DNA from: Bacteroidota bacterium | GTDB lineage: Bacteria > Bacteroidota > Bacteroidia > B-17B0 > Aurantibacillaceae | Direction of reading: 5' to 3' | DNA length: 64,000 bases | Assembly: GCA_016711805.1 (NCBI GenBank) | Contig: JADJSH010000010.1 | Span: forward strand, 1 to 64,000 | Shown here: in pieces, positions 1 to 64,000 of the stretch | Layout: each line of letters opens with the position of its first letter | Numbering within the stretch: the stretch's first letter is position 1 | Notes under the pieces: generated by a model | Told to the model about the DNA's origin: nothing | The model's database searches: none | What the model saw: the letters and a program-made list of their open reading frames with translations, nothing else | Made by a program: the position numbers and the translations under genes

Positions 1-2
1 TA

Positions 3-233
3 ATGTTGGATGGTGAAATTGATGCCACAGAATTCAAATCCATGCGCATTCAAATAGAAGAAAAAATTACTCAGTTAACTTGCGAATTAAATAATGTAAG
101 TGCAAGTATGCATAATATTGGGTCAAAACTGGCAGAGGCTACCGACTTAATTTCGAACCTCGGAAAGCACTATATACACAGTGAAACAGCAGTAAAAAGA
201 CAGATAGTGAGTTCGGTTTTCCCTCAGGCTTAG
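3..233 (+). CDS. C-terminal fragment of a putative recombinase/integrase-like protein (5' end off-window)
   Basis: ORF runs off the left edge; coiled-coil-like C-terminus; ends ~125 bp from the 3' end of ssrA, a classical integration hotspot. Family assignment from sequence alone is weak. Confidence 0.25.
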   Translation: MLDGEIDATEFKSMRIQIEEKITQLTCELNNVSASMHNIGSKLAEATDLISNLGKHYIHSETAVKRQIVSSVFPQA

Positions 234-320
234 TTTATGGAGAAAAAAAGTTCGAACTCTCGAATTGAATAAGGTGATGTCTCGAATCCTTAGTATTGAC
301 AAGGTTTCTGGAGGATCTAA

Positions 321-351
321 AAAGAAAGCACACCAATTTTGGTGTGCTTTC
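321..351 (-). terminator. rho-independent terminator downstream of ssrA
   Basis: Hairpin aaagcacaccaattttggtgtgcttt; on the minus strand it is followed by a T-run. Confidence 0.5.
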
Positions 352-359
352 CCCTTCAG

Positions 360-725
360 TGGACCCGGAGAGATTCGAACTCTCGTCCAAACAAGGAATT
401 AATATGCTTTCTACAAAGTTTAGAACATAATTGGTTTTCGATTCAAGTCAGGCTTATATTCATACCAAACTTAAACTTAGATGCTAATATTGTTTCAGAT
501 AACATCATCACTGAAACAAGTTGCTAATTTATGATGCAAAATTCTCGTCGCTAAGCAACGGTGCTACAAGGTTTGCAAAGGTTGGTTAGTCTTGGACTAA
601 GCAGCCATAGCGTAAGAATTCTCTTCGCCGAATAAAAGTTTGAGAGTTGAGTTTAAGGTGCCATATCCACAACGCACCACCTGCTTACTTACCAACCGCG
701 CTCGCTGTCAAAACCGGTCGGGCCC
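360..725 (-). ncRNA. ssrA: tmRNA (transfer-messenger RNA)
   Basis: Minus strand: tRNA-like 3' end with T-arm GAGAG-TTCGAAT-CTCTC and 3' acceptor strand CGGGTCC plus discriminator A. It pairs with the 5' end GGGCCCG (one GU pair). The 5' region GGGCCCGACCGGTTTTGACAGCGAGCGCGGTTGG resembles the tmRNA 5' consensus. An internal tag ORF ggc gaa gag aat tct tac gct atg gct gct tag encodes GEENSYAMAA-stop (compare Bacteroidetes GENNYALAA tags). Length ~366 nt. Confidence 0.8.
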
Positions 726-805
726 ATAATTTTAAAGAACTAGGACAAAGATACAACAATTTCATGCTCAAATTAAGTTTTTAATTATATTTAAGAAAAA
801 TTACC

Positions 806-1330
806 ATGCGAAATTTTCTATTCATAATTCTTATTTGTGCATCTGCTAGTTCGTTTTCACAAACCATCAAATCGAAAGCTTTAAAATTAAAATACACATT
901 GGCCGATAGTTGGACCGCTAATGAATTTGCTGATCCTTTAAATTGGGACAAAGGTGGTAATGCCATGTGTAAATGTTCGGGCGTTGCATTTAGCAAACCC
1001 GATGCTAATGGAAAATACAATGTGGTGGTTTATGCCGTACCCGCTGGCGGATTAGATTCGGCAAAGCGTGAGTTTGTTGGCAATTTACATTTTGTGAATG
1101 TAGAGAAAATAGAAAAAGCAGTGAATGAAAATTTTTCTTTTGAAAGACGCCGTTCAAACTTTGTGGATGTTAAAACTAAAGCCAAGTCTTATAATTGTAT
1201 GCGCTATATTACTAAACCTAAAGATGGCTATAGTTACATCATTTACGCATGGCAAGAAAACATGAATCTTTTAAACTCTACGAGCGAAAGAGAATTGTCA
1301 AAAATGATTAATGTGATTGCTCCTCTTTAG
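806..1330 (+). CDS. hypothetical secreted protein (N-terminal signal peptide)
   Basis: Hydrophobic N-terminus MRNFLFIILICASASSFSQ; no recognisable motif. Confidence 0.5.
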   Translation: MRNFLFIILICASASSFSQTIKSKALKLKYTLADSWTANEFADPLNWDKGGNAMCKCSGVAFSKPDANGKYNVVVYAVPAGGLDSAKREFVGNLHFVNVEKIEKAVNENFSFERRRSNFVDVKTKAKSYNCMRYITKPKDGYSYIIYAWQENMNLLNSTSERELSKMINVIAPL

Positions 1331-1477
1331 ATTTTTGTAAACAGATAGGTATCCATATCTACAAAGTCATTCACTTTAATTTCAATTGTTTTATCGGTTA
1401 CTTTTATTTCTTTCAAACCTAAAGATGATGCATCATTATACTCTATCATCATAGCTGTTGAACTTTTAAATTGAATT

Positions 1478-2821
1478 TTACCTTTGTATTGTGGGTGAAA
1501 TTCCAAAACTCACTTCTCCGTAACCCTCTTTGGCTTCAATGGTAATTTTACCATATACTTTATTCGAATAAGTACCTGCTAGTTTTTTATAAGCATCTGC
1601 GGGAGCTTTATAAGCAGCTACTTCTTTCTTTAATTCTTTAATGACGTTTTGCTCTTCGTCATAGCCTTCTTTAAAGCCTTTATAATAAACCGCACTTACA
1701 TTTACATAAGGCTGATTAGTTATATCATTCATAATTTGAGCATCAATGGCGTCAAATAAATATTGTCCATCGCTGTTGGTCAAAATCACGTATCCAAATT
1801 TATCTTCAGGAACTAAGACAGTTTTACTTAAAAAGCCATTCGCACCTCCATCGTGTGTTACTATTTTTTTACCAAACTTATCTTTTAAAAACCAACCTAA
1901 ACCGTAAGTATTAAAGCTATTTCCTTTTCCTCTTCCCTGCCCCACAATAGTATTTGATTCTCTTGTTTTTTGAATCACTTCAGAAGGTACAACCTGCTTG
2001 CCGTTATACTTTCCGTTATCTAATTGCATCATCACCCATTTACTTAAATCATTCACATTAGATGTGATAGAACCAGCCGCTCCAATATTATCCACTTTTG
2101 AAGGCATGATTTCAAATAAATTTCCATTCAATAAAGTATATGCTTTTGATGCATTTGGAGAAGTGATAAAATTTTGAAAGGTTGTTCCAGTTCTTGTCAT
2201 ACCTAATGGATTAAAAAAATGGTGTTTTAAATAATCGTCCCAAGTAGTATCGCTTGCTGCTAAAATAACTTCTCCTGCAGTTACAAAACCCATATTGCAA
2301 TAGCCGTATTTTTCTCTGAAACCAAATTTAGGAGTTACGTTTGCCATATTCTCTACAAGCTCTTTTCTGGTTTTTGTGCCAGCCCAGTTTAATAAATCAG
2401 TTTGAAAGGTTTCGTAACCAATTCGGTGCGATAATACATCTCTAATCGTCACATGATTGGTTAAATAATCATCTTGCATTTTAAAGTATGATAAATGCGT
2501 TTTTACTAAATCATCTAGTTTCAATTTACCATAATGCTCCAATAAAGCCACCGAAGTTCCTGTAAATGCTTTACTATTAGAGGCAATTTGAAATTCGGTA
2601 TTTTCGGTAACAGGCGTTTTCTTAGCCACATCGGCATAACCATAACCTTTCATTAAAACCACTTTCCCATCCTTTACAATAGCAATGGCTAAGCCAGGTA
2701 AATTCCAGCGAGTCATTTCTCGTTTGATATAAGTATCTAAACTATCTTTTATGAAATTACCTTGCGCAAAAGATAATTGAAAAGAGATGCAAATGATGGC
2801 AAAGCTAAAAAGGGATTTCAT
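1478..2821 (-). CDS. serine hydrolase, class C beta-lactamase/penicillin-binding-protein family
   Basis: Signal peptide; S-x-x-K active-site motif (ASNSKAF) ~55 aa after the signal; overall beta-lactamase-related fold length (447 aa). Confidence 0.8.
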   Translation of the reverse strand: MKSLFSFAIICISFQLSFAQGNFIKDSLDTYIKREMTRWNLPGLAIAIVKDGKVVLMKGYGYADVAKKTPVTENTEFQIASNSKAFTGTSVALLEHYGKLKLDDLVKTHLSYFKMQDDYLTNHVTIRDVLSHRIGYETFQTDLLNWAGTKTRKELVENMANVTPKFGFREKYGYCNMGFVTAGEVILAASDTTWDDYLKHHFFNPLGMTRTGTTFQNFITSPNASKAYTLLNGNLFEIMPSKVDNIGAAGSITSNVNDLSKWVMMQLDNGKYNGKQVVPSEVIQKTRESNTIVGQGRGKGNSFNTYGLGWFLKDKFGKKIVTHDGGANGFLSKTVLVPEDKFGYVILTNSDGQYLFDAIDAQIMNDITNQPYVNVSAVYYKGFKEGYDEEQNVIKELKKEVAAYKAPADAYKKLAGTYSNKVYGKITIEAKEGYGEVSFGISPTIQR

Positions 2822-2890
2822 AGAGTTTGGTTTTTGAAACCAAATTTATAAAATGATTTGGATTAACATTAATAAATATACTGAAAAGAT

Positions 2891-3185
2891 GCGGGCGTGC
2901 CGGCGCAAAGAGGCTGGCGCCGTCGGGCTGCCGTTACAAGCTTTTTGGACTTCGGGGCTTCGATACTTCGACAAGTTCAGTAACCATCTAAGCCACCTTC
3001 AGCTACCAAAAAGGCTTTCCACTTGCATCCCTCAAGCAAATTCACTATTAAATGCGAAGTTTTACTTTCAATTTACGGGATTAACTTGCGTTAAGGATTG
3101 TAGCGAAAATCCTTTTTTATGAGGCACGAATAAAAAAGATTGAAGCGTAAAGCCTGACCCGACCAAAGGAAGGGTAACGCCCAAA
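2891..3185. repeat. intergenic repeat family A copy (MITE/REP-like, GC-rich, terminal inverted repeats GGGCGTG...ACGCCC)
   Basis: Shares modules GGGCGTGCCGGCGCAAAG...GCGCCGTCGGGCTG and CTTGCATCCCTCA with copies at 6950, 17719, 19286, 22694, 58399 and 63441. Confidence 0.6.
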
Positions 3186-3230
3186 AAATTGATACAAAGA
3201 AACATTCCCAAATAATAATATACCGTACTA

Positions 3231-5600
3231 TTATTTAACCACCACCACTGGCTTAGTAGCCGAGCCTGCATTTGATGAAATTGTTACATAATACACCCCA
3301 GATTTGTAATCCGATAAGCTAATAGTGTGATTGAATGATTCGTTTAAAACAACCGTTTCTTGATACAATAGTCTTCCAGAAATATCTTTGATTTCGATTA
3401 AAGACTTATCAGCATTTTTAGTGAAACCTGTTAACTGAATCACATCATTTGCAGGATTTGGAATCACAGAGAAATAATGATTTTTATCAAGCATTTGCGA
3501 CACACCTGTTACTAAAAAGCAATTGTTAGCTACCACTTTATTAATGGCTTCGTAAGCTTTGTTTACTATTTCAATAGCACTATTGATGCAAATACTTCCA
3601 GAGCCATTTGTATAATAAATTCTACATAATGGTTGAGCTGTTAAATTTTTAGCAATCGTAGAATCTTTAAAGGATAAACAAATCACTTTATTACCACCAA
3701 TTAAAAAATCTGGCGTTTCAGGATACACATTTGTTGGAACTAAATTCACCACATTTAAAATAGTTGCGCCGCTAATGGTAAATTCATATCCTAAAACACG
3801 TGCCGTAGGATTTTGAATATATACATCAAAATAATTTTGAGAAACATCTACATTTCCAATGCTTAAAGTAGCTGTGTTATTTGGATTTATATTACCTCTT
3901 GGAAATAAACAATTTGTATTAATAGTTGAACCATGATTAACACAATTAGCCATTAAAGCGGCATCCCAAACGGTTATGGTTCCTGTATTATTCAAATCAT
4001 TACAACTATTAGCAGTAATACTTGTATTTAAAATTTGATTAATGTAAAGTTGACCATCTACTAATTGTTGAGTACCACTATTATTTAAATCGCCCATTTT
4101 TGCTGTTCCATTGCAAGTTCCGTTACAATCGATAGCCGCATTCCCAAATTGATTTCCGGCGCAATCAGAATATGAAGGGCAAGATGCTAATAAGGTAAAT
4201 CCTTTTTGACCAGAAGCATTGGCTGTAATTTTAATACAAGCTTGTGCCCAGTTATTTTGGTAATTACTTTCAAAATGCCCTAAAGCATCCGCCGATTGAT
4301 CCCAGTTAACTTTAGCTGCCATTACGTAATTCCCCGTATCTACATCCGTAATATCAATCCATTGGCACTCTAAACCAGCCGCATAAATATCTCCGCATTG
4401 TTTAGAGATTCCCATATTACCGCACGAAAACTTAGCTACTCCACCATCAGGGCAGCCATCAAAATCTAATACGCAAAAGCCGTTTTTAAATCCTATAGGA
4501 ATGGCTTGTCCGTTTGGTTTATATAAACGATACTCTGCATATCCTTCATAGTGTGCATGTCCGTGACAGTTGTTAGTTGTAAATTGTCCGGGATTAGTAC
4601 CAGGATCTCCTATATAATAATCTTGAGTTCCTATATTTTTTATGTATGTATCAAAATTAATTACCGTTCTAACTCCGTAACCATTTAAACAACTTTCAGT
4701 TACTCTACAATCGCCTGCTCCAGCATTTACGGTTCCTAAACTTAAGGAGCTAATAAATTGCGGTTGAACAATGGTTAAATCGGGCGCTGTGCATAATGGA
4801 CTTGGATAATACACACAACTACCATCATCGATAGTGGCTAATGGATTATAATTACATGCACTAAACGTCGTACAACCAGAAATTGGACCTTGATAATTAA
4901 TAGCAAAGTTAATCACCCCTGGACAAGAGTTATTATAAGATCCAACTCTAACAATATAGGTTTTTGATGTGTCTAAAGCACCCGATACTTCAGATTGCAA
5001 ACCACAGAAATCATCATTATACAAGATAGTTCCTGTATTATTAGTAGTAAAGGAACCATTGCAGTTATCGTACACCCATAATTTCGTGTCGCATGAACTT
5101 AATGAACAAGTAGATACTGTATACAGTCCTACTTGAGCCGGTTTAAATTTATAGAAATACTCATTACCTGGAGCTGTGTATGTACCTGTATTCACAGCAA
5201 TAGCCGTTTGGCAACTTTCGCCGGGTCCGCAATTAAAATAATAGGTATAAGTCCCACCAAACTGTCCGTTATTGTTCGTTTGTAAAACATTATTCACATA
5301 AATTTGAAAACTTCCGGCTCCATAATTACAGCAAATACCATCACCAAACGAATCGTTAATTACAAACGTTAAACAACCAGTTGATGCAACGCAAATTGTA
5401 CTGGTAGATGTTGTAGAATTGGTTAAAACACCATTCGACATTAACACCACACCAAATTTGTCTTTTAATTGCCAAGTGGTTTCAGCAGCATAATTATCAG
5501 TGGTTAAAACAACTTTCACTTCTATGCTACCACCTGGGCATTGACTAAAGATATTCAGAGAAGCTAAAAATAAAATAAGAGTAGTAAAGATATATTTCAT
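3231..5600 (-). CDS. T9SS-secreted multidomain protein with lysyl oxidase (LOX)-like copper amine oxidase catalytic domain
   Basis: Signal peptide. Internal segment [14 protein letters not shown]...[12 protein letters not shown]...[22 protein letters not shown] aligns with the animal LOX catalytic core (WHSCHQHYH copper site ... FCLEDTSC ... [21 protein letters not shown]). C-terminal Por_Secre_tail/T9SS sorting domain (…[23 protein letters not shown]). Confidence 0.75.
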   Translation of the reverse strand: [789 protein letters not shown]

Positions 5601-5708
5601 AGGCTGTTTTTAATTTAAACAATGAGTGTATATTTGTATAAAAATAAGACAATTCTGTAGAATTCCTATTTTTTTCAATAATTAATTATCCACTTTTACT
5701 AAACATAT

Positions 5709-6914
5709 ATGTCAAAATTTAAAATAGGCGTTCTTCGCGAAGAAAAATTTCCACCAGATAAACGAGTTCCATTAACCCCACTAATTTGTACTGAATTACT
5801 GCGTTTGTACCCGAACTTAGAAATTGTGATTCAACCTAGCAAAATAAGATGTTATAGCGATGAAGAGTATTTGGCATTTGGATTAACCTTACAAGAAGAT
5901 TTAAGCGATTGCCACGTATTAATGGGTGTTAAAGAGGTTCCTAAAGAGAACTTGATTTCTGGTAAAAAATACTTTTTCTTTTCTCATACCATCAAGAAAC
6001 AGGCCCATAATATTAAGTTAATGAAGACCTTAATTGAAAAGAGAATTCAGATGGTTGACTACGAAACCTTAACGGATAAAAACCATAACCGTATTATTGG
6101 TTTTGGGCGTTATGCAGGTATTGTAGGAGCTTACAATGGTATTTTAGGTTACGGACGTAAATATGATTTGTTTCAAATTAAACCAGCTAACCTTTGTCGT
6201 GATAGAGCTGAGATGGAAGAAGAATTGAAACGTGTAAAATTACCAAACATTAAAATTGCTTTAACAGGCGGTGGTCGTGTAGCTAATGGTGCTATTGAAA
6301 CTTTATCGGCTTTAAGAATTAGAAAAGTAACTCCCGAAGAATTTTTAATGGCTTCATTCAGAGAACCAGTTTATTGTCAGTTAAACCCAAGAGATTATGT
6401 TGAAAGACCCGATGATCATAATTTTGATTTGAATGATTTTTTTAAACATCCTGAGCATTTTGTATCTAAATTTTCGCCATTTACTAAAGCAACCGATATT
6501 TTTATTTCAGCACACTTTTGGGATCCACGTTCACCTAAAATGTTTACAACAGAGGACATGAAAGCTTCTGATTTTAAAATGAGTGTTGTGGCTGATATTA
6601 CTTGTGATATTGATGGAAGTGTGCCAACGACTTTAAGAGCAAGTACAATTGATAAACCTTTTTATGGCTACAATCCCAAAACAGATAAAGAGGACGTTCC
6701 ATTTAATAAGGAAACCATTTGTATTATGGCAGTTGATAATTTACCTTGCGAATTACCTCGTGATGCGAGTGATGATTTTGGTAAAGATTTGATGGAGCGT
6801 GTTTTACCGTTCTTATTTAAAGAAGATGTTGATGCAATTATTGAACGTGCTAGTATTTGTAAAGAAGGAAAATTAACTAGCAACTTTGACTACTTGAGCG
6901 ATTACGCTTATTAA
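5709..6914 (+). CDS. alanine dehydrogenase/PNT-fold enzyme, probable saccharopine dehydrogenase (lysine-ketoglutarate reductase)
   Basis: N-terminal IGVLREEKFPPDKRVPLTP typical of LKR/SDH-type AlaDH_PNT proteins; glycine-rich NAD site TGGGRVANGAIE; 401 aa. Confidence 0.55.
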   Translation: MSKFKIGVLREEKFPPDKRVPLTPLICTELLRLYPNLEIVIQPSKIRCYSDEEYLAFGLTLQEDLSDCHVLMGVKEVPKENLISGKKYFFFSHTIKKQAHNIKLMKTLIEKRIQMVDYETLTDKNHNRIIGFGRYAGIVGAYNGILGYGRKYDLFQIKPANLCRDRAEMEEELKRVKLPNIKIALTGGGRVANGAIETLSALRIRKVTPEEFLMASFREPVYCQLNPRDYVERPDDHNFDLNDFFKHPEHFVSKFSPFTKATDIFISAHFWDPRSPKMFTTEDMKASDFKMSVVADITCDIDGSVPTTLRASTIDKPFYGYNPKTDKEDVPFNKETICIMAVDNLPCELPRDASDDFGKDLMERVLPFLFKEDVDAIIERASICKEGKLTSNFDYLSDYAY

Positions 6915-6949
6915 AAAAGGTTGTAAAATAATAAAGGTTTAAAGTGCTT

Positions 6950-7140
6950 GGGCGTGTCCCTGCGGGCCGGGCTGTCGGCACTCGCTTTTTATTTGTCCTG
7001 CGGAGCAAATAAAAGAGCTCAGACATATGCCGCTATCCCTCACGCAGGTTTTTATTAAGTTTGAAAGTAAAAGCTGCGCGAGGGATGAAAACAAAAAAGA
7101 TTGCAGTGACAGCGCAGTTCGGCTACCGCCGAACGCGCCC
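6950..7140. repeat. intergenic repeat family A copy
   Basis: GGGCGTGTCCCTGCGGGCCGGGCTGTCGGCACTCGC ... hairpin CCCTCACGCAGG/GCGCGAGGGATG ... CAGTGACAGCGCAGTTCGGCTACCGCCGAACGCGCCC; the mirror of the ends of the 22694-22936 copy. Confidence 0.6.
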
Positions 7141-7220
7141 TATAACTGTAGTTTAAAATGAGCCCTAAATTAAACCTACATTTCTCGAATACAATTCAAT
7201 TGCAATAAGATTTATATTTA

Positions 7221-7505
7221 TTACTTCTGAACTAAAACAAACACGTCTTCATTGTCGCGTTTCATCAAGTATTTCTCGCGAGCAAAGGTTTCTAGACTTT
7301 CTTTATTAGTTTGTAATTCCAGAATCTCTTTTTTATTGTTTTCTATTTCGGCAATGTAATACTCTTTCTCCGTATTCAACTTATTACATTTACTCACCAA
7401 ATCAAACTGTGTAAACACATCATTTTTATCAAAATATAAAAGCCATACAATTAAGCCAATAATCACCAAAAAGTATTTATTTTTTAATATTTTAAGAATT
7501 AGCAT
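7221..7505 (-). CDS. septum formation initiator family protein (FtsB/DivIC-like)
   Basis: 94 aa, single N-terminal TM helix followed by coiled-coil; pattern typical of Bacteroidetes FtsB-like proteins. Confidence 0.6.
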   Translation of the reverse strand: MLILKILKNKYFLVIIGLIVWLLYFDKNDVFTQFDLVSKCNKLNTEKEYYIAEIENNKKEILELQTNKESLETFAREKYLMKRDNEDVFVLVQK

Positions 7506-7563
7506 TTGATAAAAACCTTAATTTTAATTGATATAAAAGTAATTTTAATCTAAAACCTATGCC

Positions 7564-8325
7564 ATGCTATTTAAAAATGTTATTCATATTGGGTTGTTAG
7601 TTGTATTAACAACTTGTTTTTCGGTAGCACAGGTAAAGACTTCCACTTTTAAAGCTGCACAATTAAAATATAGCAAGGTAAAAGATGCTTATAAAAACAA
7701 ATGGCCAACATTAAAAGAGGGCCTCAAAGCTATTTCTATCAATTCTGAAAATTACGACATTTATATACGTGCCTTTAAGCATGATAAAAAACTAGAAGTG
7801 TGGTTAAAAAATATAGATGCAACATCGTACAAATTATTTAAGACTTATGACATTTGTGCAAGCAGTGGAGATTTAGGCCCAAAACGACAAGAAGGCGACG
7901 GACAAGTACCAGAAGGATTTTATACCATTGATTTATTTAACCCAACCAGCAACTATTATTTAAGCATGCGAGTAAGCTATCCTAATACCAGCGATGCTAT
8001 TTTAAAAACCAGTAAAAATGCTGGAGGTGCTATTATGATTCATGGTAATTGTGTTACTATTGGATGCTTACCAATGACAGATGATAAAATAAAAGAATTG
8101 TATGTGTTATGCTTAGAAGCAAAAAACAGAAATAGAATTGTAAAAGCTGATATTTTTCCAGCAAAGATGACTACTGAAAATATAAAATTTTTGGAAGCAA
8201 ATTATTCAAAGGACAAACTCACCTTTTGGAATTCATTAAAACCTGCTTACGATTATTTTGAAAAAAATCATTCTACTCGTAAAGTATTAACCGATGCAAA
8301 AGGGCATTATTCATTTAAGGATTAA
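7564..8325 (+). CDS. secreted protein, possibly L,D-transpeptidase (YkuD-like) family
   Basis: Signal peptide; His/Cys motif IMIHGNCVTIGC reminiscent of the YkuD H...GC catalytic signature; assignment tentative. Confidence 0.4.
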   Translation: MLFKNVIHIGLLVVLTTCFSVAQVKTSTFKAAQLKYSKVKDAYKNKWPTLKEGLKAISINSENYDIYIRAFKHDKKLEVWLKNIDATSYKLFKTYDICASSGDLGPKRQEGDGQVPEGFYTIDLFNPTSNYYLSMRVSYPNTSDAILKTSKNAGGAIMIHGNCVTIGCLPMTDDKIKELYVLCLEAKNRNRIVKADIFPAKMTTENIKFLEANYSKDKLTFWNSLKPAYDYFEKNHSTRKVLTDAKGHYSFKD

Positions 8326-8334
8326 AAGAGGATA

Positions 8335-8495
8335 GCAACACCCCTTGCATACGTTGGTAATAGTGCGGCTGGCTTTGGCGAAAGAGAGCGAACCGCCATT
8401 CAACGAAGCTTTTTTGCGGGGCCAATGGTGGTTGGTCTTTCGCCTTGACATTTTTGTTTCTTTTTTCGTCAAGGAAAAAAGAAAGAGTAGAAAAC
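8335..8495. repeat. intergenic repeat family C copy (5' motif CATACGTTGGTAATAGTGCGGCTG, 3' A/T-rich hairpin)
   Basis: 5' 24-mer nearly identical to the copy at 12868; ends in hairpin tttcttttttcgtcaaggaaaaaagaaa. Confidence 0.5.
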
Positions 8496-8594
8496 AATCT
8501 CTTTTTAGTTCATAACCAATAGTTTTAGTTCATAAAATGCCTAAAGGCATATTCGTTTCCTTTATACATTTACTCTACAAAAAACTAAAAAATT

Positions 8595-10532
8595 ATGAGC
8601 TATATTGTAGACTATTGGTGGGTAATTATTCCCATTATTTTATTAATCTCTTACAAACTAATTTTCCGTTTATTCGGAATCATTATTATCCCAGAAGATA
8701 AGATTGGATTAGTCACCAAAAAATTTGTGTTATTTGGTGCTAATAAGGAATTACCTGCAGGGCGTATTATTGCTATTGATGGTGAAGCTGGTTTTCAAGC
8801 ACAACCTCTTGCCCCAGGAATTTATTTTTGGAAATGGATTTGGCAATATGAAATTACTCAACAGTCGTTTACTGTTATTCCAGAAGGAAAAATTGGTTTA
8901 GTAGTAGCCAAAGATGGTAAACAATTAGAAACAGGTTTTATCTTAGCTCGTAAAGTAGATTGCGATTCATTTCAAGATTCTGAAGCCTTTTTAAGAAATG
9001 GCGGACGTAAAGGTCGCCAGTCGGCTATTATTACTGCTGGTACTTACCGTATCAATACTTTCTTATTTGAAATCAGTACTTACGACATGACTCATATTAA
9101 TGAGAATATGGTTGGTATTGTAACAACGATGGATGGTATGCCTATTGAAGAAGGCAACATTGCAGGTAAGCAAGTATTAGGACATAATAATTTCCAAGAT
9201 TGTGATGCTTTCTTAGAAGCTAATGGTAACAAAGGTTTACAGCCAGAGATTATTTTAGCAGGTTCATATTATTTAAATCCTTGGTTCATACAAGTTGAGC
9301 AAATTAAAATGACAGAGATTCCAATTGGTTATGTAGGTGTTGTTATTTCTTATGTAGGATCAGAAGGAAAAGATTTAAGTGGTACTGAATTTAAACACGG
9401 TAACATTGTGAGTAAAGGCGAAAAAGGTGTTTGGGCTGAGCCATTAGGGCCTGGTAAATATCCAGTAAATACATTTATTATGCGAGTGGAATTAGTACCA
9501 ACTACTAACTTAGTTTTAAACTGGGCAAATGCTCGCAGCGAATCACATCAATTAGATAAAAACTTATCGACTATTACAGTACGTTCAAAAGATGGTTTCC
9601 CTTTTAATTTAGATGTTTCTCAAATTATTCATATTCCAACAACGGAAGCACCAAAAGTAATTGCACGTTTTGGTAGCATGATGAATTTAGTTGGACAAGT
9701 ATTAGAACCAACTATTGGTAACTATTTCCGTAACTCGGCTCAAGATAGTGATGTGATTGCTTTCTTAAGCACTCGTAAAGAACGTCAGGATGCTGCTAAA
9801 TCAAAAATCAGTCAAGTGTTAGACCAATACAATGTGAATGGTGTTGATACTTTAATTGGAGACATTGTTCCACCAGAAAGCTTAATGAAAACATTAACCG
9901 ATCGTAAAATTGCCGAAGAGCAAAATACAACCTTTGAAACTCAAAAACGTGCCGAGGTAACTCGTCAGGCTTTAGAGAAAGAAACAGCGGTTGCTGATAT
10001 GCAAAAAGAAATTGTAAAAGCTGATCAAGGCGTATTAATCTCTGAACGTATTGCAGATGCTGCCGTTAAGAAAGCAACAGGTGAAGCGCAAAGTGTTAAG
10101 ATTTCTTCTAATGCAGAAGCAGATAGATTAAAGGTAATCGCAGCAGCTGATGCGGAGAAAACAAAATTATCAGCCAATGCAGAAGCAGAGAAAGTTAAAA
10201 TGCTAGCAAATGCAAATGCAGAGAAAATATCGGTAACCGGTACAGCCGAAGCACAAAGTATTTTAGCAGTAGGTAAATCAAATGCAGAATCTTACCGATT
10301 AGCAGTTGAAGCCATGGGTGGCGATAACTTCAGCCGCTTAAAAGTAACGGAAGCAATAGGTAAAGATAAAATCAAAGTGATTCCAGATGTATTAATTACT
10401 GGCGGTAACGGCGATGGAGCTAACGGTCCTATCAGCGGATTATTAGGATTAAAATTATTAGAAGAAGTATCAAAAAACATGGGTAAGAATGTAGAGGAGA
10501 AACCTCATACAGACACTGATACTAAAAAATAA
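8595..10532 (+). CDS. flotillin-like SPFH/band-7 domain protein (YqiK-like)
   Basis: N-terminal TM anchor, SPFH domain, long Ala/Glu-rich coiled-coil with EA repeats near the C-terminus; 645 aa. Confidence 0.8.
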   Translation: MSYIVDYWWVIIPIILLISYKLIFRLFGIIIIPEDKIGLVTKKFVLFGANKELPAGRIIAIDGEAGFQAQPLAPGIYFWKWIWQYEITQQSFTVIPEGKIGLVVAKDGKQLETGFILARKVDCDSFQDSEAFLRNGGRKGRQSAIITAGTYRINTFLFEISTYDMTHINENMVGIVTTMDGMPIEEGNIAGKQVLGHNNFQDCDAFLEANGNKGLQPEIILAGSYYLNPWFIQVEQIKMTEIPIGYVGVVISYVGSEGKDLSGTEFKHGNIVSKGEKGVWAEPLGPGKYPVNTFIMRVELVPTTNLVLNWANARSESHQLDKNLSTITVRSKDGFPFNLDVSQIIHIPTTEAPKVIARFGSMMNLVGQVLEPTIGNYFRNSAQDSDVIAFLSTRKERQDAAKSKISQVLDQYNVNGVDTLIGDIVPPESLMKTLTDRKIAEEQNTTFETQKRAEVTRQALEKETAVADMQKEIVKADQGVLISERIADAAVKKATGEAQSVKISSNAEADRLKVIAAADAEKTKLSANAEAEKVKMLANANAEKISVTGTAEAQSILAVGKSNAESYRLAVEAMGGDNFSRLKVTEAIGKDKIKVIPDVLITGGNGDGANGPISGLLGLKLLEEVSKNMGKNVEEKPHTDTDTKK

Positions 10533-10552
10533 TTGTGCATAACATTACCAAT

Positions 10553-10580
10553 TAAAAAGAGATAGCAATATCTCTTTTTT
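10553..10580 (+). terminator. rho-independent terminator after the flotillin gene
   Basis: Hairpin aaagagatagcaatatctcttt followed by a T-run. Confidence 0.55.
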
Positions 10581-10603
10581 TATTTTAGTAAACTATAAGA
10601 GCG

Positions 10604-10762
10604 CTTCTCGACTACGCTCGAAGTGACATAAATACTAAACTTTAGTTACATATTGAGCTTGTCAGTTCGAGCGTAGTCAAGAACCGATGTGAAAGAGTTA
10701 GCGAACCGAAGATAAAACAAAAAAGGATTTGTCAGTTCGAGCGTAGTCGAGAACCGAAGTAA
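10604..10762. repeat. intergenic repeat family B (palindromic 24-bp arms TTCTCGACTACGCTCGAAGTGACA / TGTCAGTTCGAGCGTAGTCGAGAA): full hairpin unit plus an extra half-arm
   Basis: An ~86-bp unit 10604-10689 that is identical to 11111-11196; an additional arm at 10730-10762. Confidence 0.7.
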
Positions 10763-10774
10763 GAATAAAACTAA

Positions 10775-11110
10775 ATGATAGTTAAATATTTATACGTTTA
10801 TATCATAAAATGTAATGATGGCACTTACTATACAGGAGTTACAAATAACATTGAAAAAAGACTAGTAGAACATAATGAAGGAATACATAAAGAATCATAT
10901 ACTTATTTTCGTAGGCCTGTTGAATTAGCATTTTGTGAATTATTTTCAGATTACAACTTAGCAATTCAATGGGAGAAAAAGATAAAAAAATGGAGTGCTA
11001 AAAAGAAAGAAGCTTTAATAAATTCGGATTGGAAAAGATTAATTGAAGAAGCAAAATGTAAAAACGAAACTTCTCATGAAATATATAATACAATAAGATT
11101 AAATAAATAA
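10775..11110 (+). CDS. GIY-YIG nuclease family protein (small, stand-alone)
   Basis: YVYIIKCNDGTYYTGVTNNIEKRLVEHN matches the GIY-(x10)-YIG motif with conserved R and H/E; 111 aa. Confidence 0.85.
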   Translation: MIVKYLYVYIIKCNDGTYYTGVTNNIEKRLVEHNEGIHKESYTYFRRPVELAFCELFSDYNLAIQWEKKIKKWSAKKKEALINSDWKRLIEEAKCKNETSHEIYNTIRLNK

Positions 11111-11196
11111 CTTCTCGACTACGCTCGAAGTGACATAAATACTAAACTTTAGTTACATATTGAGCTTGTCAGTTCGAGCGTAGTCGAGAACCGAAG
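11111..11196. repeat. intergenic repeat family B, full hairpin unit (direct repeat of 10604-10689)
   Basis: Identical 86-bp sequence cttctcgactacgctcgaagtgacataaatactaaactttagttacatattgagcttgtcagttcgagcgtagtcgagaaccgaag. Confidence 0.7.
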
Positions 11197-11207
11197 AAAA
11201 ATAAAAA

Positions 11208-11729
11208 ATGAATCACGAAATAATAATAGAAACCGAACGTTTAATAATAAGGGAACATGTCTTAAGTGACGCTCCGTTTTTCTTTACACTAAATTCAAAT
11301 TACAATGTTGTAAAATATACTGGAGACTCATCATTTAAAACGATTGAAGAAGCAGAAAAAATAGTTCAGTACGTCATGAACCAATATAAAGAAAATGGAT
11401 ACGGACGGTGGTTAGTGGCAGAGAAGGAAACTGGAAATCCCATAGGCTGGTGCGGTTTAAAATTCCATACAGATACAAAAGAAACTGACATAGGTTACCG
11501 ACTATTAGAAAGTGCTTGGGGAAAAGGTTACGCTACTGAATCGGCTAAAGCATGTATAGATTATGGATTCAATCATTTTAATTTAAATCGAATTATTGGT
11601 GACGCCATGAAGGAAAATACAGCATCTATTAATATATTCAAAAAATTGGGAATGACCTATTTAAAAGACAGTTTGCTTGATAATATAGAATCTGTTGTTT
11701 ACGAACTAAAAAAAGAAAATTACAAATAA
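11208..11729 (+). CDS. GNAT family N-acetyltransferase (RimJ/RimL-like)
   Basis: Acetyl-CoA binding region GWCGLKF...IGYRLLESAWGKGYATE; 173 aa. Confidence 0.8.
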   Translation: MNHEIIIETERLIIREHVLSDAPFFFTLNSNYNVVKYTGDSSFKTIEEAEKIVQYVMNQYKENGYGRWLVAEKETGNPIGWCGLKFHTDTKETDIGYRLLESAWGKGYATESAKACIDYGFNHFNLNRIIGDAMKENTASINIFKKLGMTYLKDSLLDNIESVVYELKKENYK

Positions 11730-11730
11730 G

Positions 11731-12858
11731 ATGCGCTTAACACAACGCCTTCAATTAATCAAATTAACCGTTCTTATTGGCTTGTTAGCGTCCATTATTT
11801 TAAGCCATCCTTTATGGGCAGGAGACAGATGGTTTCCAAAAACAACATTGATAGAAGATTATTTTGGAGTGCCCTACCCTTACGATTACATTCAATTTGC
11901 GGTTTTAATTTTACTCATCATATTTTCTTTTAGTACGCAAAAAAAGTTTCCAACTGTATTATTAATTTTATTTTCGGTGTATATGTGTTTTGATGATCAA
12001 AACCGTTTACAGCCATGGTTTTATAATTACATTTTAATCTTATTTATCTTATTATTTTATAGGCATCGTGTAGATGAACCTAACAATTACACCACGGTCT
12101 TTATTTCGCTGCAGTTGCTGGTGGCCTTGATTTACATCTTTAGTGGGATTCAAAAAATGAATTCTTCTTTTGTACCAGATACCTTTGAATGGATGATTAG
12201 TGCTTTTGATACGGTATTATCAAAACGACAGCTTGGCATCGTAACTAAATTTGGTTATGTAATTCCCTACTTCGAATTAAGTATTGGTGTATTATTACTC
12301 GTAAAGCAGTTTCGCTTTATTGTTGTTCCATTAGTAATCCTAATGCATATTTTAATTTTAATCATGTTAGGTCCAACTGGTAAATCCTATAACTCCGTAG
12401 TTTGGCCTTGGAATATCATCATGATAGCATTAATACTGCTGCTATTTGCTGACGTTAAACAAGAACGCTTTTTTGATATTTCCTTTTTATTTAAAGGATT
12501 GAGTTTTTATATCGTGATTACCTTAATGCTCATCTTCCCTATTTTTAGTTTAAATAACCAATACGATTCGTATTTATCAAGTTCATTATATTCATCAAAC
12601 TTAAATGAATGTCAGTTAATTTTAACGGACAAAGCCTATAATCGATTACCTAATGATCTTAAAGCATTTTGCACTACCAATGTTGATCACAATGTATTAT
12701 ATATTAAAAAATGGGTAGAAGAAGAACTAAACGTGCCATGCGTACCTGAGTACCGTATCTTTAGAAACGCTCATCATTATATTATTCAACTCACACAAAC
12801 TGATTTGAAAGAAGTTAAATTTAACTTTATTGAAAGAGAGAAATTAATTGAGTTTTAG
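11731..12858 (+). CDS. polytopic integral membrane protein of unknown function
   Basis: At least 8 hydrophobic segments; no catalytic motif recognised. Confidence 0.4.
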   Translation: MRLTQRLQLIKLTVLIGLLASIILSHPLWAGDRWFPKTTLIEDYFGVPYPYDYIQFAVLILLIIFSFSTQKKFPTVLLILFSVYMCFDDQNRLQPWFYNYILILFILLFYRHRVDEPNNYTTVFISLQLLVALIYIFSGIQKMNSSFVPDTFEWMISAFDTVLSKRQLGIVTKFGYVIPYFELSIGVLLLVKQFRFIVVPLVILMHILILIMLGPTGKSYNSVVWPWNIIMIALILLLFADVKQERFFDISFLFKGLSFYIVITLMLIFPIFSLNNQYDSYLSSSLYSSNLNECQLILTDKAYNRLPNDLKAFCTTNVDHNVLYIKKWVEEELNVPCVPEYRIFRNAHHYIIQLTQTDLKEVKFNFIEREKLIEF

Positions 12859-12867
12859 CAAATTTAT

Positions 12868-13065
12868 CATACGTTGGTAATGGTGCGGCTGATTTTGGCA
12901 ATTCGGTGCGAACTACAATTTTTTCGGTGGAATTGCGCTGACTTTTCGAGCGAGAAAAAGATTGGAGTTGGCGTTTCGTCTTGTCCTACGCACCTGCTCG
13001 CTCAATTGTGTGCTACACAATTGCCGTATTTCTTTTTGTTCAAGCAAAAAGAAAAAGAAAAGTAA
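12868..13065. repeat. intergenic repeat family C copy
   Basis: Starts CATACGTTGGTAATGGTGCGGCTG; contains AAAAGATTGGAGTTGGCG and the terminal hairpin tttctttttgttcaagcaaaaagaaaaagaaa. Confidence 0.5.
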
Positions 13066-13098
13066 AATTTTGGTACATTTACTTTACAATTTATTTAC

Positions 13099-14160
13099 AT
13101 GAAAAAACTCCTACTCTCTCTTACATTAATCTCTACTTTTTGTTTCGCTCAAATTCCCGTGGGATATTATAATACAGCACAAGGCTTAACGGGCAATACA
13201 TTAAAAATAGCCTTGCACAATATTATTGATAATCATACGCAAGTTTCTTATAATGGCTTATGGACAGCCTATCAAAAAACAGATAGAAAAACCAACGGAA
13301 AAGTATGGGACATGTATAGCGATATTCCATCAGGAACAGCTCCGTATAATTTTACATTTGTAACTGACGAATGTGGAAATTATGCCGTAGAAGGCGATTG
13401 TTATAATCGTGAACATAGCTGGCCACAAAGTTGGTTCAACTCTGTTTCAGGACCAAGTTCTGATTTATTTCACGTGTATCCAACGGATGGAAAAGTAAAT
13501 GGTATAAGAAGTAATTATCCTTATGGAAATGTAGGCGTTGCAAGTATCACCACATTGAACGGAAGTAAATTAGGAAGTTGTTCTGATTTAGGATACAGCC
13601 AAATCGTGTTTGAACCAATTGACGAATACAAAGGAGATTTAGCAAGAACGTATTTTTATATGAGTACGCGTTATTATAGCGAAGATGGTGGTTGGTCAAC
13701 ATCAGGTGCAACCAATAAATCAAACATATTACCTTGGCAAATGAATGTATTATTACAATGGAATCAACAAGATCCAGTAAGTGCAAAAGAAATTGCGCGT
13801 AACGATTCTGTTTATTACAAATTTCAAAATAACCGAAATCCGTTTATTGATCATCCCGAGTGGGCTGATAGTATTTGGACTTTTGATACGGAAGTTTTTA
13901 TAAAAGAAATCCAATTACAACATTCCTTTTCTGTGTTTCCAAATCCAGCAAGTAACTCATTTCAAATTATTAATAAAAGTAATTCTCAAAAAAACGTAAC
14001 CATAAAAATCACAACAATCACAGGAGAATTATTAGAAGAGAAAGTAGTTTCTTTACAAGAATCTGTTTTAATTAATTGCGAAGATTGGGCAAAAGGAATC
14101 TATATTATAAACTTGAGTTCAGAGCAATCAGTTTCTAATAGTATGTTTATAAAAGAATAG
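13099..14160 (+). CDS. secreted endonuclease I family nuclease with T9SS C-terminal sorting domain
   Basis: Signal peptide; endonuclease I signature YNREHSWPQSWF; C-terminal Por_Secre_tail-like segment (FSVFPNPASNSFQI...KGIYIINL...). Confidence 0.8.
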   Translation: MKKLLLSLTLISTFCFAQIPVGYYNTAQGLTGNTLKIALHNIIDNHTQVSYNGLWTAYQKTDRKTNGKVWDMYSDIPSGTAPYNFTFVTDECGNYAVEGDCYNREHSWPQSWFNSVSGPSSDLFHVYPTDGKVNGIRSNYPYGNVGVASITTLNGSKLGSCSDLGYSQIVFEPIDEYKGDLARTYFYMSTRYYSEDGGWSTSGATNKSNILPWQMNVLLQWNQQDPVSAKEIARNDSVYYKFQNNRNPFIDHPEWADSIWTFDTEVFIKEIQLQHSFSVFPNPASNSFQIINKSNSQKNVTIKITTITGELLEEKVVSLQESVLINCEDWAKGIYIINLSSEQSVSNSMFIKE

Positions 14161-14264
14161 ACAATATATAATAGCCCAATTTTTGAAACTAAATTATATC
14201 CGTTAAGGCAAATTGGAAACAAGAAAACTGTCTAAGACATACTAAAACTATATCTTCAAAAACA

Positions 14265-14663
14265 TTAGTTCTCTGAAATGGAAATCATTTTAAAAGGTAA
14301 ATCAACCATACCTTCAAAATTTTTGCCTGCAGCTAAAATATCTTCGTCGTTTTCTTCGTAAATCCAATTAATAGTTACCGGAGATCCAACACCCTTATTG
14401 AATTTTTCTAACTTTTTAAACACACTTAATAAACAAGCTGAAGAACTACTGTTATAGTATTCTAATTGAATATTTAAGATAGTTGCATTTTTAGGGTTGG
14501 GATCTGCTAAATATTTATCAAGCGCCGCAAATAATGGATTATAAAATTCAATGGAATTTTCAGGAATGGAACGACCAGAAATAGTTAATTCTCCTTTCAC
14601 TAAATCAAAATTAATATCAGGTGTATTTGATGTACCGTTAATTGAATATTTTTCCATGACCAT
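14265..14663 (-). CDS. DUF1987 family protein (SiaC-like partner-switch protein)
   Basis: N-terminal TPDINFDLVKGELTISGRSIPENSIEFYNPLFAALDKYLAD closely matches the SiaC/DUF1987 signature (TP.I....G.L.I.G.SYPEN...F......W...FLAD). Confidence 0.55.
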   Translation of the reverse strand: MVMEKYSINGTSNTPDINFDLVKGELTISGRSIPENSIEFYNPLFAALDKYLADPNPKNATILNIQLEYYNSSSSACLLSVFKKLEKFNKGVGSPVTINWIYEENDEDILAAGKNFEGMVDLPFKMISISEN

Positions 14664-14774
14664 AAGTTAAATGCAGACAGCTCAAAATGATTTTGTTTAC
14701 ATCAGTAAATTTAGAGATTTTTCTTATAAAAATTAAATAATACTCGTGAAACTTTAAAATTAATAAGTGAAATG

Positions 14775-15470
14775 CTAGTTTAACTGAGCAAACAATTCAT
14801 CTAGCTCAGATTGTGTTAAATCACGCCATTCGCCAATTTTTAACTTATCTAACTTAATATTCATGACACGAATTCGTTGAAGCTTGATAACTTGATAATC
14901 AAAGGCGTTACACATGCGACGAATCTGTCGATTTAAGCCCTGAGTTAAGGTAATTCTGAAAATCCGTTTTGAGTTTGGTTCTCTTGAAACCACACATGGT
15001 TTTGTTCTGATACCTTGAATATCAATTCCTTCCGATATTTCCTTTAAAAAAGCGGTTCTTACTGGTAAATTTAGCGTCACAATGTATTCTTTTTCATGCT
15101 CAAACTTTGAATTGCCAATTTTATTGATAATCTCCCCATGGTTAGTAAGCAAAATCAATCCTTCCGACTCTTTATCTAAGCGCCCAACAGGGTAAATAGC
15201 TTGCGAATGACCAATAGCATCAATGATATTGTTTTCTATTTTTTCGGAAGTGCATTCAATGCCTTTTGGTTTGTTGTAAGCAATGTAGGTTGGAATAAAC
15301 TCTTTCTTTTTAAGTTCTACTCCATCAATCAATATCACATCGCCATCTGTAATTTTAGTACTGAAATTTGCAACCTTACCGTTTACAGTTACACGCTTGG
15401 CATCGACTAATTCATATGCCTTGCGGCGTGATGTAAAACCAGAATGTCCTATATATTTATCTACTTTCAT
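14775..15470 (-). CDS. rRNA pseudouridine synthase, RsuA/RluB/RluF family
   Basis: N-terminal S4 domain followed by PVGRLDKESEGLILLTNHGE catalytic-Asp motif. Confidence 0.8.
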   Translation of the reverse strand: MKVDKYIGHSGFTSRRKAYELVDAKRVTVNGKVANFSTKITDGDVILIDGVELKKKEFIPTYIAYNKPKGIECTSEKIENNIIDAIGHSQAIYPVGRLDKESEGLILLTNHGEIINKIGNSKFEHEKEYIVTLNLPVRTAFLKEISEGIDIQGIRTKPCVVSREPNSKRIFRITLTQGLNRQIRRMCNAFDYQVIKLQRIRVMNIKLDKLKIGEWRDLTQSELDELFAQLN

Positions 15471-15488
15471 TATTATTTTTTTAGGTTT

Positions 15489-15564
15489 TGTCAGTTCGAG
15501 CGTAGTCGAGAACTAGACAAATTAAATTTTATTAGGACACATCTCGACTACGCTCGATGTGACA
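15489..15564. repeat. intergenic repeat family B hairpin unit
   Basis: TGTCAGTTCGAGCGTAGTCGAGAAC ... ATCTCGACTACGCTCGATGTGACA inverted arms. Confidence 0.65.
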
Positions 15565-15616
15565 TACTGTGTGTATATCCGCAAAAATTTACGTCATATG
15601 CGGGCAAAATTAATTC

Positions 15617-16849
15617 CTACTTTTTCTTCTTTTTTTTGCCTTTATATGCTTTATCTTCTTTCTCGGCATCAGCAATTAATTTCTTCCAATTATCATTCAC
15701 ATCTTCCGTTAAAGCCAATGTTTCGCTATAATCGGCTTTATCAACTGATAACACCGTTACTTTTTTATCCATGAAGCTTTCAATCTCATCTAAAACTGGC
15801 TTTTCCTCGGGGCTGCAAAACGATACTGCCACGCCTTTGTTATTTCCTCGTCCTGTTCGCCCTACTCTATGCACATAATTCTCGGCTACATCAGGTAAAT
15901 CATAATTCACCACATAATCCACATTAGCAATATCAACGCCTCGCGCACTAATATCTGTAGCAATTAATAATTTAAAGTCGCCGTTCTTAAAACCGTTCAT
16001 TACTTCCAAACGATTTTCTTGATCTTTACCACCGTGCATGGTTTGGCTTTTAATACCAACTCTGTTCATGGCTTCATATACACGCTCAGCACGCACTTTT
16101 GTTCTTACAAATACCAATATTCTACTTTCAGGATTTTCATTCACGATACGTTCCAAAAAGAAACGTTTGTCATCCATGCTCACAAACATGACTGAGTGAG
16201 TCACATTTTTTGAAACAGGATCTTTAGGAGAAATTTGAATCCGAATCGCATTACGTACAATTGAATACGCTAGTTTCTTAATCTTTTCATTAATAGTTGC
16301 AGAGAAAAATAAGGTTTGACGGTGACGTGGCAAATATTTAATTAAGTCTTCAATATCTTTATAAAAGCCTAAATCCAACATTAAATCGGCCTCATCCAAC
16401 ACTAATACTTTAATTTCTCTTAATTTTAAATAACCTTGATTTACTAAATCAAACACACGACCAGGTGTGGCAATCACAATATCAACGCCTTGATGTAATT
16501 TTTCAATTTGCGGATCTTGATCTACTCCACCATAAATACCAAGTGTTGTAACGCTTGTATATTTAGCTAGTTTATCAAACACTTCCGTAATTTGTATCGC
16601 TAACTCGTGAGTTGGAACCATCACGATAGCTTGCACACCTTGACCTACTCCTGCTTTTTCAATTAAATGAATAATAGGAATAGCAAAAGCTGCTGTTTTC
16701 CCAGTTCCCGTTTGCGCAATAGCCAAAACATCTTCGCCATTTAAAATGTTAGGGATAGCTTTAAACTGAATATCAGTTGGACGCTTAAATCCTAATTCAT
16801 TTAAACTCTGTTTAAGTTCGGGTATAATATGGTATTCTTCAAACTTCAT
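15617..16849 (-). CDS. DEAD-box ATP-dependent RNA helicase
   Basis: Q motif, Walker A AQTGTGKT, DEAD box VLDEAD, SAT, HRVGRTGR; Lys-rich tail. Confidence 0.9.
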   Translation of the reverse strand: MKFEEYHIIPELKQSLNELGFKRPTDIQFKAIPNILNGEDVLAIAQTGTGKTAAFAIPIIHLIEKAGVGQGVQAIVMVPTHELAIQITEVFDKLAKYTSVTTLGIYGGVDQDPQIEKLHQGVDIVIATPGRVFDLVNQGYLKLREIKVLVLDEADLMLDLGFYKDIEDLIKYLPRHRQTLFFSATINEKIKKLAYSIVRNAIRIQISPKDPVSKNVTHSVMFVSMDDKRFFLERIVNENPESRILVFVRTKVRAERVYEAMNRVGIKSQTMHGGKDQENRLEVMNGFKNGDFKLLIATDISARGVDIANVDYVVNYDLPDVAENYVHRVGRTGRGNNKGVAVSFCSPEEKPVLDEIESFMDKKVTVLSVDKADYSETLALTEDVNDNWKKLIADAEKEDKAYKGKKKKKK

Positions 16850-16960
16850 AGTGCAAAGGTAACAGAATTTAATAAAGCTGATTTTAACAGGTCTCTTTAA
16901 AAAAAATAGCTCGTAAAATACTATTTAACAGATACCTAAATCATTTTCATCAATAAAAAA

Positions 16961-17425
16961 TTGAAATTCATCGATAAATACTTTACCTTTAAAACACAAA
17001 TATCCATGAATATCCTAACAAAAAATAGTACTACTGTTATTTCCAGAAAAGAAATACCAAATGTTATTACTGTTATTTTAAATTCAGATCATATTATTGA
17101 GGTAAAATGGAGTGAAGCCCTAACTGAAATTGAAAAAGAACATTTAATCAATTTAACAACTATTATCAAAGAATTAGGGCATGGAAAAAAAATGTTAGTG
17201 TACATTGACACCTACAACTTTATGGCAATCACTTCTGAGGCCAGAGAATACGCTGCCACCAAAGAAGCTAGTCAATATACCTTAGCAAACGCTGTATTAG
17301 TAGATGCGTTGCCAAAAAAAATATTATTTAATTTTTACATGAAAATTAATAAACCCGTTGTTCAAACAAAAGGCTTTAGCGCTAAAGAAAGTGCGATGAA
17401 CTGGCTAAAAGAATGGCAGTTTTAA
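16961..17425 (+). CDS. hypothetical protein (possible STAS/SpoIIAA-like fold)
   Basis: 154 aa, no strong motif; family guess only. Confidence 0.35.
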   Translation: MKFIDKYFTFKTQISMNILTKNSTTVISRKEIPNVITVILNSDHIIEVKWSEALTEIEKEHLINLTTIIKELGHGKKMLVYIDTYNFMAITSEAREYAATKEASQYTLANAVLVDALPKKILFNFYMKINKPVVQTKGFSAKESAMNWLKEWQF

Positions 17426-17426
17426 A

Positions 17427-17690
17427 CTACACAATTCTTTCTAAATAAAACAATAACAAATCGTATTGCGACTGATATTCACGTGCGTAACCTGAAGTGC
17501 TATATTCTTTAGGATTTTCGTAGCAAAGCCTTTCGAAATTCGTTAATAAATGATTGAAGTTATCAGCATTCATGTGCTTTAAAAACGCCTCTCTGTTCCC
17601 TTCTAATAATTTATAAATATCTAAAGCAGATTTATGAATAGAGGTGTTTTTATAGTTTTTGATTTCGAGAATCACATCATTTATAAGCAT
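17427..17690 (-). CDS. hypothetical small protein
   Basis: 87-aa ORF convergent with the previous gene; no motif. Confidence 0.3.
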   Translation of the reverse strand: MLINDVILEIKNYKNTSIHKSALDIYKLLEGNREAFLKHMNADNFNHLLTNFERLCYENPKEYSTSGYAREYQSQYDLLLFYLERIV

Positions 17691-17718
17691 GTTGTAAAGT
17701 TAATCTTTTTTATTAGTT

Positions 17719-17852
17719 GGGCGTATCGGCGCAAAAGAGGCAGCGCCGTCGGGCTGACCCGCTTCAATCTTTTTGTTGCTCCTACGCTGCAGCTTCGGCG
17801 CAAGCGTAAAGGAACACAAAAAGGATTTTCGCTCGCATCCCTTACGCAGGTA
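17719..17852. repeat. intergenic repeat family A copy (left half only)
   Basis: GGGCGTATCGGCGCAAAAGAGGCAGCGCCGTCGGGCTGACCCGCT...CGCTCGCATCCCTTACGCAGG. Confidence 0.6.
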
Positions 17853-17893
17853 ATGCAAAAAAAATATTACATTTAAATTCTAAAACTAAAAAC

Positions 17894-18280
17894 ATGAAAA
17901 CAGTTATTACTTCCGAAAATGCACCATTACCAATTGGTCCTTATAGTCACGCAAACATGGTTCCTGCCTCTGGCAATATGTTATTTGTATCTGGTCAAGT
18001 GGCAAAAGACGCTAAAACTGGCGAACTAATTTTAGGCGACATCAAAAGCGAAACTAAAAAAGTAATGGAAAATGTATCTGCTATTTTAAAAGATGCTGGC
18101 ATGGATTTAACCAATGTGGTTAAAACAACCATTTTTATGAAAGACATGAATAATTTTGGAGCAATGAATGAAGTATATGGTTCATTTTTTACTGGTAATT
18201 TCCCGGCGCGCGAAACCGTTCAAGTATCAAGATTGCCATTAGATGTGAATGTGGAAATTTCGGTGATTGCTGTTAAATAG
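17894..18280 (+). CDS. ridA: RidA family reactive-intermediate deaminase (YjgF/TdcF)
   Basis: 128 aa; PIGPYSHA ... ARETVQVSRLP ... VEI signature of the YjgF/RidA family. Confidence 0.85.
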   Translation: MKTVITSENAPLPIGPYSHANMVPASGNMLFVSGQVAKDAKTGELILGDIKSETKKVMENVSAILKDAGMDLTNVVKTTIFMKDMNNFGAMNEVYGSFFTGNFPARETVQVSRLPLDVNVEISVIAVK

Positions 18281-18511
18281 TCTTTTCTCTCACTAAAAAA
18301 TTGAACCACATAGAAACATAGAATATCAAATGATGGAAAGGCTAGTATAGAAAACAAGTTTTTCTTGCATAGTAAATGCTTTGTTTATCAAGCGAAGCTT
18401 GAACTATCCTGCAACTCTCGAATATGTCATTAAAACTATGTGCCTATGCGGCTAAATTTCCACCTATTATTTTAAACGTTAAACCATTTTGACATATTCA
18501 AAATTTTACTA

Positions 18512-18519
18512 AATTTGGT
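18512..18519 (+). promoter_or_regulatory. Bacteroidetes -7 promoter element TAnnTTTG
   Basis: TAAATTTG ~20 bp upstream of the ATG at 18538. Confidence 0.35.
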
Positions 18520-18537
18520 ATAACTAAACTAAGCAAC

Positions 18538-19191
18538 ATGAAAAAAATTTACACTCTTGTTCTATTAGCTACTATTCATTTTTCAGCAAACGCTCAGGCC
18601 TATCGCAAAGGTTCATTATCCATCAGTATTTCCGAAGGCCATACATTAGCAAATTATCAAACGAACGATATTAGCACTGGCAAAGAAATGCTAGTTAACG
18701 AAGATGTAATTATTGGTGTGCGCGACCCATTAGTGATTGAATATGGTATTTCGAACCGTTGGAGCGTTGCATTAAGTTCAGGTAACGATATTTTCACCGT
18801 TAATCCTTCTAAATATTACGGTTTTTCTACAAGCGATAATCAGGTAAAAATTTCAACCTCTGAATTAAACGCCGAGTGCAGCTACCACGTATTTGTGAAT
18901 AAGCGTTTAGACTTATCTCTTTTTGTTTCGCATGGTATTTTTTCAATTAAAATGAAAGGGAACGATAATGATAATTACTATAACCATACATCAAACGGTA
19001 CGATTGTAAGATATGGAACACGCGTTCATTATTACTTTTGGAAACGTTTAGGCGCTGTTGGAATGGTTAGTTCTTATTTAGCAAATAGCTCTCCTAAAGA
19101 CGTAAAAGATAATAATGTAGCAAAAAAATATTCCACAAACATTAATGGCATTGCCATTGAAGGTGGTTTAGTTTTTAAGATTTTGAAGTAG
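18538..19191 (+). CDS. putative outer-membrane beta-barrel protein
   Basis: Signal peptide, alternating hydrophobic beta-strand pattern; 217 aa. Confidence 0.4.
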   Translation: MKKIYTLVLLATIHFSANAQAYRKGSLSISISEGHTLANYQTNDISTGKEMLVNEDVIIGVRDPLVIEYGISNRWSVALSSGNDIFTVNPSKYYGFSTSDNQVKISTSELNAECSYHVFVNKRLDLSLFVSHGIFSIKMKGNDNDNYYNHTSNGTIVRYGTRVHYYFWKRLGAVGMVSSYLANSSPKDVKDNNVAKKYSTNINGIAIEGGLVFKILK

Positions 19192-19285
19192 TTTTACTTT
19201 CTGATTCCTTTATTTTTAATTTATATAGATGTGTCTGCAAGCTAGACCAATTCAGGTATAAAACATGCCTCTATTTTGATGTAAG

Positions 19286-19395
19286 CATGCTTGAGGGATG
19301 CAAGTGAAAATCCTTTTGTGAGGCACGAACAAAAGATTGCAGCGACAGCCCGACGGCGCTTGTTATTTGCGCCGGCAAGCCCAACAATTTAAAAC
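19286..19395. repeat. intergenic repeat family A copy (partial, opposite orientation)
   Basis: Reverse complement matches GGGCTTGCCGGCGCAAATAACAAGCGCCGTCGGGCTGTCGCTGCAATCTTTTG...GGATTTTCACTTGCATCCCTCAAGC. Confidence 0.6.
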
Positions 19396-19399
19396 ATTC

Positions 19400-21448
19400 T
19401 TAAACAGTCTCCTTTATCAATCCCGATCTTCTTAATAAAGCTTTAGGATCAGCCTCTCTGCCTCTAAATCTCTTATATAAAATTGATGGATGTTCGCTAC
19501 CACCAGCAGACAACACGTTTTTATAAAAGGCAGTAGCCACTTCTTGATTAAAAATTCCTTTTTCTTTAAAGGCTTCAAACGCATCAGCATCAATTACTTC
19601 GGCCCATTTGTAAGAATAGTAACCTGAAGAATATCCTCCTGGAAATATGTGTGAAAATGAACAAGAAGTACATGTTTCAGGAACCGAAGGCATCAAATCT
19701 GTTTTAGCTGTTACACTTATTTCAAAGTCTTTTACGCTTGTAATATGTTTTGGATTTTGGCTATGCCAAGCCATATCCAAGGTTGCTAAACCAATTTGAC
19801 GAATGGTGGCTAAACCACTTTGGAAGTTTGATGAGTCTACAATTTTTTGAATAAAATCAGATGGGATAACTTCTCCAGTTTGGTAATGCTTTGCAAATAA
19901 ATCCAAGCACTCTTTTTCGTAACACCAGTTTTCTAAAATTTGAGAAGGTAATTCCACAAAATCCCAATACACGCTAGTACCTGTCAAACTTCCATATTGT
20001 CCGTTAGCACACATGCCATGTAGCGCATGTCCAAATTCATGAAACAAAGTAGTCACTTCATCAAAACTTAATAAAGAAGGTTTACTTTCTGTTGGCTTGG
20101 TAAAATTACAAACGATAGACACATGTGGCCTAACGTTTTCCCCATTTTCTATTTTCTGATTCACAAACGACGTCATCCAAGCACCTTGTCGTTTGCCAGC
20201 ACGAGGAAAGAAATCGGCGTAAAACACCGCTAAAAATTCCCCTTGTGCATTTTTTACTTCATAAGTAGTAACGTCTTTATGATATAAAGGAATATCGTTA
20301 CGTTGAATAAAAGTAAATCCATATAAACGTTTGGCAGTTTCAAAAACACCTTCAATCACGTTTTCTAATTTAAAATACGGACGTAACAACTCATCATCAA
20401 TGGCAAATTTCTCTTTCTTTAGTTTCTCGGCGTAATAAGGAATATCCCATTTCTTCAAATCTTCAGGACCATTATTTACTTTGATGTATGCTTTTAATTC
20501 TTCTAATTCATCTTTTGCAAAAGACAAAGAATTATCCAACAAATTCTCTAAAAACGAAAATACTTTTGTTGGTGATTCTGCCATGCGTTCTTCTAAAACA
20601 AAATCAGCATGAGATTTATAACCTAATAATACAGCTCGTTCGTGACGAAGAATGGCAATTTGTTTTAAGATATTTTGATTATCATGTTCGTTATTTTTAA
20701 ATGCCTTAGAACCATAAGCTTTAAACATCTGCTCTTTCAAATTTCTATTTTCAGAGTATGTCATGAAAGGTCCATAGCTAGGATAATCCAATGTAAACAC
20801 CCAAGCGTTTTCTTTTCCTTTTTCTTTAGCAGTAATTTTAGCCGCTTCGATGGTTCCTTCTGGTAATCCTGCTAAATCAGATGCGTTAGTAATTACTAAT
20901 TCAAAAGCATTACTTTCTGCTAATACATTTTCGCTATAGGTTAATGAACATTGAGATTTTTCTTTATCAATCGTTCGTAGTTTTTCTTTTTGCTCTGCAT
21001 TTAATTTAGAGCCATTACGCACAAAGCTTTTATAGGTTTTATCTAATAAAGTACTTTGTTCTGGAGTAAGAGTTAATGTGTTTTTAATAGCATACACGGC
21101 CTCTACTCGCTTAAACAACGCATCATTTAAAATAATATCGTTGGAGTAATCGCTTAATTTTGGGGAGATAACTTTAGCTAAAGCTTGCATTTCTTTAGAA
21201 GTCTCCGCTAAATTTAAATTTGAAAAAGTGGAACCAACAATTTCTAATAATGGCCCTACTTTCTCTAAAGCTTCAATAGTATTAGCAAATGTAGGCGTTT
21301 CCTTATTAGTTACAATGGAATCAATTTCTGATAAACCTTGTTTAATACCTTCTTCAAAGGCCGGTAAATAATGGTCTACAGTAATTTTATCGAAAGGAAT
21401 GGTATTGAAAGGAGTATTGAATTTTGATAGGAATGGATTACTACTCAT
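19400..21448 (-). CDS. dcp: M3 family metallopeptidase (peptidyl-dipeptidase Dcp / oligopeptidase A)
   Basis: 682 aa; zinc site HEFGHALH plus downstream E; overall M3 architecture. Confidence 0.85.
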   Translation of the reverse strand: MSSNPFLSKFNTPFNTIPFDKITVDHYLPAFEEGIKQGLSEIDSIVTNKETPTFANTIEALEKVGPLLEIVGSTFSNLNLAETSKEMQALAKVISPKLSDYSNDIILNDALFKRVEAVYAIKNTLTLTPEQSTLLDKTYKSFVRNGSKLNAEQKEKLRTIDKEKSQCSLTYSENVLAESNAFELVITNASDLAGLPEGTIEAAKITAKEKGKENAWVFTLDYPSYGPFMTYSENRNLKEQMFKAYGSKAFKNNEHDNQNILKQIAILRHERAVLLGYKSHADFVLEERMAESPTKVFSFLENLLDNSLSFAKDELEELKAYIKVNNGPEDLKKWDIPYYAEKLKKEKFAIDDELLRPYFKLENVIEGVFETAKRLYGFTFIQRNDIPLYHKDVTTYEVKNAQGEFLAVFYADFFPRAGKRQGAWMTSFVNQKIENGENVRPHVSIVCNFTKPTESKPSLLSFDEVTTLFHEFGHALHGMCANGQYGSLTGTSVYWDFVELPSQILENWCYEKECLDLFAKHYQTGEVIPSDFIQKIVDSSNFQSGLATIRQIGLATLDMAWHSQNPKHITSVKDFEISVTAKTDLMPSVPETCTSCSFSHIFPGGYSSGYYSYKWAEVIDADAFEAFKEKGIFNQEVATAFYKNVLSAGGSEHPSILYKRFRGREADPKALLRRSGLIKETV

Positions 21449-21577
21449 AAAAACGTTTTATTAAATTGTATACATACAAGATACAAAGTAAATATACAAT
21501 GGTTTAAGAAATTGAGCTATAAAAAAGTCCGCTTATTTATCCAAAATAAGTTGTCGAATGTGTTCCTAAAAAGGAAA

Positions 21578-22102
21578 TTAAACAGCCATGGCAGCTTTTG
21601 CTACATTTCTATACATAAAAGATGTATAAATATGTCTACGAGCAAAACGACCTTGTGAATCGGCATTCACCAATTTGACGTAAGTATTTTCAGGAACTGA
21701 AAAATATTCGTACGCACTTCCATCTTGAAAATCGATGCGTAAACGTTTACCAGTAAAGGTTATATCAGCAATGTTTGAATTAGTGATAGTATTATTATAT
21801 TCAGGAAGAGTAGCTTCAATAGTTTCAGGAGCAATACTTACTAAAAAGTGATAGGCTTCAATAATTTTTTTACTTTTTTCTTCCACCTCTAATTTTAATT
21901 CTTCGTTATCCTGAATTTTATCAGGATGAAACTCTTTCATAAAATTACGGTAAAGGCTTTTTAATTCAGCTAAAGTAACGGCTTTATCAACCCCTAATAA
22001 TTTCCTGTATTCAATCACTTTTCTCATTGTAGGTATTCCTTGTATTTTCGGCAAAGATAAGCCAAAATCAGGTACAAAAAACATAAAACACGAGCTTAAC
22101 AT
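21578..22102 (-). CDS. J-domain protein with C-terminal KTSC domain
   Basis: J-domain KLLGV...LKSLYRNFMKEFHPDK; C-terminal KTSC-like region. Likely true start at the internal Met (MRKVIEY), about 25 codons in. Confidence 0.55.
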   Translation of the reverse strand: MLSSCFMFFVPDFGLSLPKIQGIPTMRKVIEYRKLLGVDKAVTLAELKSLYRNFMKEFHPDKIQDNEELKLEVEEKSKKIIEAYHFLVSIAPETIEATLPEYNNTITNSNIADITFTGKRLRIDFQDGSAYEYFSVPENTYVKLVNADSQGRFARRHIYTSFMYRNVAKAAMAV

Positions 22103-22150
22103 TTTTTTAATAGACTTCTAAACCACATTCTGTAACTTTATAGCTCATTA

Positions 22151-22681
22151 TTGCATTATATCCACATGAAGTCTATCCTTTTAATAATTACCCTACTTGT
22201 AGTTTCATTAAGCTCATTTACAACATACAAATCTTTTGTTGTATCCATTAGTTTAATCCAAACAAACGATAGTATTCCAGCAATGAACAAACAGATTATT
22301 GAATTTGTAAAAACAAAAATCAAGAAAAAAGTAGGAACTGGTGAATGTTGGGACTTAGCCGCAGAAGCACTTCAACTCGTAAATGCAAAATGGGACATGA
22401 AGTATAAATTTGGAAAAGAAATTGATTTCAAAAAAGAACCCATTTATCCTGGTGATATCATTCAGTTTGAAAACGTGATTTTGAATTATGAAAAAGACGG
22501 AAAAAAATTTACCGAAAAAATGTCACATCATACGGCAATCATTTTTGAAGTAATTGATAAAACTAATTTTACGATGGCTCATCAAAACAATGGCTATTCA
22601 GGTAAAAAAGTGGGAGTTAGTCCGCTTGATTTAGCGACTTTAACTAAAGGAAAATTTAAGATTTATAGAGCGGAGAGGTGA
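22151..22681 (+). CDS. secreted protein with CHAP/NlpC-P60-like Cys-His signature (tentative)
   Basis: Signal/TM segment; conserved Cys (GECWDLA) and a His ~70 aa downstream (HHTAII); assignment tentative. Confidence 0.35.
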   Translation: MHYIHMKSILLIITLLVVSLSSFTTYKSFVVSISLIQTNDSIPAMNKQIIEFVKTKIKKKVGTGECWDLAAEALQLVNAKWDMKYKFGKEIDFKKEPIYPGDIIQFENVILNYEKDGKKFTEKMSHHTAIIFEVIDKTNFTMAHQNNGYSGKKVGVSPLDLATLTKGKFKIYRAER

Positions 22682-22693
22682 TTATTCTATTTA

Positions 22694-22936
22694 GGGCTTG
22701 CCGGCGCAAAGAACAAGCGCCGTCGGGCTGTCGCTACAATCTTTGCAAAAGGCAGGCAAAGGATTTACGCTTGCATCCCTCACGCGAGTCTCATATTCAA
22801 ATTCGAAATATAGACTTCGATTATTGAAAAGCTAACTCGCGTGAGGGATTGAGGCGTTTGTTTGAGCTCTTTTTATTTATCCATCGGATAAATAAAAAAG
22901 CGAGTGCCGAAAGCCCGACCCGCAGGGACACGCCCA
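22694..22936. repeat. intergenic repeat family A, full-length copy
   Basis: GGGCTTGCCGGCGCAAAGAACAAGCGCCGTCGGGCTG ... long hairpin CGCTTGCATCCCTCACGCGAGT(loop)ACTCGCGTGAGGGAT ... GCGAGTGCCGAAAGCCCGACCCGCAGGGACACGCCC. Confidence 0.7.
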
Positions 22937-22950
22937 ATCATTAAAAAAAT

Positions 22951-25900
22951 TTACCCAACATTTTTGGCAACATAAATAATATTAGAAGTGAGTTTAGTTG
23001 TATCTAATACTTCTAACGTTAAATGAGGATGCTTAGCAATGGTATCTTTAATTAAAGTTCCACTCACAAAGTGTAAACCATCGGTCTTAGTTTTATTAAA
23101 ACCAAATACTTTGGTGCTCATAAACTCGGTGTACCAAGTTCCTTTTTGGCGAGTAGCAATGTCTTTATCCGCATCACGAATCACCAACACACCACCTTTA
23201 TTTAATTTAGACACGCAATTTTCAATCACTTGAATTTGTTGCTCTTCTTTTAAATAATGTAAGACATCGCTGATAATAAATCCGTCCGCTTGAGGAAAAT
23301 CAAATACAGTGACATCACCCACAGCAAAAGAAAGCTTATCTGATTTGTCTATACAACCATCAGCCACCGCAATTTTTTCATCATCATAATCAACGCCTAA
23401 AATTTCGCGGTTACGTCCCTTGAACATTAACATATAAGGCAAGAAACCATAACCACAGCCTACATCCACAATTTTTCCAGTTTTAGGCATTAGGCTTTCA
23501 AACAATTGATAATTATTTTCTAAGCCAGTTTTAATGCGACAGTACCATTCTAACACAGGTCCTTTAAAAATATAATTTCGAATTAAACGAGAACGGAAGT
23601 AGCCAACGGTTTCTTTTTCTTGTTTTAATAAGTCGTATTCTTTGCGCATTAACTTACAAATAGCTTTGGTGCGTTCTTGGTATGTCGCTCCAAAAGAAGT
23701 ATCCGTCGGTTTAATGCGTTCTAATAATTTAACCGTTAAAGAACCATCTTTAAAATGAAAATCACCTTTAGTTACCGTATCCCCTGCTCCATGTAATAAT
23801 AAAGGAACAATATCCAATTGCATTTGTTCTGCTAATAAAAAGGCGCCTTTATGGAAACGCAAAATATCACCTGTCACGCTGCGTGTTCCTTCAGGGAAAA
23901 TTAAAATAGAATAACCTTGTTTTACTAATTCGGTTAACGACGGAATACATTTTTCGTAACCATCCGAAGCACGGTAATAATCAGCTTTCTTTACAATCCA
24001 CCCGTAAAAAGGAGAATTGTAAACCCAATCGTTTGTAAAGACAACAATTTTAGGATATAGCTGTAACGTTAGCGCTAAATCAATATGCGATTGATGGTTG
24101 GAAATAATGATCGCTGGTTTTTCAAACGTTTCGTTGTGTGGATTTACAATTGTTTTTTTGACATTGAAAAAGCAAGCCAAAATAAAACGGAACGTGTACA
24201 TAATGATATAATGAAATATCAATTTACGAGTAGCTGTTTTGGCTGGGAAGATTGTAAATAGTAAAGCACCACAAATTGTAATCAACAATGACCCTACAAC
24301 AAAACCAAAAAAGCCAACAACCGTAATTAAAATGTATTTAGCAGTAAATGGCAGCAAGCCTTTATTTCTTCGATTTAAAACCAACCAATTAAATAATAAT
24401 GGTTGTGCGATAAAAGAAATAAAAACAACACACAACATACCAATTAACGTAATCAAAGCAATAGATTGCAAAGCAGGATGTTTAGCAAATACCATCACTC
24501 CTATTCCTATAATAGTAACTAAAGCTGATAAGAGAATAGATGATTTAAAAGAGTTCAATGTTTTTTTACCAAACTTATATTCGTTAAGTAAGCCATCCAT
24601 GATAAAAATACTGTAATCGTCTCCCAAACCAAAAATAAAAGTTGAGATGATGATATTAATGATATTGAATTTAATACCAAATATGCCCATGATTCCTAAA
24701 ATCCACAACCAACTAATTAACATAGGTAAGAAGTTAATCACTGCTAATTCAATACGTCCGTGATTTAACAACATAAAGCCAAATACCAAAATAGAAGTAA
24801 TCATTAAAATGGTATTGAAATCAGAACTGATCACTTCAACAAACTTTGAAGTCAGATTTTGTTTATCAAATACCACAATGTTTGGATTGGATTCAAAGGC
24901 TTTATAAATCAATTCTCTATTCTCAGCATCCACTTTTACATGGTTAATAATAGACGGCTTACCATTTACTTTCCCAATCCATTCTTTAAACAAATATTTA
25001 TTCAACGAATCCGAATCGGCCTGAGATAATTTAGAAACAGGATTATCTAATAAATTGTAAAACGATTGAAAAGCGGTTTCTTTAAACTTAAAATTCAATC
25101 CTGTAGCAATTAATTGTTGTTTTAAACTATCTTTTTTAGCTTGGTTAAAGAATTTATTCCAACGGTTAATACGCACTTCTTGTTCTTTGTCAGACATAAA
25201 CAAGGCACTTACCGAAGAATATTTTTTAATAAGACCTTGTTGCTTTAATGCCTCTAACTTTTCTGAAACAACCGTGTTATTATCTAAAGCTTCGTTTAAT
25301 GTATTTCCGTTACTAAATACGTAAACCGAACGCGCGGCAAAATTATTAACTTCATCTAAATGTTTTTCAGCATCACGAGTTTCTTTGGTCATGAAACTCA
25401 TTTTGTTCATGTCACTTTCAAATTCAACATCACCTGCAAAAAATGTAAATACAATGGTTAAGATGAAAGCAGAAATTACAATTACTTTGTTTTTATCAAA
25501 ACGATAAGCCGTAAATCTATCAATCCATGAATGTGGAGCTTCATCCGTCTCAACATGCTCTTTTTCTTTTCTGAAACTAAATTTTAATAATTGAGGCAAG
25601 ACAAAAATAGAGAACAACATCGCTCCTATCAACGAAAAGGCCGCAAACAAACCAAAATCATGTAGCGCTTCTGACTTAGCAAATAATAAACTTAAAAAAG
25701 CACCAACGGTGGTTGTACAGCCAATTAACATGGGCACGGTTAAATCTTGTAAAACTGTTTTTACATCTCGTGTATGTTTGTAATGCGTAAAAAAATGTAA
25801 GGAATAATTAATGGCAATACCCAATACCACCGCCCCTGCTCCTATAGCAATGGCAGAGACAACACCTTTTAATAAAAACAAAAAGCTTAAGGCAAATGCC

Positions 25901-26808
25901 ATCCCAAAACCAACTGGAAATAAAATAAAAATAGTAACTAAGGGATTTTTAAAGTACAAGCCTAATAATAAAGCAATCACAATGACAGCAACACTAGAAG
26001 TATATAAACTATCTTTGCGCAACTGATTAGCATTACCAGCCGATACAACAGCCGCCCCAAAATTCTCTATTAAAACCGTTTCATTACTAAATGCTTTACA
26101 AGCACTATCCACCACATTTATTAAGTGCGTGTTGCCTTTGGTATCATTAGGTAAATGAGCAGGTGTGATAAATAACAACACATGCTGATGATCTTTAGTA
26201 ACAATGTGACTATTATACGTTTCAAATTTTTCATCTAACTGAATGTTTTGTAATTTTTTAAGCGCAATGGGCGTAAAGTTGAGCGGATCGCGTTGGATAT
26301 ATTTCCCTAAAACAACACCAGAAGGAGAAAGCAAGGTGGCATAATCTCTTTCAATGGTAGCATCAATACTATCTTTTAAAATGAGGTTTGAGATTTTCGC
26401 GTAATCCTTTTCTTCTAAAAACAGTGGCAAATTATGATAAAACACATCATACACTTGCTGCATTCTATCGTCTGATAAAGTATAAGTAATATCAATATAA
26501 TCTTCGTTACTTAACTTTTGTTGGATATGGCTATAAACAGAATCTGTTTGAGCAATTAGCTGATCGATGTTCTCTCCATTTTTAGTAGAAGCATGCACAA
26601 TTAATTTATCCTTAGATTTTAAATTATCTAAAATTGAATTGATGGATTGCGAATTTTTATCAGAAGGAACAAAACGAGTAATGTCTTCTTCTAATTTAAT
26701 TTTTGAAGCAAAAAATCCTAACGCACCACAAGCAATTAAAATTAATAAGATGAAAAATAACTTTCGTTTTTGGAAAAAGGAATATATAAAATACGAAAAG
26801 TTAAACAT
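22951..26808 (-). CDS. trifunctional fusion: MMPL/RND-like exporter + lysophospholipid (LPLAT/PlsC-type) acyltransferase + class I SAM-dependent methyltransferase
   Basis: 1285 aa. Two repeats of periplasmic domain plus TM bundle with GLGDDY MMPL-type motif. Then acyltransferase motifs NHQSHIDL (HX4D) and FPEGTR. Then methyltransferase motif I VDVGCGYG and motif VLVIRD. Confidence 0.8.
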   Translation of the reverse strand: MFNFSYFIYSFFQKRKLFFILLILIACGALGFFASKIKLEEDITRFVPSDKNSQSINSILDNLKSKDKLIVHASTKNGENIDQLIAQTDSVYSHIQQKLSNEDYIDITYTLSDDRMQQVYDVFYHNLPLFLEEKDYAKISNLILKDSIDATIERDYATLLSPSGVVLGKYIQRDPLNFTPIALKKLQNIQLDEKFETYNSHIVTKDHQHVLLFITPAHLPNDTKGNTHLINVVDSACKAFSNETVLIENFGAAVVSAGNANQLRKDSLYTSSVAVIVIALLLGLYFKNPLVTIFILFPVGFGMAFALSFLFLLKGVVSAIAIGAGAVVLGIAINYSLHFFTHYKHTRDVKTVLQDLTVPMLIGCTTTVGAFLSLLFAKSEALHDFGLFAAFSLIGAMLFSIFVLPQLLKFSFRKEKEHVETDEAPHSWIDRFTAYRFDKNKVIVISAFILTIVFTFFAGDVEFESDMNKMSFMTKETRDAEKHLDEVNNFAARSVYVFSNGNTLNEALDNNTVVSEKLEALKQQGLIKKYSSVSALFMSDKEQEVRINRWNKFFNQAKKDSLKQQLIATGLNFKFKETAFQSFYNLLDNPVSKLSQADSDSLNKYLFKEWIGKVNGKPSIINHVKVDAENRELIYKAFESNPNIVVFDKQNLTSKFVEVISSDFNTILMITSILVFGFMLLNHGRIELAVINFLPMLISWLWILGIMGIFGIKFNIINIIISTFIFGLGDDYSIFIMDGLLNEYKFGKKTLNSFKSSILLSALVTIIGIGVMVFAKHPALQSIALITLIGMLCVVFISFIAQPLLFNWLVLNRRNKGLLPFTAKYILITVVGFFGFVVGSLLITICGALLFTIFPAKTATRKLIFHYIIMYTFRFILACFFNVKKTIVNPHNETFEKPAIIISNHQSHIDLALTLQLYPKIVVFTNDWVYNSPFYGWIVKKADYYRASDGYEKCIPSLTELVKQGYSILIFPEGTRSVTGDILRFHKGAFLLAEQMQLDIVPLLLHGAGDTVTKGDFHFKDGSLTVKLLERIKPTDTSFGATYQERTKAICKLMRKEYDLLKQEKETVGYFRSRLIRNYIFKGPVLEWYCRIKTGLENNYQLFESLMPKTGKIVDVGCGYGFLPYMLMFKGRNREILGVDYDDEKIAVADGCIDKSDKLSFAVGDVTVFDFPQADGFIISDVLHYLKEEQQIQVIENCVSKLNKGGVLVIRDADKDIATRQKGTWYTEFMSTKVFGFNKTKTDGLHFVSGTLIKDTIAKHPHLTLEVLDTTKLTSNIIYVAKNVG

Positions 26809-26917
26809 AGGGTTTAAAGATAGTAAAAAAGCTATTTTAACATTATATAATTTAAAAAAAATACTTTTATATTAAGTAATAAAATGATTATATTTACCTA
26901 AGAAGAATAAATAAATC

Positions 26918-27460
26918 ATGCAAAAAACAATCATCATATTAGCTCTTATTTTCTCTAAAATTATAGTAGGACAAGTATTTCTGTGCAAAGATGGGAATAC
27001 GAAATTCACTTCAGAAGCCCCCCTTGAATTAATTAAAGCACAATCCAACAAAACATCAGGCGTTTTAGATTGTGCTACTAAAAATGTAGCCTTTTCTATC
27101 GCAATTGAATCATTTGATGGGTTCAATAGTGGACTTCAAAAAGAGCATTTCCGTGAAAATTACATGGAAACAACTAAATATAAAGCCGCCACATTTAAAG
27201 GAAAAATTATTGAAGATATTGATTTTACTAAAAATGGAACTTATACCGTGAGGGCAAAAGGAACATTTAATATACATGGCACTGAAAAAGAAAAAATAGT
27301 CAAAACAAAAATCACCATTAAAGATAAAGAAATACTTGTAGAAACGTCTTTTGAAGTTCCTTTAGATGATCATAATATCAAAATACAAAAGGTTGTTAAC
27401 CAAAAAATTGCTTCTATTATTATGGTGGAAGTAAAAGTGAACTTAAAACCTAAAGCTTAA
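26918..27460 (+). CDS. YceI-like periplasmic (polyisoprenoid-binding) family protein
   Basis: Signal peptide; YceI-like pattern (K.TSG.LD..TKNVAFSI...F.....L.KEHF). Confidence 0.7.
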   Translation: MQKTIIILALIFSKIIVGQVFLCKDGNTKFTSEAPLELIKAQSNKTSGVLDCATKNVAFSIAIESFDGFNSGLQKEHFRENYMETTKYKAATFKGKIIEDIDFTKNGTYTVRAKGTFNIHGTEKEKIVKTKITIKDKEILVETSFEVPLDDHNIKIQKVVNQKIASIIMVEVKVNLKPKA

Positions 27461-27465
27461 CCAAA

Positions 27466-30400
27466 ATGATGATTAAACGTGGTATTATAGTATTAAGTTT
27501 AACTATCTACTCTACTTTCTTATTTTCTCAACTTCAGGTAAAAAACTACTTTTCCATAACAGGCAAAAAAGATGTAGCGATAAATACTATTACCCAAGAC
27601 AACAATGGCTATTTATGGCTAGGTACCAAAGAAGGTCTTTATAAATTTGACGGTAAAGCATCGCAAGATGTGTTTAAGGATTATCCACAGCTAAAACAGG
27701 AAATAACATCTGTTTTTATTTCATCCAATAAAACAATATGGGTTGGAACTAAAACCGGTAAAGTCTTTTCGTATAAAAACAACAAACTCGATTCGCTCAG
27801 TTTTGGTAAAATACCTAATGAAGAAAGAATTACATCCATTTGCCAAGTAAACTCCATCACTTTTATAGGAACTTATGGAAATGGCCTGTACTCTTTATCT
27901 GATAACCAACTAAAGCATTATGACTCTGAACACGGTTTAAGCGACAATGTAATTTATTCGATTGAAACTGATGGCCAAGACAAGATTTGGTGCGGAACCG
28001 ATGCTGGAATTACGCAGATTAAAAATTTAAAAGCAAAGCCATACTTCAGTATTATCTCAAATAAAGATGGTTTACCAGATAATATTACTCGAGATTTATA
28101 TTTAAATGACAATCGGCTTTTAATTTCAATGCAAGATTCTGGCGCTTGTTATTATAACATAGCAACTAGCAAAATAGAACGTATTCCATTTTTCAATAAC
28201 TGGAATTTAGGAACGATTATTAATGGCGTTGAAGAGTCTCCCAAAAAGATAACCGTTGCTACTGAAAAAAATGGCATCATTGTGATAGATAATGGAAAAA
28301 TTTCGGTTTATAAATACGAAACAACTATTCAAGGTAGCACTATTAATGAGTTATTTGTAGATAATGCTGGTCAAATATGGCTTGCTTCTAAAAAAGGTTT
28401 AAACCAATTATACTCACGACGCTATGATTTTATCAATAATACAAATGGATTAGCTGATGATAAAATACTTGCCTTAGCCACAGATAACGATCATTCTATT
28501 TGGATTGGAACTTCCATGGGCATTTCTAAAATAATGGAAGATGATGAAGGGAAAATTGTAGTTAGTAAAATACAAGACTTAACAAAATATACGATTTCCT
28601 GTGCATCAAAAGCTCCAAACGGTGATATTTGGTTTGGAACGTACGGAAACGGTATTATCATTTTATGTTCTGAAACCAATAAAAACATCATTATCAATTC
28701 AAAAGATAATGGTCTATCAAACGATAATATTTGCAACATCTATTTTGCAGATAAAAACACAGTTTATATTTCAACTCTTGGCGGTGGTTTGATAAAAGCC
28801 TCCATCAGTGAAAATGATTCTAAGTTATTTAAAGTCGAAAAAACATATACTGAAACCGAAGGTTTGGGAAGTAATTATGTATACGCCTCTTTAACCGACA
28901 ATAACTCGAAACTATATATAGCAACTGATGGCGGTGGTTTACAAGTATTAGAAAACAATATGTTTGTGAGTATTACCAAAAAATTTAAATTAAACTCAAA
29001 TACTGTATTTTCAATTTGTAAAGATAAAAATAATGCAATTTGGGCAACCACCAATGCCAATGGTGTTATTAAATACGACGAAAAAACAATCACCTATTTT
29101 AATATGTCAAACGGCTTAAGAGATGAACAGCCGCAACAATTGATTTCAGCAGACAATACAATATATGCAATCAACTCAAAAGGAATTGATAAAATAAATT
29201 GTAAAGATAATACTGTGAGTTATTATGACTTGTTTGATGGCGACCTAGAACCAAATTTAAATGCCATTTTCTTTCACCAAAACAAATTTTATAGCGGCAC
29301 CAACAATGGAGTTTTAATCTTTCGAACAAATCAAGAATCAAAAGATAGTATTAAACCAACTATATTTATTAAGGGCTTGCAAGTTAATTATAAAGACTTC
29401 AATATAGATTCTACATCTGAGTTTAAGTATAACCAAAATAATATTTCTATTGAATTTGCTGGAATTTGGTTAAAAAATTCAGATAAACTTACCTATCGAC
29501 ATAAATTAATTGGAGCGGAAGAAAAATGGGTGTACACCAACGAAAGCAAATTAATTAATTACAACAATTTAAGTTCTGGTAATTACACTTTTGTGGTGCA
29601 ATCAAAAAACGAAGAAGATGTATGGAGTAATGAAGCTACCTATTCCTTTACAATTCTCACCCCAATTTGGTTACGTTGGTGGTTTTGGGTATTAGTAGTA
29701 GGAGTTGGTGGACTTAGTATCTACGCATTTTTAAAATACAGATTAAAAGCCCTCCAAAAGGAAAATTTATTATTAGAACAACGTGTTAACGAAAGAACTT
29801 TTGAAATCGAAAAACAATCAAAAATCATTGAAGATAAAAATGTGGCCTTAGAACAATTATCGCTTGTTGCCAGCAGAACCGATAATGTGGTGTTGATTTT
29901 GGATGCAGAAGGACGATTAGAATATGTAAATGAAAGTTTTGTTCGCCTAAATAGAATTACTTTAGAAGAACTAAAAATAAAAGCGGGAGAGACGATTTTC
30001 GAAATCAGCAATAATCCAGATATTAAAACTATTGTTGCAGAGGCTGTTTATCATAAAAAATCGGTTAATTACGAAGCTTTAAATAAAGTAGCTGATGGTG
30101 TTGAAATTTGGGAATCATCTACCCTTACACCAATTTTTGATGAAGATGGAATTCTTAAAAAAATCATCATTATTGATACCGATGTTACAGAGCGAAAAAA
30201 ACAAGAGCAAATCATCTATCAAAAAAATAAAGATATTACCGATAGCATTTCATATGCCCGTAAAATACAACATGCCATCTTACCACAAGATGATTTAATA
30301 AAAAAATATTTGCCACATTCGTTTGTACTATACATGACAAAAGATATTGTGAGTGGAGATTTTTATTGGTTTACACATATAAACGGTTCAAGTATTATAG

Positions 30401-31002
30401 CTGCTGTAGATTGCACAGGTCACGGTGTACCAGGAGCATTTATGAGCTTAATTGGATATAATATATTAAACAAAATTGTAAACGAACAAAAGATAACTGA
30501 TCCAAAAGATATTTTATTTGAATTAAATAATGGCATTTTAGAAGCCTTATATAAAAACGAATCTGAATCAAAAGATGGAATGGATATTGCCATTTGCAAA
30601 ATTAATCATACCGAAAACACTGTTGATTACGCAGGTGCCATGAGGCCATTATGGATTATAAAAAATAATGAACATAAAGCAACTGAGCTTGTTGAAGTGA
30701 AAGCTGATAAAATACCAATTGGAACAAAACAGGAAAGTAGAGACGAAATTATAAAATACACCACTCACACCATTCAAGTAAATAAAGGTGATAGCTTTTA
30801 TATATTTACAGATGGCTACGCCGATCAATTTGGTGGTGCTAAAAACAAAAAATATAGTACTGGGAAATTTAAAGAATTATTGATAAAAAATTCTCAACTA
30901 GACTTTTCTACACAAGAAAAAAATTGTAAAATTGAGCATCACCAATGGAAAGCCAATTTTGAACAAGTTGATGATATTTTAGTAATAGGATTTACCATAT
31001 AA
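27466..31002 (+). CDS. sensor protein: periplasmic two-component-regulator beta-propeller repeats + Y_Y_Y domain, TM helix, coiled-coil, PAS domain, C-terminal PP2C/SpoIIE serine phosphatase
   Basis: Repeated W.GT..GL beta-propeller motifs; single TM (WLRWWFWVLVVGVGGLSIYAF). PP2C region ...DISYARKIQHAILP...VSGDFYWF...AAVDCTGHGVPGAFMS...FYIFTDGYADQFGG typical of RsbU/SpoIIE phosphatases. Confidence 0.8.
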   Translation: MMIKRGIIVLSLTIYSTFLFSQLQVKNYFSITGKKDVAINTITQDNNGYLWLGTKEGLYKFDGKASQDVFKDYPQLKQEITSVFISSNKTIWVGTKTGKVFSYKNNKLDSLSFGKIPNEERITSICQVNSITFIGTYGNGLYSLSDNQLKHYDSEHGLSDNVIYSIETDGQDKIWCGTDAGITQIKNLKAKPYFSIISNKDGLPDNITRDLYLNDNRLLISMQDSGACYYNIATSKIERIPFFNNWNLGTIINGVEESPKKITVATEKNGIIVIDNGKISVYKYETTIQGSTINELFVDNAGQIWLASKKGLNQLYSRRYDFINNTNGLADDKILALATDNDHSIWIGTSMGISKIMEDDEGKIVVSKIQDLTKYTISCASKAPNGDIWFGTYGNGIIILCSETNKNIIINSKDNGLSNDNICNIYFADKNTVYISTLGGGLIKASISENDSKLFKVEKTYTETEGLGSNYVYASLTDNNSKLYIATDGGGLQVLENNMFVSITKKFKLNSNTVFSICKDKNNAIWATTNANGVIKYDEKTITYFNMSNGLRDEQPQQLISADNTIYAINSKGIDKINCKDNTVSYYDLFDGDLEPNLNAIFFHQNKFYSGTNNGVLIFRTNQESKDSIKPTIFIKGLQVNYKDFNIDSTSEFKYNQNNISIEFAGIWLKNSDKLTYRHKLIGAEEKWVYTNESKLINYNNLSSGNYTFVVQSKNEEDVWSNEATYSFTILTPIWLRWWFWVLVVGVGGLSIYAFLKYRLKALQKENLLLEQRVNERTFEIEKQSKIIEDKNVALEQLSLVASRTDNVVLILDAEGRLEYVNESFVRLNRITLEELKIKAGETIFEISNNPDIKTIVAEAVYHKKSVNYEALNKVADGVEIWESSTLTPIFDEDGILKKIIIIDTDVTERKKQEQIIYQKNKDITDSISYARKIQHAILPQDDLIKKYLPHSFVLYMTKDIVSGDFYWFTHINGSSIIAAVDCTGHGVPGAFMSLIGYNILNKIVNEQKITDPKDILFELNNGILEALYKNESESKDGMDIAICKINHTENTVDYAGAMRPLWIIKNNEHKATELVEVKADKIPIGTKQESRDEIIKYTTHTIQVNKGDSFYIFTDGYADQFGGAKNKKYSTGKFKELLIKNSQLDFSTQEKNCKIEHHQWKANFEQVDDILVIGFTI

Positions 31003-31011
31003 AACATCTTT

Positions 31012-31854
31012 ATGTCCATTTTAATTGCCGATAGCGGCTCTACAAAAACCGATTGGGTTTTACTAGACAACAATAATATCATTATTCAATTTCAAACAAT
31101 TGGTTTTAATCCCTATTTTCAAAGTAGCGATGATATCTATACTGAAATAAAGAATAAATTAATTCCCATTCTTCACGATCAACTTCATTCCATTAAACAT
31201 ATAGCTTATTACGGTGCAGGTTGCTCTACTCCCGAAAAAGTGCAAGTTGTGAAACAAGGTTTATACTTAGCATTCGGCAACATACACTCTGAAGTAAACC
31301 ATGATTTATTGGCGGCAGCAAGAGCGCTTTGCGGTAAAGAAAAAGGTATAGCATGTATTTTGGGTACAGGTAGTAATAGCTGTTTATATGATGGAACCGA
31401 AGTAACAGAAAATGTACCTTCAGTTGGTTATTTATTTGGAGATCATGGCAGTGGCGCCACCATTGGAAGAACCTTTGTACAACATTATTTTGATGGTAAA
31501 TTACCTATTCATTTAGTTACAGCTTTTGAAAATGCTGGTTATCACCGCGAAGTTATCTTAGAAAATGTTTACAAAAAGCCTATGCCAAGTAAATACTTGG
31601 CAAGCATCATGAAATTTTTATCGGAGTATAACAATGATAGTTATGTAAAAGGTTTAATTAAAAGTTGTTTTCTGGATTTTTTTGATGCACAAGTATCAAA
31701 GTACACAGATGCTAAAAGTTTGCCTGTAAATTCCGTTGGTTCTATTGGCTTTTATTATAAAGAAATATTAGCTGATGCTGCAAAAGAAAAAGGCTTTATC
31801 ATTGGAAATATTATTAAATCTCCTATCGACGGATTAATTAAATACCATAGCTAA
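31012..31854 (+). CDS. BadF/BadG/BcrA/BcrD-type ATPase (N-acetylglucosamine kinase-like)
   Basis: N-terminal phosphate-1 motif ILIADSGSTKTDWVL; ~280 aa ASKHA-fold. Confidence 0.6.
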   Translation: MSILIADSGSTKTDWVLLDNNNIIIQFQTIGFNPYFQSSDDIYTEIKNKLIPILHDQLHSIKHIAYYGAGCSTPEKVQVVKQGLYLAFGNIHSEVNHDLLAAARALCGKEKGIACILGTGSNSCLYDGTEVTENVPSVGYLFGDHGSGATIGRTFVQHYFDGKLPIHLVTAFENAGYHREVILENVYKKPMPSKYLASIMKFLSEYNNDSYVKGLIKSCFLDFFDAQVSKYTDAKSLPVNSVGSIGFYYKEILADAAKEKGFIIGNIIKSPIDGLIKYHS

Positions 31855-32630
31855 TGTCTTTTGTCATTATCCCATTAACCGCGTTAATTGCTTCTATATT
31901 AACTTTTTTTTCGGGATTTGGATTGGGCACCATTTTACTGCCAGTCTTTACTATTTATTATCCGGCACCTATTGCTGTGGGATTAACGGCCATAGTTCAT
32001 TTTTTAAATAATGCTTTTAAAATTGGATTAGTATACAAACACATTAATTGGAAAGTCGTTTTAAAATTTGGTATACCATCATTAATAGCTGCTTTGTTTG
32101 GAGCCTTCGTATTAGAGAGATTGTCAGAATCATCACTTGTTTTATATTCGTATCACATAAACAATCACACCTTTCAAATCAATTTATTTAATGTGTTAAT
32201 TGGAACACTAATTATTTTCTTTTCATTGTTTGAAGTCATTCCATACTTCAAAAATTTAAGTTTTAACGAAAGTAAATTAACGATTGGTGGTTTATTAAGT
32301 GGTTTTTTTGGAGGATTAAGCGGACATCAAGGAGCATTACGTAGTGCCTTTTTAGTTCGGTTAAATTTAAGTAAAGAGACATTTGTGTCAACGGGTACGG
32401 CAATTGCTTGCATCGTAGATGTTGGCAGAATGAGTATTTATGCGATGACTTTTAATTTTACTCACGTTCAAAACAATTCAACAGTAATTTTAATGGCTGT
32501 TGGTGCTGCATTTTTAGGTGCTTTAATTGGCAATAAATTATTAAAGAAAACCACCTTAGGATTTTTAAAATGGTTTGTAACGATTTTTATGATTAGTATC
32601 GCCTTATTAATGATATTAGGTATTTTATAA
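31854..32630 (+). CDS. sulfite exporter TauE/SafE family membrane protein
   Basis: Two repeated 4-TM halves with FFSGFGLGTILLPV and GGLSGHQGALRSAFLV motifs. Confidence 0.65.
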   Translation: MSFVIIPLTALIASILTFFSGFGLGTILLPVFTIYYPAPIAVGLTAIVHFLNNAFKIGLVYKHINWKVVLKFGIPSLIAALFGAFVLERLSESSLVLYSYHINNHTFQINLFNVLIGTLIIFFSLFEVIPYFKNLSFNESKLTIGGLLSGFFGGLSGHQGALRSAFLVRLNLSKETFVSTGTAIACIVDVGRMSIYAMTFNFTHVQNNSTVILMAVGAAFLGALIGNKLLKKTTLGFLKWFVTIFMISIALLMILGIL

Positions 32631-32665
32631 TACAAAAAACTATAAGACAAAAAAAAAGACAACCC

Positions 32666-32692
32666 AATTGGATTGTCTTTTTTATTTTATAT
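32666..32692. terminator. bidirectional rho-independent terminator
   Basis: aagacaacccaattggattgtcttttttatttt between convergent tauE-like and rplT genes. Confidence 0.6.
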
Positions 32693-32704
32693 AAGAAGTA
32701 AATT

Positions 32705-33049
32705 TTATTTTACTTGCTCAACAACTGCTTTGAAAGCTTCAGGATGATTCATCGCTAAATCAGCTAATACTTTACGGTTTAAGTTGATGTTTTTAGCGTT
32801 TACTTTTCCAATAAACTCAGAATAACTCATTCCGTATTGGCGAACACCTGCATTGATACGTTGTATCCACAATGAACGCATTGTACGTTTCTTGTTTTTA
32901 CGATCGCGGTAAGCGTAAGTTAAACCTTTTTCTAAGGTATTTTTGGCGATTGTCCAAACATTACCTCTTGCACCCCAATAACCTTTAGTTAAAGCTAGGA
33001 TTTTCTTTCTGCGAGCTCTACTCGCAACGTGATTGACTGAACGTGGCAT
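32705..33049 (-). CDS. rplT: 50S ribosomal protein L20
   Basis: 114 aa, [29 protein letters not shown]... unmistakable L20. Confidence 0.95.
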
Positions 33050-33147
33050 TTCTTTTTAATTTTTTGATTTTACGTGGCTAATTTTTAGCACTTTTAAAAC
33101 GTAGTTTCTGGTTAATTGAATAACCTTTGTACCGGGTAATGTAAAGA

Positions 33148-33342
33148 TTACATTGCTAATAAAAACTTGATGTTATTCGTATCACGCTTATGAACTAAGC
33201 CTGATTTCGTTAACGCACGTTTTCCTTTAGTTGTTTTCTTAGTCAAGATATGACTTTTGAAAGCATGTTTTCTTTTGATTTTGCCGGTCCCAGTTACAGA
33301 GAATCTCTTCTTTGCACTAGAGTTTGTTTTCATTTTTGGCAT
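33148..33342 (-). CDS. rpmI: 50S ribosomal protein L35
   Basis: 64 aa, [14 protein letters not shown]...; conserved infC-rpmI-rplT order. Confidence 0.9.
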
Positions 33343-33376
33343 TTTTCGTTATTTATTTATTTGTTAGTACTCTCTT

Positions 33377-34033
33377 TTATTTGCTTACTTTTTTAGGAGC
33401 AAGAACCATTAGCATTTTTTTACCTTCTAAAACAGGCAACTGCTCTGCTTTCCCCCACTCTTCTAATTCTGAAGCAAAACGTAATAATAAAATGGTTCCT
33501 TGTTCTTTAAATACAATCTCACGACCTCTAAAAAACACAAACGCTTTTACTTTACTTCCTTCTTGTAAAAACTTCATAGCGTGGTTTTTCTTAAATTGAT
33601 AATCGTGCTCATCCGTGTGTGGACCAAAACGAATATCTTTAACAACAACCTTTGATGCTTTTGCTTTTACTTCTTTTGCTTTCTTTTTTAACTCGTATAA
33701 GTACTTACCGTAATCAATAATTTTACAAACAGGTGGATCAACATTTGGAGCAATTTCCACTAAATCTACGCCTAATTCTTCTGCCATTTTAATAGCTTCG
33801 TCTATAGGATAAACTCCAGCTTCAATATCATCTCCTACAACACGCACTTGTGGTGTATTACGTATATTTTTATTTATACGATGTTGCTCTTCTCTAACTC
33901 CAGGACGCTTAAAACCTTCTCGTAATCCACGAGGACGTTTAAATTCTGGTTTTGCTCCAGGCACAACAGTACCAGGTTTAACAGGACCTGTGTTCTTGTT
34001 GTTGTTGTTTATTGGTTTCTTAAAAACGCTAAT
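33377..34033 (-). CDS. infC: translation initiation factor IF-3, probable AUU start codon
   Basis: IF-3 N- and C-domains (VRVVGDDIE...VDLVEI...[12 protein letters not shown]...). The in-frame reading continues upstream of the GTG used by the ORF track to an ATT codon at 34033-34031, which is preceded by GGAGGT 7 nt upstream and a TAA stop further upstream. AUU initiation is the conserved autoregulatory feature of infC. Confidence 0.8.
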
Positions 34034-34052
34034 TGTGACCTCCGCTTTTTAG

Positions 34053-36007
34053 TTAATTAATAATTGTTTTTTGTTTAAAATCGTTGTCGATGGTTGTTTG
34101 TATGAGTTTTGCAAAGTCTTCAATAGTCATTGTGCCTATATCGCCTTTACCATGTTCTCGCACTGCAACAGTCCCTTCTTCAGCTTCTTTTTCGCCAACA
34201 ACTAACATAAACGGTACTTTGTTTACTTCGTTATCGCGAATTTTTTTGCCAATTTTTTCGTTTCTATCATCAACAAGGCCGCGAATATCGGAAATATTTA
34301 ACAATTCTGAAACTTTTTTTGCATAATCGTTATATTTTTCACTAATCGGTAAAATTGCATATTGGTCGGGTGTTAACCAAAGTGGGAAATTACCACCACA
34401 ATGTTCAATTAAAACCGCTATAAAACGCTCTAAACTTCCAAATGGCGCTCTGTGAATCATTACAGGACGGTGTTTTTGATTATCCGAACCTGTATATTCC
34501 AATTCAAAACGCTCAGGTAAGTTGTAGTCTACTTGAATAGTTCCTAATTGCCATTTACGCCCTAAAGCATCTTTTACCATAAAATCCAGTTTTGGACCAT
34601 AAAAAGCTGCCTCGCCAGTTTCAACTACAGTTCTTAGCCCTTTTTCGGCTGCTGAATCAATAATAGCTTGTTCTGCTAAAGCCCAATTTTCATCAGAACC
34701 AATGTATTTAGTTTTATTTTCAGGGTCTCTTAATGATACCTGAGCTGTATAATCTTTAAAATCTAAAGCATTAAATACATATAATACTAAATCAATTACT
34801 TTTAAAAACTCTTCTTTTACTTGATCCGGACGAACAAATAAATGCGCATCATCTTGAGTAAAGCCACGCACACGAGTTAAGCCATGTAATTCTCCTTTTT
34901 GTTCGTAACGATATACCGTTCCAAACTCTGCGTAACGCACAGGCAAATCTTTATAAGATTTTGGTGACGATTTATAAATTTCGCAGTGATGCGGGCAATT
35001 CATTGGTTTTAAGTAAAACTCCTCACCTTCGTGTGGTGTTTTAATTGGTTGAAATGAATCTGCTCCATATTTTTCATAATGTCCTGAACAAACGTATAAT
35101 TCCTTTTGAGCAATATGAGGCGTTACGACTGGTAAATAACCAGCTTTCATTTGTGCCTTTTGCATAAACTGAATTAAACGTTCGCGCAACATGGCACCTT
35201 TTGGCAACCATAATGGTAAACCAAGTCCCACTTTTTCAGAGAAAGTAAATAATTCTAATTCCTTACCTAACTTACGATGATCACGCTTTTTTGCTTCTTC
35301 TAATAAAACTAAATATTCTTTTAGTTCTTTATCCTTAGGAAAAGCAATACCATAGATACGAGTCAACATTTTGTTTTTCTCGTCGCCTTTCCAATAAGCA
35401 CCAGCAATATTTAAAACCTTAACCGCTTTAATAAATCCAGTGTTTGGAATGTGCGGCCCACGACATAAATCCGTAAAATTACCTTGAGTATATAATGAAA
35501 TATTACCGTCGTCTAAACGCTCTAATAAATCTAATTTATAGTGATCGCCTTTATCTGTAAAGTACTTAATAGCATCGGCTTTACTAATTTCTTTGCGAAT
35601 GTATTCGTTGCTTTGACGAGCTAACTCTAACATTTTTGCTTCAATTTTCTCGAAATCAGCAGGCGTTAAGGTTTCTCCATTCAAATCCACATCGTAGTAA
35701 AAACCATTTTCTAAAGGAGGACCAACCCAAAATTTCACATTTGGATACAAAGCTTCTAAAGCCTCTGCTAATAAATGGGCTGATGAATGCCATAAGGTGT
35801 ATTTTTTCCTTCGGCATCATTCCACGTTAATAAGCTAAGTTTACTATCTTCATTAATTGCTCCGTTAGCGTCAATTACTTCGCCGTTAACTTTTGCTGAA
35901 AGCACATTTCGTGCTAATCCTTCGCTAATGCTCTGTGCTACTTGCATAGAGGTGGTTCCTTTTGGGTATTCGCGGATGGAACCATCTGGTAGAGTTATTT
36001 TTATCAT
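34053..36007 (-). CDS. thrS: threonine--tRNA ligase, reading frame interrupted by a 1-nt deletion in a homopolymer (probable assembly error)
   Basis: 79-aa ORF (TGS domain) plus 565-aa ORF (N2, catalytic, anticodon-binding domains). Restoring one A in the A6 run (plus-strand T-run 35802-35807) gives ...[29 protein letters not shown]..., a continuous ~645-aa ThrRS with the conserved HxxxH motif. Confidence 0.85.
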
Positions 36008-36228
36008 AATGTTGCCCCACTTACAAATGTGGGTTTTAATTTAGGGGAACAAAGATAATGGAATTTGTTAATTTCTAAGGATTTTGAGGTTAATATCTGA
36101 AGTTTTTTAATTAAACGAATTCATTCATAATAATTTAACAATTATTTCAAATTAGATGTTGTAACATTTAATGTTGTAACTTATATTTGTCAAATAATTA
36201 TAAAACATTAATCAATAATATTAAATTT

Positions 36229-36825
36229 ATGAAAACAACTTTTAAAACATTAGTAGCAGTAGCTGCAATCTCTTTAAGCGCTAAAGCACAAACAAACTGG
36301 AATGTAGATGGATCTCACAGTAAATTAGGATTCGCTGTAACTCACATGATGGTAAGCGAAACAGAAGGGAAATTTAAAATTTACGAAGGAAAAGTATCTT
36401 CAAAAGGAGATTTAGATTTTACAGATGCTAAAATTGACTTTACTGTAGATGCGGCTAGTATCAATACTGATGATGAAAAAAGAGATGGTCACTTAAAAAG
36501 CCCTGACTTTTTTGATGTTGCTAAATTTCCAAAAATTACTTTCGTGAGTAAATCCATGAAACCTGGAAAAGTAAAAGGTACTTATACGTTAACTGGAGAT
36601 TTAACGATGCATGGAGTAACTAAATCAGTTTCTTTAACTGCTATCGGTGCTTCTAAAATAGTAAAAGATCCATACGGAATGGAGCGTTATGCATTTAAAG
36701 TAACTGGTACGATTAACCGTAAAGATTTTGGTTTAGCTTGGAACGCAGCTTTAGAAGCTGGTGGTGTTGCCGTTAGCGAAGATGTTCGTTTAGATATTAA
36801 TGTAGAAATTACAAAAGCTAAGTAA
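36229..36825 (+). CDS. YceI-like periplasmic family protein (second paralog)
   Basis: Signal peptide MKTTFKTLVAVAAISLSAKAQ (real start probably this internal Met, not 36187); YceI pattern GSHSKLGF.V.HMMVSETEGKF. Confidence 0.75.
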   Translation: MKTTFKTLVAVAAISLSAKAQTNWNVDGSHSKLGFAVTHMMVSETEGKFKIYEGKVSSKGDLDFTDAKIDFTVDAASINTDDEKRDGHLKSPDFFDVAKFPKITFVSKSMKPGKVKGTYTLTGDLTMHGVTKSVSLTAIGASKIVKDPYGMERYAFKVTGTINRKDFGLAWNAALEAGGVAVSEDVRLDINVEITKAK

Positions 36826-36841
36826 TTTAAAAAATAGTAAA

Positions 36842-36873
36842 TTAGTCCCCAGCTTTAACTGGGGACTTTTTTT
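36842..36873 (+). terminator. rho-independent terminator
   Basis: agtccccagctttaactggggacttttttt. Confidence 0.65.
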
Positions 36874-36885
36874 ATACTTAAAATT

Positions 36886-37335
36886 TTGAGATTAGAAGAC
36901 GAAATACAACAGAAAAAATTTAAAAGCATACAACAAAAGTTAATGCTTAATTTAATTTATACTACCAATTGGCTAACATCCAAGCAAGATTCTCTTTTTA
37001 AAGACTCTGATATTACAGTGCAACAATACAATGTTTTACGCATATTAAGAGGTCAATACCCAAATCCATGTAGTATAAAATTAATTAAAGAACGCATGCT
37101 GGACCGTATGAGCGATACCTCAAGAATCGTAGATAAGCTTTATACAAAAAAACTACTTGAAAGAAATGAATGTCCTGATGATAGAAGAAGTGTAAACGTC
37201 GTTATTTCTGATAAAGGATTAGAGTTATTGAAATCATTAGATTATGTAGATGATTTATCAAAACAATCCTTAAAGTCATTAACAACAGCCGAGATCAACA
37301 CTTTGAATGAGCTTTTGGATAAATTAAGGGATTAA
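36886..37335 (+). CDS. MarR family transcriptional regulator
   Basis: Winged-helix region QQYNVLRILRG...RMLDRMSDTSRIVDKLYTKKLLER...DRRSV. Confidence 0.8.
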   Translation: MRLEDEIQQKKFKSIQQKLMLNLIYTTNWLTSKQDSLFKDSDITVQQYNVLRILRGQYPNPCSIKLIKERMLDRMSDTSRIVDKLYTKKLLERNECPDDRRSVNVVISDKGLELLKSLDYVDDLSKQSLKSLTTAEINTLNELLDKLRD

Positions 37336-37394
37336 TTATTCGAAATAAGATTTTAGAAGTGAGATTTAAGAAGTAGAATAAAAACTTCCTACCT

Positions 37395-38006
37395 TTGCAA
37401 TATATTAAACTCGATTTCATGTTAGGACTTAAATTAGAAACTGACCCTCGTTGGGTTAATATTGTAGAAAAAAATATTGAAGAAATTCTAACGGATCACG
37501 CTTACTGCGAGCAAAAGGCTGCTACCAATGCTATTTCTATAATGATTAGCTATCCATATTATACTGATTTAGTGGAAGAAATGGTGAAACTAGCCCAAGA
37601 AGAGTTGTCGCACTTTGAAATGGTTCATGTGAAAATAAAGGAGCGTGGATATAAACTTGGCTTTGAGCGTAAAGACGAATATGTAGGAGAATTATATAAA
37701 TTCATGCGTAAAGGTGATCATCGAAAAGAAATTGTATTAATTGATCGCTTGTTGTTTGGCGCTATGATTGAGGCCAGAAGCTGCGAACGTTTTAAATTAT
37801 TATCAGAGCAAATTAACGACGATGACTTAAAATCTTTTTACAGAGATTTAATGATTAGTGAGGCTACTCACTACACAACATTTATTGGGTTTGCCCGAAA
37901 GTATGGAGCTCATGCCGAAAACATTGATGATAGATGGCAACAATGGCTCAACTATGAAGCTGAATTAATGAAAAACTACAGTAAAAAAGAAACGATACAC
38001 GGATAG
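37395..38006 (+). CDS. miaE: tRNA-(ms2io6A37)-hydroxylase MiaE-like ferritin-fold protein
   Basis: Di-iron ligand pattern DHAYCEQKAA ... EELSHFEM ... EARSCERF ... EATHY typical of MiaE. Confidence 0.6.
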   Translation: MQYIKLDFMLGLKLETDPRWVNIVEKNIEEILTDHAYCEQKAATNAISIMISYPYYTDLVEEMVKLAQEELSHFEMVHVKIKERGYKLGFERKDEYVGELYKFMRKGDHRKEIVLIDRLLFGAMIEARSCERFKLLSEQINDDDLKSFYRDLMISEATHYTTFIGFARKYGAHAENIDDRWQQWLNYEAELMKNYSKKETIHG

Positions 38007-38113
38007 ATAGAATTAATAAAATCAAAAAAAATAGTATTAACTTGTAACTAATTAAAATACAATTAAATATACAGATAATGTAAAAATGACTATTGCCATG
38101 TAAAAAAACAGTA

Positions 38114-38121
38114 TAAATTTG
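38114..38121 (+). promoter_or_regulatory. -7 promoter element TAnnTTTG for the small-lipoprotein operon
   Basis: TAAATTTG ~26 bp upstream of the ATG at 38147. Confidence 0.35.
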
Positions 38122-38146
38122 TACTAAACTAGAATAATTAAAACAA

Positions 38147-38347
38147 ATGAAAAAAATTACTTTACTTACAGCTGTTATTATATCGGCATCTTTAGCGTCA
38201 TGCAAAAAAAACTGGGTTTGTCAATGCTCTGACTCTAACGGCGAATTAGCGTTTGAAGCTCGTTCTCAAAAAATGAAAAAAAACGATGCAAAAACATGGT
38301 GCACCAAAGGGAATGATGAATCAGACTATACCTGTGAACTTAAATAA
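38147..38347 (+). CDS. small 4-Cys lipoprotein, paralog 1
   Basis: Lipobox LASC; mature part CKKNWVCQC...KKNDAKTWC...YTCELK. Stop overlaps the next start (TAATG). Confidence 0.6.
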   Translation: MKKITLLTAVIISASLASCKKNWVCQCSDSNGELAFEARSQKMKKNDAKTWCTKGNDESDYTCELK

Positions 38348-38538
38348 TGAAAAAATCAATCTTCGTTTTGGTTGTTGCTATTTTTAGCTTAACATCTTGT
38401 AAAAAAGATAGAGTTTGCTCTTGTTCTTATCAAGATGGGACAGTTGTTTCGGAAAATACTTACAAAAATGTAACTCGAAAAGAAGCAAAAACTTATTGTG
38501 TAAGTGCAAACCAAAGTGTGTCTTGTTCTATAAAATAA
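38347..38538 (+). CDS. small 4-Cys lipoprotein, paralog 2
   Basis: Lipobox LTSC; CKKDRVCSC...RKEAKTYC...VSCSIK. Confidence 0.6.
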   Translation: MKKSIFVLVVAIFSLTSCKKDRVCSCSYQDGTVVSENTYKNVTRKEAKTYCVSANQSVSCSIK

Positions 38539-38691
38539 ACGTTCTTCTTGTTATAATTACTTTCAATCATGGGATAAATAAGCATAGTTTTCTTATTTAG
38601 AACAACTATAAATATCAAAATACCCAGTATTGGGTATACAGATATTGAAAAAAAGTATTTAAATTTGCCTAAACTTTAAAAAAACAAAAAA

Positions 38692-38925
38692 ATGAAAAAA
38701 ATTACTTTGTTAGCAGCTGTTGTTATCGCAGCTTCTTTTGCTTCTTGCAAAAAAGACTACACTTGTGTTTGTACTGTACCTGCTAGCAGCTCTTCTTACT
38801 ATGCTGGAACTTCTTACACTTACGATTTAGGTAAAATCAAAAAGAAAGATGCAAAAGCTTCTTGTGATGCAGCTGGTGCAACTTGGATTAATTTAGGTGG
38901 TACTTGCGAAGAAAAAGTTAAATAA
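38692..38925 (+). CDS. small 4-Cys lipoprotein, paralog 3
   Basis: Lipobox FASC; CKKDYTCVC...KKDAKASC...GTCEEKVK; own TAAATTTG -7 element at 38660-38667 and terminator downstream. Confidence 0.6.
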   Translation: MKKITLLAAVVIAASFASCKKDYTCVCTVPASSSSYYAGTSYTYDLGKIKKKDAKASCDAAGATWINLGGTCEEKVK

Positions 38926-38943
38926 TTTTTAACTCTTTAAAAA

Positions 38944-38978
38944 AAAGGTCATTATCTCAGATAATGACCTTTTTTTTT
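38944..38978 (+). terminator. rho-independent terminator
   Basis: aaaaggtcattatctcagataatgaccttttttttt. Confidence 0.65.
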
Positions 38979-39089
38979 GCTTTTTATGACTTTTATCAAG
39001 AAAATATTTTTAATAATTACCCTCCAGTGGGTATCAAATATGTAAAAAGTTTGTATACATTTGTACTATAAACTTTAAAAACTAAAAAA

Positions 39090-39389
39090 ATGAAAAAAAT
39101 CACTTTATTAGCAGTTGCTTTTGTAGCATTAACTGCAGTTTCTTGCAAAAAAGACAGAACTTGTACTTGCAAAACTACAACAAGTAGTGTAAGCGTTAGC
39201 AACACTTCTGGTTCTACTTCGTACAACGGTCCATTTGCTTCTGATGAAGATAAAATGACTATGACTAAAGTTTCTAAAAAAGCTGCAGCAGCAAACTGTG
39301 TTTCTGGTGACAATGTTAATACTAACGTTTCTTCATCTGGTAACACTACTACAACTACTACAACTAAAAAAGATTGTTCTTTAAGCTAG
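39090..39389 (+). CDS. small 4-Cys lipoprotein, paralog 4 (Thr/Ser-rich)
   Basis: Lipobox AVSC; CKKDRTCTC...KKAAAANC...KKDCSLS; TACATTTG -7 element at 39055-39062; terminator gaaagctaccaaattggtagctttttttt at 39398-39430. Confidence 0.6.
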   Translation: MKKITLLAVAFVALTAVSCKKDRTCTCKTTTSSVSVSNTSGSTSYNGPFASDEDKMTMTKVSKKAAAANCVSGDNVNTNVSSSGNTTTTTTTKKDCSLS

Positions 39390-39573
39390 TAAGTTGATGA
39401 TAAATGAAAAGAAAGCTACCAAATTGGTAGCTTTTTTTTATTCTAATAACATTTATTAAGTAATCTTATGCCTAGCATAAAAAGTTAATTACAAATAAAT
39501 TGTAAATTTAGCCTCGAGTTAAATGCTTTCATAAACAGCTATTATAAGTAAATAAAAAACAATCTATCCCTAA

Positions 39574-40515
39574 ATGAAACCTCTTTTTCTAAAAATTTCG
39601 TTCTTTATAATTTGCTCTTTAATGGGCTTTGTGTTTTTATTTAGTGGATATACTAAATTGTACCCTATTGAACCGTTTGAATATACATTTATCGATCTTG
39701 GTATTGGTGGATGGCGTTTAGCGCCTTTTATAGCAAGATTCATGATTGGTTTAGAATTTTTGATTGGATTTTTATTAATTTTTGGTCTATACACGAAAAA
39801 ATTTACCCTAAAACTTACGATTGCTTCGCTCATATTTTTCTCTGTTTATTTAGTTTTTATGATCATTAACTCGGGCAACAATGGGAATTGTGGTTGCTTT
39901 GGTCAAGTGTTAGTTATGACTCCTTTGCAGGCACTAATTAAAAATGCGGTAATGCTTGTTATTTGTCTATTGATCTATAAGTATTATGAGGGATTTGATT
40001 TTGGAAAAATTGGTAAATGGATTTTTGGCGTACTGTTTATTTTTTCGTTTGCATTGCCGCATATATTGAATTATGTAGATATCGATTATTCTGAAGCTTA
40101 TTTAACGAAACAAGAAGATCATTTTAAGTTAGAACTAGATAGTGTTTATACAAGTGCAAAAATTCACACGCCTCCAAAAACATTAAGTACAGGAAAACAT
40201 ATTATTGCATTTATGAGTATGAGTTGCGGCCATTGTAGGATTGCAGCAAAAAAAATGCGATTGATGAAACAACAAAATCCTAGTATTCCAATGTATCTAG
40301 TTTTAAATGGTGAGTATGATATGTTGCCGAAATTTTTTGATGATACAAAAGCTAGAAATATTGACTATTGTGTTTTAAACGGTAGAAACTTTATCTACTT
40401 AGCTGGTTTAGATTTACCAGCTATATATATGGTTAATAACTCAATTGTAGAAAACTATATTGATTATGCTCACCTCGATCAAACTGAAATTGAGGCTTGG
40501 CTTGCAAAGCCATAA
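39574..40515 (+). CDS. MauE/DoxX-like membrane domain fused to thioredoxin-like (TlpA-type) thiol-disulfide oxidoreductase
   Basis: 4-5 TM segments with GNCGCFG motif (MauE-like); C-terminal domain with CxxC (SCGHC). Confidence 0.6.
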   Translation: MKPLFLKISFFIICSLMGFVFLFSGYTKLYPIEPFEYTFIDLGIGGWRLAPFIARFMIGLEFLIGFLLIFGLYTKKFTLKLTIASLIFFSVYLVFMIINSGNNGNCGCFGQVLVMTPLQALIKNAVMLVICLLIYKYYEGFDFGKIGKWIFGVLFIFSFALPHILNYVDIDYSEAYLTKQEDHFKLELDSVYTSAKIHTPPKTLSTGKHIIAFMSMSCGHCRIAAKKMRLMKQQNPSIPMYLVLNGEYDMLPKFFDDTKARNIDYCVLNGRNFIYLAGLDLPAIYMVNNSIVENYIDYAHLDQTEIEAWLAKP

Positions 40516-40520
40516 AACAA

Positions 40521-41195
40521 TTAAAACAACTCTTTTAGTTCGATTAATCGTTTGATCTGTATAAAATTTTGATCCGTGTTATTTTTGACATTTTCCGACA
40601 AATAAATGGCTTTCCATTTAGCGTTTAATGCCCCTAAAATATCTGCGTCATAATTATCTCCTATCATCACGCACTCATGTTGCTGAGCGTAGGTTAAACT
40701 TTGAGCTAAATCAAATATTTTAATGTCTGGTTTATTAAAACCATGTTCTTCCGATATGATTATGTGTTTAAAAAACGGTTTCAAATTACTGTAATCTAAT
40801 TTGATATGCTGTACTTCTTTAAAACCATTAGTGATAATGTGTAATTGATAACTTTCTTGTAAATGCATTAATACATCTATCGCCCCATCAATTAAATGCG
40901 TTTTGTATGGAGATATGGTTAAATAATCGTCTGCCCATATATGAGATAAATTCAAATTATCATAACCAAAATACAGAAAGGCTTTATAAAAACGCTGATA
41001 ACGCAATTCTTCTTTTGTAGTTTGCTTTAATCCATATAAATGCCACATTTCATGATTAATGGCTTCATACACTTTAATAAAAGAGTCAAAATCGATTTGG
41101 CAATGTTGTTGTATGTCGTGTTCTAAAAACAAATGCAATAAAGCCTCTCTGGAGTTTTTTTCAAAATCCCAAAGTGTATTGTCTAAATCAAAAAA
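40521..41195 (-). CDS. HAD-IA family hydrolase (YjjG-like nucleotidase), no canonical start codon
   Basis: The ORF from the ATG at 41138 lacks HAD motif I. The in-frame upstream sequence encodes ...IKQIKHIFFDLDNTLWDF (DxD motif I) back to a TAA, with only ATT/ATA/ATC codons available as starts. Confidence 0.6.
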   Translation of the reverse strand, partial: FFDLDNTLWDFEKNSREALLHLFLEHDIQQHCQIDFDSFIKVYEAINHEMWHLYGLKQTTKEELRYQRFYKAFLYFGYDNLNLSHIWADDYLTISPYKTHLIDGAIDVLMHLQESYQLHIITNGFKEVQHIKLDYSNLKPFFKHIIISEEHGFNKPDIKIFDLAQSLTYAQQHECVMIGDNYDADILGALNAKWKAIYLSENVKNNTDQNFIQIKRLIELKELF

Positions 41196-41211
41196 TATGT
41201 GTTTTATCTGT

Positions 41212-42228
41212 TTAATCTTGATAGTTATTAAAATAATGTAACTCTTTGGTTAAATCTAAATACGGATATTCAGCCTGAAGATTTGTACATTGCTGGTAAA
41301 ATTTTTGTTTAAACTTTACTGAAGAGCTTGTAGTTTTATTAAACAATCGATGGCGGTAGGCTTGATGAATTTGATTTACCTTTTCATTAATTGAAATTGT
41401 TTTCTCATTAAAGTACACTTCTGCAAAACGTTTCCAAACATAATCAATGGCTTGCTTGTTTGGATGCGCCATATCTGATTCATAAAAACGATAATCTCTT
41501 AAATCATCATTTACTAACTCGTAGGAAGGGAAATAAACACAATGTTTAAGGTCATTTATTAACTGATGAGTAGATTGAATTAAAATAGCTTTACTCACGC
41601 TATTCTCCACTACTCCATCACGCAAATGCTTTACAGGCGATACGGTCAATATGACTTTAAGCAATGGATTAAATTGCTGAATTTTACTGATAACATTATT
41701 AAATTCAGCAACTATATTATTTGTTTTGAGTAAGTTTTTTTCAAATATAGCTTGAGGTAACTTATGACAATTAGCAACTATAGTATCTTGTTCAATATGT
41801 TTGTAGGCAAATGCCGAACCAAACGTAATAGTTAACCATTGTGCGGTTTTTAATTTTTCATACCAGCTATCAATGCTATGATTTAATGTATCTAATAACT
41901 CTTGCTGAGTGTCTCCGTGAATAGAACTATGAGCCTCAAACGAATACCAAAGTCCATCTTTTTCAAAAACATCTTTAGCTTCAAAATAATGTTTATCTAT
42001 GATTCGAAGTAATGATTTAGCAATACTTTTAGGATTAAATACAATACCAAATGGATTGGAATGAACATTAAATTTCAAATCATTTAATCGGGCACCAATA
42101 TGCTCGCTAAAACAAGAACCAATTAATAACACACCATCTTGATGTGTTATTTTATTGAAACTAATTGATGGTTGAAACCCTAAATGAAATTGCATGATTA
42201 AAGATAAAAATAAAAAAGGATTCACCAT
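41212..42228 (-). CDS. GSCFA domain protein
   Basis: Signature LIGSCFSEHIG and overall GSCFA-family length. Confidence 0.75.
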   Translation of the reverse strand: MVNPFLFLSLIMQFHLGFQPSISFNKITHQDGVLLIGSCFSEHIGARLNDLKFNVHSNPFGIVFNPKSIAKSLLRIIDKHYFEAKDVFEKDGLWYSFEAHSSIHGDTQQELLDTLNHSIDSWYEKLKTAQWLTITFGSAFAYKHIEQDTIVANCHKLPQAIFEKNLLKTNNIVAEFNNVISKIQQFNPLLKVILTVSPVKHLRDGVVENSVSKAILIQSTHQLINDLKHCVYFPSYELVNDDLRDYRFYESDMAHPNKQAIDYVWKRFAEVYFNEKTISINEKVNQIHQAYRHRLFNKTTSSSVKFKQKFYQQCTNLQAEYPYLDLTKELHYFNNYQD

Positions 42229-42263
42229 CAGATGAATCCTTTTAAATATATTATTCTAATGAA

Positions 42264-42683
42264 TTAGAAACGCTCTATTTGAGAGAAAAAGAAATTTGCT
42301 TCAATGTTAGCGTTTTCATCGCTATCAGAACCGTGAACTGCATTAGCTGCAATTGATTTAGCAAATAATTTACGAATCGTTCCTTCGTCAGCTTTAGTTG
42401 GATCAGTTGCACCAATTAAAGTTCTGTATTCTGCAACAGCATTTGTTTTTTCTAAAACAGCTGCAACAATTGGTCCGCTACTCATATAACTTACTAATTC
42501 GCCATAAAAAGGACGCTCTTTGTGAACTTCATAAAATTTACCAGCTGTTTCAGCGCTTAATTTCATGTATTTCATAGCTACAATTTTAAAACCTGATTGG
42601 TTTATTTTCGCTAAAATTGGTCCGATGTTGTTAGCCTCAACTGCATCGGGCTTAATCATTGTAAATGTGATATTTCCTGCCAT
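42264..42683 (-). CDS. ndk: nucleoside diphosphate kinase
   Basis: [12 protein letters not shown]...HGSDS active-site His region; start taken at the MAGNITF Met. Confidence 0.9.
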
Positions 42684-42792
42684 TATATTTTTTTTAGGCT
42701 GCAAAGATACAACTATTGTGTTTATATCAAATGCATTAAATAAACGATTTAAAACACATCTAAAACCTAAATTTGTACTTCAAAATCAAATC

Positions 42793-43812
42793 ATGCAAAA
42801 AGACTCCTTTCCGAAATTCAAAGCTTTAATTAAAAAATCAAACAATATTGTAATTGTAACGCATTATAATCCTGATGGAGATGCCATGGGCTCTTCATTA
42901 GCGCTTTATAATTATTTAATTAAAGGTGGTAAAAGTGTCACGGTTATTACACCTAACGATTACCCTGAGTTTTTGCGTTGGTTACCTGGAAATAAAAAAG
43001 TAGTTGAATTTAATACCAATCAAAAAAAAGCAGCGACTATCATATCTAAAAGTGATTTAATTTTTACACTAGATTTTAATAATTATTCGCGCTTAGAAGG
43101 CTTAGGAGAATTATTACAAAACTCTACTGCTAAAAAAATATTAATTGATCATCACCAACAACCTGATACTTATGCTACTCTCATGTTTCATGATGTAAAA
43201 GCTTGTTCTACCTGCGAATTAGTGCATGAATTTATTGTTGGCTTAGGCGGCAAAAAATTAATTGATAAAAACATTGCCGCTTGTTTATATACTGGTATTA
43301 TGACTGATACTGGCTCTTTCCGTTTTGATAGCGTGACACCAAAAACACACTTGATATTAGCAGATTTATTAGCAACAGGTTTGCAACCAAGCGATATTCA
43401 TAGTGCTATTTACGATACCTACAGCGAAAGTCGTGTAAAATTATTAGGCTATTGCTTAACCGAAAAAATGGTAGTGATTCCCGAATTACAAACGGCTTAC
43501 ATGGCTTTATCTGAAGCTGAATTAAAGAGATTCAATAACCAAAAAGGAGATACCGAAGGTATTGTGAATTATCCTTTCTCTATTAAAGGAATTACCTTTT
43601 GTGCATTTTTTAGTGAGGGCGAAGGCAAAATAAAAATATCATTCCGAAGCAAAGGTAAATTTGATGTAAACCAATTTGCTCGTAAACACTTTAATGGTGG
43701 CGGACATATCAACGCTGCTGGTGGACGAGGAAACGTAACCGATTTACAAAAAACAGTACAAGAATTTTTAGCTTTATTACCTGTTTACAAGAAAGAAATT
43801 TTAAAGAAGTAA
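42793..43812 (+). CDS. nrnA: DHH-family phosphoesterase (NrnA-like oligoribonuclease/pAp phosphatase)
   Basis: DHH motifs THYNPDGDAMGS and DHH (IDHHQ); DHHA1 GGGH near the C-terminus. Start at the internal ATG 42793 because the longer ORF overlaps ndk. Confidence 0.75.
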   Translation: MQKDSFPKFKALIKKSNNIVIVTHYNPDGDAMGSSLALYNYLIKGGKSVTVITPNDYPEFLRWLPGNKKVVEFNTNQKKAATIISKSDLIFTLDFNNYSRLEGLGELLQNSTAKKILIDHHQQPDTYATLMFHDVKACSTCELVHEFIVGLGGKKLIDKNIAACLYTGIMTDTGSFRFDSVTPKTHLILADLLATGLQPSDIHSAIYDTYSESRVKLLGYCLTEKMVVIPELQTAYMALSEAELKRFNNQKGDTEGIVNYPFSIKGITFCAFFSEGEGKIKISFRSKGKFDVNQFARKHFNGGGHINAAGGRGNVTDLQKTVQEFLALLPVYKKEILKK

Positions 43813-43876
43813 ACAATTGAACGATGATTAAAAACCGCGTAAATCCTTAATTCGTCACATCCGTGTTCCTATTAAA

Positions 43877-45019
43877 CTATTCCTTAATAAACTTCATTTT
43901 AGCTACTGCCCCACTTAGTGTTTTTACAGTTAAAAAGTAAATACCAGTTGTTAAGTTCCCAACTGAAATAGAATTTGTTTGAGTGGTTTCTGATAAAACG
44001 ACTTTACCTAAAACATCGGTCACTTCAATACTTACGGACGTTTCATTCTCTAAATTAAAATGTAATATTGTATTTGCAGGATTTGGAAACAATTTTAAAG
44101 AATTTGCCAATGCCTTGTTTTCGTCAATGGATGTTAAAATAGGCATTGAATATTTATTAAAAAATCGCCAAATTTCTTTGGAGGCATTGATATCTAAATT
44201 AGTACCTACACCACCAAAAGGAAAGCCTGGCCAAGTGTGACCACCATTGATGATTTTATATAATTCAACCGAACTACCTCCAGTTCCTCCACTATAAATA
44301 TAATGTTCGGCCGTGCAACCATCTACTAAACTCGTATTCGGCACATTACTAAATGTTGCTGTTGGATTACAATTATTTTTTGTTACCCAATACTTCACAA
44401 CCGAATCTATTGGCATCATATTTTGCGACATATTGCCAAGGTACGGAACAGTTGCATCGCTAGTACCGTGAATTTGCATTACTGGCGCTGGACGCATTGG
44501 ATGACAATTAGGACCATACTGCGTCGTAAAAATACTACCTGTGACTGATGCAATTGCTGTTATTCTATTACTTAATTCGCACGCCAAGGTATGACTCATA
44601 AAACCACCATTACTCATCCCTGTTGAGTAAACTCTATCTAAATTAATATTATACGTTAAATCTAACGAATCAATTAAAGCACTTAAAAAAGCAATATCAT
44701 TTACTAAAGCTGATGACAAACCTGCATTCCCAAAGCGTTGACCAGAAGAATATGTCCCATTCGGGTAAACCATTAAAAAGTTAGCCGTATCAGCAATTGG
44801 CATAAAATTACTATACAATTGTTGTTGCTGAGCATTACTTGTGTAGCCATGCAAATTTAAAATTAAAGGTCTAGCGGTAGCTCCTGTATAAATGGCTGGA
44901 ACATATAAGCGATAAGAGCGATACTGGCCACCAACATAAATACTGTCAATAACCGTTGTTTGCGATTGAGAAATTAAAAAAGAGAAAGTAAATAAAAAAG
45001 AAAGTAAAGTTTTTTTCAT
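43877..45019 (-). CDS. secreted alpha/beta-hydrolase esterase (PHB-depolymerase/LpqC-like) with T9SS C-terminal sorting domain
   Basis: Signal peptide; nucleophile elbow GMSNGG; C-terminal Por_Secre_tail (LFPNPANTILHF...GIYFLTVKT...KFIKE). Confidence 0.7.
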   Translation of the reverse strand: MKKTLLSFLFTFSFLISQSQTTVIDSIYVGGQYRSYRLYVPAIYTGATARPLILNLHGYTSNAQQQQLYSNFMPIADTANFLMVYPNGTYSSGQRFGNAGLSSALVNDIAFLSALIDSLDLTYNINLDRVYSTGMSNGGFMSHTLACELSNRITAIASVTGSIFTTQYGPNCHPMRPAPVMQIHGTSDATVPYLGNMSQNMMPIDSVVKYWVTKNNCNPTATFSNVPNTSLVDGCTAEHYIYSGGTGGSSVELYKIINGGHTWPGFPFGGVGTNLDINASKEIWRFFNKYSMPILTSIDENKALANSLKLFPNPANTILHFNLENETSVSIEVTDVLGKVVLSETTQTNSISVGNLTTGIYFLTVKTLSGAVAKMKFIKE

Positions 45020-45135
45020 CCAAGTAAATTAAAGTTTATGAATTCTAAATTAGCAAAAAATAGGCAATTAACAAGTCAAATAACTATTAATTTTCCATTA
45101 AAATCAGTACTTTCGTTCTCTTAAATTTAACATTT

Positions 45136-47405
45136 ATGGCTAAATTCAAAAAACAAGATGCCCTTGATTACCACTCTCAAGGAAGACCCGGAAAAATTGA
45201 AGTAATTCCCACTAAACCATATAGCACGCAAAGAGACTTAACCCTTGCCTATTCTCCTGGTGTTGCTGAGCCTTGCTTAGAAATAGAAAAAAACCAAGAA
45301 GACGCCTACAAATATACCGCTAAAGGAAACTTAGTAGCAGTAATTAGTAACGGAACAGCAGTTTTAGGCTTAGGCGATATTGGTGCCTTGGCATCAAAAC
45401 CAGTAATGGAAGGTAAAGGCTTACTCTTTAAAATATTTGCGGATATTGATGTGTTTGACATTGAAGTTGACACAAAAAATATTGATGAGTTTGTAAACAC
45501 CGTAAAAAATATTGCCTGCACTTTTGGAGGAATTAACCTTGAAGATATTAAAGCACCAGAATGTTTTGAAATTGAACGTCGATTAAAAGAAGAATTAAAT
45601 ATTCCTTTAATGCACGATGATCAGCATGGTACAGCCATTATTTCTTCAGCTGGTTTATTAAATGCTGTGGAAATTTCGGGCAAAAAAATGAGCGAGGTTA
45701 AAGTGGTGATTAACGGTGCTGGCGCTTCGGCTAACTCTTGCGCTAAAATGTACATTGCTGTTGGTGTAAAAAAAGAAAATATTTTAATGCTCGACAGTAA
45801 AGGTGTTATTAATAAAAACCGTACTGATCTAGATCAATACAAAACATTTTTTGCGTCAGATAACACTAAAGTAAATACATTAGAAGAAGCCATTAAAGGT
45901 GCTGATGTATTTGTGGGTTTATCTAAAGGAAATATTTTAACACAAGATATGGTTCGCTCGATGGCTAAAAACTGTATTGTGTTTGCCCTTGCTAACCCTA
46001 CTCCCGAAATTAGTTACGAAGAAGCTATTGCTGCTCGTCCTGATATTATTATTGCAACTGGTCGTAGTGATCATCCTAACCAAGTAAACAACGTATTAGG
46101 ATTTCCCTTTATTTTTAGAGGAGCTTTAGATGTGCGTGCTACTTGCATTAACGAAGAAATGAAATTAGCAGCAGCTTTAGCAATTGCAGCTTTAGCTAAA
46201 GAAAGCGTACCTGATTATGTAAACTTAGCTTATGGTTCTAAAAATCTTGCTTTTGGTACAGAGTATATTATTCCAAAACCTATTGATAACCGTTTAATTT
46301 CTATCGTAAGTTCAGCAGTTGCAAAAGCAGCTATTGACAGTGGTGTTGCTAAACGTGTGATTACTGATTGGGATGCATATCGTACCGAATTAGATAACCG
46401 TTTAGGTAAAGACAATCGATTGATTAGAAGTTTAGCAAATAAAGCGAAATCAAATCCTAAGCGTGTTGTATTTACCGAAGCAGATACTTATAAAATTTTA
46501 AAAGCAGCGCAGTTGGCAAAAGACGAAGGTATTGCTAAACCAATTTTATTAGGTAATAAAGAACGTATTTTAGCTTTAATGGAAGAGAACCAAATTGATA
46601 TGGGAGATACACCTATTATTGATGCGTGGTTACCTGAAGAAGAAGCGCGCCGTGCAGAATTTGGTGATTTTTTATGGCATAAACAACAACGTAGGGTTTA
46701 ACACAATACGATGCTCGCAAATTAATGCGCGATAGAAATTATTTTGGAGCCATGATGGTTGAAACTGGCATGGCTGATGCGATGATTTCGGGCTTAACTC
46801 GTAAATATGGCGCACCTATTAAACCTGCTTTAGATGTGATTGGCGTGCAAGATGGTGTTGGCCGTGTGGCTGGTTTGTATATGATGATTACCAAAAAAGG
46901 CCCATACTTTTTTGCAGATACCACCATGACAGAAAACCCAACAGCACAACAGTTGGCGGACATAGCTGTATTAACAGCAAATACAATTAAGTCTTTTAAT
47001 ATCACGCCACGCATCGCCATGTTATCTTTCTCTAATTTTGGTTCTGCAGAAGGAGAAACTCCGAGAAAAATGCAAGAAGCCACAAAAATTTTACATAAAA
47101 ATTATCCAGGTTTAGTGGTAGATGGCGACATACAAGCCAACTTTGCCGTTAACAATGAATTACTAAAAGAACAGTTTCCGTTTAGTACTTTAATTGATAA
47201 AGATGTAAATACCTTTATCTTCCCTAATTTAGCAGCAGGTAACATTGCCTATAAATTATTGCAAGAGTTAGGCGGCGCCGAAGCTATTGGTCCTGTTTTA
47301 ATGGGATTAAAAAAACCTGTACACATTTTGCAATTAGGAAGTTCGGTTCGTGAAATTGTAAACATGATTACCATTGCAGTAGTAGATGCTCAGAATAAGA
47401 AATAA
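45136..47405 (+). CDS. maeB: NADP-dependent malic enzyme (malic enzyme domain + phosphotransacetylase-like domain), frame broken by a 1-nt deletion in a G-run (probable assembly error)
   Basis: 521-aa ORF (malic enzyme N/NAD domains) plus 226-aa ORF (PTA-like). Adding one G to the G3 run at 46694-46696 reads ...[37 protein letters not shown]..., a continuous ~756-aa MaeB. Confidence 0.85.
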
Positions 47406-47424
47406 TTAAAAATCTGTTATTAAA

Positions 47425-47458
47425 AGCCCCAATGATATTTTCATTGGGGCTTTTTTTA
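47425..47458. terminator. bidirectional rho-independent terminator
   Basis: aaagccccaatgatattttcattggggcttttttt between the convergent maeB and AraC-family genes. Confidence 0.65.
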
Positions 47459-47482
47459 TGACATACTTAAATTATATACTAT

Positions 47483-48073
47483 TTATTTTTTGATAGTAAC
47501 TTTTTGATTTTCGATTAAATGCTCTAATGAAATACGTTTTCTCTTTTTAAGTGACTTAAAAAAAACTGGAGAAAGCCCCGTAATTTTTTTAAACTGATTT
47601 GAAAAATGCGGAACACTACTATAATGCAATTTAAAACAAATTTCTTTCAAACTCATTTCATTATAAATAATCAATTCTTTCGCACGCTCAATTTTATTAA
47701 TGATAATAAATTGTTGAAGCGTACTACCTGTTACTTCCGAAAATAAATTGGATAAATAGGTATAATCACATTCTAATTTTTTACTCAAGTATTCCGAATA
47801 TTTTTCTTCGGGTGGTTCATCCGAATAGTGAATCATATCAATAATCGCATTTTTTACTTTTTCAATTTGTATGGATTTTTTATCCTCCATTAACTCATGT
47901 CCGTTTTTTAATAAAGCAGCTTTAATTTTATCAAACTGACGAATAGAAATTTTTTGCTGCACTTCTAATTCTCCCAATTCGATACTTGATATTTTAATGC
48001 CTAATTTATTAAACTCTTGCTTTACCATTAGCTTACAACAATGGCTTACCATGTATTTTATATATAACTTCAT
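47483..48073 (-). CDS. AraC family transcriptional regulator
   Basis: C-terminal dual HTH (…KELIIYNEMSLKEICFKLHYSSVPHFSNQFKKITGLSP). Confidence 0.75.
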   Translation of the reverse strand: MKLYIKYMVSHCCKLMVKQEFNKLGIKISSIELGELEVQQKISIRQFDKIKAALLKNGHELMEDKKSIQIEKVKNAIIDMIHYSDEPPEEKYSEYLSKKLECDYTYLSNLFSEVTGSTLQQFIIINKIERAKELIIYNEMSLKEICFKLHYSSVPHFSNQFKKITGLSPVFFKSLKKRKRISLEHLIENQKVTIKK

Positions 48074-48264
48074 GTTTTTTTCTAAAATTTTGTTTGTGCG
48101 AATATGTAAACCAATATGTTAGAAAAAGTTACACATTTAATATGATATGTTACACAATTCACAGATTATGAGAAATTTTATGTATGATAACAATCACCAA
48201 ATAAACAAACTCTCGTTATAAGATGTGCTTTTTAATTACCTAACTTTAATTAAAAAATAGAGCT

Positions 48265-48537
48265 ATGAAAACCGAAAAAATACTAATCGCTAATTTAAAA
48301 TGTGGTGGCTGCGAAAATACCATTAAAACAAAATTAGCTGAATTGGCAGGAGTAGAAAGTGTAACCGTTAACCAAGAAGAAGACTCGGTAACGATTACAC
48401 ACAACGAAAAAAGCAGCAGAGTAGATTTTACTAAAAAACTTCACGACCTAGGTTATCCTGAAGCGACTGAAGAAAATGGATTGCTGTTACAGCTTAAAAG
48501 CTATGCTAGTTGTATTGTGGGGAGAATGAGTAAGTAA
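48265..48537 (+). CDS. heavy-metal-associated (HMA) domain protein / metallochaperone
   Basis: ferredoxin-like HMA fold with LKCGGCENTIK metal-binding motif; 90 aa. Confidence 0.7.
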   Translation: MKTEKILIANLKCGGCENTIKTKLAELAGVESVTVNQEEDSVTITHNEKSSRVDFTKKLHDLGYPEATEENGLLLQLKSYASCIVGRMSK

Positions 48538-48555
48538 TAGCATATTTAAAAAAAA

Positions 48556-48580
48556 CCTCTGCTATTTCTAACAGAGGATT
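48556..48580. terminator. bidirectional rho-independent terminator
   Basis: aaaaaaaacctctgctatttctaacagaggatttt. Confidence 0.55.
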
Positions 48581-48611
48581 TTCAATTGATAGCGCCCGAA
48601 CTATGAAAAAA

Positions 48612-51017
48612 CTATTTCTTAAACTCTACTTTCATTTCTACACGACGGTTTTTCTGACGTCCTTCTGGTGTATTATTATCAGCAATTGGCACTGCTTGTC
48701 CAAACCACTCAGCAATTACTTTATCAGCTTTTACGCCTTTGCTTACTAAGTATTTTTTAACTGCCTTCGCACGTTTTTCAGAAAGCATCAAGTTCTTAGT
48801 TGGGTCACCTTGGTTATCTGTATGTCCAGATAACTTCAAGGTCCAATCAGCAGCATGCTCTTTCATTAATTTTGCTAAGTCGTTTAACGATGGTAATGAA
48901 ACTGGCTTAATAATATCTTTACCAGTTGCAAACTCTAAACTAGAGAAAGCACGTTCAAGAATTTTTTGCTCTTCTACTTTTAATACTGGAGCTGGAGGAC
49001 ATCCTTTTAACTCTTTTAAACCTGGAGTTGTAGGGCAATCATCTTCTCTATCCACTACTCCATCTTTATCTGTATCAATCCAAGGGCAACCTTTATTTTC
49101 AACTGCACCAACAACATCTGGGCAATTATCATCTTTATCTAACACGGTATCTCCATCTCTATCAGGGCAACCTTTAAATTCTTTAGGTCCTGCAACATCA
49201 GGGCAAGAATCGTACTTATCTGGTGTTTTATCGCCATCTCTATCAGGGCAGCCTAAAAACTCCGCTAAACCTGCGTCATCCGGACACTCATCTTCTTTAT
49301 CTGTAATTTTATCTCCATCTTTATCAGGACAGCCTTTAAAATCAACCAATCCTTTATCATCTGGGCAATTATCTTCTAAATCAGTAATGCCATCTCCATC
49401 TCTATCAGGACAACCTTGTAATTCTTTAGTACCTGCAACATCTGGGCATTTATCTTCGCTATCCTGAATATGATCTCCATCTTTATCAGGACAACCCATA
49501 AACTCCCAAGTTCCCGGTATGTCTTTACACTTATCTTTTTTATTGGAAACTTCATCCTTATCTCTATCTTTTGGTTTGCCATAAGGAATAGGCAATTTCA
49601 ACATGGCATAAATATCCGCGCCGTAAATTGTTTTTTGTCCTACTAACGGTGCTAAGTTGGATGAACCAACTACTATTGGCCCTAACCTAACTGCAGCTCC
49701 TGCTCTAAAGCCATCCAAAAAATTATATTGAATTGGAATAAATATACCAGCCCACTTCCAATCGTAACGAGGTGTTAAAGTAATGCTACTAATATCATGT
49801 ACTTTCGTGTCATTATTTTTAAACTGCATGGCAATAAAAGGCGTTAAGTTTACATAGAAATCTTTCCAAACTTGATAATCAATTTGAGCACTGATGGCAG
49901 TTGGTAAATTCATTTTGTAAAACGATTTTGATCCTGTTTGAGTAAATCGACCTTTTAATGTATCATCAAACTCACCGACAGATTGTGGATCAATTGGCTT
50001 TAGATTCCAATAACCAACATTTGCTTGAAAATCTCCACTAGTGCTTCCTTTTTTAAATTTGATAGATCCTAAATCAGTAACCGAAAATCCAACTTTTAAT
50101 TTGTATTTATTTTTGTCTTTACGCCATAAATCTTTCTCACCATCCATATTGTATTTATATTTTAAATACGAAGGACGCCATTCATACACAACACCAAAAT
50201 CAAAACCAACACCAGGATAAGATTGACTATAATCAAACACCTTAGTTCCAGTGTTACTTTCGCCGACTTTTAAATCCTTAAAGGTTAAATTATCAGAGTG
50301 ACCGTAATTTACCTCTGATTGAAAAATAGATAAAGTGGTATCTGTTTGAAAATTATATTCTAAATCTTTTACAAACATATAAGCCGATTGAATACCTTGT
50401 AATAATTTTACAGTTACTCCACCTTTAAAATAATGTTCGTTATCTTCTTTAAATACATGAGCATAAGTTAAACCATATTCTGCCCAGGTCATTTCTTGAA
50501 TACTTAGATTTTTATTTTGAAGATTAGTAACCCATAAAGATGGATACTTAAATTCCTCGTAAGCTAGCTTTGCTAAATCAGGAGAGATTCCGTCGATATT
50601 GATATAATTTCTAATACTAGAGGAAATAGCAATAGCATTTTTTCTGTTTATTGGAATCATAAATGATGGTCCAGCAATACGGTTAGTTAAATAAATGCTT
50701 TTATTTCTTCCATTAATACGTTCGGTTAAATATTTGTCAGCAAATAATGTATCGTCAAAAGCAGGCAAAGTTGTTTTACCATCTGCATCTTTGGCTCTTT
50801 TAAAGGCCGAACGATCTATTCCAATATAGTTGTTATAAAAACCAATATTTAAACCAACTAAATTCATATCAAATTTCATACGACCATCTACAATACTAGC
50901 TGGCTGTTGATAGATTCCAGTTACGCCGGCATAATTACTTTGATTAAATCCCACAAAATCTTGAGATTGAGCAAAATAACTAAAAGATAAAGCGGCAAAA
51001 AGTAATAATTTCTTCAT
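48612..51017 (-). CDS. OmpA-family outer-membrane protein with thrombospondin type-3 (calcium-binding) repeats
   Basis: Signal peptide, N-terminal beta-barrel-like region, ~10 tandem DKDGD...CPD TSP3 repeats, C-terminal OmpA domain (...SGHTDNQGDPTKNLMLSEKRAKAV...NRRVE). Confidence 0.85.
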   Translation of the reverse strand: MKKLLLFAALSFSYFAQSQDFVGFNQSNYAGVTGIYQQPASIVDGRMKFDMNLVGLNIGFYNNYIGIDRSAFKRAKDADGKTTLPAFDDTLFADKYLTERINGRNKSIYLTNRIAGPSFMIPINRKNAIAISSSIRNYINIDGISPDLAKLAYEEFKYPSLWVTNLQNKNLSIQEMTWAEYGLTYAHVFKEDNEHYFKGGVTVKLLQGIQSAYMFVKDLEYNFQTDTTLSIFQSEVNYGHSDNLTFKDLKVGESNTGTKVFDYSQSYPGVGFDFGVVYEWRPSYLKYKYNMDGEKDLWRKDKNKYKLKVGFSVTDLGSIKFKKGSTSGDFQANVGYWNLKPIDPQSVGEFDDTLKGRFTQTGSKSFYKMNLPTAISAQIDYQVWKDFYVNLTPFIAMQFKNNDTKVHDISSITLTPRYDWKWAGIFIPIQYNFLDGFRAGAAVRLGPIVVGSSNLAPLVGQKTIYGADIYAMLKLPIPYGKPKDRDKDEVSNKKDKCKDIPGTWEFMGCPDKDGDHIQDSEDKCPDVAGTKELQGCPDRDGDGITDLEDNCPDDKGLVDFKGCPDKDGDKITDKEDECPDDAGLAEFLGCPDRDGDKTPDKYDSCPDVAGPKEFKGCPDRDGDTVLDKDDNCPDVVGAVENKGCPWIDTDKDGVVDREDDCPTTPGLKELKGCPPAPVLKVEEQKILERAFSSLEFATGKDIIKPVSLPSLNDLAKLMKEHAADWTLKLSGHTDNQGDPTKNLMLSEKRAKAVKKYLVSKGVKADKVIAEWFGQAVPIADNNTPEGRQKNRRVEMKVEFKK
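48950..49560. repeat. in-frame tandem repeats encoding thrombospondin type-3 motifs inside the OmpA-family gene
   Basis: Recurring ~69-75-bp units (gggcaa/cctttaaa.tc...ccatctctatcaggaca). Confidence 0.6.
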
Positions 51018-51173
51018 AGAGCGATTTTTTGTTTAGACCTCAAAAATAAGACATTCTGTTTAATGTAGACTAAAATTCAAAAATATTACGGTATAATTAA
51101 CAAAAGTCAAGGCAAAAGCCTCTCAATCACATTCCAATTTCGTATCTTCGCCCTTTGTTACCGAGAAAAAATT

Positions 51174-52244
51174 ATGTTAGATAAATTAGAAGAAATTAAA
51201 AGAAGGTATAACGATGTTGAAGCAAAATTAGGGGATCCTAGTGTGATTGCTGATATGCGCTTATTTAAAAAATTGAATATTGAATATAAAGGCTTGCAGC
51301 CAGTAGTTGAAGCTTATTACAAATACAAGCAAATTACTGATAATATTAATGGTGCCAAAGAGGTATTAGCAACTGAAAAGGATAAAGACTTTTTGGATAT
51401 GGCTAAAGCTGAATTAGAAGAAAATCGCGCTGCCGAAGAAAAATTACAGGAAGAAGTTCGTGTGATGTTAATTCCTAAAGATCCTGAAGATGCAAAAAAT
51501 TGCACCATGGAAATTAGAGGAGGAACGGGTGGCGATGAAGCCGCTATTTTTGCTGGTGATTTATTTGATATGTACCGTCGCTATTGCGAAATTAAAGGCT
51601 TTCAGTTAGAAGTGATTGATGAAAGCCCTGGTTCGATGGGTGGTTACAAAGAAATTGTGTTTAATGTAAAAGGCGATAACGCATTTGGAACCATGAAGTT
51701 TGAAAGTGGCGTACACCGAGTGCAGCGTGTTCCAGCCACCGAAGCGGCTGGACGTGTGCATACATCTGCAGCTACTGTTGCCGTGTTACCAGAAGCCGAA
51801 GAATGGGATATTGAAATTAAACCCGCAGATATTGAAATGGCAACTGCTCGAAGCGGTGGAGCTGGAGGACAAAATGTAAATAAAGTAGAGTCGAAAGTAA
51901 TTTTAACTCACAAACCATCAGGTATTGTTGTGACTTGCCAAACACAACGTAACCAACTAGGTAACCGCGAAAAAGCAATGGAAATGCTACGTTCTAAATT
52001 ATATGATTTAGAATATCAAAAACGACTAGCCGATACTACTAGTCGTCGTAAAAGTATGGTAAGTACGGGAGATAGATCTGAAAAAATTAGAACATATAAT
52101 TATCCACAAAACCGTATCACTGATCATCGTATTGGTTTAACACTTTATAATTTAACCGACTTTACAAACGGTTACATACAACAAATGATTGATGCTTTAC
52201 AGTTTGCGGAAAATGCAGAACGATTGAAAGAAGGAGGATTGTAA
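51174..52244 (+). CDS. prfA: peptide chain release factor 1
   Basis: PAT codon-recognition tripeptide (VQRVPATEA) and GGQ motif ([11 protein letters not shown]). Confidence 0.9.
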
Positions 52245-52293
52245 AGACTCAAAAGACTACAGAGATTTAAGGGACAAAAAAGACAATAGTATT

Positions 52294-53106
52294 ATGACAC
52301 GAGCAGAATTAATTAAACAAATTCAAGCTAAAAAAACATTTTTATGTGTTGGCTTAGATCCAGACGTAGATAAAATTCCTCAATTTCTATTAGAAGAGGA
52401 AGATCCTATTTTTGAATTTAATCGTCAAATTGTTGATGCCACTGCTGATTATTGTGTTGCCTTTAAACCTAATACTGCTTTTTATGAAGCTTATGGTTTA
52501 AGTGGAATGACAAGCTTAGAAAAAACCATTAAATACATTAAGCAAGAATATCCAAACCATTTTTTAATTGCTGATGCTAAACGTGGCGACATAGGCAATA
52601 CATCAAGTATGTATGCCAAAGCATTTTTTAAACGCTTACATGCAGATGCTATTACTGTTGCTCCATACATGGGTAGCGATTCAGTAAAACCATTTTTACA
52701 ATTTGAAGGTAAATGGGCTATTGTTTTGGGATTAACATCAAACGAAGGCGCAACAGATTTTCAGTTAGATGAAGGGAAGGTTGAGCCCTTGTATCAGCAT
52801 GTTTTAAGAACATCAAGTCAGTGGGGAACTACTGAAAATATGATGTATGTGATTGGTGCTACTAAAGCTCAACAATTTGACGACGTGAGACGTATAATCC
52901 CAAACCACTTTTTATTAGTACCAGGTGTTGGTGCCCAAGGTGGTAGTTTAGCGGAAGTTTGCAAACATGGCTTAATTAAAAATGATATTGGTTTGTTAAT
53001 CAACTCATCTCGCGCTATTATTTACGCATCAAATGGAGAAGACTTTGCTGCTGCGGCGGCTAAAGAAGCAAAAAAAGTAGCAGATGAAATGAAAGCGTAT
53101 TTTTAG
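52294..53106 (+). CDS. pyrF: orotidine-5'-phosphate decarboxylase (long type)
   Basis: LCVGLDPD ... [10 protein letters not shown] catalytic Lys/Asp motifs; 270 aa. Confidence 0.85.
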
Positions 53107-53124
53107 GTGCTAAGTATAATATGA

Positions 53125-53197
53125 CTCTTCGAGCTTAGTCGTGAAGTGTTCTTAATGAGGCCTTTATTGTTCTCGACTACGCTAGCACTGACAAGCC
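53125..53197. repeat. intergenic repeat family B copy (degenerate)
   Basis: CTCTTCGAGCTTAGTCGTGAAGTG ... TTCTCGACTACGCTAGCACTGACAAGCC. Confidence 0.55.
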
Positions 53198-53212
53198 TCT
53201 TAAAAACTAAAG

Positions 53213-53944
53213 CTATCTTTTCTTAGCAGGCTCATCATCATCTTTATACTTATCGTAATCCAACTTATTACCCCAAAAATTCATTTGTTGTTTAATCCAA
53301 GCTTTTCGTTGAACAATATAACTACTAGCTGGATTTGCCTTATATCGTAATGGATTTGGCAGTATAGCAGCAATAGCAGCAGCTTCATCCTTACTTAATT
53401 TTTTAGCTGATTTATGAAACCAATGTTTTGATGCGGCTTCGGCACCATAAATCCCATTGCCCATTTCAATACTATTTAAATACACTTCCATAATACGTTC
53501 CTTGCTCCAAAACACTTCAATTAACAAGGTAAACCATAACTCCAATCCTTTTCGCAGGTAACTCCTACCCTGCCACAAAAATACATTTTTAGCAGTTTGT
53601 TGAGTAATGGTACTTCCTCCTCTGACGCGTTTCCCCTTTTCATTTTCTTTCATGGCTTTTTGTATAGCTCCCCAATCAACGCCAAAATGCTTCAAGTAAT
53701 TTTGATCTTCACTACAAACTACTGCCAATTGTAATTTTGGCGAAATCTCTTTTAAAGGCACCCAATCATGTTCCATGGTAACGCCTTTACCATTTTTTAA
53801 TTGTTCAACATCTCTTATCAACATTAAAGGTGTTATAGGAACTGGAACCCATCTGTAAACAATAACAGAAACAATGGATAAAACGAAAAACGCTACACAC
53901 GTTTTCCAAAATATTGTCCATATTTTACCTAATATTTTTCTCAT
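53213..53944 (-). CDS. mtgA: monofunctional biosynthetic peptidoglycan transglycosylase
   Basis: N-terminal TM; GT51 motifs EDQNYLKHFGVD, GGSTITQQ, RKGLELWF. Confidence 0.85.
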   Translation of the reverse strand: MRKILGKIWTIFWKTCVAFFVLSIVSVIVYRWVPVPITPLMLIRDVEQLKNGKGVTMEHDWVPLKEISPKLQLAVVCSEDQNYLKHFGVDWGAIQKAMKENEKGKRVRGGSTITQQTAKNVFLWQGRSYLRKGLELWFTLLIEVFWSKERIMEVYLNSIEMGNGIYGAEAASKHWFHKSAKKLSKDEAAAIAAILPNPLRYKANPASSYIVQRKAWIKQQMNFWGNKLDYDKYKDDDEPAKKR

Positions 53945-54023
53945 ACATTTAGTAAAACTATTGTATTATTTAGCTTAAGTTTACACACCTTTAAAATTTT
54001 AACAACATCCAACTTTTAATAAC

Positions 54024-54518
54024 ATGAGCAAAAAAACCACATACATTATCTTGGCAATTGCAATTCTCGCAATTACTGGAATGTACTTTTATAACAAATA
54101 CAACGTAGCGCCATCTATTGATGTAAGCAAGTTAACCGTAGTTGATGAAAATGATCAAAAATTTGACATCGCATCGCTCAAAGGGAAAAAAGTGATTTTG
54201 AGTTTTTACGCCTCTTGGTGTCCACCCTGCCGAGAGGAATTAAAGACATTAGCTAAAATAAGAGATCAAAAATTAGCAGGCTATGAAATATTGGCTGTTA
54301 CCGACGAAAATCTAGAAAAACTAACAGAATTTAAAAACAAAACGCAATATCCATTTACATTTTTGACATTAACAAAAGTTTTTTCTGATATCGGTATTAA
54401 CTCTATACCAACTACTTATTTGTTAAATGCAAAAGGCGAAATAGTTTATAATAATGTAGGCTTTATTGATTGGGAAGACGAATCTACTTTTCAGCATTTA
54501 ATAAGCTTAATGGAATAA
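54024..54518 (+). CDS. TlpA/ResA-like thiol-disulfide oxidoreductase (thioredoxin fold)
   Basis: N-terminal TM anchor; WCPPC active site. Confidence 0.75.
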   Translation: MSKKTTYIILAIAILAITGMYFYNKYNVAPSIDVSKLTVVDENDQKFDIASLKGKKVILSFYASWCPPCREELKTLAKIRDQKLAGYEILAVTDENLEKLTEFKNKTQYPFTFLTLTKVFSDIGINSIPTTYLLNAKGEIVYNNVGFIDWEDESTFQHLISLME

Positions 54519-54579
54519 GTTAAAATATTGTTGATTCACTAATAATTCAATATATTTAAAGTCTATTTTTATTAAGATT

Positions 54580-55986
54580 ATGACAAAAATTAAATTTGGT
54601 ACCGACGGCTGGAGAGCCATTATAGCAAAAGAATTTACAGTGGAAAATGTAGCACGCGTTACAGAAGCTACAGCTGTTTGGTTAAAGAAAAATTTTGAAA
54701 ACCCAACGGTTGTTTTGGGTCACGATTGCCGTTTTGCTGGCGAATTATTTGCACACACTGCTGCTAAAGTATTAGTATCACATAATATTAAAGTTTTTTT
54801 AGCAAAAGACTTTGTAAGTACTCCTATGATTTCATTAGGTACCGTGCGTCACAAAGCTAGCGTTGGTATTATTATTACCGCATCTCACAATCCTCCATCT
54901 TATAATGGTTTTAAATTAAAAGGCTACTATGGCGGACCGTTAGGTCCTGAAAAAGTTCAAGAAATTGAAGATATTATTCCTGAAAAAGCGAACCAAAATT
55001 TTGAAGCTGTTGACTTAAAAGCGGCAGAAGCAAAAGGCTTAGTTGAAATCACCGCATTAGAAGATATGTACGTAAAACATGTTGAAGCGAATTTTGATTT
55101 AGCCGCCATTAAAAATTCTGGACTTAAGTTTGCTTACGATAGTATGTACGGTGCAGGACAACGCGTTATGTTCCGTTTATTTCCGGAAATTATTCATTTA
55201 CATAACGATCATAATCCAAGTTTTAAAGGACAAGCGCCTGAGCCTATCCATAAAAATTTAACAGAGTTTTCAAACTTAATTAAAAATGCAGGCAATATTG
55301 ATTGCGGTTTAGTAACTGATGGAGATGCTGATAGAATTGGACTTTACGATGCTAAAGGAAACTTTGTGGATTCACATCACATCATTTTATTATTAATCCA
55401 TTACCTAAAAAAATACAAAGGCATGGATGGTAAAGTGGCAACTGCATTTAGTTCTACTGTTAAAATTAAAAATATGTGCGACCACTACAACTTACCCTTG
55501 GATGTTGTAAAAATTGGCTTCAAATACATTTGTAATATTATGATTACAGAAGATGTATTGGTTGGTGGCGAAGAAAGTGGTGGTATTGCCATTAAAGGAC
55601 ATATTCCTGAGCGTGATGGTATTTGGATGGGCTTAGTATTATGGGAATTTATGGCAAAAACTGGTAAGAGCTTAACTGAGTTAATTGAAGAAGTATATGC
55701 TATTACAGGAACTTTTTCTTTTGAACGTAATGATTTAACGATTACAGAAGAATTGAAAAACAAAATTGTAGCTAATTGTAAAAATGGCTTTTACAAAGAA
55801 TTTGGAAAATACAAAGTGCAACGCTTAGATGATTTAGATGGCTATAAATTCTTTTTTGATGACAATACATGGACAATGATTCGTGCATCGGGAACAGAGC
55901 CTGTTTTGCGTACCTATGCCGAAGCAGCGACTAAGGAAAAAGCATTTGATATATTAGCCGACGTTAAAAAAGTGTTATTAGGATAA
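54580..55986 (+). CDS. alpha-D-phosphohexomutase family enzyme (phosphoglucomutase/phosphomannomutase)
   Basis: FGTDGWR N-terminus, active-site TASHNPPSYNG, metal loop DGDADR. Confidence 0.75.
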   Translation: MTKIKFGTDGWRAIIAKEFTVENVARVTEATAVWLKKNFENPTVVLGHDCRFAGELFAHTAAKVLVSHNIKVFLAKDFVSTPMISLGTVRHKASVGIIITASHNPPSYNGFKLKGYYGGPLGPEKVQEIEDIIPEKANQNFEAVDLKAAEAKGLVEITALEDMYVKHVEANFDLAAIKNSGLKFAYDSMYGAGQRVMFRLFPEIIHLHNDHNPSFKGQAPEPIHKNLTEFSNLIKNAGNIDCGLVTDGDADRIGLYDAKGNFVDSHHIILLLIHYLKKYKGMDGKVATAFSSTVKIKNMCDHYNLPLDVVKIGFKYICNIMITEDVLVGGEESGGIAIKGHIPERDGIWMGLVLWEFMAKTGKSLTELIEEVYAITGTFSFERNDLTITEELKNKIVANCKNGFYKEFGKYKVQRLDDLDGYKFFFDDNTWTMIRASGTEPVLRTYAEAATKEKAFDILADVKKVLLG

Positions 55987-56008
55987 TTTCAATTTCCTTA
56001 ATTTTTTA

Positions 56009-56040
56009 AACCCATCTTTCTTTGGATAGATGGGTTTTTA
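56009..56040 (+). terminator. rho-independent terminator
   Basis: aaacccatctttctttggatagatgggttttt. Confidence 0.6.
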
Positions 56041-56146
56041 ATTTCAATGCATATGATTTAGGTGACATAAAACAAAGAAACGCATCTCTTTACATGAGGT
56101 AATTACTCTATATTAATTCAACAACTATTTTAATGCACTTATTCAT

Positions 56147-56859
56147 TTAAGAATGTGGCTGAAAATTCAATTTCAAAAGAATCACTATATAATCCCATAA
56201 AAAATGGCAGATGATGAGGATTTTAATATTTCGGTATTTGTAATAATGTAAGGCAAATACAAGTCCTATTATAAAAGGACCTATCACATTTAAAGCTGTC
56301 ACATAACCAAAATGTATCAATCCAAAAATAACAGAAGATATGATGACGCTTATATAAGTTTTATTAAATAAGAGTTGCAAGCGAGGCATGATATAACCTC
56401 TAAATACTAATTCCTCGGTTATACCTGCCGTAAGACAAGTCAACAATACTAAAAAATGATTGTGCCTAAATATTTCTATTATTTTATTTAAACTATCGCT
56501 ATCTTTTTTAAAACCTAATAATGTCCAAACTATAGAAAACACTATTAAAACAACAACCACAACCAAAAGAGTAGTAATTACCGATAAAATATAATATCCT
56601 ACAGAATATTTTTTTCTTCCCACAACAACAAGGGTTGTTTTTCGATTTGACGAACATAAATAAAAAGTATCGCAAGCGCTACCCATATGGCTATGCGCGA
56701 AGAAAATAGCGCCGCTTCATCTGATAACAATAATACATCTTTCAATAATTTTGAAACTACTAAAGCTGCGAAAAATAAAACAATAGAAACAATAATCCCT
56801 ATCGATATTGTTTTTTTATTTAATTGTTCTGTTGTCATGTTGTTTAGTAAAAAAGCCAT
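56147..56859 (-). CDS. CPBP family intramembrane metalloprotease (CAAX protease-like), frame broken by a 1-nt deletion in an A-run (probable assembly error)
   Basis: 86-aa ORF (N-terminal TM helices) overlaps the 179-aa ORF carrying EELVFRGY...FGLIHF motifs. Adding one A to the A7 run (plus-strand T-run 56609-56615) fuses them (...LLLWEEKKYSVGYYILSVI...). Confidence 0.6.
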
Positions 56860-56895
56860 CCGCTGGTTAGTGGATGGCTTTATTGTTTTATTCTA

Positions 56896-56922
56896 GCTTG
56901 TCTTCGACTACGCTCAGACAGC
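56896..56922. repeat. intergenic repeat family B, single degenerate arm
   Basis: CTTGTCTTCGACTACGCTCAGACAGCG. Confidence 0.4.
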
Positions 56923-56927
56923 GAAAA

Positions 56928-58316
56928 TTATAAATGTATTACTTCGCCGTAAGCAGCAGCAGCAGCTTCCATAATAGCTTCGCTCATCGTTGGATGAGGA
57001 TGAATTGTTTTAATTAACTCATGTCCTGTGGTTTCTAATTTACGAATCGCCACTATTTCAGCAATCATCTCCGTTACGTTAGCACCAATCATGTGAGCAC
57101 CTAATAACTCACCATATTTAGCATCAAAAATTAATTTAATAAATCCATCTTTTGCTCCAGAAGCACTTGCTTTACCAGATGCAGAGAAAGGGAATTTACC
57201 AACTTTTAAAGTATAACCTTTTTCCTTAGCTTGTTTTTCTGTCATACCAACTGAAGCAACTTCGGGTTGGCAATATGTACAACCTGGGATATTATTATAA
57301 TCAATTGGCTCAGTGTGAACACCTGCAATTTTCTCAACGCAGGTAATCCCTTCTGCTGAAGCAACGTGTGCTAAAGCTTGTCCAGGAACACAATCACCAA
57401 TAGCATAATAACCCGGTACGTTAGTAGCATAATATTTATCGACTACAATTTTACCTTTATCTGTAGCAATACCAACGCTTTCTAAACCTAAACCTGTAAT
57501 GTTTGCTTCGATACCAACTGCTGATAAAACGATTTCTGCTTCTAAAACAACGTTACCAGTTTTAGTTTTTACGTTTACTTTGCTAATATCTCCTTTAGTA
57601 TCAACGCTTTCAACAGATGCTTCTGTCATAATTTCGATACCCGTTTTCTTCAACGATTTTTCTAATTGTTTAGAGACTTCTTCATCTTCAACTGGAACTA
57701 TGTTTGGCATAAACTCCACAATGGTTACTTTAGTTCCCATCGTTGCATAAAAATACGCGAACTCAACACCAATTGCGCCTGAACCAACTACCACCATTGT
57801 TTTTGGTAATTTAGGTAAAGTCATTGCTTCGCGGTACCCAATAATTTTCTTACCATCTTGTGGTAAATTTGGTAACACACGTGAGCGAGCTCCAGTTGCA
57901 ATAATGATATGTTTAGCTTCAACGGTGCTAACTTTTCCGTCAGCTGCTTTTACTTCTACTTTTTTTCCAGCTTTTACAGTAGCAGTTCCCATAATCACAT
58001 CAATCTTGTTCTTTTTCATTAAGAACTGAATGCCTTTACTCATACCGTCAGCTACATCGCGGCTACGTTTAATCACAGCGCCAAAATCAGCTTTAATATT
58101 ATCTGCACTAATGCCATATTCTTTTGAGTGATTTAAGTATTCGAATACTTGAGCACTTTTTAATAAAGCTTTAGTAGGTATACAGCCCCAGTTAAGGCAA
58201 ATACCTCCTAGGCTTTCTCTTTCAATAATAGCAGTTTTTAATCCTAATTGAGAAGCGCGAATAGCAGTTACATAACCGCCTGGTCCACTTCCTATAACAA
58301 TAACATCGTAGTTCAT
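56928..58316 (-). CDS. lpdA: dihydrolipoyl dehydrogenase (E3)
   Basis: FAD-binding GSGPGGY, redox-active disulfide GGICLNWGCIPTK, dimerisation-domain HPHPTMSE. Confidence 0.9.
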   Translation of the reverse strand: MNYDVIVIGSGPGGYVTAIRASQLGLKTAIIERESLGGICLNWGCIPTKALLKSAQVFEYLNHSKEYGISADNIKADFGAVIKRSRDVADGMSKGIQFLMKKNKIDVIMGTATVKAGKKVEVKAADGKVSTVEAKHIIIATGARSRVLPNLPQDGKKIIGYREAMTLPKLPKTMVVVGSGAIGVEFAYFYATMGTKVTIVEFMPNIVPVEDEEVSKQLEKSLKKTGIEIMTEASVESVDTKGDISKVNVKTKTGNVVLEAEIVLSAVGIEANITGLGLESVGIATDKGKIVVDKYYATNVPGYYAIGDCVPGQALAHVASAEGITCVEKIAGVHTEPIDYNNIPGCTYCQPEVASVGMTEKQAKEKGYTLKVGKFPFSASGKASASGAKDGFIKLIFDAKYGELLGAHMIGANVTEMIAEIVAIRKLETTGHELIKTIHPHPTMSEAIMEAAAAAYGEVIHL

Positions 58317-58398
58317 AGTGTGTTTAATTTAGTGGTGCTAATATAAAGTTTTTTTTATTTGTTTGGTATGAAAGGGTTAGATATTTAAGTAATTATTA

Positions 58399-58636
58399 GG
58401 GCGTGCCGGCACAAAAAAGACAGTGCCGTCGGGCTTACCCGCTGCAATCTTTTTGTAAAGGAACACAAAATGGATTTCCGCTTGCATCCCTCACGTAAAT
58501 TTAAAGTAAATACGAAGTTTAAACCCCAAATTTGAAATTACATCTGCGCGAGGGATGCAAACGAAAATCCTTTTAGGAACGAAGTGAGTAAAAGATTGTA
58601 GTGACAGCCCAGTTTGGCTACCGCCAAACGCGCCCT
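58399..58636. repeat. intergenic repeat family A, full-length copy
   Basis: GGGCGTGCCGGCACAAAAAAGACAGTGCCGTCGGGCTTACCCGCTGCAATCTTT ... hairpin CGCTTGCATCCCTCACG(loop)CGCGAGGGATGCAAACG ... GTGACAGCCCAGTTTGGCTACCGCCAAACGCGCCC. Confidence 0.7.
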
Positions 58637-58651
58637 AATTTTCAAAAAAAA

Positions 58652-59677
58652 CTAATTCCTAGAAATAATAGAGGTTGGTAACACAATTTTTTTAACGCTA
58701 GAGTTATTATCCTTATCGTCGATTAATTGTAATGCTAGGTTAGCTGCTTCAATACCTATTTGCTCTACCGGTTGAGATACCGAAATAATATTTGGTTTCA
58801 CAAAATCAAATAAGCTGATATCATCAAAAGAAGCGAATAAAACGCCTTCTTTTTTGGCATCAAAACCAATCTCGTTAAACACATTTAAGCATGCTGTTGC
58901 AATATGGTTATTCAACGTATAAATTGCATCAATTTTATTAGATTGCTTTAAACGTTTTAATAGTTTCTCTCTCACGTCCTTCTGGATATTATTGAAAGAA
59001 ATTTCCATCAGATTTTCGTCTTTAAATTGAATATCATATTTCTTTAAAGCATCTTTATAACCTTTAATACGTTCTGTTAAAGAACTGATGTGAGAAGGCG
59101 TAATATTTAATGCTAAAATATTTTTGCAGCCTTTATGAATTAATAAATCAGTTAATTCAAAAGAACCTTGATAGTTGTTAGCAACAACATAATTAGATTC
59201 AATATCTGGCAAGTAACGATCAATAAATACAATAGGAAAATTACGTAAACGCTCTTTCTTAAAATATTCACCTGATGTATTGGTAGTTGCAATAATTAAT
59301 CCATCAATCATGTGTTGTTCGGCAAATAAACTAATTAACTTCTCTTCTCTCTCTACATTCTCATCTGTACTGCAAATCATTAAATTATAACCTTTTGCGG
59401 CTAATTCTTTTTCAACATACTTCGCGATGTTAGAATAAAAAGGATTGGAAATATCGGCTACTAACAATCCAATTAAATGACTTTTACCTGTTCTCAAAGC
59501 ACGCGCAAACACGTTAGGCGTATATTCCATTTCTCCAGCCTTAGCTAACACTTTTTCTTGTGTTTTTTTACTAATGCCGTAAGCATCGCCTTTGCCGTTA
59601 ATAACCATTGATACTAATGTTTTTGATACATTAAGTTCTTTAGCTATATCTTCTAATAATGTTTTTTTAATACCCAT
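58652..59677 (-). CDS. LacI family transcriptional regulator
   Basis: N-terminal HTH (KKTLLEDIAKELNVSKTLVSMVING) and periplasmic-binding-fold sugar domain. Confidence 0.85.
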   Translation of the reverse strand: MGIKKTLLEDIAKELNVSKTLVSMVINGKGDAYGISKKTQEKVLAKAGEMEYTPNVFARALRTGKSHLIGLLVADISNPFYSNIAKYVEKELAAKGYNLMICSTDENVEREEKLISLFAEQHMIDGLIIATTNTSGEYFKKERLRNFPIVFIDRYLPDIESNYVVANNYQGSFELTDLLIHKGCKNILALNITPSHISSLTERIKGYKDALKKYDIQFKDENLMEISFNNIQKDVREKLLKRLKQSNKIDAIYTLNNHIATACLNVFNEIGFDAKKEGVLFASFDDISLFDFVKPNIISVSQPVEQIGIEAANLALQLIDDKDNNSSVKKIVLPTSIISRN

Positions 59678-59769
59678 GAGTGTTTAATTTATAACTTGTC
59701 TAAACAAATATAACGAATTCTAAATAAGTTTAGATTATTTTTCTAAATTATTTAGTGAAAGTGAGGCTC

Positions 59770-59848
59770 CCTCATCCACGACCCTTCTCCCTCATGGAGA
59801 AGGGAGCGCTTCCCTCTCCCTGAGGGAGAGGGATTGAGGGTGAGGGTT
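59770..59848. repeat. GC-rich palindromic element (perfect 9-bp stem CCCTCTCCC-TGA-GGGAGAGGG with flanking CCCTC/GAGGG repeats)
   Basis: ctccctcatccacgacccttctccctcatggagaagggagcgcttccctctccctgagggagagggattgagggtgaggg, in a ~33% GC background. Confidence 0.5.
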
Positions 59849-60456
59849 TAAACCAAATCCTTAATTACCTGTAAAATAGCAGGGTACGTATTTGAAATAA
59901 CATGTTCCTTAATTTGAGCTTTATTAAACCACTCTACTCTTTCAATACTTTCCTCCAATTGCGGCACCAAAGTGCCTTCATGCTTGGTTGTCATACTATA
60001 CCAATATGTTTTCTTAAGTGCATAAGCACCTTTATGAGGATAAATATGATACGTTGGTTCTAAAGTTTTAGTAATGGTTAATTGTGTAATACCACATTCT
60101 TCTTCACATTCTCTAATGGCTGCTTCTTCCGGACCTTCTCCCATATCTAATTTACCTTTTGGTAAATCCCAACGTTTTAATCTAAATATGAATAAAAACG
60201 AGTCACCTTTTTCAATTAATCCACCAGCAGCGTAAATGTATTTAAATGCTTTTCTGAATTTCTCGAGTCCGTTTTCTAAATTTTCGGTTTCAAAAGTTAA
60301 TAAAGTTTCCGAAGGTTCATCTGCAAATTTAACAAATTCATCTAGTATTTCTGATTTTTTTAAGGCGTCTAAATTTTTAAATGACTGATTTTCTGTACTT
60401 TGATTTTTTTGCTGAAGAATAATTTTTTTCGACAAATAATATATAGTGATGTTCAT
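59848..60456 (-). CDS. NUDIX hydrolase
   Basis: Nudix box GKLDMGEGPEEAAIRECEEECGI. Confidence 0.8.
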   Translation of the reverse strand: MNITIYYLSKKIILQQKNQSTENQSFKNLDALKKSEILDEFVKFADEPSETLLTFETENLENGLEKFRKAFKYIYAAGGLIEKGDSFLFIFRLKRWDLPKGKLDMGEGPEEAAIRECEEECGITQLTITKTLEPTYHIYPHKGAYALKKTYWYSMTTKHEGTLVPQLEESIERVEWFNKAQIKEHVISNTYPAILQVIKDLV

Positions 60457-60502
60457 AATTTGATGTGTTTTATACTGTAAATACTGCTATTTTTGACGCC
60501 CT

Positions 60503-61147
60503 ATGACAATGACACCATTTGATGCCGCGCATAAAGTTGCCGAATTTTTATTACAAATCAAAGCAATTAAACTTCAACCAGAACAACCATTTACTTGGGC
60601 TTCGGGTTGGAAATCACCTATTTACTGCGACAACCGCAAAACATTATCTTATCCACAAATTAGAACTTATATCCGTCAACAATACGTTAACGTGATTAAT
60701 GAACAGTTTGGGAAACCAGATGTGATTGCTGGTGTAGCAACAGGAGGAATTGCACAAGGCGCTTTAATTGCACAAGATATGGGTTTGCCATTTGTGTATG
60801 TGCGTAGCGAAGCAAAAAAACATGGCTTAACTAACATGGTGGAAGGTGTTGTTGAAAAAGATCAAAGCGTAGTAGTCATTGAAGATTTAATTTCAACTGG
60901 CGGAAGCAGTATTAAAGCAGTAGATGCTTTGCGTGAACAAGGCTGTAATGTAAAAGGTATGGTTGCCATTTTCACTTATGGTTTTGATGAAGCTACTGAA
61001 AATATGAAAAAAGCCAATTGTGCTTTAACTACCTTATGCGATTATAACACCTTAATTGAAGTGGCTTTAAAACACAAATACATTAATGAAGCAGATTTAG
61101 AGCCATTAAAACAATGGAGAGAAAGTCCTTCAACCTGGAAACAATAA
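60503..61147 (+). CDS. pyrE: orotate phosphoribosyltransferase
   Basis: PRPP-binding motif VVVIEDLISTGGS; OPRT-type N-terminal hood. Confidence 0.9.
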   Translation: MTMTPFDAAHKVAEFLLQIKAIKLQPEQPFTWASGWKSPIYCDNRKTLSYPQIRTYIRQQYVNVINEQFGKPDVIAGVATGGIAQGALIAQDMGLPFVYVRSEAKKHGLTNMVEGVVEKDQSVVVIEDLISTGGSSIKAVDALREQGCNVKGMVAIFTYGFDEATENMKKANCALTTLCDYNTLIEVALKHKYINEADLEPLKQWRESPSTWKQ

Positions 61148-61156
61148 TTTATACTC

Positions 61157-61555
61157 TTGGCTCATTTTAGCATACTAAGCGAAACTCATTCTGCAAAATC
61201 ATCAACAGATACGTTGTTTGATTTTATGGGTGATTTCAACAATTTCAAACATTTATTACCAGAAGATAAAATTCAAGATTTTGAATGTACCTCCGAACAA
61301 TGTTCATTTGGTATTAAAGGTTTAATGCCTTTAACTATAAAAATTAAGGAACGTTTACCAAAATCTCGTATTACTTTTGAAACGACAGGTATTGCAAAAT
61401 TTGTGTTTACATTACATATTCATTTGTTAGAAAATCAACAAACTAATGTTGAGTTAGAAGGCGACATGAATGCATTTCTCAAAGCCATGGCTGAAAAACC
61501 TTTGCGAGAATTGGTAAATACAATGTCTAGTAAATTAGCGGCTTTAACTGTTTAG
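61157..61555 (+). CDS. hypothetical protein (possible SRPBCC-like fold), TTG start
   Basis: 132 aa, no diagnostic motif. Confidence 0.35.
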   Translation: MAHFSILSETHSAKSSTDTLFDFMGDFNNFKHLLPEDKIQDFECTSEQCSFGIKGLMPLTIKIKERLPKSRITFETTGIAKFVFTLHIHLLENQQTNVELEGDMNAFLKAMAEKPLRELVNTMSSKLAALTV

Positions 61556-61623
61556 TGCAATACTCTTGTCACCGCAACAAGACTTCACAAATCCTTCATA
61601 CATTTACTATCTAAACATACATC

Positions 61624-61917
61624 ATGAATAACTTCAAAATAAACGTTACCATTCAATTATTGCCTACAAAATGTACTGCAGACAAAATTGAATTAATTGA
61701 TAGAGCTATTGCCTGCATTAAAGAATCAAAACTAAAACATTTGGTTTGTCCGTTTGAAACCGTTGTTGAAGGAACCTATAAAGAAATTTTTGATTTAGTC
61801 GATAAAATCAGAACAACTACTTTGAACAATGGATGCGAAGAATTATTAATTAATATGAAAATGCATGCTGGTAATAAAGATTTATTTTTTGAAGATAAGT
61901 TGGTGAAGTATTCGTAA
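61624..61917 (+). CDS. MTH1187/YkoF-like (DUF77) thiamine-binding family protein
   Basis: 97 aa; pattern INVTIQLLP...V.P.ETVVEG characteristic of the DUF77 family. Confidence 0.5.
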   Translation: MNNFKINVTIQLLPTKCTADKIELIDRAIACIKESKLKHLVCPFETVVEGTYKEIFDLVDKIRTTTLNNGCEELLINMKMHAGNKDLFFEDKLVKYS

Positions 61918-61921
61918 AAGT

Positions 61922-62003
61922 TCCCGCAGATATCGCAAATGTCCGCAGATTTTTATTCGCTAAACTTCATCTGCGTTAATCCGCGAAATTTGCGGGAGAT
62001 AAA
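61922..62003. promoter_or_regulatory. cluster of inverted repeats (CCCGCA/TGCGGG arms) between the DUF77 gene and the CCA-adding enzyme gene
   Basis: ttcccgcagatatcgcaaatgtccgcagat ... atctgcgttaatccgcgaaatttgcgggaga; the outer arms TCCCGCA(g)AT / AT(t)TGCGGGA are inverted. Confidence 0.4.
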
Positions 62004-62030
62004 TTCAAAAAATACCCTTACTTTTACTAA

Positions 62031-63424
62031 GTGGACAAGCATTTAACTCATCCTATATTTAAAACCATTGCCGATTGCGCTAATCAGTTGGGTGTTGACG
62101 CCTATGTGATTGGTGGTTTTGTGCGTGATATTTATTTAGGAAGAGATAGTAAAGACATTGATGTAGTTACTATTGGTAAAGGCATTGAATTAGCTGAATT
62201 AGTTCACAAACAATTAGGAGAAGAAGCACACCTTTCTGTGTTTAAAAATTTTGGTACAGCGCAAGTTAAAATCAATGATTTAGAAATTGAATTTGTAGGT
62301 GCTCGAAAAGAATCTTATAACCGCGATTCTCGCAAACCTATTGTTGAAGACGGTACTTTAGAGAACGATCAAGATAGAAGAGATTTTACCATTAATGCTT
62401 TGGCAATTGGGTTAAGTAAATCTAATTTCGGGAAATTATTAGACCCATTTAATGGTGTTGGAGATATTGAAAACAAAATACTTCGTACTCCTTTAGAACC
62501 TGAAGTTACATACAGTGACGATCCATTACGCATGATGCGCGCCATTCGTTTTTCATCACAGTTAGGATTCACAATTGAAAAAGAATCGTTAGATGCCATT
62601 TCAAAAAATAAAGCTCGCATAAGTATTGTTTCTAAAGAACGCATTACGGATGAATTAAATAAAATCATCCTCTCTCCTATTCCATCTGTTGGGTTTAAAT
62701 TATTATTTGATACAGGTTTATTGCATTTAATTTTTCCTGAAATGGTCAAATTATATGGAGTAGAAACCATTAATGGCAAATCGCATAAAGATAATTTTTA
62801 CCATACCTTAGAAGTATTAGATAACACCGCAAAAAAGAGTAATAACTTATGGTTGCGTTGGGCTGCTATTTTACATGATATTGCAAAACCTGCCACCAAA
62901 CGTTTTGAACCTGAGCATGGCTGGACTTTCCACGGCCATGAAGATAAAGGTGCTCGAATGGTACCGAAAATATTTGAAAACCTACGCTTACCTTTAAACG
63001 AAAAAATGAAGTACGTGCAAAAGTTAGTACTCCTTCATTTACGTCCCATTGTATTAGCCAAAACAGAAATATCTGATAGCGCCGTGCGCCGTGTTTTATT
63101 TGAAGCTGGCGATGATGTTGATGATTTAATGGCTTTATGCGAAGCAGATATCACTACAAAAAATCCAAATAAAGTAAAACGCTATTTACAGAACTTCGAG
63201 TTAGTTCGTGAGAAACTAAAAGAACTTGAAGAGAAAGATAAAATTCGTAATTGGCAACCACCAGTGAGTGGTGAAGAGATTATGGAGATATTTAATTTAA
63301 CGCCTTGCAAAAAAGTAGGTGATTTAAAAATGCTTTAAAAGATGCAATTTTAGATGGTATAATACCTAATGAGCGCGAAGCTGCTTTGTTATTTTTGAAA
63401 GATAAATCGCAGGAGTTAATTTAA
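62031..63424 (+). CDS. CCA tRNA nucleotidyltransferase / poly(A) polymerase family protein with HD domain, C-terminus displaced by a 1-nt deletion in an A-run (probable assembly error)
   Basis: Polymerase-beta head motif GGFVRD...DIDV, HD domain. The ORF stops at 63338, but adding one A to the A5 run at 63326-63330 continues as ...GDLKNALKDAILDGIIPNEREAALLFLKDKSQELI-stop (63424), the conserved C-terminus of this family. Confidence 0.8.
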
Positions 63425-63440
63425 TTTTATGATTGATAAT

Positions 63441-63650
63441 GCGGACCTCCTTTTTACCCTGCGTACAAAAAAAGTAAACAATGCCTCAATCCCTCACGCA
63501 AATTTTACTTTTAAATTGAAACTTATGCTTCGATCTTACAAAGAGCCAGCGTTAGGGATTGTAGTGAAAATCCTATTACGGAACAAAGTGAAGTAAAAGA
63601 TTGCAACGAAAAGCCCGACCATCCAGCTGGCGGGAACGCCCAAATCATAA
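63441..63650. repeat. intergenic repeat family A copy (diverged)
   Basis: hairpin CAATCCCTCACGC(loop)GCGTTAGGGATTG; right end AAAAGATTGCAACGAAAAGCCCGACC...GGGAACGCCC. Confidence 0.55.
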
Positions 63651-64000
63651 AGACAAAGTATGCTTAGTGTCTGGTAACACATTACTCATGTTCCACTCTA
63701 ATCGTTTTATAAAATCATTTGTTCTCACTTTGCAATCTTTCATTTCGCAAATGGAGCAAGACTTAGGTAAACAAGGATCGGCATGAATAAAAAATTCGAT
63801 TTCATGGCTAAATTCGGTAGTAGCTAATTTATCTAAATCATCTACTTCTTTATGTGATTCTTCTAAAGTATAATACCAAGGCAAAGTCATGTGGCAATCT
63901 ACATGAACAACTGAACCATATTTTACAACACGAAGATTATGAATATCAATCCAACTTGGATTGCGCTTCGTATTCAATACAGCAATTAAATGTTCAATCT
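63645..64000 (-). CDS. cation diffusion facilitator (CDF) family transporter, C-terminal cytoplasmic domain (5' end off-window)
   Basis: ...IEHLIAVLNTKRNPSWIDIHNLRVVKYGSVVHVDCHMTLP resembles the CDF C-terminal domain; the reading frame continues past the window end. Confidence 0.45.
   Translation of the reverse strand, partial: IEHLIAVLNTKRNPSWIDIHNLRVVKYGSVVHVDCHMTLPWYYTLEESHKEVDDLDKLATTEFSHEIEFFIHADPCLPKSCSICEMKDCKVRTNDFIKRLEWNMSNVLPDTKHTLSL

Follow-up and report, generated by a model that had tools for sequence, protein, structure and literature searches.

The GC-rich repeats of the analyzed DNA (a stretch of 64,000 nucleotides, hereafter the window) were found to form a single family of structured units with the Flavo-1 motif as a core, and we lean towards regarding this family as REP/REPIN-like repetitive DNA that is mobilised at the DNA level by an enzyme acting in trans. 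The units share a covarying structure, are dispersed, are not associated with particular genes, show no orientation bias and lack target-site duplications; in addition, they form doublets of one orientation, have expanded in the lineage of the window and differ between strains. All these characteristics point to an element of the REP/REPIN type rather than to a small RNA (sRNA) gene, a terminator or a MITE, and the designation "REP-like" in the initial annotation of the window was upheld in that the units behave as REP-type repetitive DNA.

In the proposed mechanism, a putative trans-acting enzyme would recognise the unit in its folded single-stranded form and would generate and relocate copies at the DNA level, in the manner of the REP-associated transposases (RAYTs) that act on REPs and REPINs. 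Such an enzyme would explain both the absent target duplication and the preserved base-pairing. The paired form would have spread to high density in the lineage of the window, and copies may still be gained, lost and swapped between strains. The family itself is already known as Flavo-1, and the new details are the extension of the unit, its paired form and its expansion. No account of Flavo-1 as repetitive DNA was found in the literature searched.

Units of the window and their relation to Flavo-1

Seven related loci had been listed in the initial annotation. A blastn search of the window with the sequence 58399-58636 matched all of them, and a repeat finder linked them as well. It was revealed that these loci comprise 11 clear units and one decayed unit, which make up five inverted pairs and two solo units (Table 1). 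All seven loci hold the family, but 17719-17852 and 19286-19395 are single units, and the left arm of 63441-63650 is degenerate. A covariance model, R1, was built from the window copies and run with all filters off; in the 64-kb window it returned exactly 11 units and nothing else. The core motif GCKYKAGGGAT was observed 9 times in the window against 0.09 expected, and the core motif AAAGATTGNARYG was observed 8 times against 0.14 expected. The description of a structured, modular intergenic family present in both orientations also proved correct, as all units lie between long ORFs and their structure covaries. Their GC content (51.9% compared with 33.0% in the rest of the window) agrees with the stated contrast to a background of ~33%. 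The window also contains a tmRNA at 357-725.

A search of Rfam identified the family as the curated Flavo-1 (RF01705), which had been overlooked earlier. The Flavo-1 RNA motif was described by Weinberg et al. 2010 (PMC2864571) and is classified in Rfam as 'Gene; sRNA'; the supplement to that work (PMC2864571) assigns no function to the motif. Reviews rank Flavo-1 among the most abundant bacterial sRNAs. The Rfam model matched 9 of the 11 window units, two of them (U1R and U7R) with scores exceeding the gathering score of 42 bits and seven at 29.9-36.8 bits (E 3.5e-4 to 0.027). The other two units were undetected by the model even with an E-value threshold, and nine of the 11 lie below the Rfam threshold. 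The window subfamily, mostly under this threshold, carries GGGATGCAAGCG where Flavo-1 has GGGATTGNAGCG and is a divergent branch of the Flavo-1 family. Pairwise identity among the window units is 51-88% (median 60%), which gives no signs of very recent copying.

The Flavo-1 matches occurred once per half-element, on the minus strand in left halves and on the plus strand in right halves, which indicates that each long "copy" consists of two smaller units in inverted arrangement. The terminal inverted repeats GGGCGTG...CGCGCCC reported for the copies do exist in pairs, where they merely mark the outer ends of two units in opposite orientation.

Table 1. Units and spacers of the repeat family in the window, with R1 and Flavo-1 scores in bits
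Feature	Position	Strand	R1	Flavo-1	Remarks
U1L, left half of pair 1	2893-3044	-	82.1		P2 hairpin CGGCGC..GCGCCG; ~50-nt insertion in the distal Flavo-1 hairpin
Flavo-1 match in U1L	2917-3042	-		34.8	E 0.0013
Spacer of pair 1	3045-3080	.			36 nt, AT-rich, contains CGAAGTTT
U1R, right half of pair 1	3081-3182	+	87.5	59.1	Flavo-1 match at 3079-3163
U2L, left half of pair 2	6950-7052	-	56.3		P2 is a CCC-GCA-GGG mini-hairpin; long arm divergent; homologous to 22832-22935 (inverted repeats I1/I2, repeat finder)
U2R, right half of pair 2	7069-7140	+	50.5		5' arm of the Flavo-1 hairpin shortened; P2 is GTTCGGC-TACC-GCCGAAC; 92% identity with 58590-58637 (D16, repeat finder)
U3, solo	17719-17854	-	86.4	33.3	Between two divergent genes; three-way junction with DNA parameters, z -3.6
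U4, solo	19282-19382	+	91.3	36.8	Between convergent outer-membrane-protein (OMP) and peptidase M3 genes; folds as three-way junction
U5L, left half of pair 5	22694-22792	-	84.8	35.7	
Spacer of pair 5	22793-22831	.			39 nt
U5R, right half of pair 5	22832-22935	+	64.1		
U6L, left half of pair 6	58399-58503	-	81.2	31.7	
Spacer of pair 6	58504-58538	.			35 nt, contains CGAAGTTTAAA
U6R, right half of pair 6	58539-58635	+	84.0	29.9	
Decayed left unit of pair 7	63441-63508	-			Motif match 63489-63499; only the inner end CAATCCCTCACGC recognisable; missed by R1
U7R, right half of pair 7	63542-63641	+	85.0	47.7	Flavo-1 match at 63540-63624

The expected recurrence of the family outside the window was confirmed. 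A metagenome collection was scanned with the pattern AAAGATTGNAGCGN{2,4}AGCCCGAC, which returned 120 loci, and R1 found 129 full-length matches in the metagenome contigs, 11 of them being the window's own units. In all 20 metagenome loci tested with the Rfam model, Flavo-1 scored above the gathering score (21 units in total) at the same positions and on the same strand as the R1 units. This coincidence indicates that the extended unit is Flavo-1 together with flanks that are unpaired in Rfam. Carriage by phages was also considered and rejected, as only 4 exact pattern matches were found in 2.9 million viral contigs.

Structure of the unit

The 11 window units were aligned in Flavo-1 orientation and the alignment was folded with RNAalifold. 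The unit (~100 nt) combines the Flavo-1 hairpin with a closing stem and a second hairpin, which is small and variable, and ends in CC-AAA; it can be written as 5'-(T-rich)-GCGTK-A-[GGGAT...Flavo-1 hairpin...AGCCC]-GAC-[small variable hairpin]-MACGC-CC-AAA-3'. The 5-bp closing stem pairs the inner end (GCGTG) with the outer end (CACGC), and compensatory variants of it were found between units (GCGCG/CGCGC, GCTTG/CAAGC, GCGTT/AACGC and GCGTA/TACGC). The second, small hairpin is located between AGCCC-GAC and the closing stem, and the two additional helices make the unit a three-way junction of ~100 nt. Folding of single units with DNA parameters reproduced this junction in U4, U3 and U6R.

The long arm of every unit corresponds to the 76-nt Flavo-1 hairpin with its conserved purine-rich internal loops (GGGAUUGnAGCGgAAAUCC... 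/ ...AAAGAUUGnAGCGnAAAGCCC), and the units share with Flavo-1 the Bacteroidota host and the sequence family. However, Rfam models the hairpin alone, whereas the unit also comprises a closing stem that covaries, the second hairpin and the CC-AAA tail. A model extended by these parts would catch divergent subfamilies that the Rfam model misses.

In an alignment of 127 distinct units, which was fitted to the model, standard pairs occupied 96.7% of cells and 19 of the 23 pairs changed on both sides. None of 500 shuffles matched these values, and slid controls paired in 43-53% of cells. Helices 2-4 of the Flavo-1 hairpin were paired in 95.7-97.6% of cells with changes on both sides, and one pair of the closing stem was split between U-A (59 units) and G-C (51 units). 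The small hairpin varies from ~12 to 62 nt, folds in 116 of the 127 units and most commonly has the form CCC-GNA-GGG. The 5' flank is rich in T, and the 3' end ...MACGC-CC-AAA is conserved (C 97%, C 88%, followed by A 75-82%). Strong conservation throughout the class was also seen for unpaired nucleotides, and each unit contains two directly repeated GATTGNAGCGNAAAKCC motifs. A tRNA-like reading of the CCA tail was ruled out, since ARAGORN called no tRNA at the units.

The strength of the covariation and the conservation of the internal-loop sequence over class-level diversity would also suit functional structured RNAs, namely multi-copy sRNA genes or protein-binding or RNA-stabilising modules within transcripts; on the whole, we consider this explanation unlikely. 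The conserved 3' CC-AAA tail speaks for it, as does a sense strand that folds ~4.5 kcal/mol better than the antisense one. Since all units are homologous, this energy gap is a single property of the family and not a set of independent observations. Another point in favor of RNA is one base pair found as U-G in 24 units and as C-A in none, a weak hint of strand-specific pairing. Overall, G-U pairs outnumber A-C pairs (42 vs. 19), but 24 of the 42 come from this one pair and the two counts are equal without it (18 vs. 19), so the asymmetry is not decisive.

Arrangement, density and differences between strains

The R1 units were grouped into 130 clusters, comprising 114 solo units, 14 inverted pairs and 2 head-to-tail arrays (loci L150 and L169). 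The arrays resemble some multi-copy sRNA loci, a further observation in keeping with functional RNAs. All 14 inverted pairs are in the (-,+) orientation and the opposite one was never seen. Their spacers are 32-39 nt long in 11 cases and 16, 143 and 281 nt in the others. Within a pair, the two 5' ends point towards a short AT-rich spacer between them, which means that a single long hairpin or a cruciform can also be formed by the whole element of 190-290 nt. For two RNA genes this geometry is unfavorable, since 5' ends facing each other ~35 nt apart leave no space for two promoters. Spacers at unrelated loci have AAACTTCG in common, in either orientation, which points to copying of the pair as a whole. 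When whole copies were folded, pairs 6 and 5 (58399-58636 and 22694-22936) gave long nested hairpins at z values of -7.5 to -8.8 (for pair 6, -7.5 on one strand and -8.7 on the other). The fold of 2893-3183 did not reach significance (z -1.6), owing to the insertion in one of its arms.

The density of the family in the window is about 172 units/Mb (11 units in 64 kb). The figure of hundreds of copies per genome in the initial annotation extrapolates from these 11 units. For comparison, R1 was run on 1.49 Mb of DNA surrounding the peptidase M3 orthologs of 80 other Bacteroidota species and gave ~6 weak matches, i.e., about 4/Mb; the units are about 40 times denser in the window than in these loci. 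Loci L206-L208 (~97.7% nucleotide identity) keep U3, U4 and pair 5. In the syntenic loci L209-L211, with 90% protein identity, no units were found in 22 kb, where the window has four. The gap between the peptidase M3 and OMP genes is 4 nt in the 90%-identity relative compared with 208 nt in the window, and U4 is absent from L209 (peptidase M3 90% identical); the intergenic DNA of L209 is too diverged from the window to set exact unit borders. Among the GTDB species genomes, a groundwater Bacteroidetes MAG is the closest relative of the window.

Some units are retained over longer distances. The orthologous unit in L197 differs from U5L by a compensatory change (GGTGC/GCACC vs. GGCGC/GCGCC), and in L006/L016 a unit is kept at an orthologous site between species, again with compensatory changes. 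This retention and the conserved unpaired nucleotides fit a selected host function, possibly as RNA, and they count against the REP/REPIN-like reading.

Strains at about 98% identity were found to differ at three sites. Wherever a conspecific contig covers the site of pair 1 or pair 2, that pair is present (8 of 8 contigs for pair 2). At the pair-6 site, different strains carry two quite different pairs, with different small hairpins and closing stems (GCGTG/CACGC vs. GTGTG/CACAC). Of the strains sampled, only that of the window carries pair 7, which is absent from 8 conspecific contigs and from L231; its site is occupied by a 135-aa ORF in seven other strains and in the outgroup locus L231 (89%), and in L223, one of those seven strains, it is interrupted by an ISL3 insertion. 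The gene adjoining this site is 93.5% identical, compared with about 98% elsewhere, which suggests an imported tract. In addition, L224 and L225 carry an extra pair where other strains have a different small palindrome. The borders at the polymorphic sites are not clean, and the alleles differ beyond the element in a manner of whole-allele replacement, so that recombination between diverged alleles could explain these differences without transposition.

A density of 172 units/Mb, the absence of units from the syntenic region of a close relative and the swapping between strains are unlike a conserved RNA gene. The same data bear on another explanation, namely that the units are essentially immobile DNA sites maintained by the host for a nucleoid, topoisomerase, replication or repair protein, as has been suggested for E. 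coli BIMEs. The units are intergenic and independent of orientation, both strands can fold, orthologous copies are retained, and proteins could bind at the two GATTGNAGCGNAAAKCC motifs that are directly repeated in each unit. The small hairpin most often found, CC-C(GNA)G-GG, is of a type that forms very stable DNA mini-hairpins. However, the 40-fold density gap and the absence of units from the relative's syntenic 22 kb do not fit a general chromosomal requirement, and one pair is replaced by a different pair between strains. We know of no protein that binds the units and regard such host sites as decidedly unlikely.

Genomic context and comparison with known elements

Between co-directional genes, 19 units are in the sense and 29 in the antisense orientation, so there is no bias. 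Solo units in the metagenomes lie between convergent genes in 14 cases and between divergent genes in 8, and no co-orientation with the upstream gene was found. The units do not occupy a constant position upstream of one gene family, as a cis-regulatory RNA or riboswitch would. Among 461 ORFs neighboring the units there is no recurrent family (the largest spans 3 loci), and no transposase or other recurrent gene was found within 2.5 kb of the ~124 non-window clusters. The genes between U3 and U4 were considered as cargo of an autonomous element and rejected, as they encode RidA and an outer-membrane protein.

Neither promoter nor terminator scans showed an excess at the units, the terminator matches being at the shuffled level. 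The lack of these signals and of a preferred orientation to the flanking genes argues against functional RNAs. In Flavobacterium psychrophilum, Flavo-1 matches lie in sense or antisense to transcribed regions and many are outside them (PMC9723704). The status of Flavo-1 as an sRNA gene is therefore disfavored, albeit indirectly, by the lack of orientation bias, the geometry of the pairs and this published transcriptome.

The initial annotation had also suggested that the repeats are transcription terminators or insulators. In this case, they would act at gene ends, with the pairs serving as bidirectional terminators between convergent genes. The structures are very stable and, of the seven elements in the window, four are flanked by convergent genes; moreover, the equivalent gene end in L001 (88% identity, no synteny with the window) carries an ordinary hairpin-plus-T terminator instead of a unit. 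However, the T-run that directly follows the GC-rich hairpin of an intrinsic terminator is missing on both strands, with CC-AAA in the 3' flank and T-rich sequence in the 5' flank. Together with the scan at background level, the position of U3 between divergent gene starts, the 8 divergent contexts in metagenomes and the absent co-orientation of solo units with the upstream gene, this makes a role as terminators very improbable.

The suggestion of non-autonomous transposons fared no better. Classical MITEs would be deletion derivatives of insertion sequences, with terminal inverted repeats and a target-duplicating DDE transposase acting on them. The inverted ends of the pairs (GGGCGYG...CRCGCCC), their size of 190-290 nt and the presence or absence of copies in different strains are reminiscent of such elements. 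In contrast to MITEs, inverted ends are found in pairs only, where they are the ends of two inverted units, and solo units, which have only one such end, predominate elsewhere (114 of 130 clusters). Target-site duplications were sought around 92 solo units as direct repeats of 2-6 nt at all offsets, and no excess over shuffled partners was found. No transposase is located near any of about 130 clusters, and the copies are 51-88% identical rather than near-identical. We regard an origin as MITEs as scarcely credible.

The units were compared with a number of known systems. Like the REPs, BIMEs and REPINs associated with RAYTs in E. coli and Pseudomonas, the units are intergenic and structured, lack target duplications and occur both singly and as inverted doublets, which have a fixed spacer and fold into a long hairpin. 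Further common features are mosaics of unit subtypes, copy numbers that differ greatly between lineages and long vertical persistence. However, REPs are single hairpins of 20-40 nt, i.e., short palindromes, with a conserved GTAG (or CGTC) foot, whereas the unit is a three-way junction of ~100 nt without a conserved foot tetranucleotide; GTAG is present inside GATTGTAGCG in some units, and that position varies (A, T or C). The failure to find a mobilising enzyme also counts against the REP/REPIN-like reading, as no RAYT was found in the DNA examined, either among the neighboring ORFs or by tblastn with an approximate E. coli RAYT query. The REPs listed beside Bacteroidetes RAYTs of subclass 2.6 in Table S1 of PMC6006769 are 24-35 nt hairpins of unrelated sequence and were rejected as relatives of the units.

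According to Di Nocera et al. 2013 (PMC3733652), CGTC-tagged REPs occur in Bacteroidetes and Spirochaetes with no associated transposase, are predominantly head-to-head dimers with a short CCA-like tail and consist of single hairpins with 8-9 bp stems and 4-5 nt loops. They are at most possible counterparts of the units, which they resemble in the two phyla, the same as for Flavo-1, in the absence of a transposase, in the head-to-head dimers and in the CCA-like tail; in addition, on the complementary strand the small hairpin most common in the window is followed by CGTC (GCGC-CGTC-GGGC). In contrast, CGTC is absent from the other types of small hairpin, the anatomy described differs from that of the units, and R1 detected no units in three loci of Christiangramia (formerly Gramella).

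A further group, namely ERIC/IRU, Correia (NEMIS), BOX, RUP and the Rickettsia palindromic elements, also comprises imperfect palindromes of 100-250 nt. BOX elements are similarly modular, and ERIC elements are conserved across genera at different genomic positions. However, the sequences of the group are unrelated to the units and none of these elements has a three-way-junction unit or a strict pair orientation; Correia and RUP elements also differ in having target duplications and insertion-sequence-like ends.

The strictly oriented inverted pairs, the arrays and the population behavior of repetitive DNA set the units apart from the accepted picture of Flavo-1. As a tentative extension, which we put forward as a possibility, Flavo-1 might be not an RNA gene but the core of Bacteroidota-wide elements of a single-stranded DNA type, whose unit is a three-way junction and whose paired form is REPIN-like, mobilised or maintained by an enzyme distinct from the known RAYT/REP pairs. 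If so, the lineage of the window, with its ~40-fold expansion and strain turnover, would be the natural place to seek that enzyme, and useful experiments would shift from mRNA targets to a DNA-level partner enzyme and tests of mobility.

The repeats also have practical consequences, as they inflate Bacteroidota sRNA counts, create spurious ORF calls and interrupt short-read assemblies. Three ORFs of the window had been interpreted as artefacts of the repeats; 2853-3122 and 17634-17876 do run through units, but 12874-13065 overlaps another repeat (8348-8400 / 12868-12920). An effect on assembly was seen in a Logan contig from this organism (99.98% identity), which ends inside an element.

Second palindromic repeat family and a GIY-YIG block

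A second palindromic repeat family, distinct from the GC-rich intergenic Flavo-1 (RF01705) repeats of family A, was found in the window, and its core consists of TGTCAGTTCGAGCGTAGTCGAGAAC and the complement of this sequence. The relatives L206-L208, with about 97.7% nucleotide identity to the window, lack the segment corresponding to 15482-15613, and the flanking genes are located 3 nt apart there. This presence/absence contrast is cleaner than that in every family-A case. Two copies of the second family, which are 96% identical and directly oriented, bracket a gene encoding a GIY-YIG nuclease (block 10596-11214), and the entire 618-nt block is absent from the conspecific strain L219. The block resembles a small mobile cassette for a nuclease and may be the autonomous partner of this family of repeats.

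Repeat families and other features located in the window
Feature	Position	Strand	Description
Second repeat family, copies	10594-10706, 10729-10776, 11101-11213, 15482-15620, 53169-53196, 56887-56927		
Third repeat, copies	8348-8480, 12843-13083		
GIY-YIG nuclease gene	10775-11110		111 aa
tmRNA gene	357-725	-	Rfam, 95 bits; ARAGORN tag peptide GEENSYAMAA

Third repeat and other small intergenic elements

A third repeat contains CATACGTTGGTAATRGTGCGGCTG, and downstream of this sequence lies a T-rich/A-rich hairpin. The copy at 12843-13083 gives way to 65 nt in the strains L212 and L214. ORF 12874-13065 had initially been taken for an artefact of family A; the repeat underlying it is the third one. 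Strains L224 and L225 carry an extra family-A pair, and in strains without it a small palindrome of about 75 nt, TCAACACAGAG ... CTCTGTGTTGA, was found at the same site (L220, 16046-16200; also L221 and L222). This palindrome would be a fourth type of small intergenic element in the species. Flavo-1 units also occur as head-to-tail arrays on one strand in two metagenome contigs, namely four units in L150 (4355-5031) and three in L169 (142-721), with a spacing of 45-165 nt.

Site of family-A pair 7 in other strains

In most conspecific strains, the site of this pair contains an ORF of 135 aa, the N-terminus of which includes a hydrophobic stretch (L221 11836-12243, corresponding to window 63403-63656). 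Since only 5 homologue clusters were found among 5.8 billion proteins, with 74-98% identity and conserved length, this ORF is a lineage-restricted gene that was lost from the window's strain. The L220 allele (11800-12190) aligns to the ORF and also contains family-A landmarks in the correct order, namely GGGCGTG, AATCCCTCACGC, GTATAGGGATTGTA, AAAAGATTGC, AAGCCC and ACGCCCAAA. This allele could be a true intermediate; alternatively, it is a two-strain consensus mosaic from an error-prone assembly, the latter being considered because several genes of the L220 locus are broken into fragments. In L223, the ORF region of this hypervariable intergenic site is interrupted by a transposase gene of the ISL3 family (12043-13339).

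Repeats within coding sequences

An 81-nt period with four to five tandem copies (65-72% identical) was observed at 49065-49506 within an 801-aa ORF (48612-51017), and it probably represents a repeated 27-residue protein module. At 38103-39169, the starts of three small paralogous ORFs share about 75% identity across about 96 nt (ATGAAAAAAATTACTTT...TCTTGCAAAAAA); these starts resemble signal peptides of lipoproteins, as would be encoded by a small family of tandem genes.

What the first reader, a model, noticed from the sequence alone, without database searches (positions are those of the whole stretch)
3231..5600. Lysyl-oxidase-like copper amine oxidase domain in a T9SS-secreted protein
The 789-aa secreted protein contains [14 protein letters not shown] ... 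[12 protein letters not shown] ... [22 protein letters not shown]. This aligns almost residue-for-residue with the metazoan LOX catalytic core (WHSCHQHYH copper-binding histidines; ...[21 protein letters not shown] containing the LTQ-forming Lys/Tyr region). LOX is classically an animal extracellular-matrix enzyme; bacterial homologues are rare and patchily distributed. One coupled to a type IX secretion C-terminal sorting domain suggests a surface-exposed or secreted amine oxidase, for example cross-linking or oxidising host or biofilm proteins, or generating H2O2. The cysteine-rich N-terminal ~250 aa and the region between the LOX domain and the sorting domain have no assignable function.
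Basis: partly seen in the sequence, partly recalled or inferred. Interest (0 to 1): 0.8.

Follow-up and report, generated by a model that had tools for sequence, protein, structure and literature searches.

The report
Secreted bacterial lysyl oxidase, T9SS cargo
This gene encodes a real bacterial relative of the animal collagen-cross-linking enzyme lysyl oxidase, built for export to the cell surface; the protein family is common in uncultured freshwater Bacteroidota and already labelled in databases, but nobody knows what it does.

Summary

The rarity premise does not hold. At least 573 species-level genomes carry this subfamily, and the best 80 are all Bacteroidota MAGs. NCBI already names close relatives 'lysyl oxidase family protein', and LOX in Bacteroidetes was reported in 2015. 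The gene has native composition, no conserved neighbours and no sign of recent transfer from animals.

It is most likely a surface-displayed Cu/LTQ amine oxidase acting on extracellular amines. Its substrate and role are unknown. Verdict: new member of a known kind, moderate interest.

The parts
3231..5600 (-). Whole gene: 789-aa secreted multi-domain LOX-family protein (stop codon at 3231-3233)
   Evidence: ORF list. Full-length homologues at 41-92% identity with the same length and architecture. AF2 model with mean pLDDT 84.
5544..5600 (-). Sec signal peptide, aa 1-19 ([19 protein letters not shown] | QC...). The family consensus is ...A|QC.
   Evidence: Read from the sequence: a positively charged n-region, a hydrophobic helix (H2-14 in the model) and a small-residue c-region. 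Consensus. No signal-peptide predictor was available, so the cleavage site is inferred.
5229..5540 (-). N1: Cys-containing beta-sandwich, aa 21-124, with invariant D35, E40, W43, D83, D87, G88, C90, C91. Family unknown.
   Evidence: AF2 strands E25-122 with pLDDT about 85-90. Invariant columns. No Pfam hit. No sequence relation to N2 (hhalign probability <1%).
4875..5228 (-). N2: PPC (pre-peptidase C-terminal) / collagenase collagen-binding-domain-like beta-sandwich, aa 125-242
4785..4874 (-). Four-Cys linker mini-module, aa 243-272 (CxxxxxCNYxPxA...G.C......C), highly conserved
   Evidence: Invariant C243, C249, P253, A255, C262, C270. 58% mean identity among distant homologues. Function unknown.
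4191..4784 (-). LOX catalytic domain, aa 273-470
4551..4565 (-). Copper-binding motif H346-G-H348-A-H350 (matches LOXL2 H626/H628/H630)
   Evidence: Alignment mapping. Ligand identity from PMC5899467. 100% conserved in 118 homologues. Coordinates checked by translation.
4485..4487 (-). K372, the predicted LTQ lysine (matches LOXL2 K653)
4383..4385 (-). Y406, the predicted LTQ tyrosine and fourth metal ligand of the precursor state (matches LOXL2 Y689)
3906..4190 (-). Cys-rich stretch plus dockerin-like module, aa 471-565. It has two 12-residue Ca2+-loop motifs, [12 protein letters not shown] (nt 4056-4091) and [12 protein letters not shown] (nt 3963-3998), each followed by a helix.
   Evidence: Pfam Dockerin_1 E=0.004, 17.8 bits, below the 22.9 cutoff. 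Some homologues carry a precomputed PF00404 hit. Family profile vs dockerin structures 1DAQ/2MTE E=0.02. Helices 513-524 and 544-556 in the model. D504, D515 and D546 invariant, D535 >=90% conserved.
3501..3905 (-). Cohesin-like beta-sandwich, aa 566-700
3234..3500 (-). T9SS type A C-terminal sorting domain, aa 701-789

Best explanation
The gene encodes a catalytically competent LOX-family amine oxidase (copper plus the lysine tyrosylquinone cofactor, LTQ) that works outside the cell.

Proposed sequence of events:
1. The Sec system exports the precursor through an N-terminal signal peptide.
2. It folds in the periplasm and forms disulfides. It has 36 Cys, and the LOX domain keeps the LOXL2 disulfide framework.
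3. It binds Cu2+ through H346/H348/H350 and self-processes K372 and Y406 into LTQ.
4. The T9SS recognises the type A C-terminal domain and moves the protein across the outer membrane. The CTD is then removed, and the protein is either anchored on the cell surface or released.
5. Outside, the LOX domain oxidatively deaminates primary amines, most likely epsilon-amino groups of lysine in extracellular proteins or peptides. The products are aldehydes (allysine), NH4+ and H2O2.
6. The N-terminal beta-sandwiches (at least one PPC / collagen-binding-domain-like) probably hold the enzyme on a polymeric substrate.
7. The dockerin-like plus cohesin-like pair probably mediates Ca2+-dependent self-association or docking to other surface proteins.

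Shown here: domain identities, catalytic-residue conservation, the export signals, the family's breadth, and the lack of an operon. Inferred: enzyme activity, cofactor formation, surface anchoring, a macromolecular substrate, and the roles of the accessory modules.
For: LOX identity:
- PF01186 scores 89 bits against a cutoff of 20.4.
- H346/H348/H350, K372 and Y406 align with LOXL2 H626/H628/H630, K653 and Y689.
- Cys 298/345, 304/412, 376/393 and 383/402 align with the four LOXL2 disulfides C573-C625, C579-C695, C657-C673 and C663-C685 (residue roles from PMC5899467, and abstracts).
- Ca2+-site residues are mostly kept: D274/L275, E444, N449/N450.
- All of these are invariant in 118 full-length homologues and in alignment A1.
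- The LOX domain is the most conserved module, which indicates purifying selection on catalysis.

Export:
- The CTD is above the Pfam and NCBIfam cutoffs and matches solved CTD structures.
- Two other CTD-bearing enzymes lie in the same window, so this organism uses T9SS.

Macromolecular targeting:
- The protein has PPC/CBD-like and cohesin/dockerin-like modules.
- Variant architectures of the same LOX subtype carry adhesin-type domains: PKD, Big_12, discoidin, HYR, GEVED.

Precedent: an archaeal LOX homologue is an active, BAPN-sensitive amine oxidase (PMC6452851).
Against: - No biochemical data exist for any Bacteroidota LOX.
- No conserved neighbour points to a substrate or pathway.
- The PPC fold is widespread in secreted bacterial proteins, and only the collagenase versions are known to bind collagen. 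Collagen-binding residues were not examined.
- The dockerin-like module is below the Pfam threshold in this protein.
- The characterised archaeal LOX has relaxed specificity for small amines, so a small-molecule substrate is not excluded.
- Whether the mature protein is anchored or released cannot be told from sequence.
Confidence: 0.75

Rival explanations
1. Same enzyme, different job. It acts on small free amines (free lysine, polyamines, methylated or biogenic amines) at the cell surface. That would release NH4+ for nitrogen scavenging, generate H2O2 as an antimicrobial or algicidal agent, or both. This is analogous in outcome to the lysine epsilon-oxidase LodA of Marinomonas (from my own knowledge) and to the broad specificity of the archaeal HTU-LOX.
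For: HTU-LOX oxidises many small primary amines, including lysine, cadaverine, glycine, taurine and aminoglycosides (PMC6452851). The carriers are planktonic lake and wastewater Bacteroidota, where dissolved organic nitrogen matters (record titles). No substrate-protein gene is linked to the LOX gene.
Against: A small-molecule oxidase would not need about 590 aa of conserved binding-type modules: PPC-like, dockerin/cohesin-like, and adhesin domains in variant architectures. Animal LOX enzymes prefer peptidyl lysine (PMC5899467).
Confidence: 0.3
2. Structural cross-linker of the bacterium's own surface or matrix. The enzyme converts lysines in the cell's own surface, sheath or biofilm proteins to allysine, which then condenses spontaneously into covalent cross-links. 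This would be a bacterial analogue of animal ECM maturation. The cohesin/dockerin modules would place it within a surface protein array.
For: This is the canonical LOX chemistry. The dockerin-like and cohesin-like modules sit in one polypeptide. The type A CTD commonly leads to surface attachment (from established knowledge of T9SS).
Against: There is no linked structural or collagen-like gene. Grau-Bove et al. considered cross-linking of bacterial collagen-like proteins unlikely. No evidence for such cross-links in Bacteroidota was found in the literature searches.
Confidence: 0.2
3. Recent horizontal acquisition from an animal host, acting as a host-mimicking virulence or colonisation factor on host collagen or elastin.
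For: LOX is best known from animals. The N-terminal fold resembles collagenase collagen-binding domains.
Against: - Only 23-27% identity to LOXL2, against 63% within the Bacteroidota family.
- Gene GC of 0.349 and GC3 of 0.23 match the neighbours.
- The gene sits in housekeeping DNA with vertical synteny in close relatives.
- The family spans Flavobacteriales, Chitinophagales and Saprospiraceae at 41-46% identity, which indicates long residence in the phylum.
- By their record titles, the carriers are mostly free-living lake and wastewater MAGs.
Confidence: 0.03
4. Catalytically dead LOX-fold domain that is used only as a binding or scaffold module.
For: None specific. Pseudoenzymes are common among multi-domain surface proteins, and one T9SS-dependent 'inactivated metalloprotease' model exists in NCBIfam (one search lists NF052323).
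Against: Every catalytic residue (three His, Lys, Tyr) and the disulfide framework are 100% conserved across 118 homologues that are only 41-92% identical overall.
Confidence: 0.03

Closest known systems
Animal lysyl oxidases, structurally human LOXL2 (PDB 5ZE3; Pfam PF01186)
   Different: Only about 24-27% identity. The accessory domains differ completely: there are no SRCR domains and no LOX propeptide. Instead there are PPC-like, dockerin-like and cohesin-like modules. Export is through Sec plus T9SS. The substrate is unknown. D724 of the LOXL2 Ca2+ site is N446 here.
Prokaryotic LOX homologues surveyed by Grau-Bove et al. 2015 (PMC4448552) and the characterised archaeal HTU-LOX (Pestov et al. 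2019, PMC6452851)
   Same: LOX-domain proteins in bacteria, with Bacteroidetes explicitly listed among five bacterial phyla. HTU-LOX shows that a prokaryotic LOX can be an active, BAPN-sensitive amine oxidase.
   Different: Most prokaryotic LOX proteins described then had the LOX domain alone, with or without a signal peptide. The 2019 paper calls LOX frequent in Actinomycetes and some Deltaproteobacteria and only occasional elsewhere. This protein has a conserved seven-part architecture ending in a T9SS sorting domain. Its subfamily is present in at least 573 species-level genomes.
The database family itself: 'lysyl oxidase family protein' / 'T9SS type A sorting domain-containing protein' from Bacteroidota MAGs (NCBI, JGI, ENA)
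   Same: Same length, domain order and catalytic residues. The closest are P0027 (99% over 452 aa), P0026 (97% over 470 aa), L011 (96% over aa 168-789) and P0001 (92% full length). NCBI-named relatives are at 83% (P0003).
   Different: This exact sequence is not on record. No member has been studied experimentally.
Clostridial collagenase collagen-binding domains (ColG s3a/s3b, ColH s3) and the PPC fold
   Different: 16-18% identity and no Pfam PPC (PF04151) hit. The domain sits N-terminal to the enzyme rather than C-terminal to a protease. It contains conserved disulfide cysteines. Collagen binding is untested.
Cellulosomal cohesin and dockerin modules
   Different: Both modules are in one non-cellulosomal polypeptide of a Gram-negative T9SS cargo. 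The Pfam scores are sub-threshold (dockerin) or absent (cohesin). The binding partner is unknown.

Membership tests
Lysyl oxidase family (Pfam PF01186) | Significant match to the family profile, above the curated threshold | tested here: met
   89.3 bits against a cutoff of 20.4, E=3.5e-25. Family profile vs LOXL2 E=1e-32.
Lysyl oxidase family (Pfam PF01186) | Three copper-ligand histidines in an HxHxH motif | tested here: met
   H346/H348/H350 align with LOXL2 H626/H628/H630. 100% conserved in 118 homologues.
Lysyl oxidase family (Pfam PF01186) | Lys and Tyr precursors of the LTQ cofactor | tested here: met
   K372 matches K653 and Y406 matches Y689. 100% conserved.
Lysyl oxidase family (Pfam PF01186) | Conserved disulfide framework of the catalytic domain | tested here: met
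   Four of the five LOXL2 disulfides map exactly. The fifth is plausible (C455 with C474). All cysteines are invariant.
Lysyl oxidase family (Pfam PF01186) | LOX catalytic fold | tested here: met
Lysyl oxidase family (Pfam PF01186) | Copper-dependent, BAPN-sensitive amine oxidase activity, with LTQ actually formed | not testable with these tools
   Needs recombinant protein, an H2O2-coupled assay, phenylhydrazine labelling and mass spectrometry.
T9SS cargo with a type A C-terminal domain (TIGR04183 / PF18962) | C-terminal sorting domain above the curated thresholds, at the extreme C-terminus | tested here: met
T9SS cargo with a type A C-terminal domain (TIGR04183 / PF18962) | N-terminal Sec signal peptide | tested here: met
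   Read from the sequence and the model helix at aa 2-14. No dedicated predictor was available, so the cleavage site is inferred.
T9SS cargo with a type A C-terminal domain (TIGR04183 / PF18962) | The host encodes a T9SS and actually secretes the protein | tested here: inconclusive
   No T9SS machinery gene was seen in this 64-kb window. Two other CTD-bearing enzymes are present, and all carriers are Bacteroidota. Secretion itself cannot be tested here.
Dockerin (PF00404) | Profile match above threshold, plus duplicated Ca2+-binding loop and helix | tested here: inconclusive
   17.8 bits against a cutoff of 22.9. Profile vs dockerin structures E=0.02. Two DxNxS/TGxxxxxD loops and two helices are present. 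I describe it as dockerin-like and do not file it as a member.
Cohesin (PF00963) | Profile match and cohesin jelly-roll fold | tested here: inconclusive
PPC / collagenase collagen-binding domain (PF04151) | Profile match, PPC beta-sandwich fold, and collagen-binding surface residues | tested here: inconclusive
TPQ copper amine oxidases (CAO) | CAO fold and a TPQ-forming Tyr in the consensus motif | tested here: not met
   No CAO Pfam family among the hits. The LOX fold shares no overall similarity with CAOs (PMC5899467). The finding's title phrase 'copper amine oxidase' should be read as 'copper-dependent amine oxidase of the LOX type'.

The most novel reading that the evidence does not exclude
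Planktonic Bacteroidota carry a conserved, surface-displayed protein-cross-linking system. In this reading, a true lysyl oxidase is targeted by a collagen-binding-domain-like module to proteinaceous polymers, either their own matrix or the surfaces of algae or prey. It is organised on the cell by built-in cohesin-dockerin contacts. This would be a bacterial counterpart of animal extracellular-matrix maturation, and possibly close to the ancestral context of the LOX domain.
Probability: 0.12. Interest if true: 0.7.

Novelty: new member of a known kind. Interest (0 to 1): 0.4.

Why it matters
The native function of prokaryotic LOX enzymes is an acknowledged open question, described as 'enigmatic' and 'cryptic' in PMC6452851. 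This Bacteroidota subfamily is probably the largest coherent group of bacterial LOX proteins. It accounts for 239 of about 2,346 LOX-domain clusters at E<=1e-30 and occurs in at least 573 species. It has a fixed multi-domain architecture and a defined export route. That makes it a good entry point for finding out what a bacterial LOX does and where the animal enzyme's chemistry came from. It could also be a source of secreted, disulfide-stabilised amine oxidases for biotechnology. The gene in this window adds nothing beyond the already-annotated family, so the value lies in the family and not in this locus.

Tried and rejected
1. Functional link to the divergent neighbour at 5709..6914, an AlaDh/PNT-family protein that might be saccharopine-dehydrogenase-like and so lysine-related. 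Rejected: it is adjacent only in the 6 closest genomes and appears in 1 of about 72 other loci, 5 kb away.
2. Unbiased clustering of all flanking ORFs in 82 loci found no conserved partner. The 15-locus cluster is an antisense shadow ORF inside the LOX gene. Three distant loci have unrelated neighbours.
3. N1 and N2 as an internal duplication: no sequence relation, hhalign probability <1%.
4. Promoter and terminator. The sigma-70-type scan found fewer sites than in shuffles and no terminator. The Bacteroidetes -7 motif TAnnTTTG is not enriched in the window (103 matches against 112 expected) and is absent on the LOX strand upstream. The promoter is not identified.
5. The exact protein is not on record in the contig index.
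7. The AFDB50 fold library was unavailable, so I could not find which non-LOX proteins share the N1-N2 module.
8. I searched the 2015 paper's supplements for its Bacteroidetes species names and found nothing.
9. I did not build a LOX-domain phylogeny with metazoan and other bacterial sequences. Importing the published 154-sequence set was impractical, so the argument against recent transfer rests on identity levels, composition, synteny and taxonomic breadth.
Full report

Yes. An ATG-to-stop ORF of 789 aa occupies 3231..5600 on the - strand. The three quoted peptide motifs sit at aa 344-357, 372-383 and 411-432.
- Pfam Lysyl_oxidase (PF01186) matches aa 307-459 at E=3.5e-25, scoring 89.3 bits against a gathering cutoff of 20.4.
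- The single sequence finds human LOXL2 (PDB 5ZE3) at E=1e-14.
- The C-terminus matches the T9SS sorting domain above both curated thresholds: PF18962 at 47.5 bits (cutoff 27) and TIGR04183 at 41.5 bits (cutoff 23).

**2. Catalytic machinery**

I took residue roles from the LOXL2 crystal-structure paper (PMC5899467) and from abstracts that define LTQ as Lys653 plus Tyr689. I then mapped the HMMER alignment.

| Feature | This protein | Human LOXL2 |
|---|---|---|
| Metal ligands | H346 / H348 / H350 | H626 / H628 / H630 |
| LTQ lysine | K372 | K653 |
| LTQ tyrosine | Y406 | Y689 |
| Disulfide 1 | C298-C345 | C573-C625 |
| Disulfide 2 | C304-C412 | C579-C695 |
| Disulfide 3 | C376-C393 | C657-C673 |
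| Disulfide 4 | C383-C402 | C663-C685 |

- A profile of 69 family members raises the match to 5ZE3 to E=1e-32.
- That alignment extends N-terminally to the invariant P273-D274-L275. D274 and L275 correspond to the LOXL2 Ca2+ ligands D549 and L550.
- E444, N449 and N450 correspond to E722, N727 and N728. D724 is N446 here, but D in the family consensus.
- C455 with C474 plausibly corresponds to the fifth disulfide, C732-C746.
- Every one of these residues is 100% conserved in 118 full-length homologues that are only 41-92% identical overall.
- The LOX domain is the best-conserved module: 63% identity among distant homologues, against 24-48% for the other modules, apart from the short four-Cys linker at 58%.

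This is a true LOX-family catalytic domain and very probably an active one. Activity itself cannot be shown here.

**3. The rest of the protein**

They now have fold-level assignments.
- **aa 1-19:** a Sec signal peptide.
- **aa 21-124 (N1) and aa 125-242 (N2):** two confidently modelled beta-sandwiches (N-terminal model pLDDT 89, pTM 0.76).
  - N1 has a conserved acidic/aromatic cluster (D35, E40, W43, D83, D87) and no recognisable family.
  - N1 and N2 are not related in sequence.
- **aa 243-272:** a conserved four-Cys linker.
- **aa 471-565:** a Cys-rich stretch followed by a dockerin-like module.
  - It has two 12-residue Ca2+-loop motifs, [12 protein letters not shown] and [12 protein letters not shown], each followed by a helix.
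  - Pfam Dockerin_1 is sub-threshold at 17.8 bits against a cutoff of 22.9.
  - The family profile matches dockerin structures at E=0.02.
- **aa 701-789:** the T9SS CTD, matching solved CTDs including those captured in the T9SS translocon (8GLK, 8GL6).

I call these modules '-like' and do not file them as family members, because the profile thresholds were not met.

**4. How common is it?**

The full-length search returned 1,167 clusters at E<=1e-5 from a capped candidate set. All of the best 120 carry PF01186; apart from two truncated entries (452 and 470 aa) they also carry PF18962, and most are about 780-800 aa. NCBI names several of them 'lysyl oxidase family protein', from Bacteroidota, Flavobacteriales or Crocinitomicaceae MAGs.

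The best 80 are all MAGs labelled Bacteroidota, Flavobacteriales, Crocinitomicaceae, Chitinophagales or Saprospiraceae, apart from a few evident label errors. Their record titles mostly point to lakes and wastewater.

An exhaustive HMMER search of 1.84 billion cluster representatives with the LOX domain alone found 2,346 clusters at E<=1e-3 and 239 at E<=1e-30. The LOX domain is therefore a small family overall, and this Bacteroidota subtype is a substantial part of it.

Variant architectures of the same subtype add PKD, HYR, Big_12, GEVED, discoidin or MopE-motif repeats, and six of the seven examined end in a T9SS CTD.

The literature already lists Bacteroidetes among LOX-bearing phyla (PMC4448552). 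It described prokaryotic LOX proteins as mostly single-domain and only occasional outside Actinomycetes and Deltaproteobacteria (PMC6452851). I found no paper connecting LOX with T9SS, and none describing this family.

**5. Genomic context and origin**

The window is ordinary chromosomal DNA. It carries tmRNA, ThrRS, malic enzyme, a release factor, PyrF, phosphoglucomutase and a CCA-adding enzyme.
- The gene's GC (0.349) and GC3 (0.23) match its neighbours.
- Its odd codon profile reflects an N/T/G/S/C-rich, charge-poor composition.
- Synteny with the flanking genes holds only in the six or seven closest genomes.
- Three distant loci have unrelated neighbours.
- Clustering all flanking ORFs from 82 loci found no recurrent partner.

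So the gene stands alone. The tempting link to the divergent AlaDh/PNT-family gene is not supported. Low identity to LOXL2 (24-27%), native composition and deep divergence across Bacteroidota orders argue against recent transfer from animals. A formal phylogeny was not done.

**6. Mechanism**

Best-supported explanation (confidence 0.75 for the general mechanism): Sec export, periplasmic folding with many disulfides, Cu2+ loading and self-processing of K372 and Y406 to LTQ, T9SS translocation with CTD removal, then surface display or release. Outside the cell, the enzyme would oxidatively deaminate primary amines to aldehydes plus NH4+ and H2O2.

The conserved binding-type modules here, and the adhesin-type domains in variants, make a polymeric substrate such as peptidyl lysine more likely than free amines. 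The broad specificity of the archaeal enzyme keeps the rival reading open: small-amine oxidation for nitrogen scavenging or H2O2 production (0.3).

Self-matrix cross-linking is possible (0.2). A pseudoenzyme and an animal-derived virulence factor are each unlikely (0.03).

**7. Verdict**

The rarity premise is outdated, and the protein belongs to a large subfamily that databases already annotate. It is a new member of a known kind.

Interest is moderate (0.4). The locus itself is ordinary for its lineage. The family as a whole is uncharacterised, widespread and well suited to addressing what bacterial lysyl oxidases do.

Noticed in passing
window 3079..3163 (+) and 63540..63624 (+): Two copies of the Flavo-1 RNA motif (Rfam RF01705, 59.1 and 47.7 bits against a gathering score of 42). 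The first lies just past the 3' end of the LOX gene and is convergent with it. The 89-aa ORF at 2853..3122 (+) overlaps it and is probably spurious. The function of Flavo-1 is unknown. Its presence supports a Flavobacteriia-type lineage.
   Followed up: no
window 357..725 (-): tmRNA gene (RF00023, 95 bits, full length).
   Followed up: no
window 13099..14160 (+) and 43877..45019 (-): Two more T9SS cargo proteins: an Endonuclease I (E=1.7e-78) with a Por_Secre_tail, and an esterase/PHB-depolymerase-like hydrolase with a Por_Secre_tail. The endonuclease has the same domain combination as the NucA substrate seen in the solved T9SS complex 8GLK.
   Followed up: partly
window 3231..5600 compared with 5709..6914 and 8595..10532, in loci L006, L008, L010, L012-L014: In the closest genomes the LOX protein is only 67-83% identical, while the adjacent AlaDh-family protein is 93-95% and the band-7/SPFH protein is 93-97% identical. 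The surface protein therefore evolves much faster than its housekeeping neighbours, mainly outside the LOX domain.
   Followed up: partly
window 22951..26808 (-): A 1,285-aa fusion of an MMPL-type transporter region, an acyltransferase and a SAM methyltransferase. This is an unusual combination that suggests export-coupled lipid modification.
   Followed up: no
window 39574..40515 (+) and 11731..12858 (+): MauE-family membrane proteins: E=1.8e-21 for the first, and a weak sub-threshold 2.8e-5 for the second. In methylotrophs, MauE is linked to maturation of the quinone-cofactor enzyme methylamine dehydrogenase (from my own knowledge). No evidence connects these genes to the LOX gene.
   Followed up: no
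protein P0195 (2,284 aa) and P0152 (2,127 aa): Giant variants of the same LOX subtype. P0195 combines GBD_T9SS_assoc, PKD, LOX, HYR and six 'Cu-binding_MopE' motifs plus a CTD. P0152 combines LOX, GEVED, discoidin and six Big_12 domains plus a CTD. Putative metal-binding motifs next to a copper enzyme may be worth a look.
   Followed up: no
loci L009 and 14 others, antisense to the LOX gene (for example L009 6961..7281 -): A roughly 107-aa antisense ORF inside the LOX-domain coding region recurs in 15 loci. It is most likely a shadow ORF maintained by the conserved sense sequence and not a gene.
   Followed up: no
window 48612..51017 (-): An 801-aa protein with DUF5723, thrombospondin type 3 (Ca2+-binding) repeats and a C-terminal OmpA domain. 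It is a Bacteroidota outer-membrane protein of unknown function.
   Followed up: no

Follow-up and report, generated by a model that had tools for sequence, protein, structure and literature searches.

A UPF0213-like GIY-YIG nuclease gene and its oriented flanking hairpin units in Bacteroidota

GIY-YIG genes with flanking hairpin repeats are already known. Chenal et al. (Nat Commun 2025; PMC11893778) described such genes between oriented hairpin repeats, drew the analogy to REP/RAYT systems and noted an IS-like architecture. For the Ssn nucleases, a sister family of the one described here, binding to the flanking hairpins and cutting next to them were demonstrated biochemically (PMC11893778). 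Cleavage at the Neisseria repeat NTS needs an oriented CGTCA flank, and canonical Ssn proteins neither cut double-stranded DNA or the complementary strand nor bind RNA (PMC11893778). SsnA modulates transformation in Neisseria, its domestication was proposed by the authors, and the mobility of Ssn modules was left as a hypothesis (PMC11893778). The main text of that paper mentions neither Bacteroidota nor UPF0213. A literature search on GIY-YIG proteins with REP/RAYT, REPIN, MITE, YhbQ or COG2827 gave nothing relevant beyond it, and no follow-up covering Bacteroidota or UPF0213 was found.

We analysed a 64,000-nt stretch of DNA from a Flavobacteria-like genome, hereafter the window, in which a gene for a 111-aa GIY-YIG protein lies between hairpin repeats. 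As judged from sequence, this combination resembles the published Ssn kind, but the protein belongs to a different branch and the hairpin is different. If this is true, the nuclease-plus-hairpin arrangement extends beyond the Ssn clade cd10448 to a UPF0213-like branch abundant in Bacteroidota, for which at least 559 homologous loci were confirmed in species-representative genomes, and the long-uncharacterised UPF0213 group acquires a concrete and testable substrate hypothesis. The putative enzyme and its site (TGTCA-stem-GAGCGNAGTCGA-stem) would make a new and sharply defined pair in a family under development for the site-specific cutting of ssDNA.

Relationship of the nuclease to Ssn and UPF0213 proteins

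The GIY-YIG domain PF01541 spans residues 7-78 of the 111-aa protein (Pfam, E=9.9e-18). Ssn nucleases have fewer than 150 aa and one GIY-YIG domain only, and this size and architecture were found here as well. The AF2 model (pLDDT 85.6) predicts a GIY-YIG fold in a single b-b-a-b-a-a-a domain. Family alignment indicated conservation of Y9, Y19, R29, H33 and E67; of these, Y9, Y19 and E67 are invariant or near-invariant and fall in the same alignment columns as the conserved Tyr, Tyr and Glu of the canonical Ssn group, equivalent to the catalytic Y6, Y17 and E64 of Nm SsnA. Profile-profile comparison between the canonical Ssn group and the 111-aa family by hhalign gave 98.6% probability (E=1e-15, 89 columns). 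P0127, a member of the canonical group that is flanked by textbook NTS sites and was used as proxy for Nm SsnA, was 36% identical to the 111-aa protein (pairwise E=4e-10, 79% coverage). Ssn membership is set by cd10448 as top CDD assignment, or by BLASTP E<1e-10 to Nm SsnA over at least 75% coverage. By these comparisons the 111-aa protein is homologous to canonical Ssn, and both systems have a single-domain GIY-YIG protein of about 95-110 aa with the catalytic Tyr/Tyr/Glu in alignment.

By sequence and fold, the closest proteins were those of UPF0213 (the type of B. subtilis YazA, B. halodurans BH0048, E. faecalis EF2693 and E. coli YhbQ). The solved structures of BH0048 (PDB 1ZG2) and EF2693 (PDB 1YWL) matched the 111-aa protein with E=1.4e-12 and E=3.2e-10, respectively, solved UPF0213 proteins were the top Foldseek matches of the AF2 model, and the motif YT..RRPV is common to UPF0213 and the present protein. 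The family HMM scored 72-77 bits with UPF0213/YazA (YazA 72) versus 49 bits with canonical Ssn, and the 111-aa family is therefore probably outside cd10448. NCBIfam contained no specific family for this protein, and no second GIY-YIG paralogue was found within the 64-kb window. The genomic context is, however, unlike that of UPF0213 genes, which in Bacillus and Radiobacillus overlap their neighbours in the trmNF-yazA-rsmI operon without flanking hairpins and for which no cognate repeat is known; the gene of the window stands alone, inserted together with its hairpins between genes for a Band_7 and a GNAT protein. Foldseek matches 3-12 of the model were SLX1 proteins, which share the GIY-YIG subfold and act on branched or hairpin DNA, but are eukaryotic, carry an extra RING/PHD domain, need SLX4, are not sequence-specific and have no repeat family.

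Structure and distribution of the hairpin units

The positions of the gene, the hairpin units and the inserts are listed in Table 1.

Table 1. Gene, hairpin units and inserts identified in the window
Feature	Position	Strand	Basis and remarks
Whole module, 618 nt (hairpin units and GIY-YIG gene)	10590..11207		Between Band_7 terminator and GNAT start codon
Unit A1, outer, left arm of upstream doublet	10598..10629	-	Covariance model 41.5 bits, E=3e-10; arm search
Unit B1, right arm of upstream doublet	10659..10690	+	Covariance model 33.8 bits, E=8e-8; core-proximal stem mismatch CAAGAA
Partial unit tail remnant (GTTAGCGAACCGAAGATAAAAC...)	10696..10728	+	Direct-repeat family D3, 81% identical to tail after unit B3
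Unit B2, inner	10729..10760	+	Covariance model 42.9 bits; ends 15-20 nt before GIY-YIG start codon
GIY-YIG nuclease gene, single-domain, 111 aa, UPF0213-like / Ssn-like	10775..11110	+	Pfam, PDB, hhalign, AF2
Unit A2, inner	11105..11136	-	Covariance model 43.5 bits; abuts GIY-YIG stop codon
Unit B3, outer	11166..11197	+	Covariance model 43.4 bits; 10 nt before GNAT start codon
Strain-polymorphic insert of ~128 nt with solo doublet	15482..15610		Absent in L001, L003, L004, L005; present in L002
Solo doublet units, within insert 15482..15610	15488-15519, 15534-15565	+, -	Covariance model, E about 1e-10
Decayed doublet between two convergent genes	53121..53194	+, -	Covariance model 10.9 bits (+), 17.4 bits (-); arm matches with 2 mismatches
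Solo single unit, without 5' GTCA	56894..56925	-	Covariance model 33.6 bits, E=9e-8; 3 nt downstream of stop codon

The gene is bracketed by a direct repeat of 91 nt (10604-10694 and 11111-11201, 96% identical). The first-pass annotation had placed a GIY-YIG gene between identical 86-bp copies of a repeat; the Pfam match and the direct repeats bear out the gene and the repetition, but the identity was slightly overstated, as the second arm of the upstream copy carries one mismatch (CAAGAA instead of CGAGAA). Its description of each copy as two inverted 24-nt arms around an AT-rich loop, with an extra arm upstream of the gene, proved correct, the loop being 31 nt long and the extra arm lying at 10730-10753. 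At up to 3 mismatches, 8 occurrences of the 24-nt arm were detected in the window versus 0 expected from 100 shuffles, and a covariance model of the unit gave 8 strong sites (E<1e-7) and one decayed pair. Both searches recovered the intergenic solo copies already noticed at about 15.5, 53.1 and 56.9 kb, all of which lie between ORFs.

Taking the 86-nt palindrome as the functional unit had to be abandoned. Arm order is B-loop-A in the solo pair at 15.5 kb versus A-loop-B in the pairs beside the gene, and the arm is therefore the unit; in other genomes, arms are retained singly, in tandem, or as doublets whose loops are unrelated. Each arm of about 24 nt (24-32 nt) is conserved and is itself a small hairpin, laid out as 5'-(T)GTCA, a stem of 4-8 bp that covaries between species, the invariant GAGCGNAGTCGA and the complementary stem. 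The same pattern can be written as TGTCA-stem-GAGCGTAGTCGA-stem, and unit B of the window genome reads TTGTCAGTTCGAGCGTAGTCGAGAACCG. Arrays of partial units like the remnant upstream of B2 were also found in other genomes.

Covariation of the stem was measured on units picked by their core sequence only. Among the units of homologous loci, the four loop-proximal stem pairs were 95-98% paired with 3-5 pair types each, and the covariation score was 0.652 versus 0.244 in shuffles, none of 500 of which reached 0.652; with the partner columns slid, the score fell to 0.11-0.19. The 5' GTCA was kept in 190 of 227 units (84%), although its 3' partner is paired in only about half of them. When folded with nearest-neighbour DNA parameters, single units of the window genome gave weak structures (-1.5 to -6.5 kcal/mol, mostly no better than shuffles), and thermodynamic support for single-unit hairpins in this genome is weak; the doublets form long, perfect hairpins in which the small ones would be hidden. 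No Rfam family was found for the hairpin, either in the window at the gathering threshold or in 10500-11300 at permissive settings.

The distribution of units was examined in 80 loci homologous to the gene, taken from GTDB species genomes. Under a strict definition of the unit, 227 units were detected in these loci and 0 in shuffles, and still more are recovered by the covariance model. Where the 3-kb flanks are complete (58 loci), 142 of 183 units (78%) are no more than 250 nt away from the ORF; this zone comprises 13% of the sequence. Of the 80 loci, 56 have a '+' unit within 250 nt upstream of the gene, 46 have a '-' unit between -45 and +150 nt relative to the stop, and 40 have both. Among units no farther than 150 nt from the ORF, the upstream side has 60 '+' versus 12 '-', and the downstream side 54 '-' versus 29 '+'. 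The link is conserved across Bacteroidota and reaches Sphingomonas, in which GAGCGAAGTCGA units flank a homologue of 44% identity. The association of gene and hairpins and its orientation are thus conserved, and the stem covaries. When loop type was compared with protein clade, types agreed between nearest neighbours in 49 of 69 cases, and a permutation test on mean identity was not significant; co-clustering of loop and clade is only partial, and therefore no strict co-evolution is claimed.

The arrangement agrees with that of Ssn in several respects. Short hairpins, oriented by a 5' (C/T)GTCA and with a tip of GCGNAG type, stand on the 5' and the 3' side of the gene in both systems, and solo copies scattered through intergenic DNA are far more numerous; a gene flanked by oriented, genome-dispersed hairpins was found in the window and in 40-56 of the 80 homologous loci. 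The hairpins themselves differ, in that the present unit is a short covarying stem with an invariant core of 11-13 nt (GAGC...GTCGA), whereas Ssn repeats are long perfect palindromes. The present flanking units are inverted to each other, whereas those of the canonical locus L093 have the same orientation. The published SRM consensus, HGTCWYN(0-2)YYVSBRHN(0-5)WNVSBRGN(0-2)RNCYNB, does not find the present hairpins: it matched nowhere in the window or in L091 and only once in the 80 loci, at an unrelated NTS-type site in L044. The same consensus does match NTS and the flanks of canonical P0127.

Insertion of the module and dispersal of solo copies

In four relatives (L214, L217, L216 and L215), the site of the module is empty, with only 6 nt in its place and neither a hairpin unit nor a doublet. 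The site is occupied in the window, in L219 and in the contig of P0003. A related gene, 85% identical, was found at a different place in one genome, on the contig that carries the empty site. When ordered by identity of the neighbouring GNAT protein, the module is present at 100%, 77% and 69% and absent at 88%, 83%, 74% and 65%. The minimal module, of about 385 nt in L218, consists of B unit, gene and A unit, and is bounded by inverted units 5'-TGTCA...TGACA-3'. In L044 doublets flank the gene as direct repeats, as they do in the window.

Between strains, the module is conserved far beyond its surroundings. In ten strain loci, which include several flank haplotypes, it differs from the window at 1 of 618 nt versus 50 differences in 1583 nt of flanks (about 3%), a rate from which about 19 module differences would be expected (Poisson p about 7e-8); this result carries some bias, since an identical protein sequence was the criterion by which the strain loci were retrieved. 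The boundaries of low divergence lie close to the module edges. No clear target-site duplication was seen in the window, at the module or at 15482-15610; a candidate 6-nt duplication, TACAAT/TATAAT, at the L219 junctions is imperfect and AT-rich. By the empty and occupied sites, the gene with its hairpins is an insertion, patchy in its distribution and low in divergence. The presence/absence polymorphism that the first-pass annotation had suggested looking for was observed for both the module and the solo doublet at 15.5 kb, between relatives or strains. Empty sites, strain polymorphism and near-zero module divergence provide comparative evidence on mobility, the question that the Ssn paper left as a hypothesis.

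Most units are found far from any nuclease gene, as REP sequences are with respect to RAYT. No nuclease homologue was detected in 77 of 80 loci picked from a metagenome scan by hairpin sequence alone; the pattern used is common to many taxa, and the loci therefore represent a hairpin-first sample and do not amount to a source-genome census. In other genomes, single units and tandem arrays were seen as well. Long ORFs hold 25% of the units but cover 75% of the sequence, a depletion in coding regions. Likeness to a REPtron, proposed by the first-pass annotation, stands for the solo-copy pattern and the flanking hairpins, but not as a novelty, the comparison with REP/RAYT having been drawn by Chenal et al. 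(2025). As in REP/BIME-RAYT systems and REPINs, a single-copy nuclease-type gene lies between inverted, oriented hairpins with a conserved 5' tetranucleotide, and hundreds of gene-less copies, often inverted doublets, are mostly intergenic and form strain-polymorphic insertions. The tetranucleotide is GTAG in REP versus GTCA in the present units. RAYT is an HUH/Y1 (IS200/IS605-like) transposase, which forms covalent intermediates and can rejoin DNA, whereas the protein of this locus belongs to the hydrolytic GIY-YIG nucleases.

Proposed mode of action and competing explanations

We consider it likely that the ORF encodes a small GIY-YIG nuclease working like Ssn, that the units are its cognate recognition sites, that B unit, gene and A unit make up an IS-like module, and that the solo units are its dispersed derivatives. 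By analogy with Ssn, the protein would bind, in a single orientation, a unit that has formed its hairpin in single-stranded DNA, and would nick a few nt 5' of its GTCA; binding and cleavage may thus be specific for ssDNA. The B-gene-A module (minimal ~385 nt, 618 nt here) would be gained and lost as a block in the manner of an IS, and the gene-less single units and doublets would be far more numerous derivatives, standing to it as REP/REPIN stand to RAYT. The spread of units and module may be caused by the nuclease itself; a hydrolytic GIY-YIG nuclease cannot join DNA, and such spread would therefore need host repair or recombination. By the example of SsnA in Neisseria transformation, a host-level role such as restriction of incoming motif-bearing ssDNA is conceivable. 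A far-reaching form of the proposal, which we regard as unlikely, is that this UPF0213-like clade, present in Bacteroidota and in some Alphaproteobacteria, forms an autonomous and currently active selfish element of a new kind. Its ~385-nt module, in which a hydrolytic ssDNA nickase is combined with two inverted hairpins as recognition sites, would spread itself and gene-less doublets by nick-primed copying or recombination instead of by a transposase, and would enter the same chromosomal site as it sweeps through populations.

Nuclease and hairpins might instead serve the host as vertically inherited parts of genome maintenance, acting on ssDNA at forks or on uptake of foreign ssDNA, the units having spread otherwise and the module itself not being mobile. 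The role of SsnA in transformation with its proposed domestication (PMC11893778) and the operon-embedded housekeeping genes of UPF0213, the nearest relatives, speak for such a function, and occupation of the same Band_7-GNAT site in lineages with GNAT 69-77% identical could reflect old inheritance followed by losses. Near-identity of the module across strains with flanks about 3% different, patchy occupancy that does not follow GNAT identity, and the close gene copy at another locus in one genome speak against it, and we judge it rather unlikely. A classical homing endonuclease, which would cut double-stranded DNA at a hairpin or doublet marking the empty allele and have its gene copied by double-strand-break repair, shares the GIY-YIG fold (I-TevI, Seg proteins); very low module divergence compared with the flanks, boundaries near the module edges and near-identical doublets beside the gene are also typical of, or suited to, homing. 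We hold it improbable: I-TevI and Seg proteins have a separate DNA-binding domain and an empty-allele dsDNA target, neither of which was found here, Pfam and the AF2 model giving no DNA-binding domain beyond the catalytic core, and canonical Ssn relatives cut neither dsDNA nor the complementary strand (PMC11893778). The four empty sites are without any hairpin, and the idea of the first-pass annotation that the hairpin is a homing target is therefore unsupported at this site. Homing into, or Campbell-type integration at, a pre-existing doublet had been considered since doublets flank the gene in the window and in L044, and is likewise unsupported at this site, as the empty sites have no doublet.

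The inverted units could also be the terminal inverted repeats of a true cut-and-paste or copy-and-paste transposon, with the GIY-YIG protein as its transposase. Inverted terminal units do bound the minimal module of L218, the gene-less doublets resemble MITEs, and the L219 junctions show a possible duplication. This sole candidate for an IS- or MITE-type duplication is, however, imperfect and AT-rich, and the window shows none; single units and tandem arrays exist as well, and GIY-YIG enzymes hydrolyse DNA and are not known for strand transfer. We give the transposon little chance. That the hairpins act at the RNA level, as terminators, mRNA stabilisers or a small RNA, and that their adjacency to the nuclease is incidental, is very unlikely. 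Units and doublets do lie between genes, often just after stop codons, and the doublets would form very stable stem-loops. Yet the units face either way with respect to neighbouring genes, a terminator scan gave neither a T-tract nor a terminator-like match at the units, no Rfam family was found, and Ssn relatives do not bind RNA (PMC11893778). As the units are concentrated around one protein family in 80 genomes, the adjacency cannot be incidental.

Some of the hairpins are translated. Homologue ORFs read into the stop-side unit, giving the C-terminus '...SRLRSK*', and translated hairpins explain the recurrent spurious N- or C-terminal tails (QFERSREP, SRLRSK, LDSARSD) on annotated Bacteroidota proteins.

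The nuclease gene and its hairpin unit

The GIY-YIG gene in the window is bracketed on both sides by a direct repeat, in which two inverted 24-nt arms enclose a 31-nt AT-rich loop, and a further arm is located upstream of the gene. The first-pass annotation had described these elements together with solo arm copies, and all of the solo sites it named were found in place between ORFs, but the bracketing repeats are not identical as it stated, the upstream copy carrying a mismatch. With up to 3 mismatches allowed, 8 arms were detected in the window, against none in 100 dinucleotide-preserving shuffles. At the solo pair near 15.5 kb, the order of the minus-strand arm A and plus-strand arm B is B-loop-A, opposite to the A-loop-B pairs beside the gene. 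The Rfam search of the window identified one tmRNA and two Flavo-1 elements. The window derives from an uncultured, Flavobacteria-like bacterium. Two MAGs (GCA_964269415.1 and GCA_020049755.1) and several JGI metagenomes also contain the nuclease locus.

Coordinates of the nuclease gene, hairpin units and other repeats (window positions unless a retrieved locus, L, is named)
Feature	Position	Strand	Remarks
GIY-YIG ORF	10775-11110	+	111 aa; single Pfam GIY-YIG domain, residues 7-78, E=9.9e-18
Direct repeats bracketing the ORF	10604-10694 and 11111-11201		91 nt each, 96% identical
Extra arm	10730-10753		upstream of the ORF
Insert (module)	10590-11207		618 nt
Solo arm pair	15489-15564		between ORFs
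Decayed solo arm pair	about 53121-53194		between ORFs
Solo single arm	56894-56925		between ORFs
Second repeat family	3010-3163, 6932-7047, 17712-17862, 19194-19397, 22694-22953, 58392-58511, 63540-63624		
81-nt tandem repeat	49065-49506		4 or more copies, 65-72% identical, inside long ORF
Three paralogous small genes	38103-39169		similar lipoprotein-like signal peptides
Sphingomonas parapaucimobilis homologue	L091 1300-1815, NZ_CP155752.1		GAGCGAAGTCGA units upstream and inside 3' end of gene
Unit arrays	L016 3411-3486; L033 2868-2977 and 3382-3490; L017 2510-2941; L105/L118/L139		in L105/L118/L139, 3' of doublets

The 86-nt palindrome had been taken as the repeated unit. The real unit is the 24-nt arm, itself a small hairpin with its own covarying stem, and the palindrome is a head-to-head pair of such units. 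The design of the unit was read from every exact occurrence of GAGCGNAGNCGA in 80 homologous loci, and consists of 5'-(T)GTCA, a 4-8-nt stem, an invariant 12-mer and the complementary stem. The stem letters vary by species with complementarity being kept (gttc/gaac, cttc/gaag, caccct/agggtg, catgct/agcatg and others). For 109 distinct units selected on the core sequence alone, the four loop-proximal pairs were 95-98% paired, each with three to five pair types, and the covariation score was 0.652, compared with 0.244 in shuffles (0/500 as high) and 0.11-0.19 with slid partner columns. The 5' GTCA was retained in 84% of units though its potential partner was paired in only about half, indicating that GTCA is conserved as sequence and not as structure. 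Divergent subfamilies use dialects of the form GAGC-N(2-15)-GTCGA, mainly GAGCYTGTCGA and GAGCGRTAGTCGA.

With nearest-neighbour DNA parameters, single units of the window genome fold weakly, and unit-level structure thus rests on covariation rather than on energy; the doublets, or inverted unit pairs, form extended hairpins with energies of -27 and -21 kcal/mol (z about -8). The unit core would be compatible with a fold of sheared G·A pairs in tandem, a G-C pair with a bulged T, and a mini-loop of the CGNAG or CYTG type. Such motifs are noted for high stability in DNA, and a fold of this kind would fit a DNA rather than an RNA substrate.

In the family protein alignment, C-terminal tails (...SRLRSK) and N-terminal extensions (MCQFERSREP) of homologues are arms translated in frame, indicating that an arm upstream and an arm at the stop codon are a conserved family feature; mis-called starts probably account for many of the 130-160-aa representatives. 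Other translated-hairpin tails in annotated homologues, also C-terminal, are LDYARPD and LDSARSN. In some genomes, whole units are repeated in tandem at periods of 27, 44 and 74 nt, and in others partial units, (GAGCGTAGTCGAGAACC)n, form arrays, adjoining nuclease genes or doublets; a remnant at window 10696-10728 resembles one such partial unit.

Association of the unit with the gene, and the module as an insertion

At least 559 relatives were confirmed, and the 80 homologous loci were taken from species-representative genomes of Flavobacteriia, Sphingobacteriia, Chitinophagia, Bacteroidia and Cytophagia. When the strict unit was defined as a perfect 4-bp stem around GAGC...GNCGA, 227 units were detected in these loci and none in shuffles. 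Full 3-kb flanks were available for 58 loci, and 142 of their 183 units were located no more than 250 nt from the ORF, in a zone making up 13% of the sequence. By this strict definition, a gene-strand unit was present within 250 nt upstream in 56 of the 80 loci, a unit on the opposite strand, at the stop codon, in 46, and both in 40, while weaker dialect units were found by a covariance model of the unit in most of the remaining loci. Comparison of the flanks of GIY-YIG copies showed a conserved link between gene and inverted hairpin units. Units are rarer in coding sequence, with 25% inside long ORFs that span 75% of the sequence.

Among 80 metagenome loci picked solely by hairpin sequence content, a nuclease homologue was found in 3, in two of them within 300 nt, indicating that nuclease genes are far from most copies, which are single units or inverted doublets. 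The interpretation in the first-pass annotation, a likeness to REP/RAYT, was right in spirit; the gene-hairpin link is conserved and gene-less copies are many. In Sphingomonas parapaucimobilis, a replicon carries a homologue (44% identical) that is likewise flanked by GAGCGAAGTCGA units, and the variant is therefore not confined to Bacteroidota. This homologue overlaps a downstream RNA methyltransferase gene, recalling the Bacillales yazA-rsmI arrangement.

The module lies between the Band_7 terminator and the GNAT start codon, and empty sites were located through orthologues of the GNAT gene. In L214 (GNAT 88% identical) and L217 (65%), the Band_7 stop and terminator are followed by 6 nt and the GNAT start codon, with neither nuclease gene nor hairpin between them. 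The site is also empty in L215 (83%) and L216 (74%), and is occupied in the window, in L219 (77%) and in the contig encoding protein P0003 (69%). On the L217 contig, a nuclease gene with 85% identity lies amid unrelated genes some 10 kb from the empty site, in the minimal form of unit, 9 nt, ORF and a unit overlapping the stop codon, the TGA of the ORF sitting within GTGACA of the unit (L218 3300-3340). In L214 (3501-3530), the closest of the empty sites, the GNAT gene opens with ATGAATGCACGTAGTCGATTA. Within it, the 9-mer CGTAGTCGA is identical to the 3' portion of the unit core. It corresponds to 6 nt that are extra in comparison with the window, perhaps left as a footprint or by a partial unit inserted into coding sequence.

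Across ten strain loci, the insert is far less diverged than its flanks: one position differs from the window, none within the ORF, against 23 and 27 differing positions (about 3%) in the adjoining 790 and 793 nt, where several haplotypes are represented. The flank differences closest to the insert are those at 10551 and 11234. For a stretch of 618 nt, about 19 differences were expected (Poisson p about 7e-8); these loci were retrieved by identical protein sequence and the result is partly biased, but such retrieval does not explain the missing synonymous or near-missing non-coding changes. The solo-doublet stretch 15482-15610 (about 128 nt) is absent from four strains (L001, L003, L004 and L005) and present in L002. 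Presence/absence polymorphism, suggested as a check in the first-pass annotation, was thus observed for both module and doublet.

Relation to Ssn nucleases and predicted cleavage

Ssn proteins are single-domain GIY-YIG proteins of about 94 aa (CDD cd10448), whose genes are bordered 5' and 3' by hairpin repeats, NTS in Neisseria (CGTCATTCCCGCGMAVGCGGGAATCYRG) and SRM in general form (Chenal et al. 2025, PMC11893778). Binding of the hairpin is restricted to ssDNA, and a single strand is cut, a few nucleotides upstream, with no action on dsDNA or RNA; cleavage is most strongly influenced by the bases directly upstream of the palindrome, TCA of CGTCA (PMC11893778). SRM was found near 71% of Ssn homologues, and NTS-ssnA-NTS was likened by the authors to an insertion sequence and to REP/RAYT (PMC11893778). 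The idea of the first-pass annotation was thus already in print for a sister group.

Judged from sequence, the window gene is clearly homologous to this family of enzymes with demonstrated hairpin-directed ssDNA cleavage. Profile-profile comparison with a 95-aa protein group gave 98.6% probability (E=1e-15, 89 columns); the group was fetched with a probe sequence, and its member P0127, 36% identical to the window protein (E=4e-10), is flanked by textbook NTS sites matching the published consensus. The catalytic Tyr, Tyr and Glu are in register between the window family and the canonical Ssn group. In contrast, UPF0213 (YazA-type) proteins received higher scores from the family HMM (72 bits for YazA, 77 bits for Radiobacillus) than canonical Ssn did (49 bits on average), suggesting that the window clade lies outside cd10448, and among solved structures the closest are those of UPF0213 proteins (1ZG2 and 1YWL), with Slx1 next. 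Unlike the window clade, Bacillales UPF0213 genes belong to a trmNF-yazA-rsmI operon whose ORFs overlap, and have no hairpins. The window clade therefore appears to combine UPF0213-like sequence with Ssn-like behaviour. No match to the published SRM consensus was found among the window units or in the Sphingomonas locus, and the main text of PMC11893778 mentions neither UPF0213 nor Bacteroidota. The phenomenon belongs to the kind described in 2025; what appears new is the UPF0213-like branch, the hairpin dialect missed by the published motif, the breadth of the association in Bacteroidota, and the comparative evidence for recent module gain and loss. In a Maribellus (Bacteroidota) MAG (L044 4120-4190), a near-perfect Neisseria-type NTS (CGTCATTCCCGCGTAGGCGGGAATCTAC, minus strand) stands beside a dRS3-like ATTCCC-N8-GGGAAT, and a UPF0213-like nuclease gene with its own GAGCG..GTCGA units lies at a distance of about 850 nt, indicating two hairpin dialects within one genome.

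The protein would bind the ssDNA-folded unit in one orientation and nick immediately 5' of GTCA. As the flanking units are inverted, two nicks are predicted outside the module, one on each strand. Host repair synthesis or recombination could afterwards duplicate or relocate the module along with its gene-less derivatives; to our knowledge, a hydrolytic GIY-YIG enzyme cannot rejoin DNA, and this is therefore the weakest step. A host-level role, such as cutting of incoming or exposed motif-bearing ssDNA as in Neisseria transformation, would be compatible with this scheme, and neither excludes the other.

Classical homing into a hairpin target, raised as an option in the first-pass annotation, is contradicted by the empty sites, which carry no hairpin, and by a protein without a DNA-binding domain. 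A terminator or RNA element is contradicted by the mixed orientations of the units, by their association with the nuclease gene, by the absence of T-tracts from the units in the terminator scan and by the absence of a matching Rfam family for the hairpin. A true TIR transposon could point to one candidate target duplication, TACAAT/TATAAT in L219, but no clear duplication was found and plausible chemistry is lacking. A purely vertical, domesticated system is possible, but would not readily account for the patchy occupancy or for the nearly absent divergence of the module.

Other repeats and genes in the window

A second intergenic repeat family, GC-rich and about 100-200 nt long, overlaps both Flavo-1 matches, and its copy at 19194-19397 is missing in strains L004 and L005, suggesting that Flavo-1 may be part of a mobile repeat. 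Another strain-polymorphic intergenic insert, the third, at 12858-13082, is missing in L002 and L010, and has a 53-nt segment in common with 8348-8400 (77% identical).

What the first reader, a model, noticed from the sequence alone, without database searches (positions are those of the whole stretch)
22951..27460. 1285-aa single-chain fusion of MMPL-like exporter, LPLAT acyltransferase and SAM methyltransferase, adjacent to a YceI lipid-binding protein
One ORF encodes (i) a two-repeat MMPL/RND-type transporter with a GLGDDY motif, (ii) a lysophospholipid-acyltransferase domain with intact HX4D (NHQSHIDL) and FPEGTR motifs, and (iii) a class I methyltransferase (VDVGCGYG). The three activities (export, acylation, methylation) are those found as separate genes in aryl-polyene and flexirubin-type lipid or pigment clusters. 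Here they are fused, and no ketosynthase, ACP or dehydratase genes are nearby. The immediate downstream gene is a secreted YceI-like (polyisoprenoid/lipid-binding) protein. Together they look like a self-contained module that acylates, methylates and exports an amphiphilic molecule, possibly for delivery to the outer membrane via YceI. The substrate and product are unknown.
Basis: partly seen in the sequence, partly recalled or inferred. Interest (0 to 1): 0.7.

Follow-up and report, generated by a model that had tools for sequence, protein, structure and literature searches.

The report
Flexirubin-type three-domain exporter, detached from cluster
The 1285-aa transporter/acyltransferase/methyltransferase fusion is real, but it belongs to a widespread, already named Bacteroidota family (FlxU/Fjoh_1078 type) that normally sits inside flexirubin pigment gene clusters; here it sits alone, and its YceI neighbour is incidental.

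Summary
The ORF (22951-26808, minus strand, 1285 aa) and its three domains are confirmed: a two-repeat MMPL/RND part, a PlsC-like acyltransferase with HX4D and FPEGTR, and a class I SAM methyltransferase. It is not a chimera. More than 100 independent assemblies carry the same full-length architecture.

The fusion is not new. [quoted passage not shown] A published table gives that name to FlxU of Chitinophaga pinensis and Fjoh_1078 of Flavobacterium johnsoniae, both in flexirubin clusters. In homologues 44-58% identical to the window protein, the gene lies between a GT2-DUF2062 gene (FlxT) and an FAD oxidoreductase gene (FlxV), beside KS/CLF/ACP/LolA/DarB genes.

The window belongs to a monophyletic, nested clade of uncultured Bacteroidota MAGs (65-99% identity). 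In this clade the gene is detached from all of these partners, yet it remains under strong purifying selection in every domain.

The YceI link fails. That gene is upstream and divergent, not downstream. It lies 6 bp upstream of a PP2C sensor gene on the same strand. It is adjacent in only 12 of 44 clade loci and absent from a collinear relative about 95% identical in DNA.

Whether these genomes keep a flexirubin or aryl-polyene pathway elsewhere could not be tested. Interest is low to moderate.

The parts
22951..26808 (-). Whole gene: FlxU/Fjoh_1078-type trifunctional protein, 1285 aa plus stop codon. It looks like a stand-alone transcription unit, with a divergent gene at the 5' end and a convergent gene at the 3' end.
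   Evidence: ORF list and translation. Pfam and NCBIfam. Full-length homologues. RefSeq name on homologues. The exact protein is MBK8367432.1.
24379..26808 (-). Residues 1-810: MMPL/RND (HAE3/HpnN-like) lipid transporter part. It has 12 predicted TM helices and two periplasmic domains (about residues 38-267 and 461-662). TM4 carries AINYS (332) and TM10 carries GLGDDY (727).
   Evidence: Pfam MMPL in 2 stretches. TIGR00921 1.2e-38 and HpnN TIGR03480 2.4e-27, both below the equivalog cut-offs. PDB HpnN 6wu0/5khn. Hydropathy. 20% identity to E. coli ApeM, E = 3e-8.
23614..24378 (-). Residues 811-1065: PlsC-like lysophospholipid acyltransferase. It has a two-helix membrane anchor (about residues 825-881), HX4D (NHQSHID, 904-910) and FPEGTR (971-976).
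   Evidence: PF01553 6.3e-19. PDB PlsC 5kym 6.7e-14 over residues 828-1052. AF2 model against 5kym: TM-score 0.83-0.84, rmsd 2.7-2.9 A. 31% identity to E. coli ApeD, E = 1e-16.
22954..23613 (-). Residues 1066-1285: class I SAM-dependent methyltransferase (motif I VDVGCGYG, 1114-1121) with a conserved N-terminal helical extension (about 1066-1105). The methyl acceptor is unknown.
   Evidence: Methyltransf_25/31/11/12. Fold matches only to generic small-molecule methyltransferases. Not similar to ApeB. Invariant motifs.
26918..27460 (+). Neighbour, judged NOT part of the system: a divergent, weak YceI-like gene (180 aa with a hydrophobic N-terminus). It is the first gene of a pair with the sensor phosphatase.
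   Evidence: PF04264 1.6e-10. Adjacent in 12/44 clade loci. Absent in collinear L009.
27466..31002 (+). Neighbour, judged NOT part of the system: a Reg_prop/Y_Y_Y/PAS/PP2C (SiaA-like) sensor phosphatase gene, 6 bp after the YceI-like gene. It occurs with that gene in the 12 loci that have it. Together they form a 4.2-kb presence/absence insert.
   Evidence: Pfam and NCBIfam (SiaA 5.8e-50). Co-occurrence. Indel against L009.
31012..32630 (+). 280-aa BadF/NagK-like ASKHA protein plus TauE. The 280-aa gene is the commonest divergent neighbour of the gene in the >=71%-identity part of the clade. This is probably inherited synteny only.
   Evidence: Weak Pfam and NCBIfam hits. The 280-aa gene is found within 4.6 kb upstream in 25/34 clade loci, 0/25 outside the clade, and not in the 65-66% subclade.

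Best explanation

Shown:
- A 12-TM RND/MMPL module is followed directly by a PlsC-like acyltransferase, which is held at the membrane by a two-helix anchor, and then by a soluble SAM methyltransferase.
- All catalytic motifs are intact and every domain is under strong purifying selection.

Inferred mechanism (by analogy with ApeD, ApeJ, ApeM and ApeL of the proteobacterial aryl-polyene lipid pathway):
- If the C-terminus is cytoplasmic, as in other RND proteins, the acyltransferase domain works at the cytoplasmic face of the inner membrane. There it esterifies an ACP-bound acyl or polyenoyl chain onto a lyso-lipid-type acceptor.
- The methyltransferase domain methylates this lipid or its precursor. 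The acceptor is unknown.
- The proton-motive-force-driven MMPL domain extracts the product from the inner membrane and passes it to periplasmic LolA-like carriers for the outer membrane.

In the window's lineage one ancestral rearrangement detached the gene from its usual partners FlxT (GT2-DUF2062) and FlxV (FAD oxidoreductase) and from the KS/CLF/ACP genes. It most likely still does the same chemistry for a pigment-lipid pathway encoded elsewhere in the genome. The adjacent YceI-like gene belongs to a separate signalling pair and is not a partner.
For: Architecture and motifs.

Family identity:
[quoted passage not shown]'.
- PMC12968099 assigns this name to FlxU/Fjoh_1078, flanked by FlxT (DUF2062) and FlxV (phytoene desaturase).
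- A plasmid carrying Fjoh_1078-1089 complemented a flexirubin-negative mutant (PMC3992019).

Canonical context in homologues below 62% identity:
- GT2-DUF2062 upstream in 31/32 loci, FAD oxidoreductase downstream in 35/36, KS/CLF present in 22/29 loci longer than 15 kb.
- DarB, DarG and DarH score above the curated cut-offs in L005.
- Full KR-KS-ACP-...-LolA-ApeI-FlxT-fusion-FlxV arrays occur in L090 and L091.

Derived detachment: the window clade is monophyletic and nested within the in-cluster homologues in an NJ tree (no bootstrap support was computed).

Conserved function:
- dN/dS is about 0.02-0.06 in every domain within the clade.
- Only 8 (MMPL), 0 (LPLAT) and 1 (MT) clade-specific fixed differences stand against 189 (MMPL) and 61 (MT) shared conserved positions; the shared count for LPLAT was not printed in that comparison. 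This is less divergence than between two in-cluster clades.

Analogy to the aryl-polyene system:
- LPLAT resembles ApeD (1e-16), MMPL resembles ApeM (3e-8) and FlxT resembles ApeJ (9e-34).
- The roles of ApeD, ApeJ, ApeM and ApeL come from PMC8253772 and bioRxiv 10.1101/2020.12.19.423268.

Precedent for split clusters: the dar and flx loci of C. pinensis are separate.
Against: - No partner gene was found. None of 31 cluster proteins hit the 64-kb window, about 7 kb beyond its right end, or about 994 kb of (partly redundant) flanks from 55 loci of the clade.
- A search with FlxT listed 120 homologues down to 56% identity. None lay on a contig that also carries a window-clade fusion, and the three inspected were all in-cluster. 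This is weak evidence because the list is truncated about where clade orthologues would be expected.
- The FlxT-FlxU-FlxV triad is otherwise almost never broken.
- No member of the family has been characterised biochemically, so every catalytic step is inferred.
- The methyltransferase domain is not an ApeB homologue. PMC12968099 lists a separate methyltransferase (J) among the C. pinensis flx genes, so the methyl acceptor is unknown.
Confidence: 0.55

Rival explanations
1. The flexirubin/aryl-polyene pathway was lost in this clade of small-genome, uncultured Bacteroidota. The trifunctional protein was kept as a stand-alone machine that acylates, methylates and exports some other envelope lipid, so its core function does not depend on the pigment.
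For: - 0/43 clade loci have FlxT, 0/44 have FlxV, and 0/32 loci longer than 15 kb have KS/CLF. No cluster protein hits about 994 kb of clade sequence.
- No FlxT homologue was seen on any contig that carries a clade fusion, including contigs of 0.98-2.17 Mb.
- The gene is under strong purifying selection although alone.
- No partner is conserved across the whole clade.
Against: - The catalytic domains show almost no clade-specific fixed changes relative to in-cluster homologues (0 in LPLAT, 1 in MT), so there is no sign of a substrate switch.
- The absence tests cover only the flanks, not whole genomes.
- Split flexirubin loci are known.
Confidence: 0.3
2. One reading: the fusion and the adjacent secreted YceI-like protein form a self-contained module in which YceI carries the exported lipid to the outer membrane.
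For: - The genes are adjacent (110-bp divergent spacer) in the window and in 11 other loci.
- YceI-family proteins are known to bind lipids or polyisoprenoids (general knowledge).
Against: - The genes are divergent, not co-transcribed.
- The YceI-like gene lies 6 bp upstream of a PP2C sensor gene on the same strand and occurs only with it.
- It is adjacent in 12/44 clade loci and 0/36 other loci.
- The pair is absent from a collinear relative about 95% identical in DNA.
- Canonical clusters use LolA-like carriers instead.
Confidence: 0.04
3. The ORF is an assembly chimera or a decaying pseudogene.
For: The window assembly does carry indel errors: thrS is frameshifted near 35800 and a MaeB-type malic enzyme is split near 46690.
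Against: - The same uninterrupted 1280-1300-aa architecture occurs in more than 100 clusters from independent NCBI, JGI, ENA and Logan assemblies, including complete cultured genomes.
- The 90%-identity cluster that holds the exact window protein has 90 member sequences.
- dN/dS is about 0.03.
Confidence: 0.01

Closest known systems
[quoted passage not shown]
   Same: - Same single-chain three-domain architecture and length (about 1280 aa).
- Full-length alignment at 44-46% identity to RefSeq-named members in Chitinophaga rupis and Mucilaginibacter.
- All motifs are invariant.
   Different: - The gene is not located between FlxT and FlxV, and no KS/CLF/ACP/LolA/Dar genes are nearby.
- The host clade is uncultured and its pigment status is unknown.
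- FlxU itself has only a proposed export role (PMC3992019).
ApeM + ApeD (+ ApeB) of the E. coli CFT073 / Xenorhabdus doucetiae aryl-polyene lipid pathway
   Same: - The MMPL/RND exporter is homologous to ApeM (20% identity, E = 3e-8).
- The LPLAT domain is homologous to ApeD (31% identity, E = 1e-16).
- The usual partner FlxT is homologous to ApeJ (29% identity, E = 9e-34).
- The proposed logic is the same: acylate a lyso-lipid at the inner membrane, then export by an RND protein plus LolA-like carriers.
   Different: - These are separate proteins in Proteobacteria and fused here.
- The methyltransferase domain is not related to ApeB beyond the class I fold (E = 0.79).
- The D-Y and N-Y transmembrane motifs sit in the opposite repeats in ApeM.
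HpnN (hopanoid RND transporter; PDB 5khn, 6wu0) and the HAE3/MMPL subfamily
   Same: Two-repeat 12-TM RND lipid transporter with two periplasmic domains. It is the best solved relative of the transporter part.
   Different: - Scores are far below the equivalog cut-offs (95 vs 752 bits for HpnN, 133 vs 352 for HAE3).
- HpnN has no fused enzymes.
- No hopanoid genes are present here.
PlsC (1-acyl-sn-glycerol-3-phosphate acyltransferase; PDB 5kym)
   Same: Same fold, including the N-terminal two-helix membrane anchor (TM-score 0.83-0.84, rmsd 2.7-2.9 A), plus the HX4D and FPEGTR motifs.
   Different: - It scores below the NCBIfam cut-off for AGP_acyltrn (65 vs 103 bits).
- It is fused to a transporter and a methyltransferase.
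- The acyl donor and acceptor are unknown.
- The database name '1-acyl-sn-glycerol-3-phosphate acyltransferase' on this protein over-specifies its function.

Membership tests
FlxU/Fjoh_1078-type trifunctional MMPL/LPLAT/methyltransferase | Single chain of about 1280 aa with MMPL (two repeats), PF01553 acyltransferase and class I SAM methyltransferase domains, in that order | tested here: met
FlxU/Fjoh_1078-type trifunctional MMPL/LPLAT/methyltransferase | End-to-end sequence homology to members that carry the RefSeq name | tested here: met
   44-46% identity over residues 1/8-1282/1285 to L086 (C. rupis WP_089913919.1) and L074/L080 (Mucilaginibacter WP_121808204.1, WP_091222654.1). The window clade nests inside the family tree.
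FlxU/Fjoh_1078-type trifunctional MMPL/LPLAT/methyltransferase | Catalytic and relay motifs conserved (GxGDDY in TM10, HX4D, FPEGTR, SAM motif I) | tested here: met
   Invariant columns in alignments A1 and A2. Positions.
FlxU/Fjoh_1078-type trifunctional MMPL/LPLAT/methyltransferase | Genomic position inside a flexirubin/aryl-polyene cluster, between FlxT (GT2-DUF2062) and FlxV (FAD oxidoreductase) | tested here: not met
   0/43 and 0/44 loci in the window clade, against 31/32 and 35/36 in other members. No cluster gene in the window. This is a context feature, not a sequence criterion.
FlxU/Fjoh_1078-type trifunctional MMPL/LPLAT/methyltransferase | Host genome encodes or produces flexirubin-type or aryl-polyene pigment | not testable with these tools
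   Only 64 kb plus about 7 kb of this genome and +/-10-kb flanks of relatives could be read. All clade members are uncultured MAGs.
Aryl-polyene (Ape) attachment/export proteins | Homology to ApeM (RND exporter) | tested here: met
   BLASTP 20% identity over 446 aa, E = 3e-8. Distant.
Aryl-polyene (Ape) attachment/export proteins | Homology to ApeD (lysophospholipid acyltransferase) | tested here: met
   31% identity over 105 aa spanning HX4D to FPEGTR, E = 1e-16.
Aryl-polyene (Ape) attachment/export proteins | Homology to ApeB (aryl head-group methyltransferase) | tested here: not met
   Best BLASTP E = 0.79.
RND HAE3 / HpnN-type lipid transporters | Score above the curated family cut-off | tested here: not met
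   TIGR00921 132.7 vs 351.9 bits. TIGR03480 95.3 vs 751.85 bits. It is a superfamily relative only.
RND HAE3 / HpnN-type lipid transporters | 12 TM helices in two repeats, two periplasmic domains, and charged/Tyr relay residues in TM4 and TM10 | tested here: inconclusive
   The topology fits. TM10 has D730-D731-Y732, but TM4 has N334-Y335 instead of D-Y. Proton coupling is inferred, not shown.
LPLAT / PlsC acyltransferases | HX4D and (F)PEGTR motifs and the PlsC fold with a two-helix membrane anchor | tested here: met
   (TM-score 0.83-0.84 to 5kym).
Class I SAM-dependent methyltransferases | Rossmann-like fold with glycine-rich motif I | tested here: met
   Methyltransf_25/31/11/12 score above their cut-offs. 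Fold matches have probability 1.0. The substrate class is not resolved.
   Divergent orientation. Adjacent in 12/44 clade loci and 0/36 others. Absent in collinear L009.

The most novel reading that the evidence does not exclude
In this clade of uncultured Bacteroidota MAGs the flexirubin/aryl-polyene pathway has been lost. The FlxU-type protein survives as an autonomous, single-polypeptide 'acylate-methylate-export' machine for a different envelope lipid. That would mean the family's core job is general outer-membrane lipid delivery rather than pigment export.
Probability: 0.25. Interest if true: 0.5.

Novelty: new member of a known kind. Interest (0 to 1): 0.22.

Why it matters
The finding corrects an over-reading. 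The three-way fusion is the standard, already named form of this protein in Bacteroidota flexirubin clusters, and the YceI neighbour is a strain-level insertion.

The residual value is modest but real:
- The family is large (at least 266 GTDB species genomes) and uncharacterised biochemically. Most databases mis-name it '1-acyl-sn-glycerol-3-phosphate acyltransferase'.
- The detached but strongly constrained copy in a whole clade is a natural experiment. It could show whether FlxU-type proteins serve only pigment lipids or a broader lipid-export role.
- The comparison shows that the methyltransferase domain is not the ApeB-type aryl methyltransferase, so its substrate is an open question even in model flexirubin producers.

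Tried and rejected
1. Assembly chimera: rejected. Over 100 independent full-length homologues exist, even though the window has frameshifts elsewhere.

2. YceI partnership: rejected.

3. The 280-aa BadF/NagK-like divergent neighbour as a partner: rejected. It was not found next to the gene in the 65-66% subclade or outside the clade.

4. Looking for the missing partners. None of these gave a hit:
   - tblastn of 31 cluster proteins against the window and all clade loci.
   - Extending the view beyond the window's right end. The left-end look-up found no record.
   - A database search with FlxT, matching 'longest_contig' lengths to contigs that carry clade fusions. The one length match (20623 bp) was a coincidence between two different contigs. 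P0230 and P0218 turned out to be ordinary in-cluster loci.
   - This approach cannot exclude partners elsewhere, because the hit list is cut at 120 and only +/-10 kb can be read.

5. The sigma-70 promoter and terminator scan was uninformative: counts were at shuffle level, and other promoter types are not covered by this scan.

6. Fold search of the methyltransferase domain did not narrow the substrate class.

7. The first attempt at the representative search failed on the 1200-aa limit. It was rerun with residues 86-1285.

Full report
**1. What is in the sequence**

The window holds an ATG-started ORF at 22951..26808 on the minus strand, 1285 aa.

Domain searches support all three domains:
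- Pfam finds MMPL in two stretches (3.3e-16), Acyltransferase PF01553 at residues 891-1004 (6.3e-19), and Methyltransf_25/31/11/12 at about 1111-1215 (1.6e-10 and weaker). All are above the curated cut-offs.
- NCBIfam places the transporter part nearest the HAE3 and HpnN RND lipid-transporter families, but far below their equivalog cut-offs.

Hydropathy gives the RND pattern. There are 12 TM helices with two large periplasmic domains, followed by two further hydrophobic helices at about 825-881. These two helices align with the two-helix membrane anchor of Thermotoga PlsC:
- phmmer hit to PDB 5kym, 6.7e-14, over residues 828-1052.
- An AlphaFold model of residues 811-1285 (mean pLDDT 77) superposes on 5kym with TM-score 0.83-0.84 and rmsd 2.7-2.9 A.

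The C-terminal half of the model matches only generic small-molecule class I methyltransferases.

**2. Corrections to the observation**

The 180-aa YceI-like ORF (26918..27460; PF04264 1.6e-10) is on the plus strand. It is therefore upstream of the fusion gene and divergent from it, not downstream. A 1178-aa Reg_prop/Y_Y_Y/PAS/PP2C sensor phosphatase gene follows it after 6 bp (SiaA-like, 5.8e-50). Next come a 280-aa BadF/NagK-like gene and TauE.

Beyond the fusion's 3' end lie a convergent CHAP/AIM3-like ORF, DnaJ-KTSC and peptidase M3. The gene therefore looks like a single-gene transcription unit.

**3. Not a chimera, not rare, not unnamed**

- A search of 5.8 billion proteins returned 120 listed hits at 57-98% identity. 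Nearly all are 1258-1311 aa and carry the same three Pfam families. They come from NCBI, JGI, ENA and Logan assemblies.
- An exhaustive HMMER search of 50%-identity representatives listed 150 more at 34-47% identity. Most are 1260-1300 aa and align over nearly the whole 1200-residue query.
- A scan of one genome per GTDB species found 266 encoding stretches. They include cultured Mucilaginibacter species and Chitinophaga rupis.
- The exact window protein is on record as MBK8367432.1, named '1-acyl-sn-glycerol-3-phosphate acyltransferase'.
- A published gene table gives the trifunctional name to FlxU of C. pinensis and to gene 78 of the F. johnsoniae flexirubin cluster (Fjoh_1078). Its neighbours there are a DUF2062 protein (FlxT/79) and a phytoene desaturase (FlxV/77) (PMC12968099).
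- Schoner et al. listed flxP-flxU as a putative export set. They note that a plasmid carrying Fjoh_1078-1089 complemented a flexirubin-negative mutant (PMC3992019).

**4. Canonical context**

I compared 92 loci, using tblastn of reference proteins and counting only loci with enough flank. Among homologues less than 62% identical to the window protein:
- a GT2-DUF2062 gene is immediately upstream in 31/32 loci;
- an FAD/amine-oxidase-type oxidoreductase gene is immediately downstream in 35/36;
- KS/CLF genes occur in 22/29 loci longer than 15 kb.

In L005 the neighbours pass the NCBIfam cut-offs for DarB, flexirubin DarG and DarH.

L089-L091 show the export set PolysaccDeacetylase-LolA-x-ApeI-FlxT-fusion-FlxV. 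In L090 and L091 it is preceded by KR-KS-ACP-LipA_AT-ApeP-TE-KS-x-ACP-KS-CLF.

Comparison with the genetically studied E. coli CFT073 ape cluster (loci fetched) shows:
- the LPLAT domain is homologous to ApeD (31% identity, 1e-16);
- the MMPL part is distantly homologous to ApeM (20% identity, 3e-8);
- FlxT is homologous to ApeJ (29% identity, 9e-34);
- the methyltransferase domain is not similar to ApeB (E = 0.79).

**5. The window's clade is different**

All 54 loci at 65-100% identity to the window protein come from uncultured MAGs or metagenome contigs, several labelled as lake, groundwater or treatment-plant samples. They lack every cluster gene:
- FlxT 0/43, FlxV 0/44, KS/CLF 0/32;
- none of 17 further cluster proteins hits about 994 kb of clade sequence or the window.

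An NJ tree places this clade as a single group nested inside the in-cluster homologues, sister to the L005/L047/L069/L059 group (no bootstrap support was computed). The detached state is therefore derived.

The gene is not decaying:
- dN/dS is about 0.02-0.06 in each of the MMPL, LPLAT and MT regions for unsaturated pairs.
- Clade-specific fixed substitutions number 8 (MMPL), 0 (LPLAT) and 1 (MT), against 189 (MMPL) and 61 (MT) shared conserved positions; the shared count for LPLAT was not printed in that comparison. This is fewer than between two in-cluster clades.

**6. The YceI neighbour**

- Within the clade the YceI-like gene is adjacent in 12/44 loci, each time with the PP2C sensor gene beside it. 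Outside the clade it is adjacent in 0/36.
- L009 is collinear with the window on both sides at about 95% DNA identity, and its fusion protein is 99% identical. It lacks window positions 26830-31008, which hold the YceI-like and PP2C genes.
- The pair is a presence/absence insert in the divergent spacer, not a partner.
- Canonical clusters use LolA-like carriers.
- A second, much stronger YceI gene lies 9 kb away, next to MarR and MiaE.

**7. Mechanism**

Shown:
- the domain order;
- the PlsC-like anchor directly after TM12, which puts the acyltransferase and methyltransferase on the cytoplasmic side if the C-terminus is cytoplasmic as in other RND proteins;
- intact motifs and strong constraint.

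Inferred, from the proteobacterial aryl-polyene lipid work (PMC8253772 and bioRxiv 10.1101/2020.12.19.423268). There, ApeD acylates a lysophosphatidylglycerol, ApeJ adds GalNAc and the polyene, and ApeM with the LolA/LolB-like ApeL/ApeN moves the product outward. By analogy:
- the LPLAT domain esterifies an ACP-borne acyl or polyenoyl chain onto a lyso-lipid-type acceptor;
- the methyltransferase domain modifies the lipid or a precursor (acceptor unknown);
- the MMPL domain extracts the product for delivery to the outer membrane.

TM10 keeps D730-D731-Y732, while TM4 has N334-Y335. E. coli ApeM shows the reverse arrangement. Proton coupling is therefore plausible but untested.

**8. What remains open**

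I could not read whole genomes of the clade. I therefore cannot tell whether the pathway genes lie elsewhere (my preferred reading, 0.55) or were lost and the protein serves another lipid (0.3). The near-absence of clade-specific changes in the catalytic domains favours unchanged chemistry. The complete absence of partners in everything I could read keeps the second reading alive.

**9. Verdict**

It is wrong about novelty and about YceI. This is a new, detached member of a known and already named family. Interest is low to moderate (0.22).

Noticed in passing
window 34053-36007 (minus strand): thrS is frameshifted. Residues 1-70 of a relative's ThrRS match frame -1 (36007-35798) and residues 68-648 match frame -3 (35804-34062). 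In an essential gene this is probably an assembly indel error.
   Followed up: partly
window 45136-47405 (plus strand): A MaeB-type malic enzyme/PTA fusion is split into two ORFs (45136-46701 and 46725-47405). The frame changes near 46690, next to a T homopolymer. This is probably another assembly indel.
   Followed up: partly
window 26830-31008 vs L009 9494-9577: The YceI-like plus Reg_prop/PAS/PP2C sensor pair is a 4.2-kb presence/absence polymorphism between genomes about 95% identical in DNA. It was always found inserted between the fusion gene and the 280-aa BadF-like gene.
   Followed up: yes
window 36187-38006: A second, canonical YceI gene (Pfam 8.5e-49) is followed by MarR and MiaE. 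The same trio occurs in L001.
   Followed up: no
window 14265-14663, 16961-17425, 27466-31002: Parts of a SiaABC-like partner-switching system are scattered across the window: a SiaC-family phosphoprotein, a DUF7793 protein and a SiaA-like PP2C sensor. SiaC also recurs near the fusion gene in relatives (L001, L006, L088).
   Followed up: no
window residues 332-336 and 727-732 of the fusion; E. coli ApeM (L094 42897-45212): The transmembrane relay motifs are swapped between families. The FlxU type has N-Y in TM4 and D-D-Y in TM10. E. coli ApeM has D-Y in TM4 (SADYT) and N-Y in TM10 (GINYT).
   Followed up: partly
fusion residues 1066-1285 (window 22954-23613): The methyltransferase domain is unrelated to the ApeB methyltransferase of aryl-polyene clusters (E = 0.79), and a separate methyltransferase (J) is listed among the C. 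pinensis flx genes. The substrate of this domain is therefore unknown even in model flexirubin producers. The linker at 1066-1105 is almost invariant.
   Followed up: partly
L003/L004 (65-66% identity subclade), locus L003 8897-9964: In this subclade a DUF900 (putative alpha/beta hydrolase) gene ends 37 bp upstream of the fusion gene on the same strand. Its conservation across the subclade was not checked.
   Followed up: no
window 3231-5600, 13099-14160, 43877-45019: Three predicted T9SS cargo proteins carry Por_Secre_tail domains: a lysyl-oxidase-like protein, an endonuclease I and an esterase.
   Followed up: no
database annotation of the family: Most public records name this 1285-aa protein simply '1-acyl-sn-glycerol-3-phosphate acyltransferase' or 'MMPL family transporter'. 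NCBIfam has no model that reaches its cut-off for it.
   Followed up: partly
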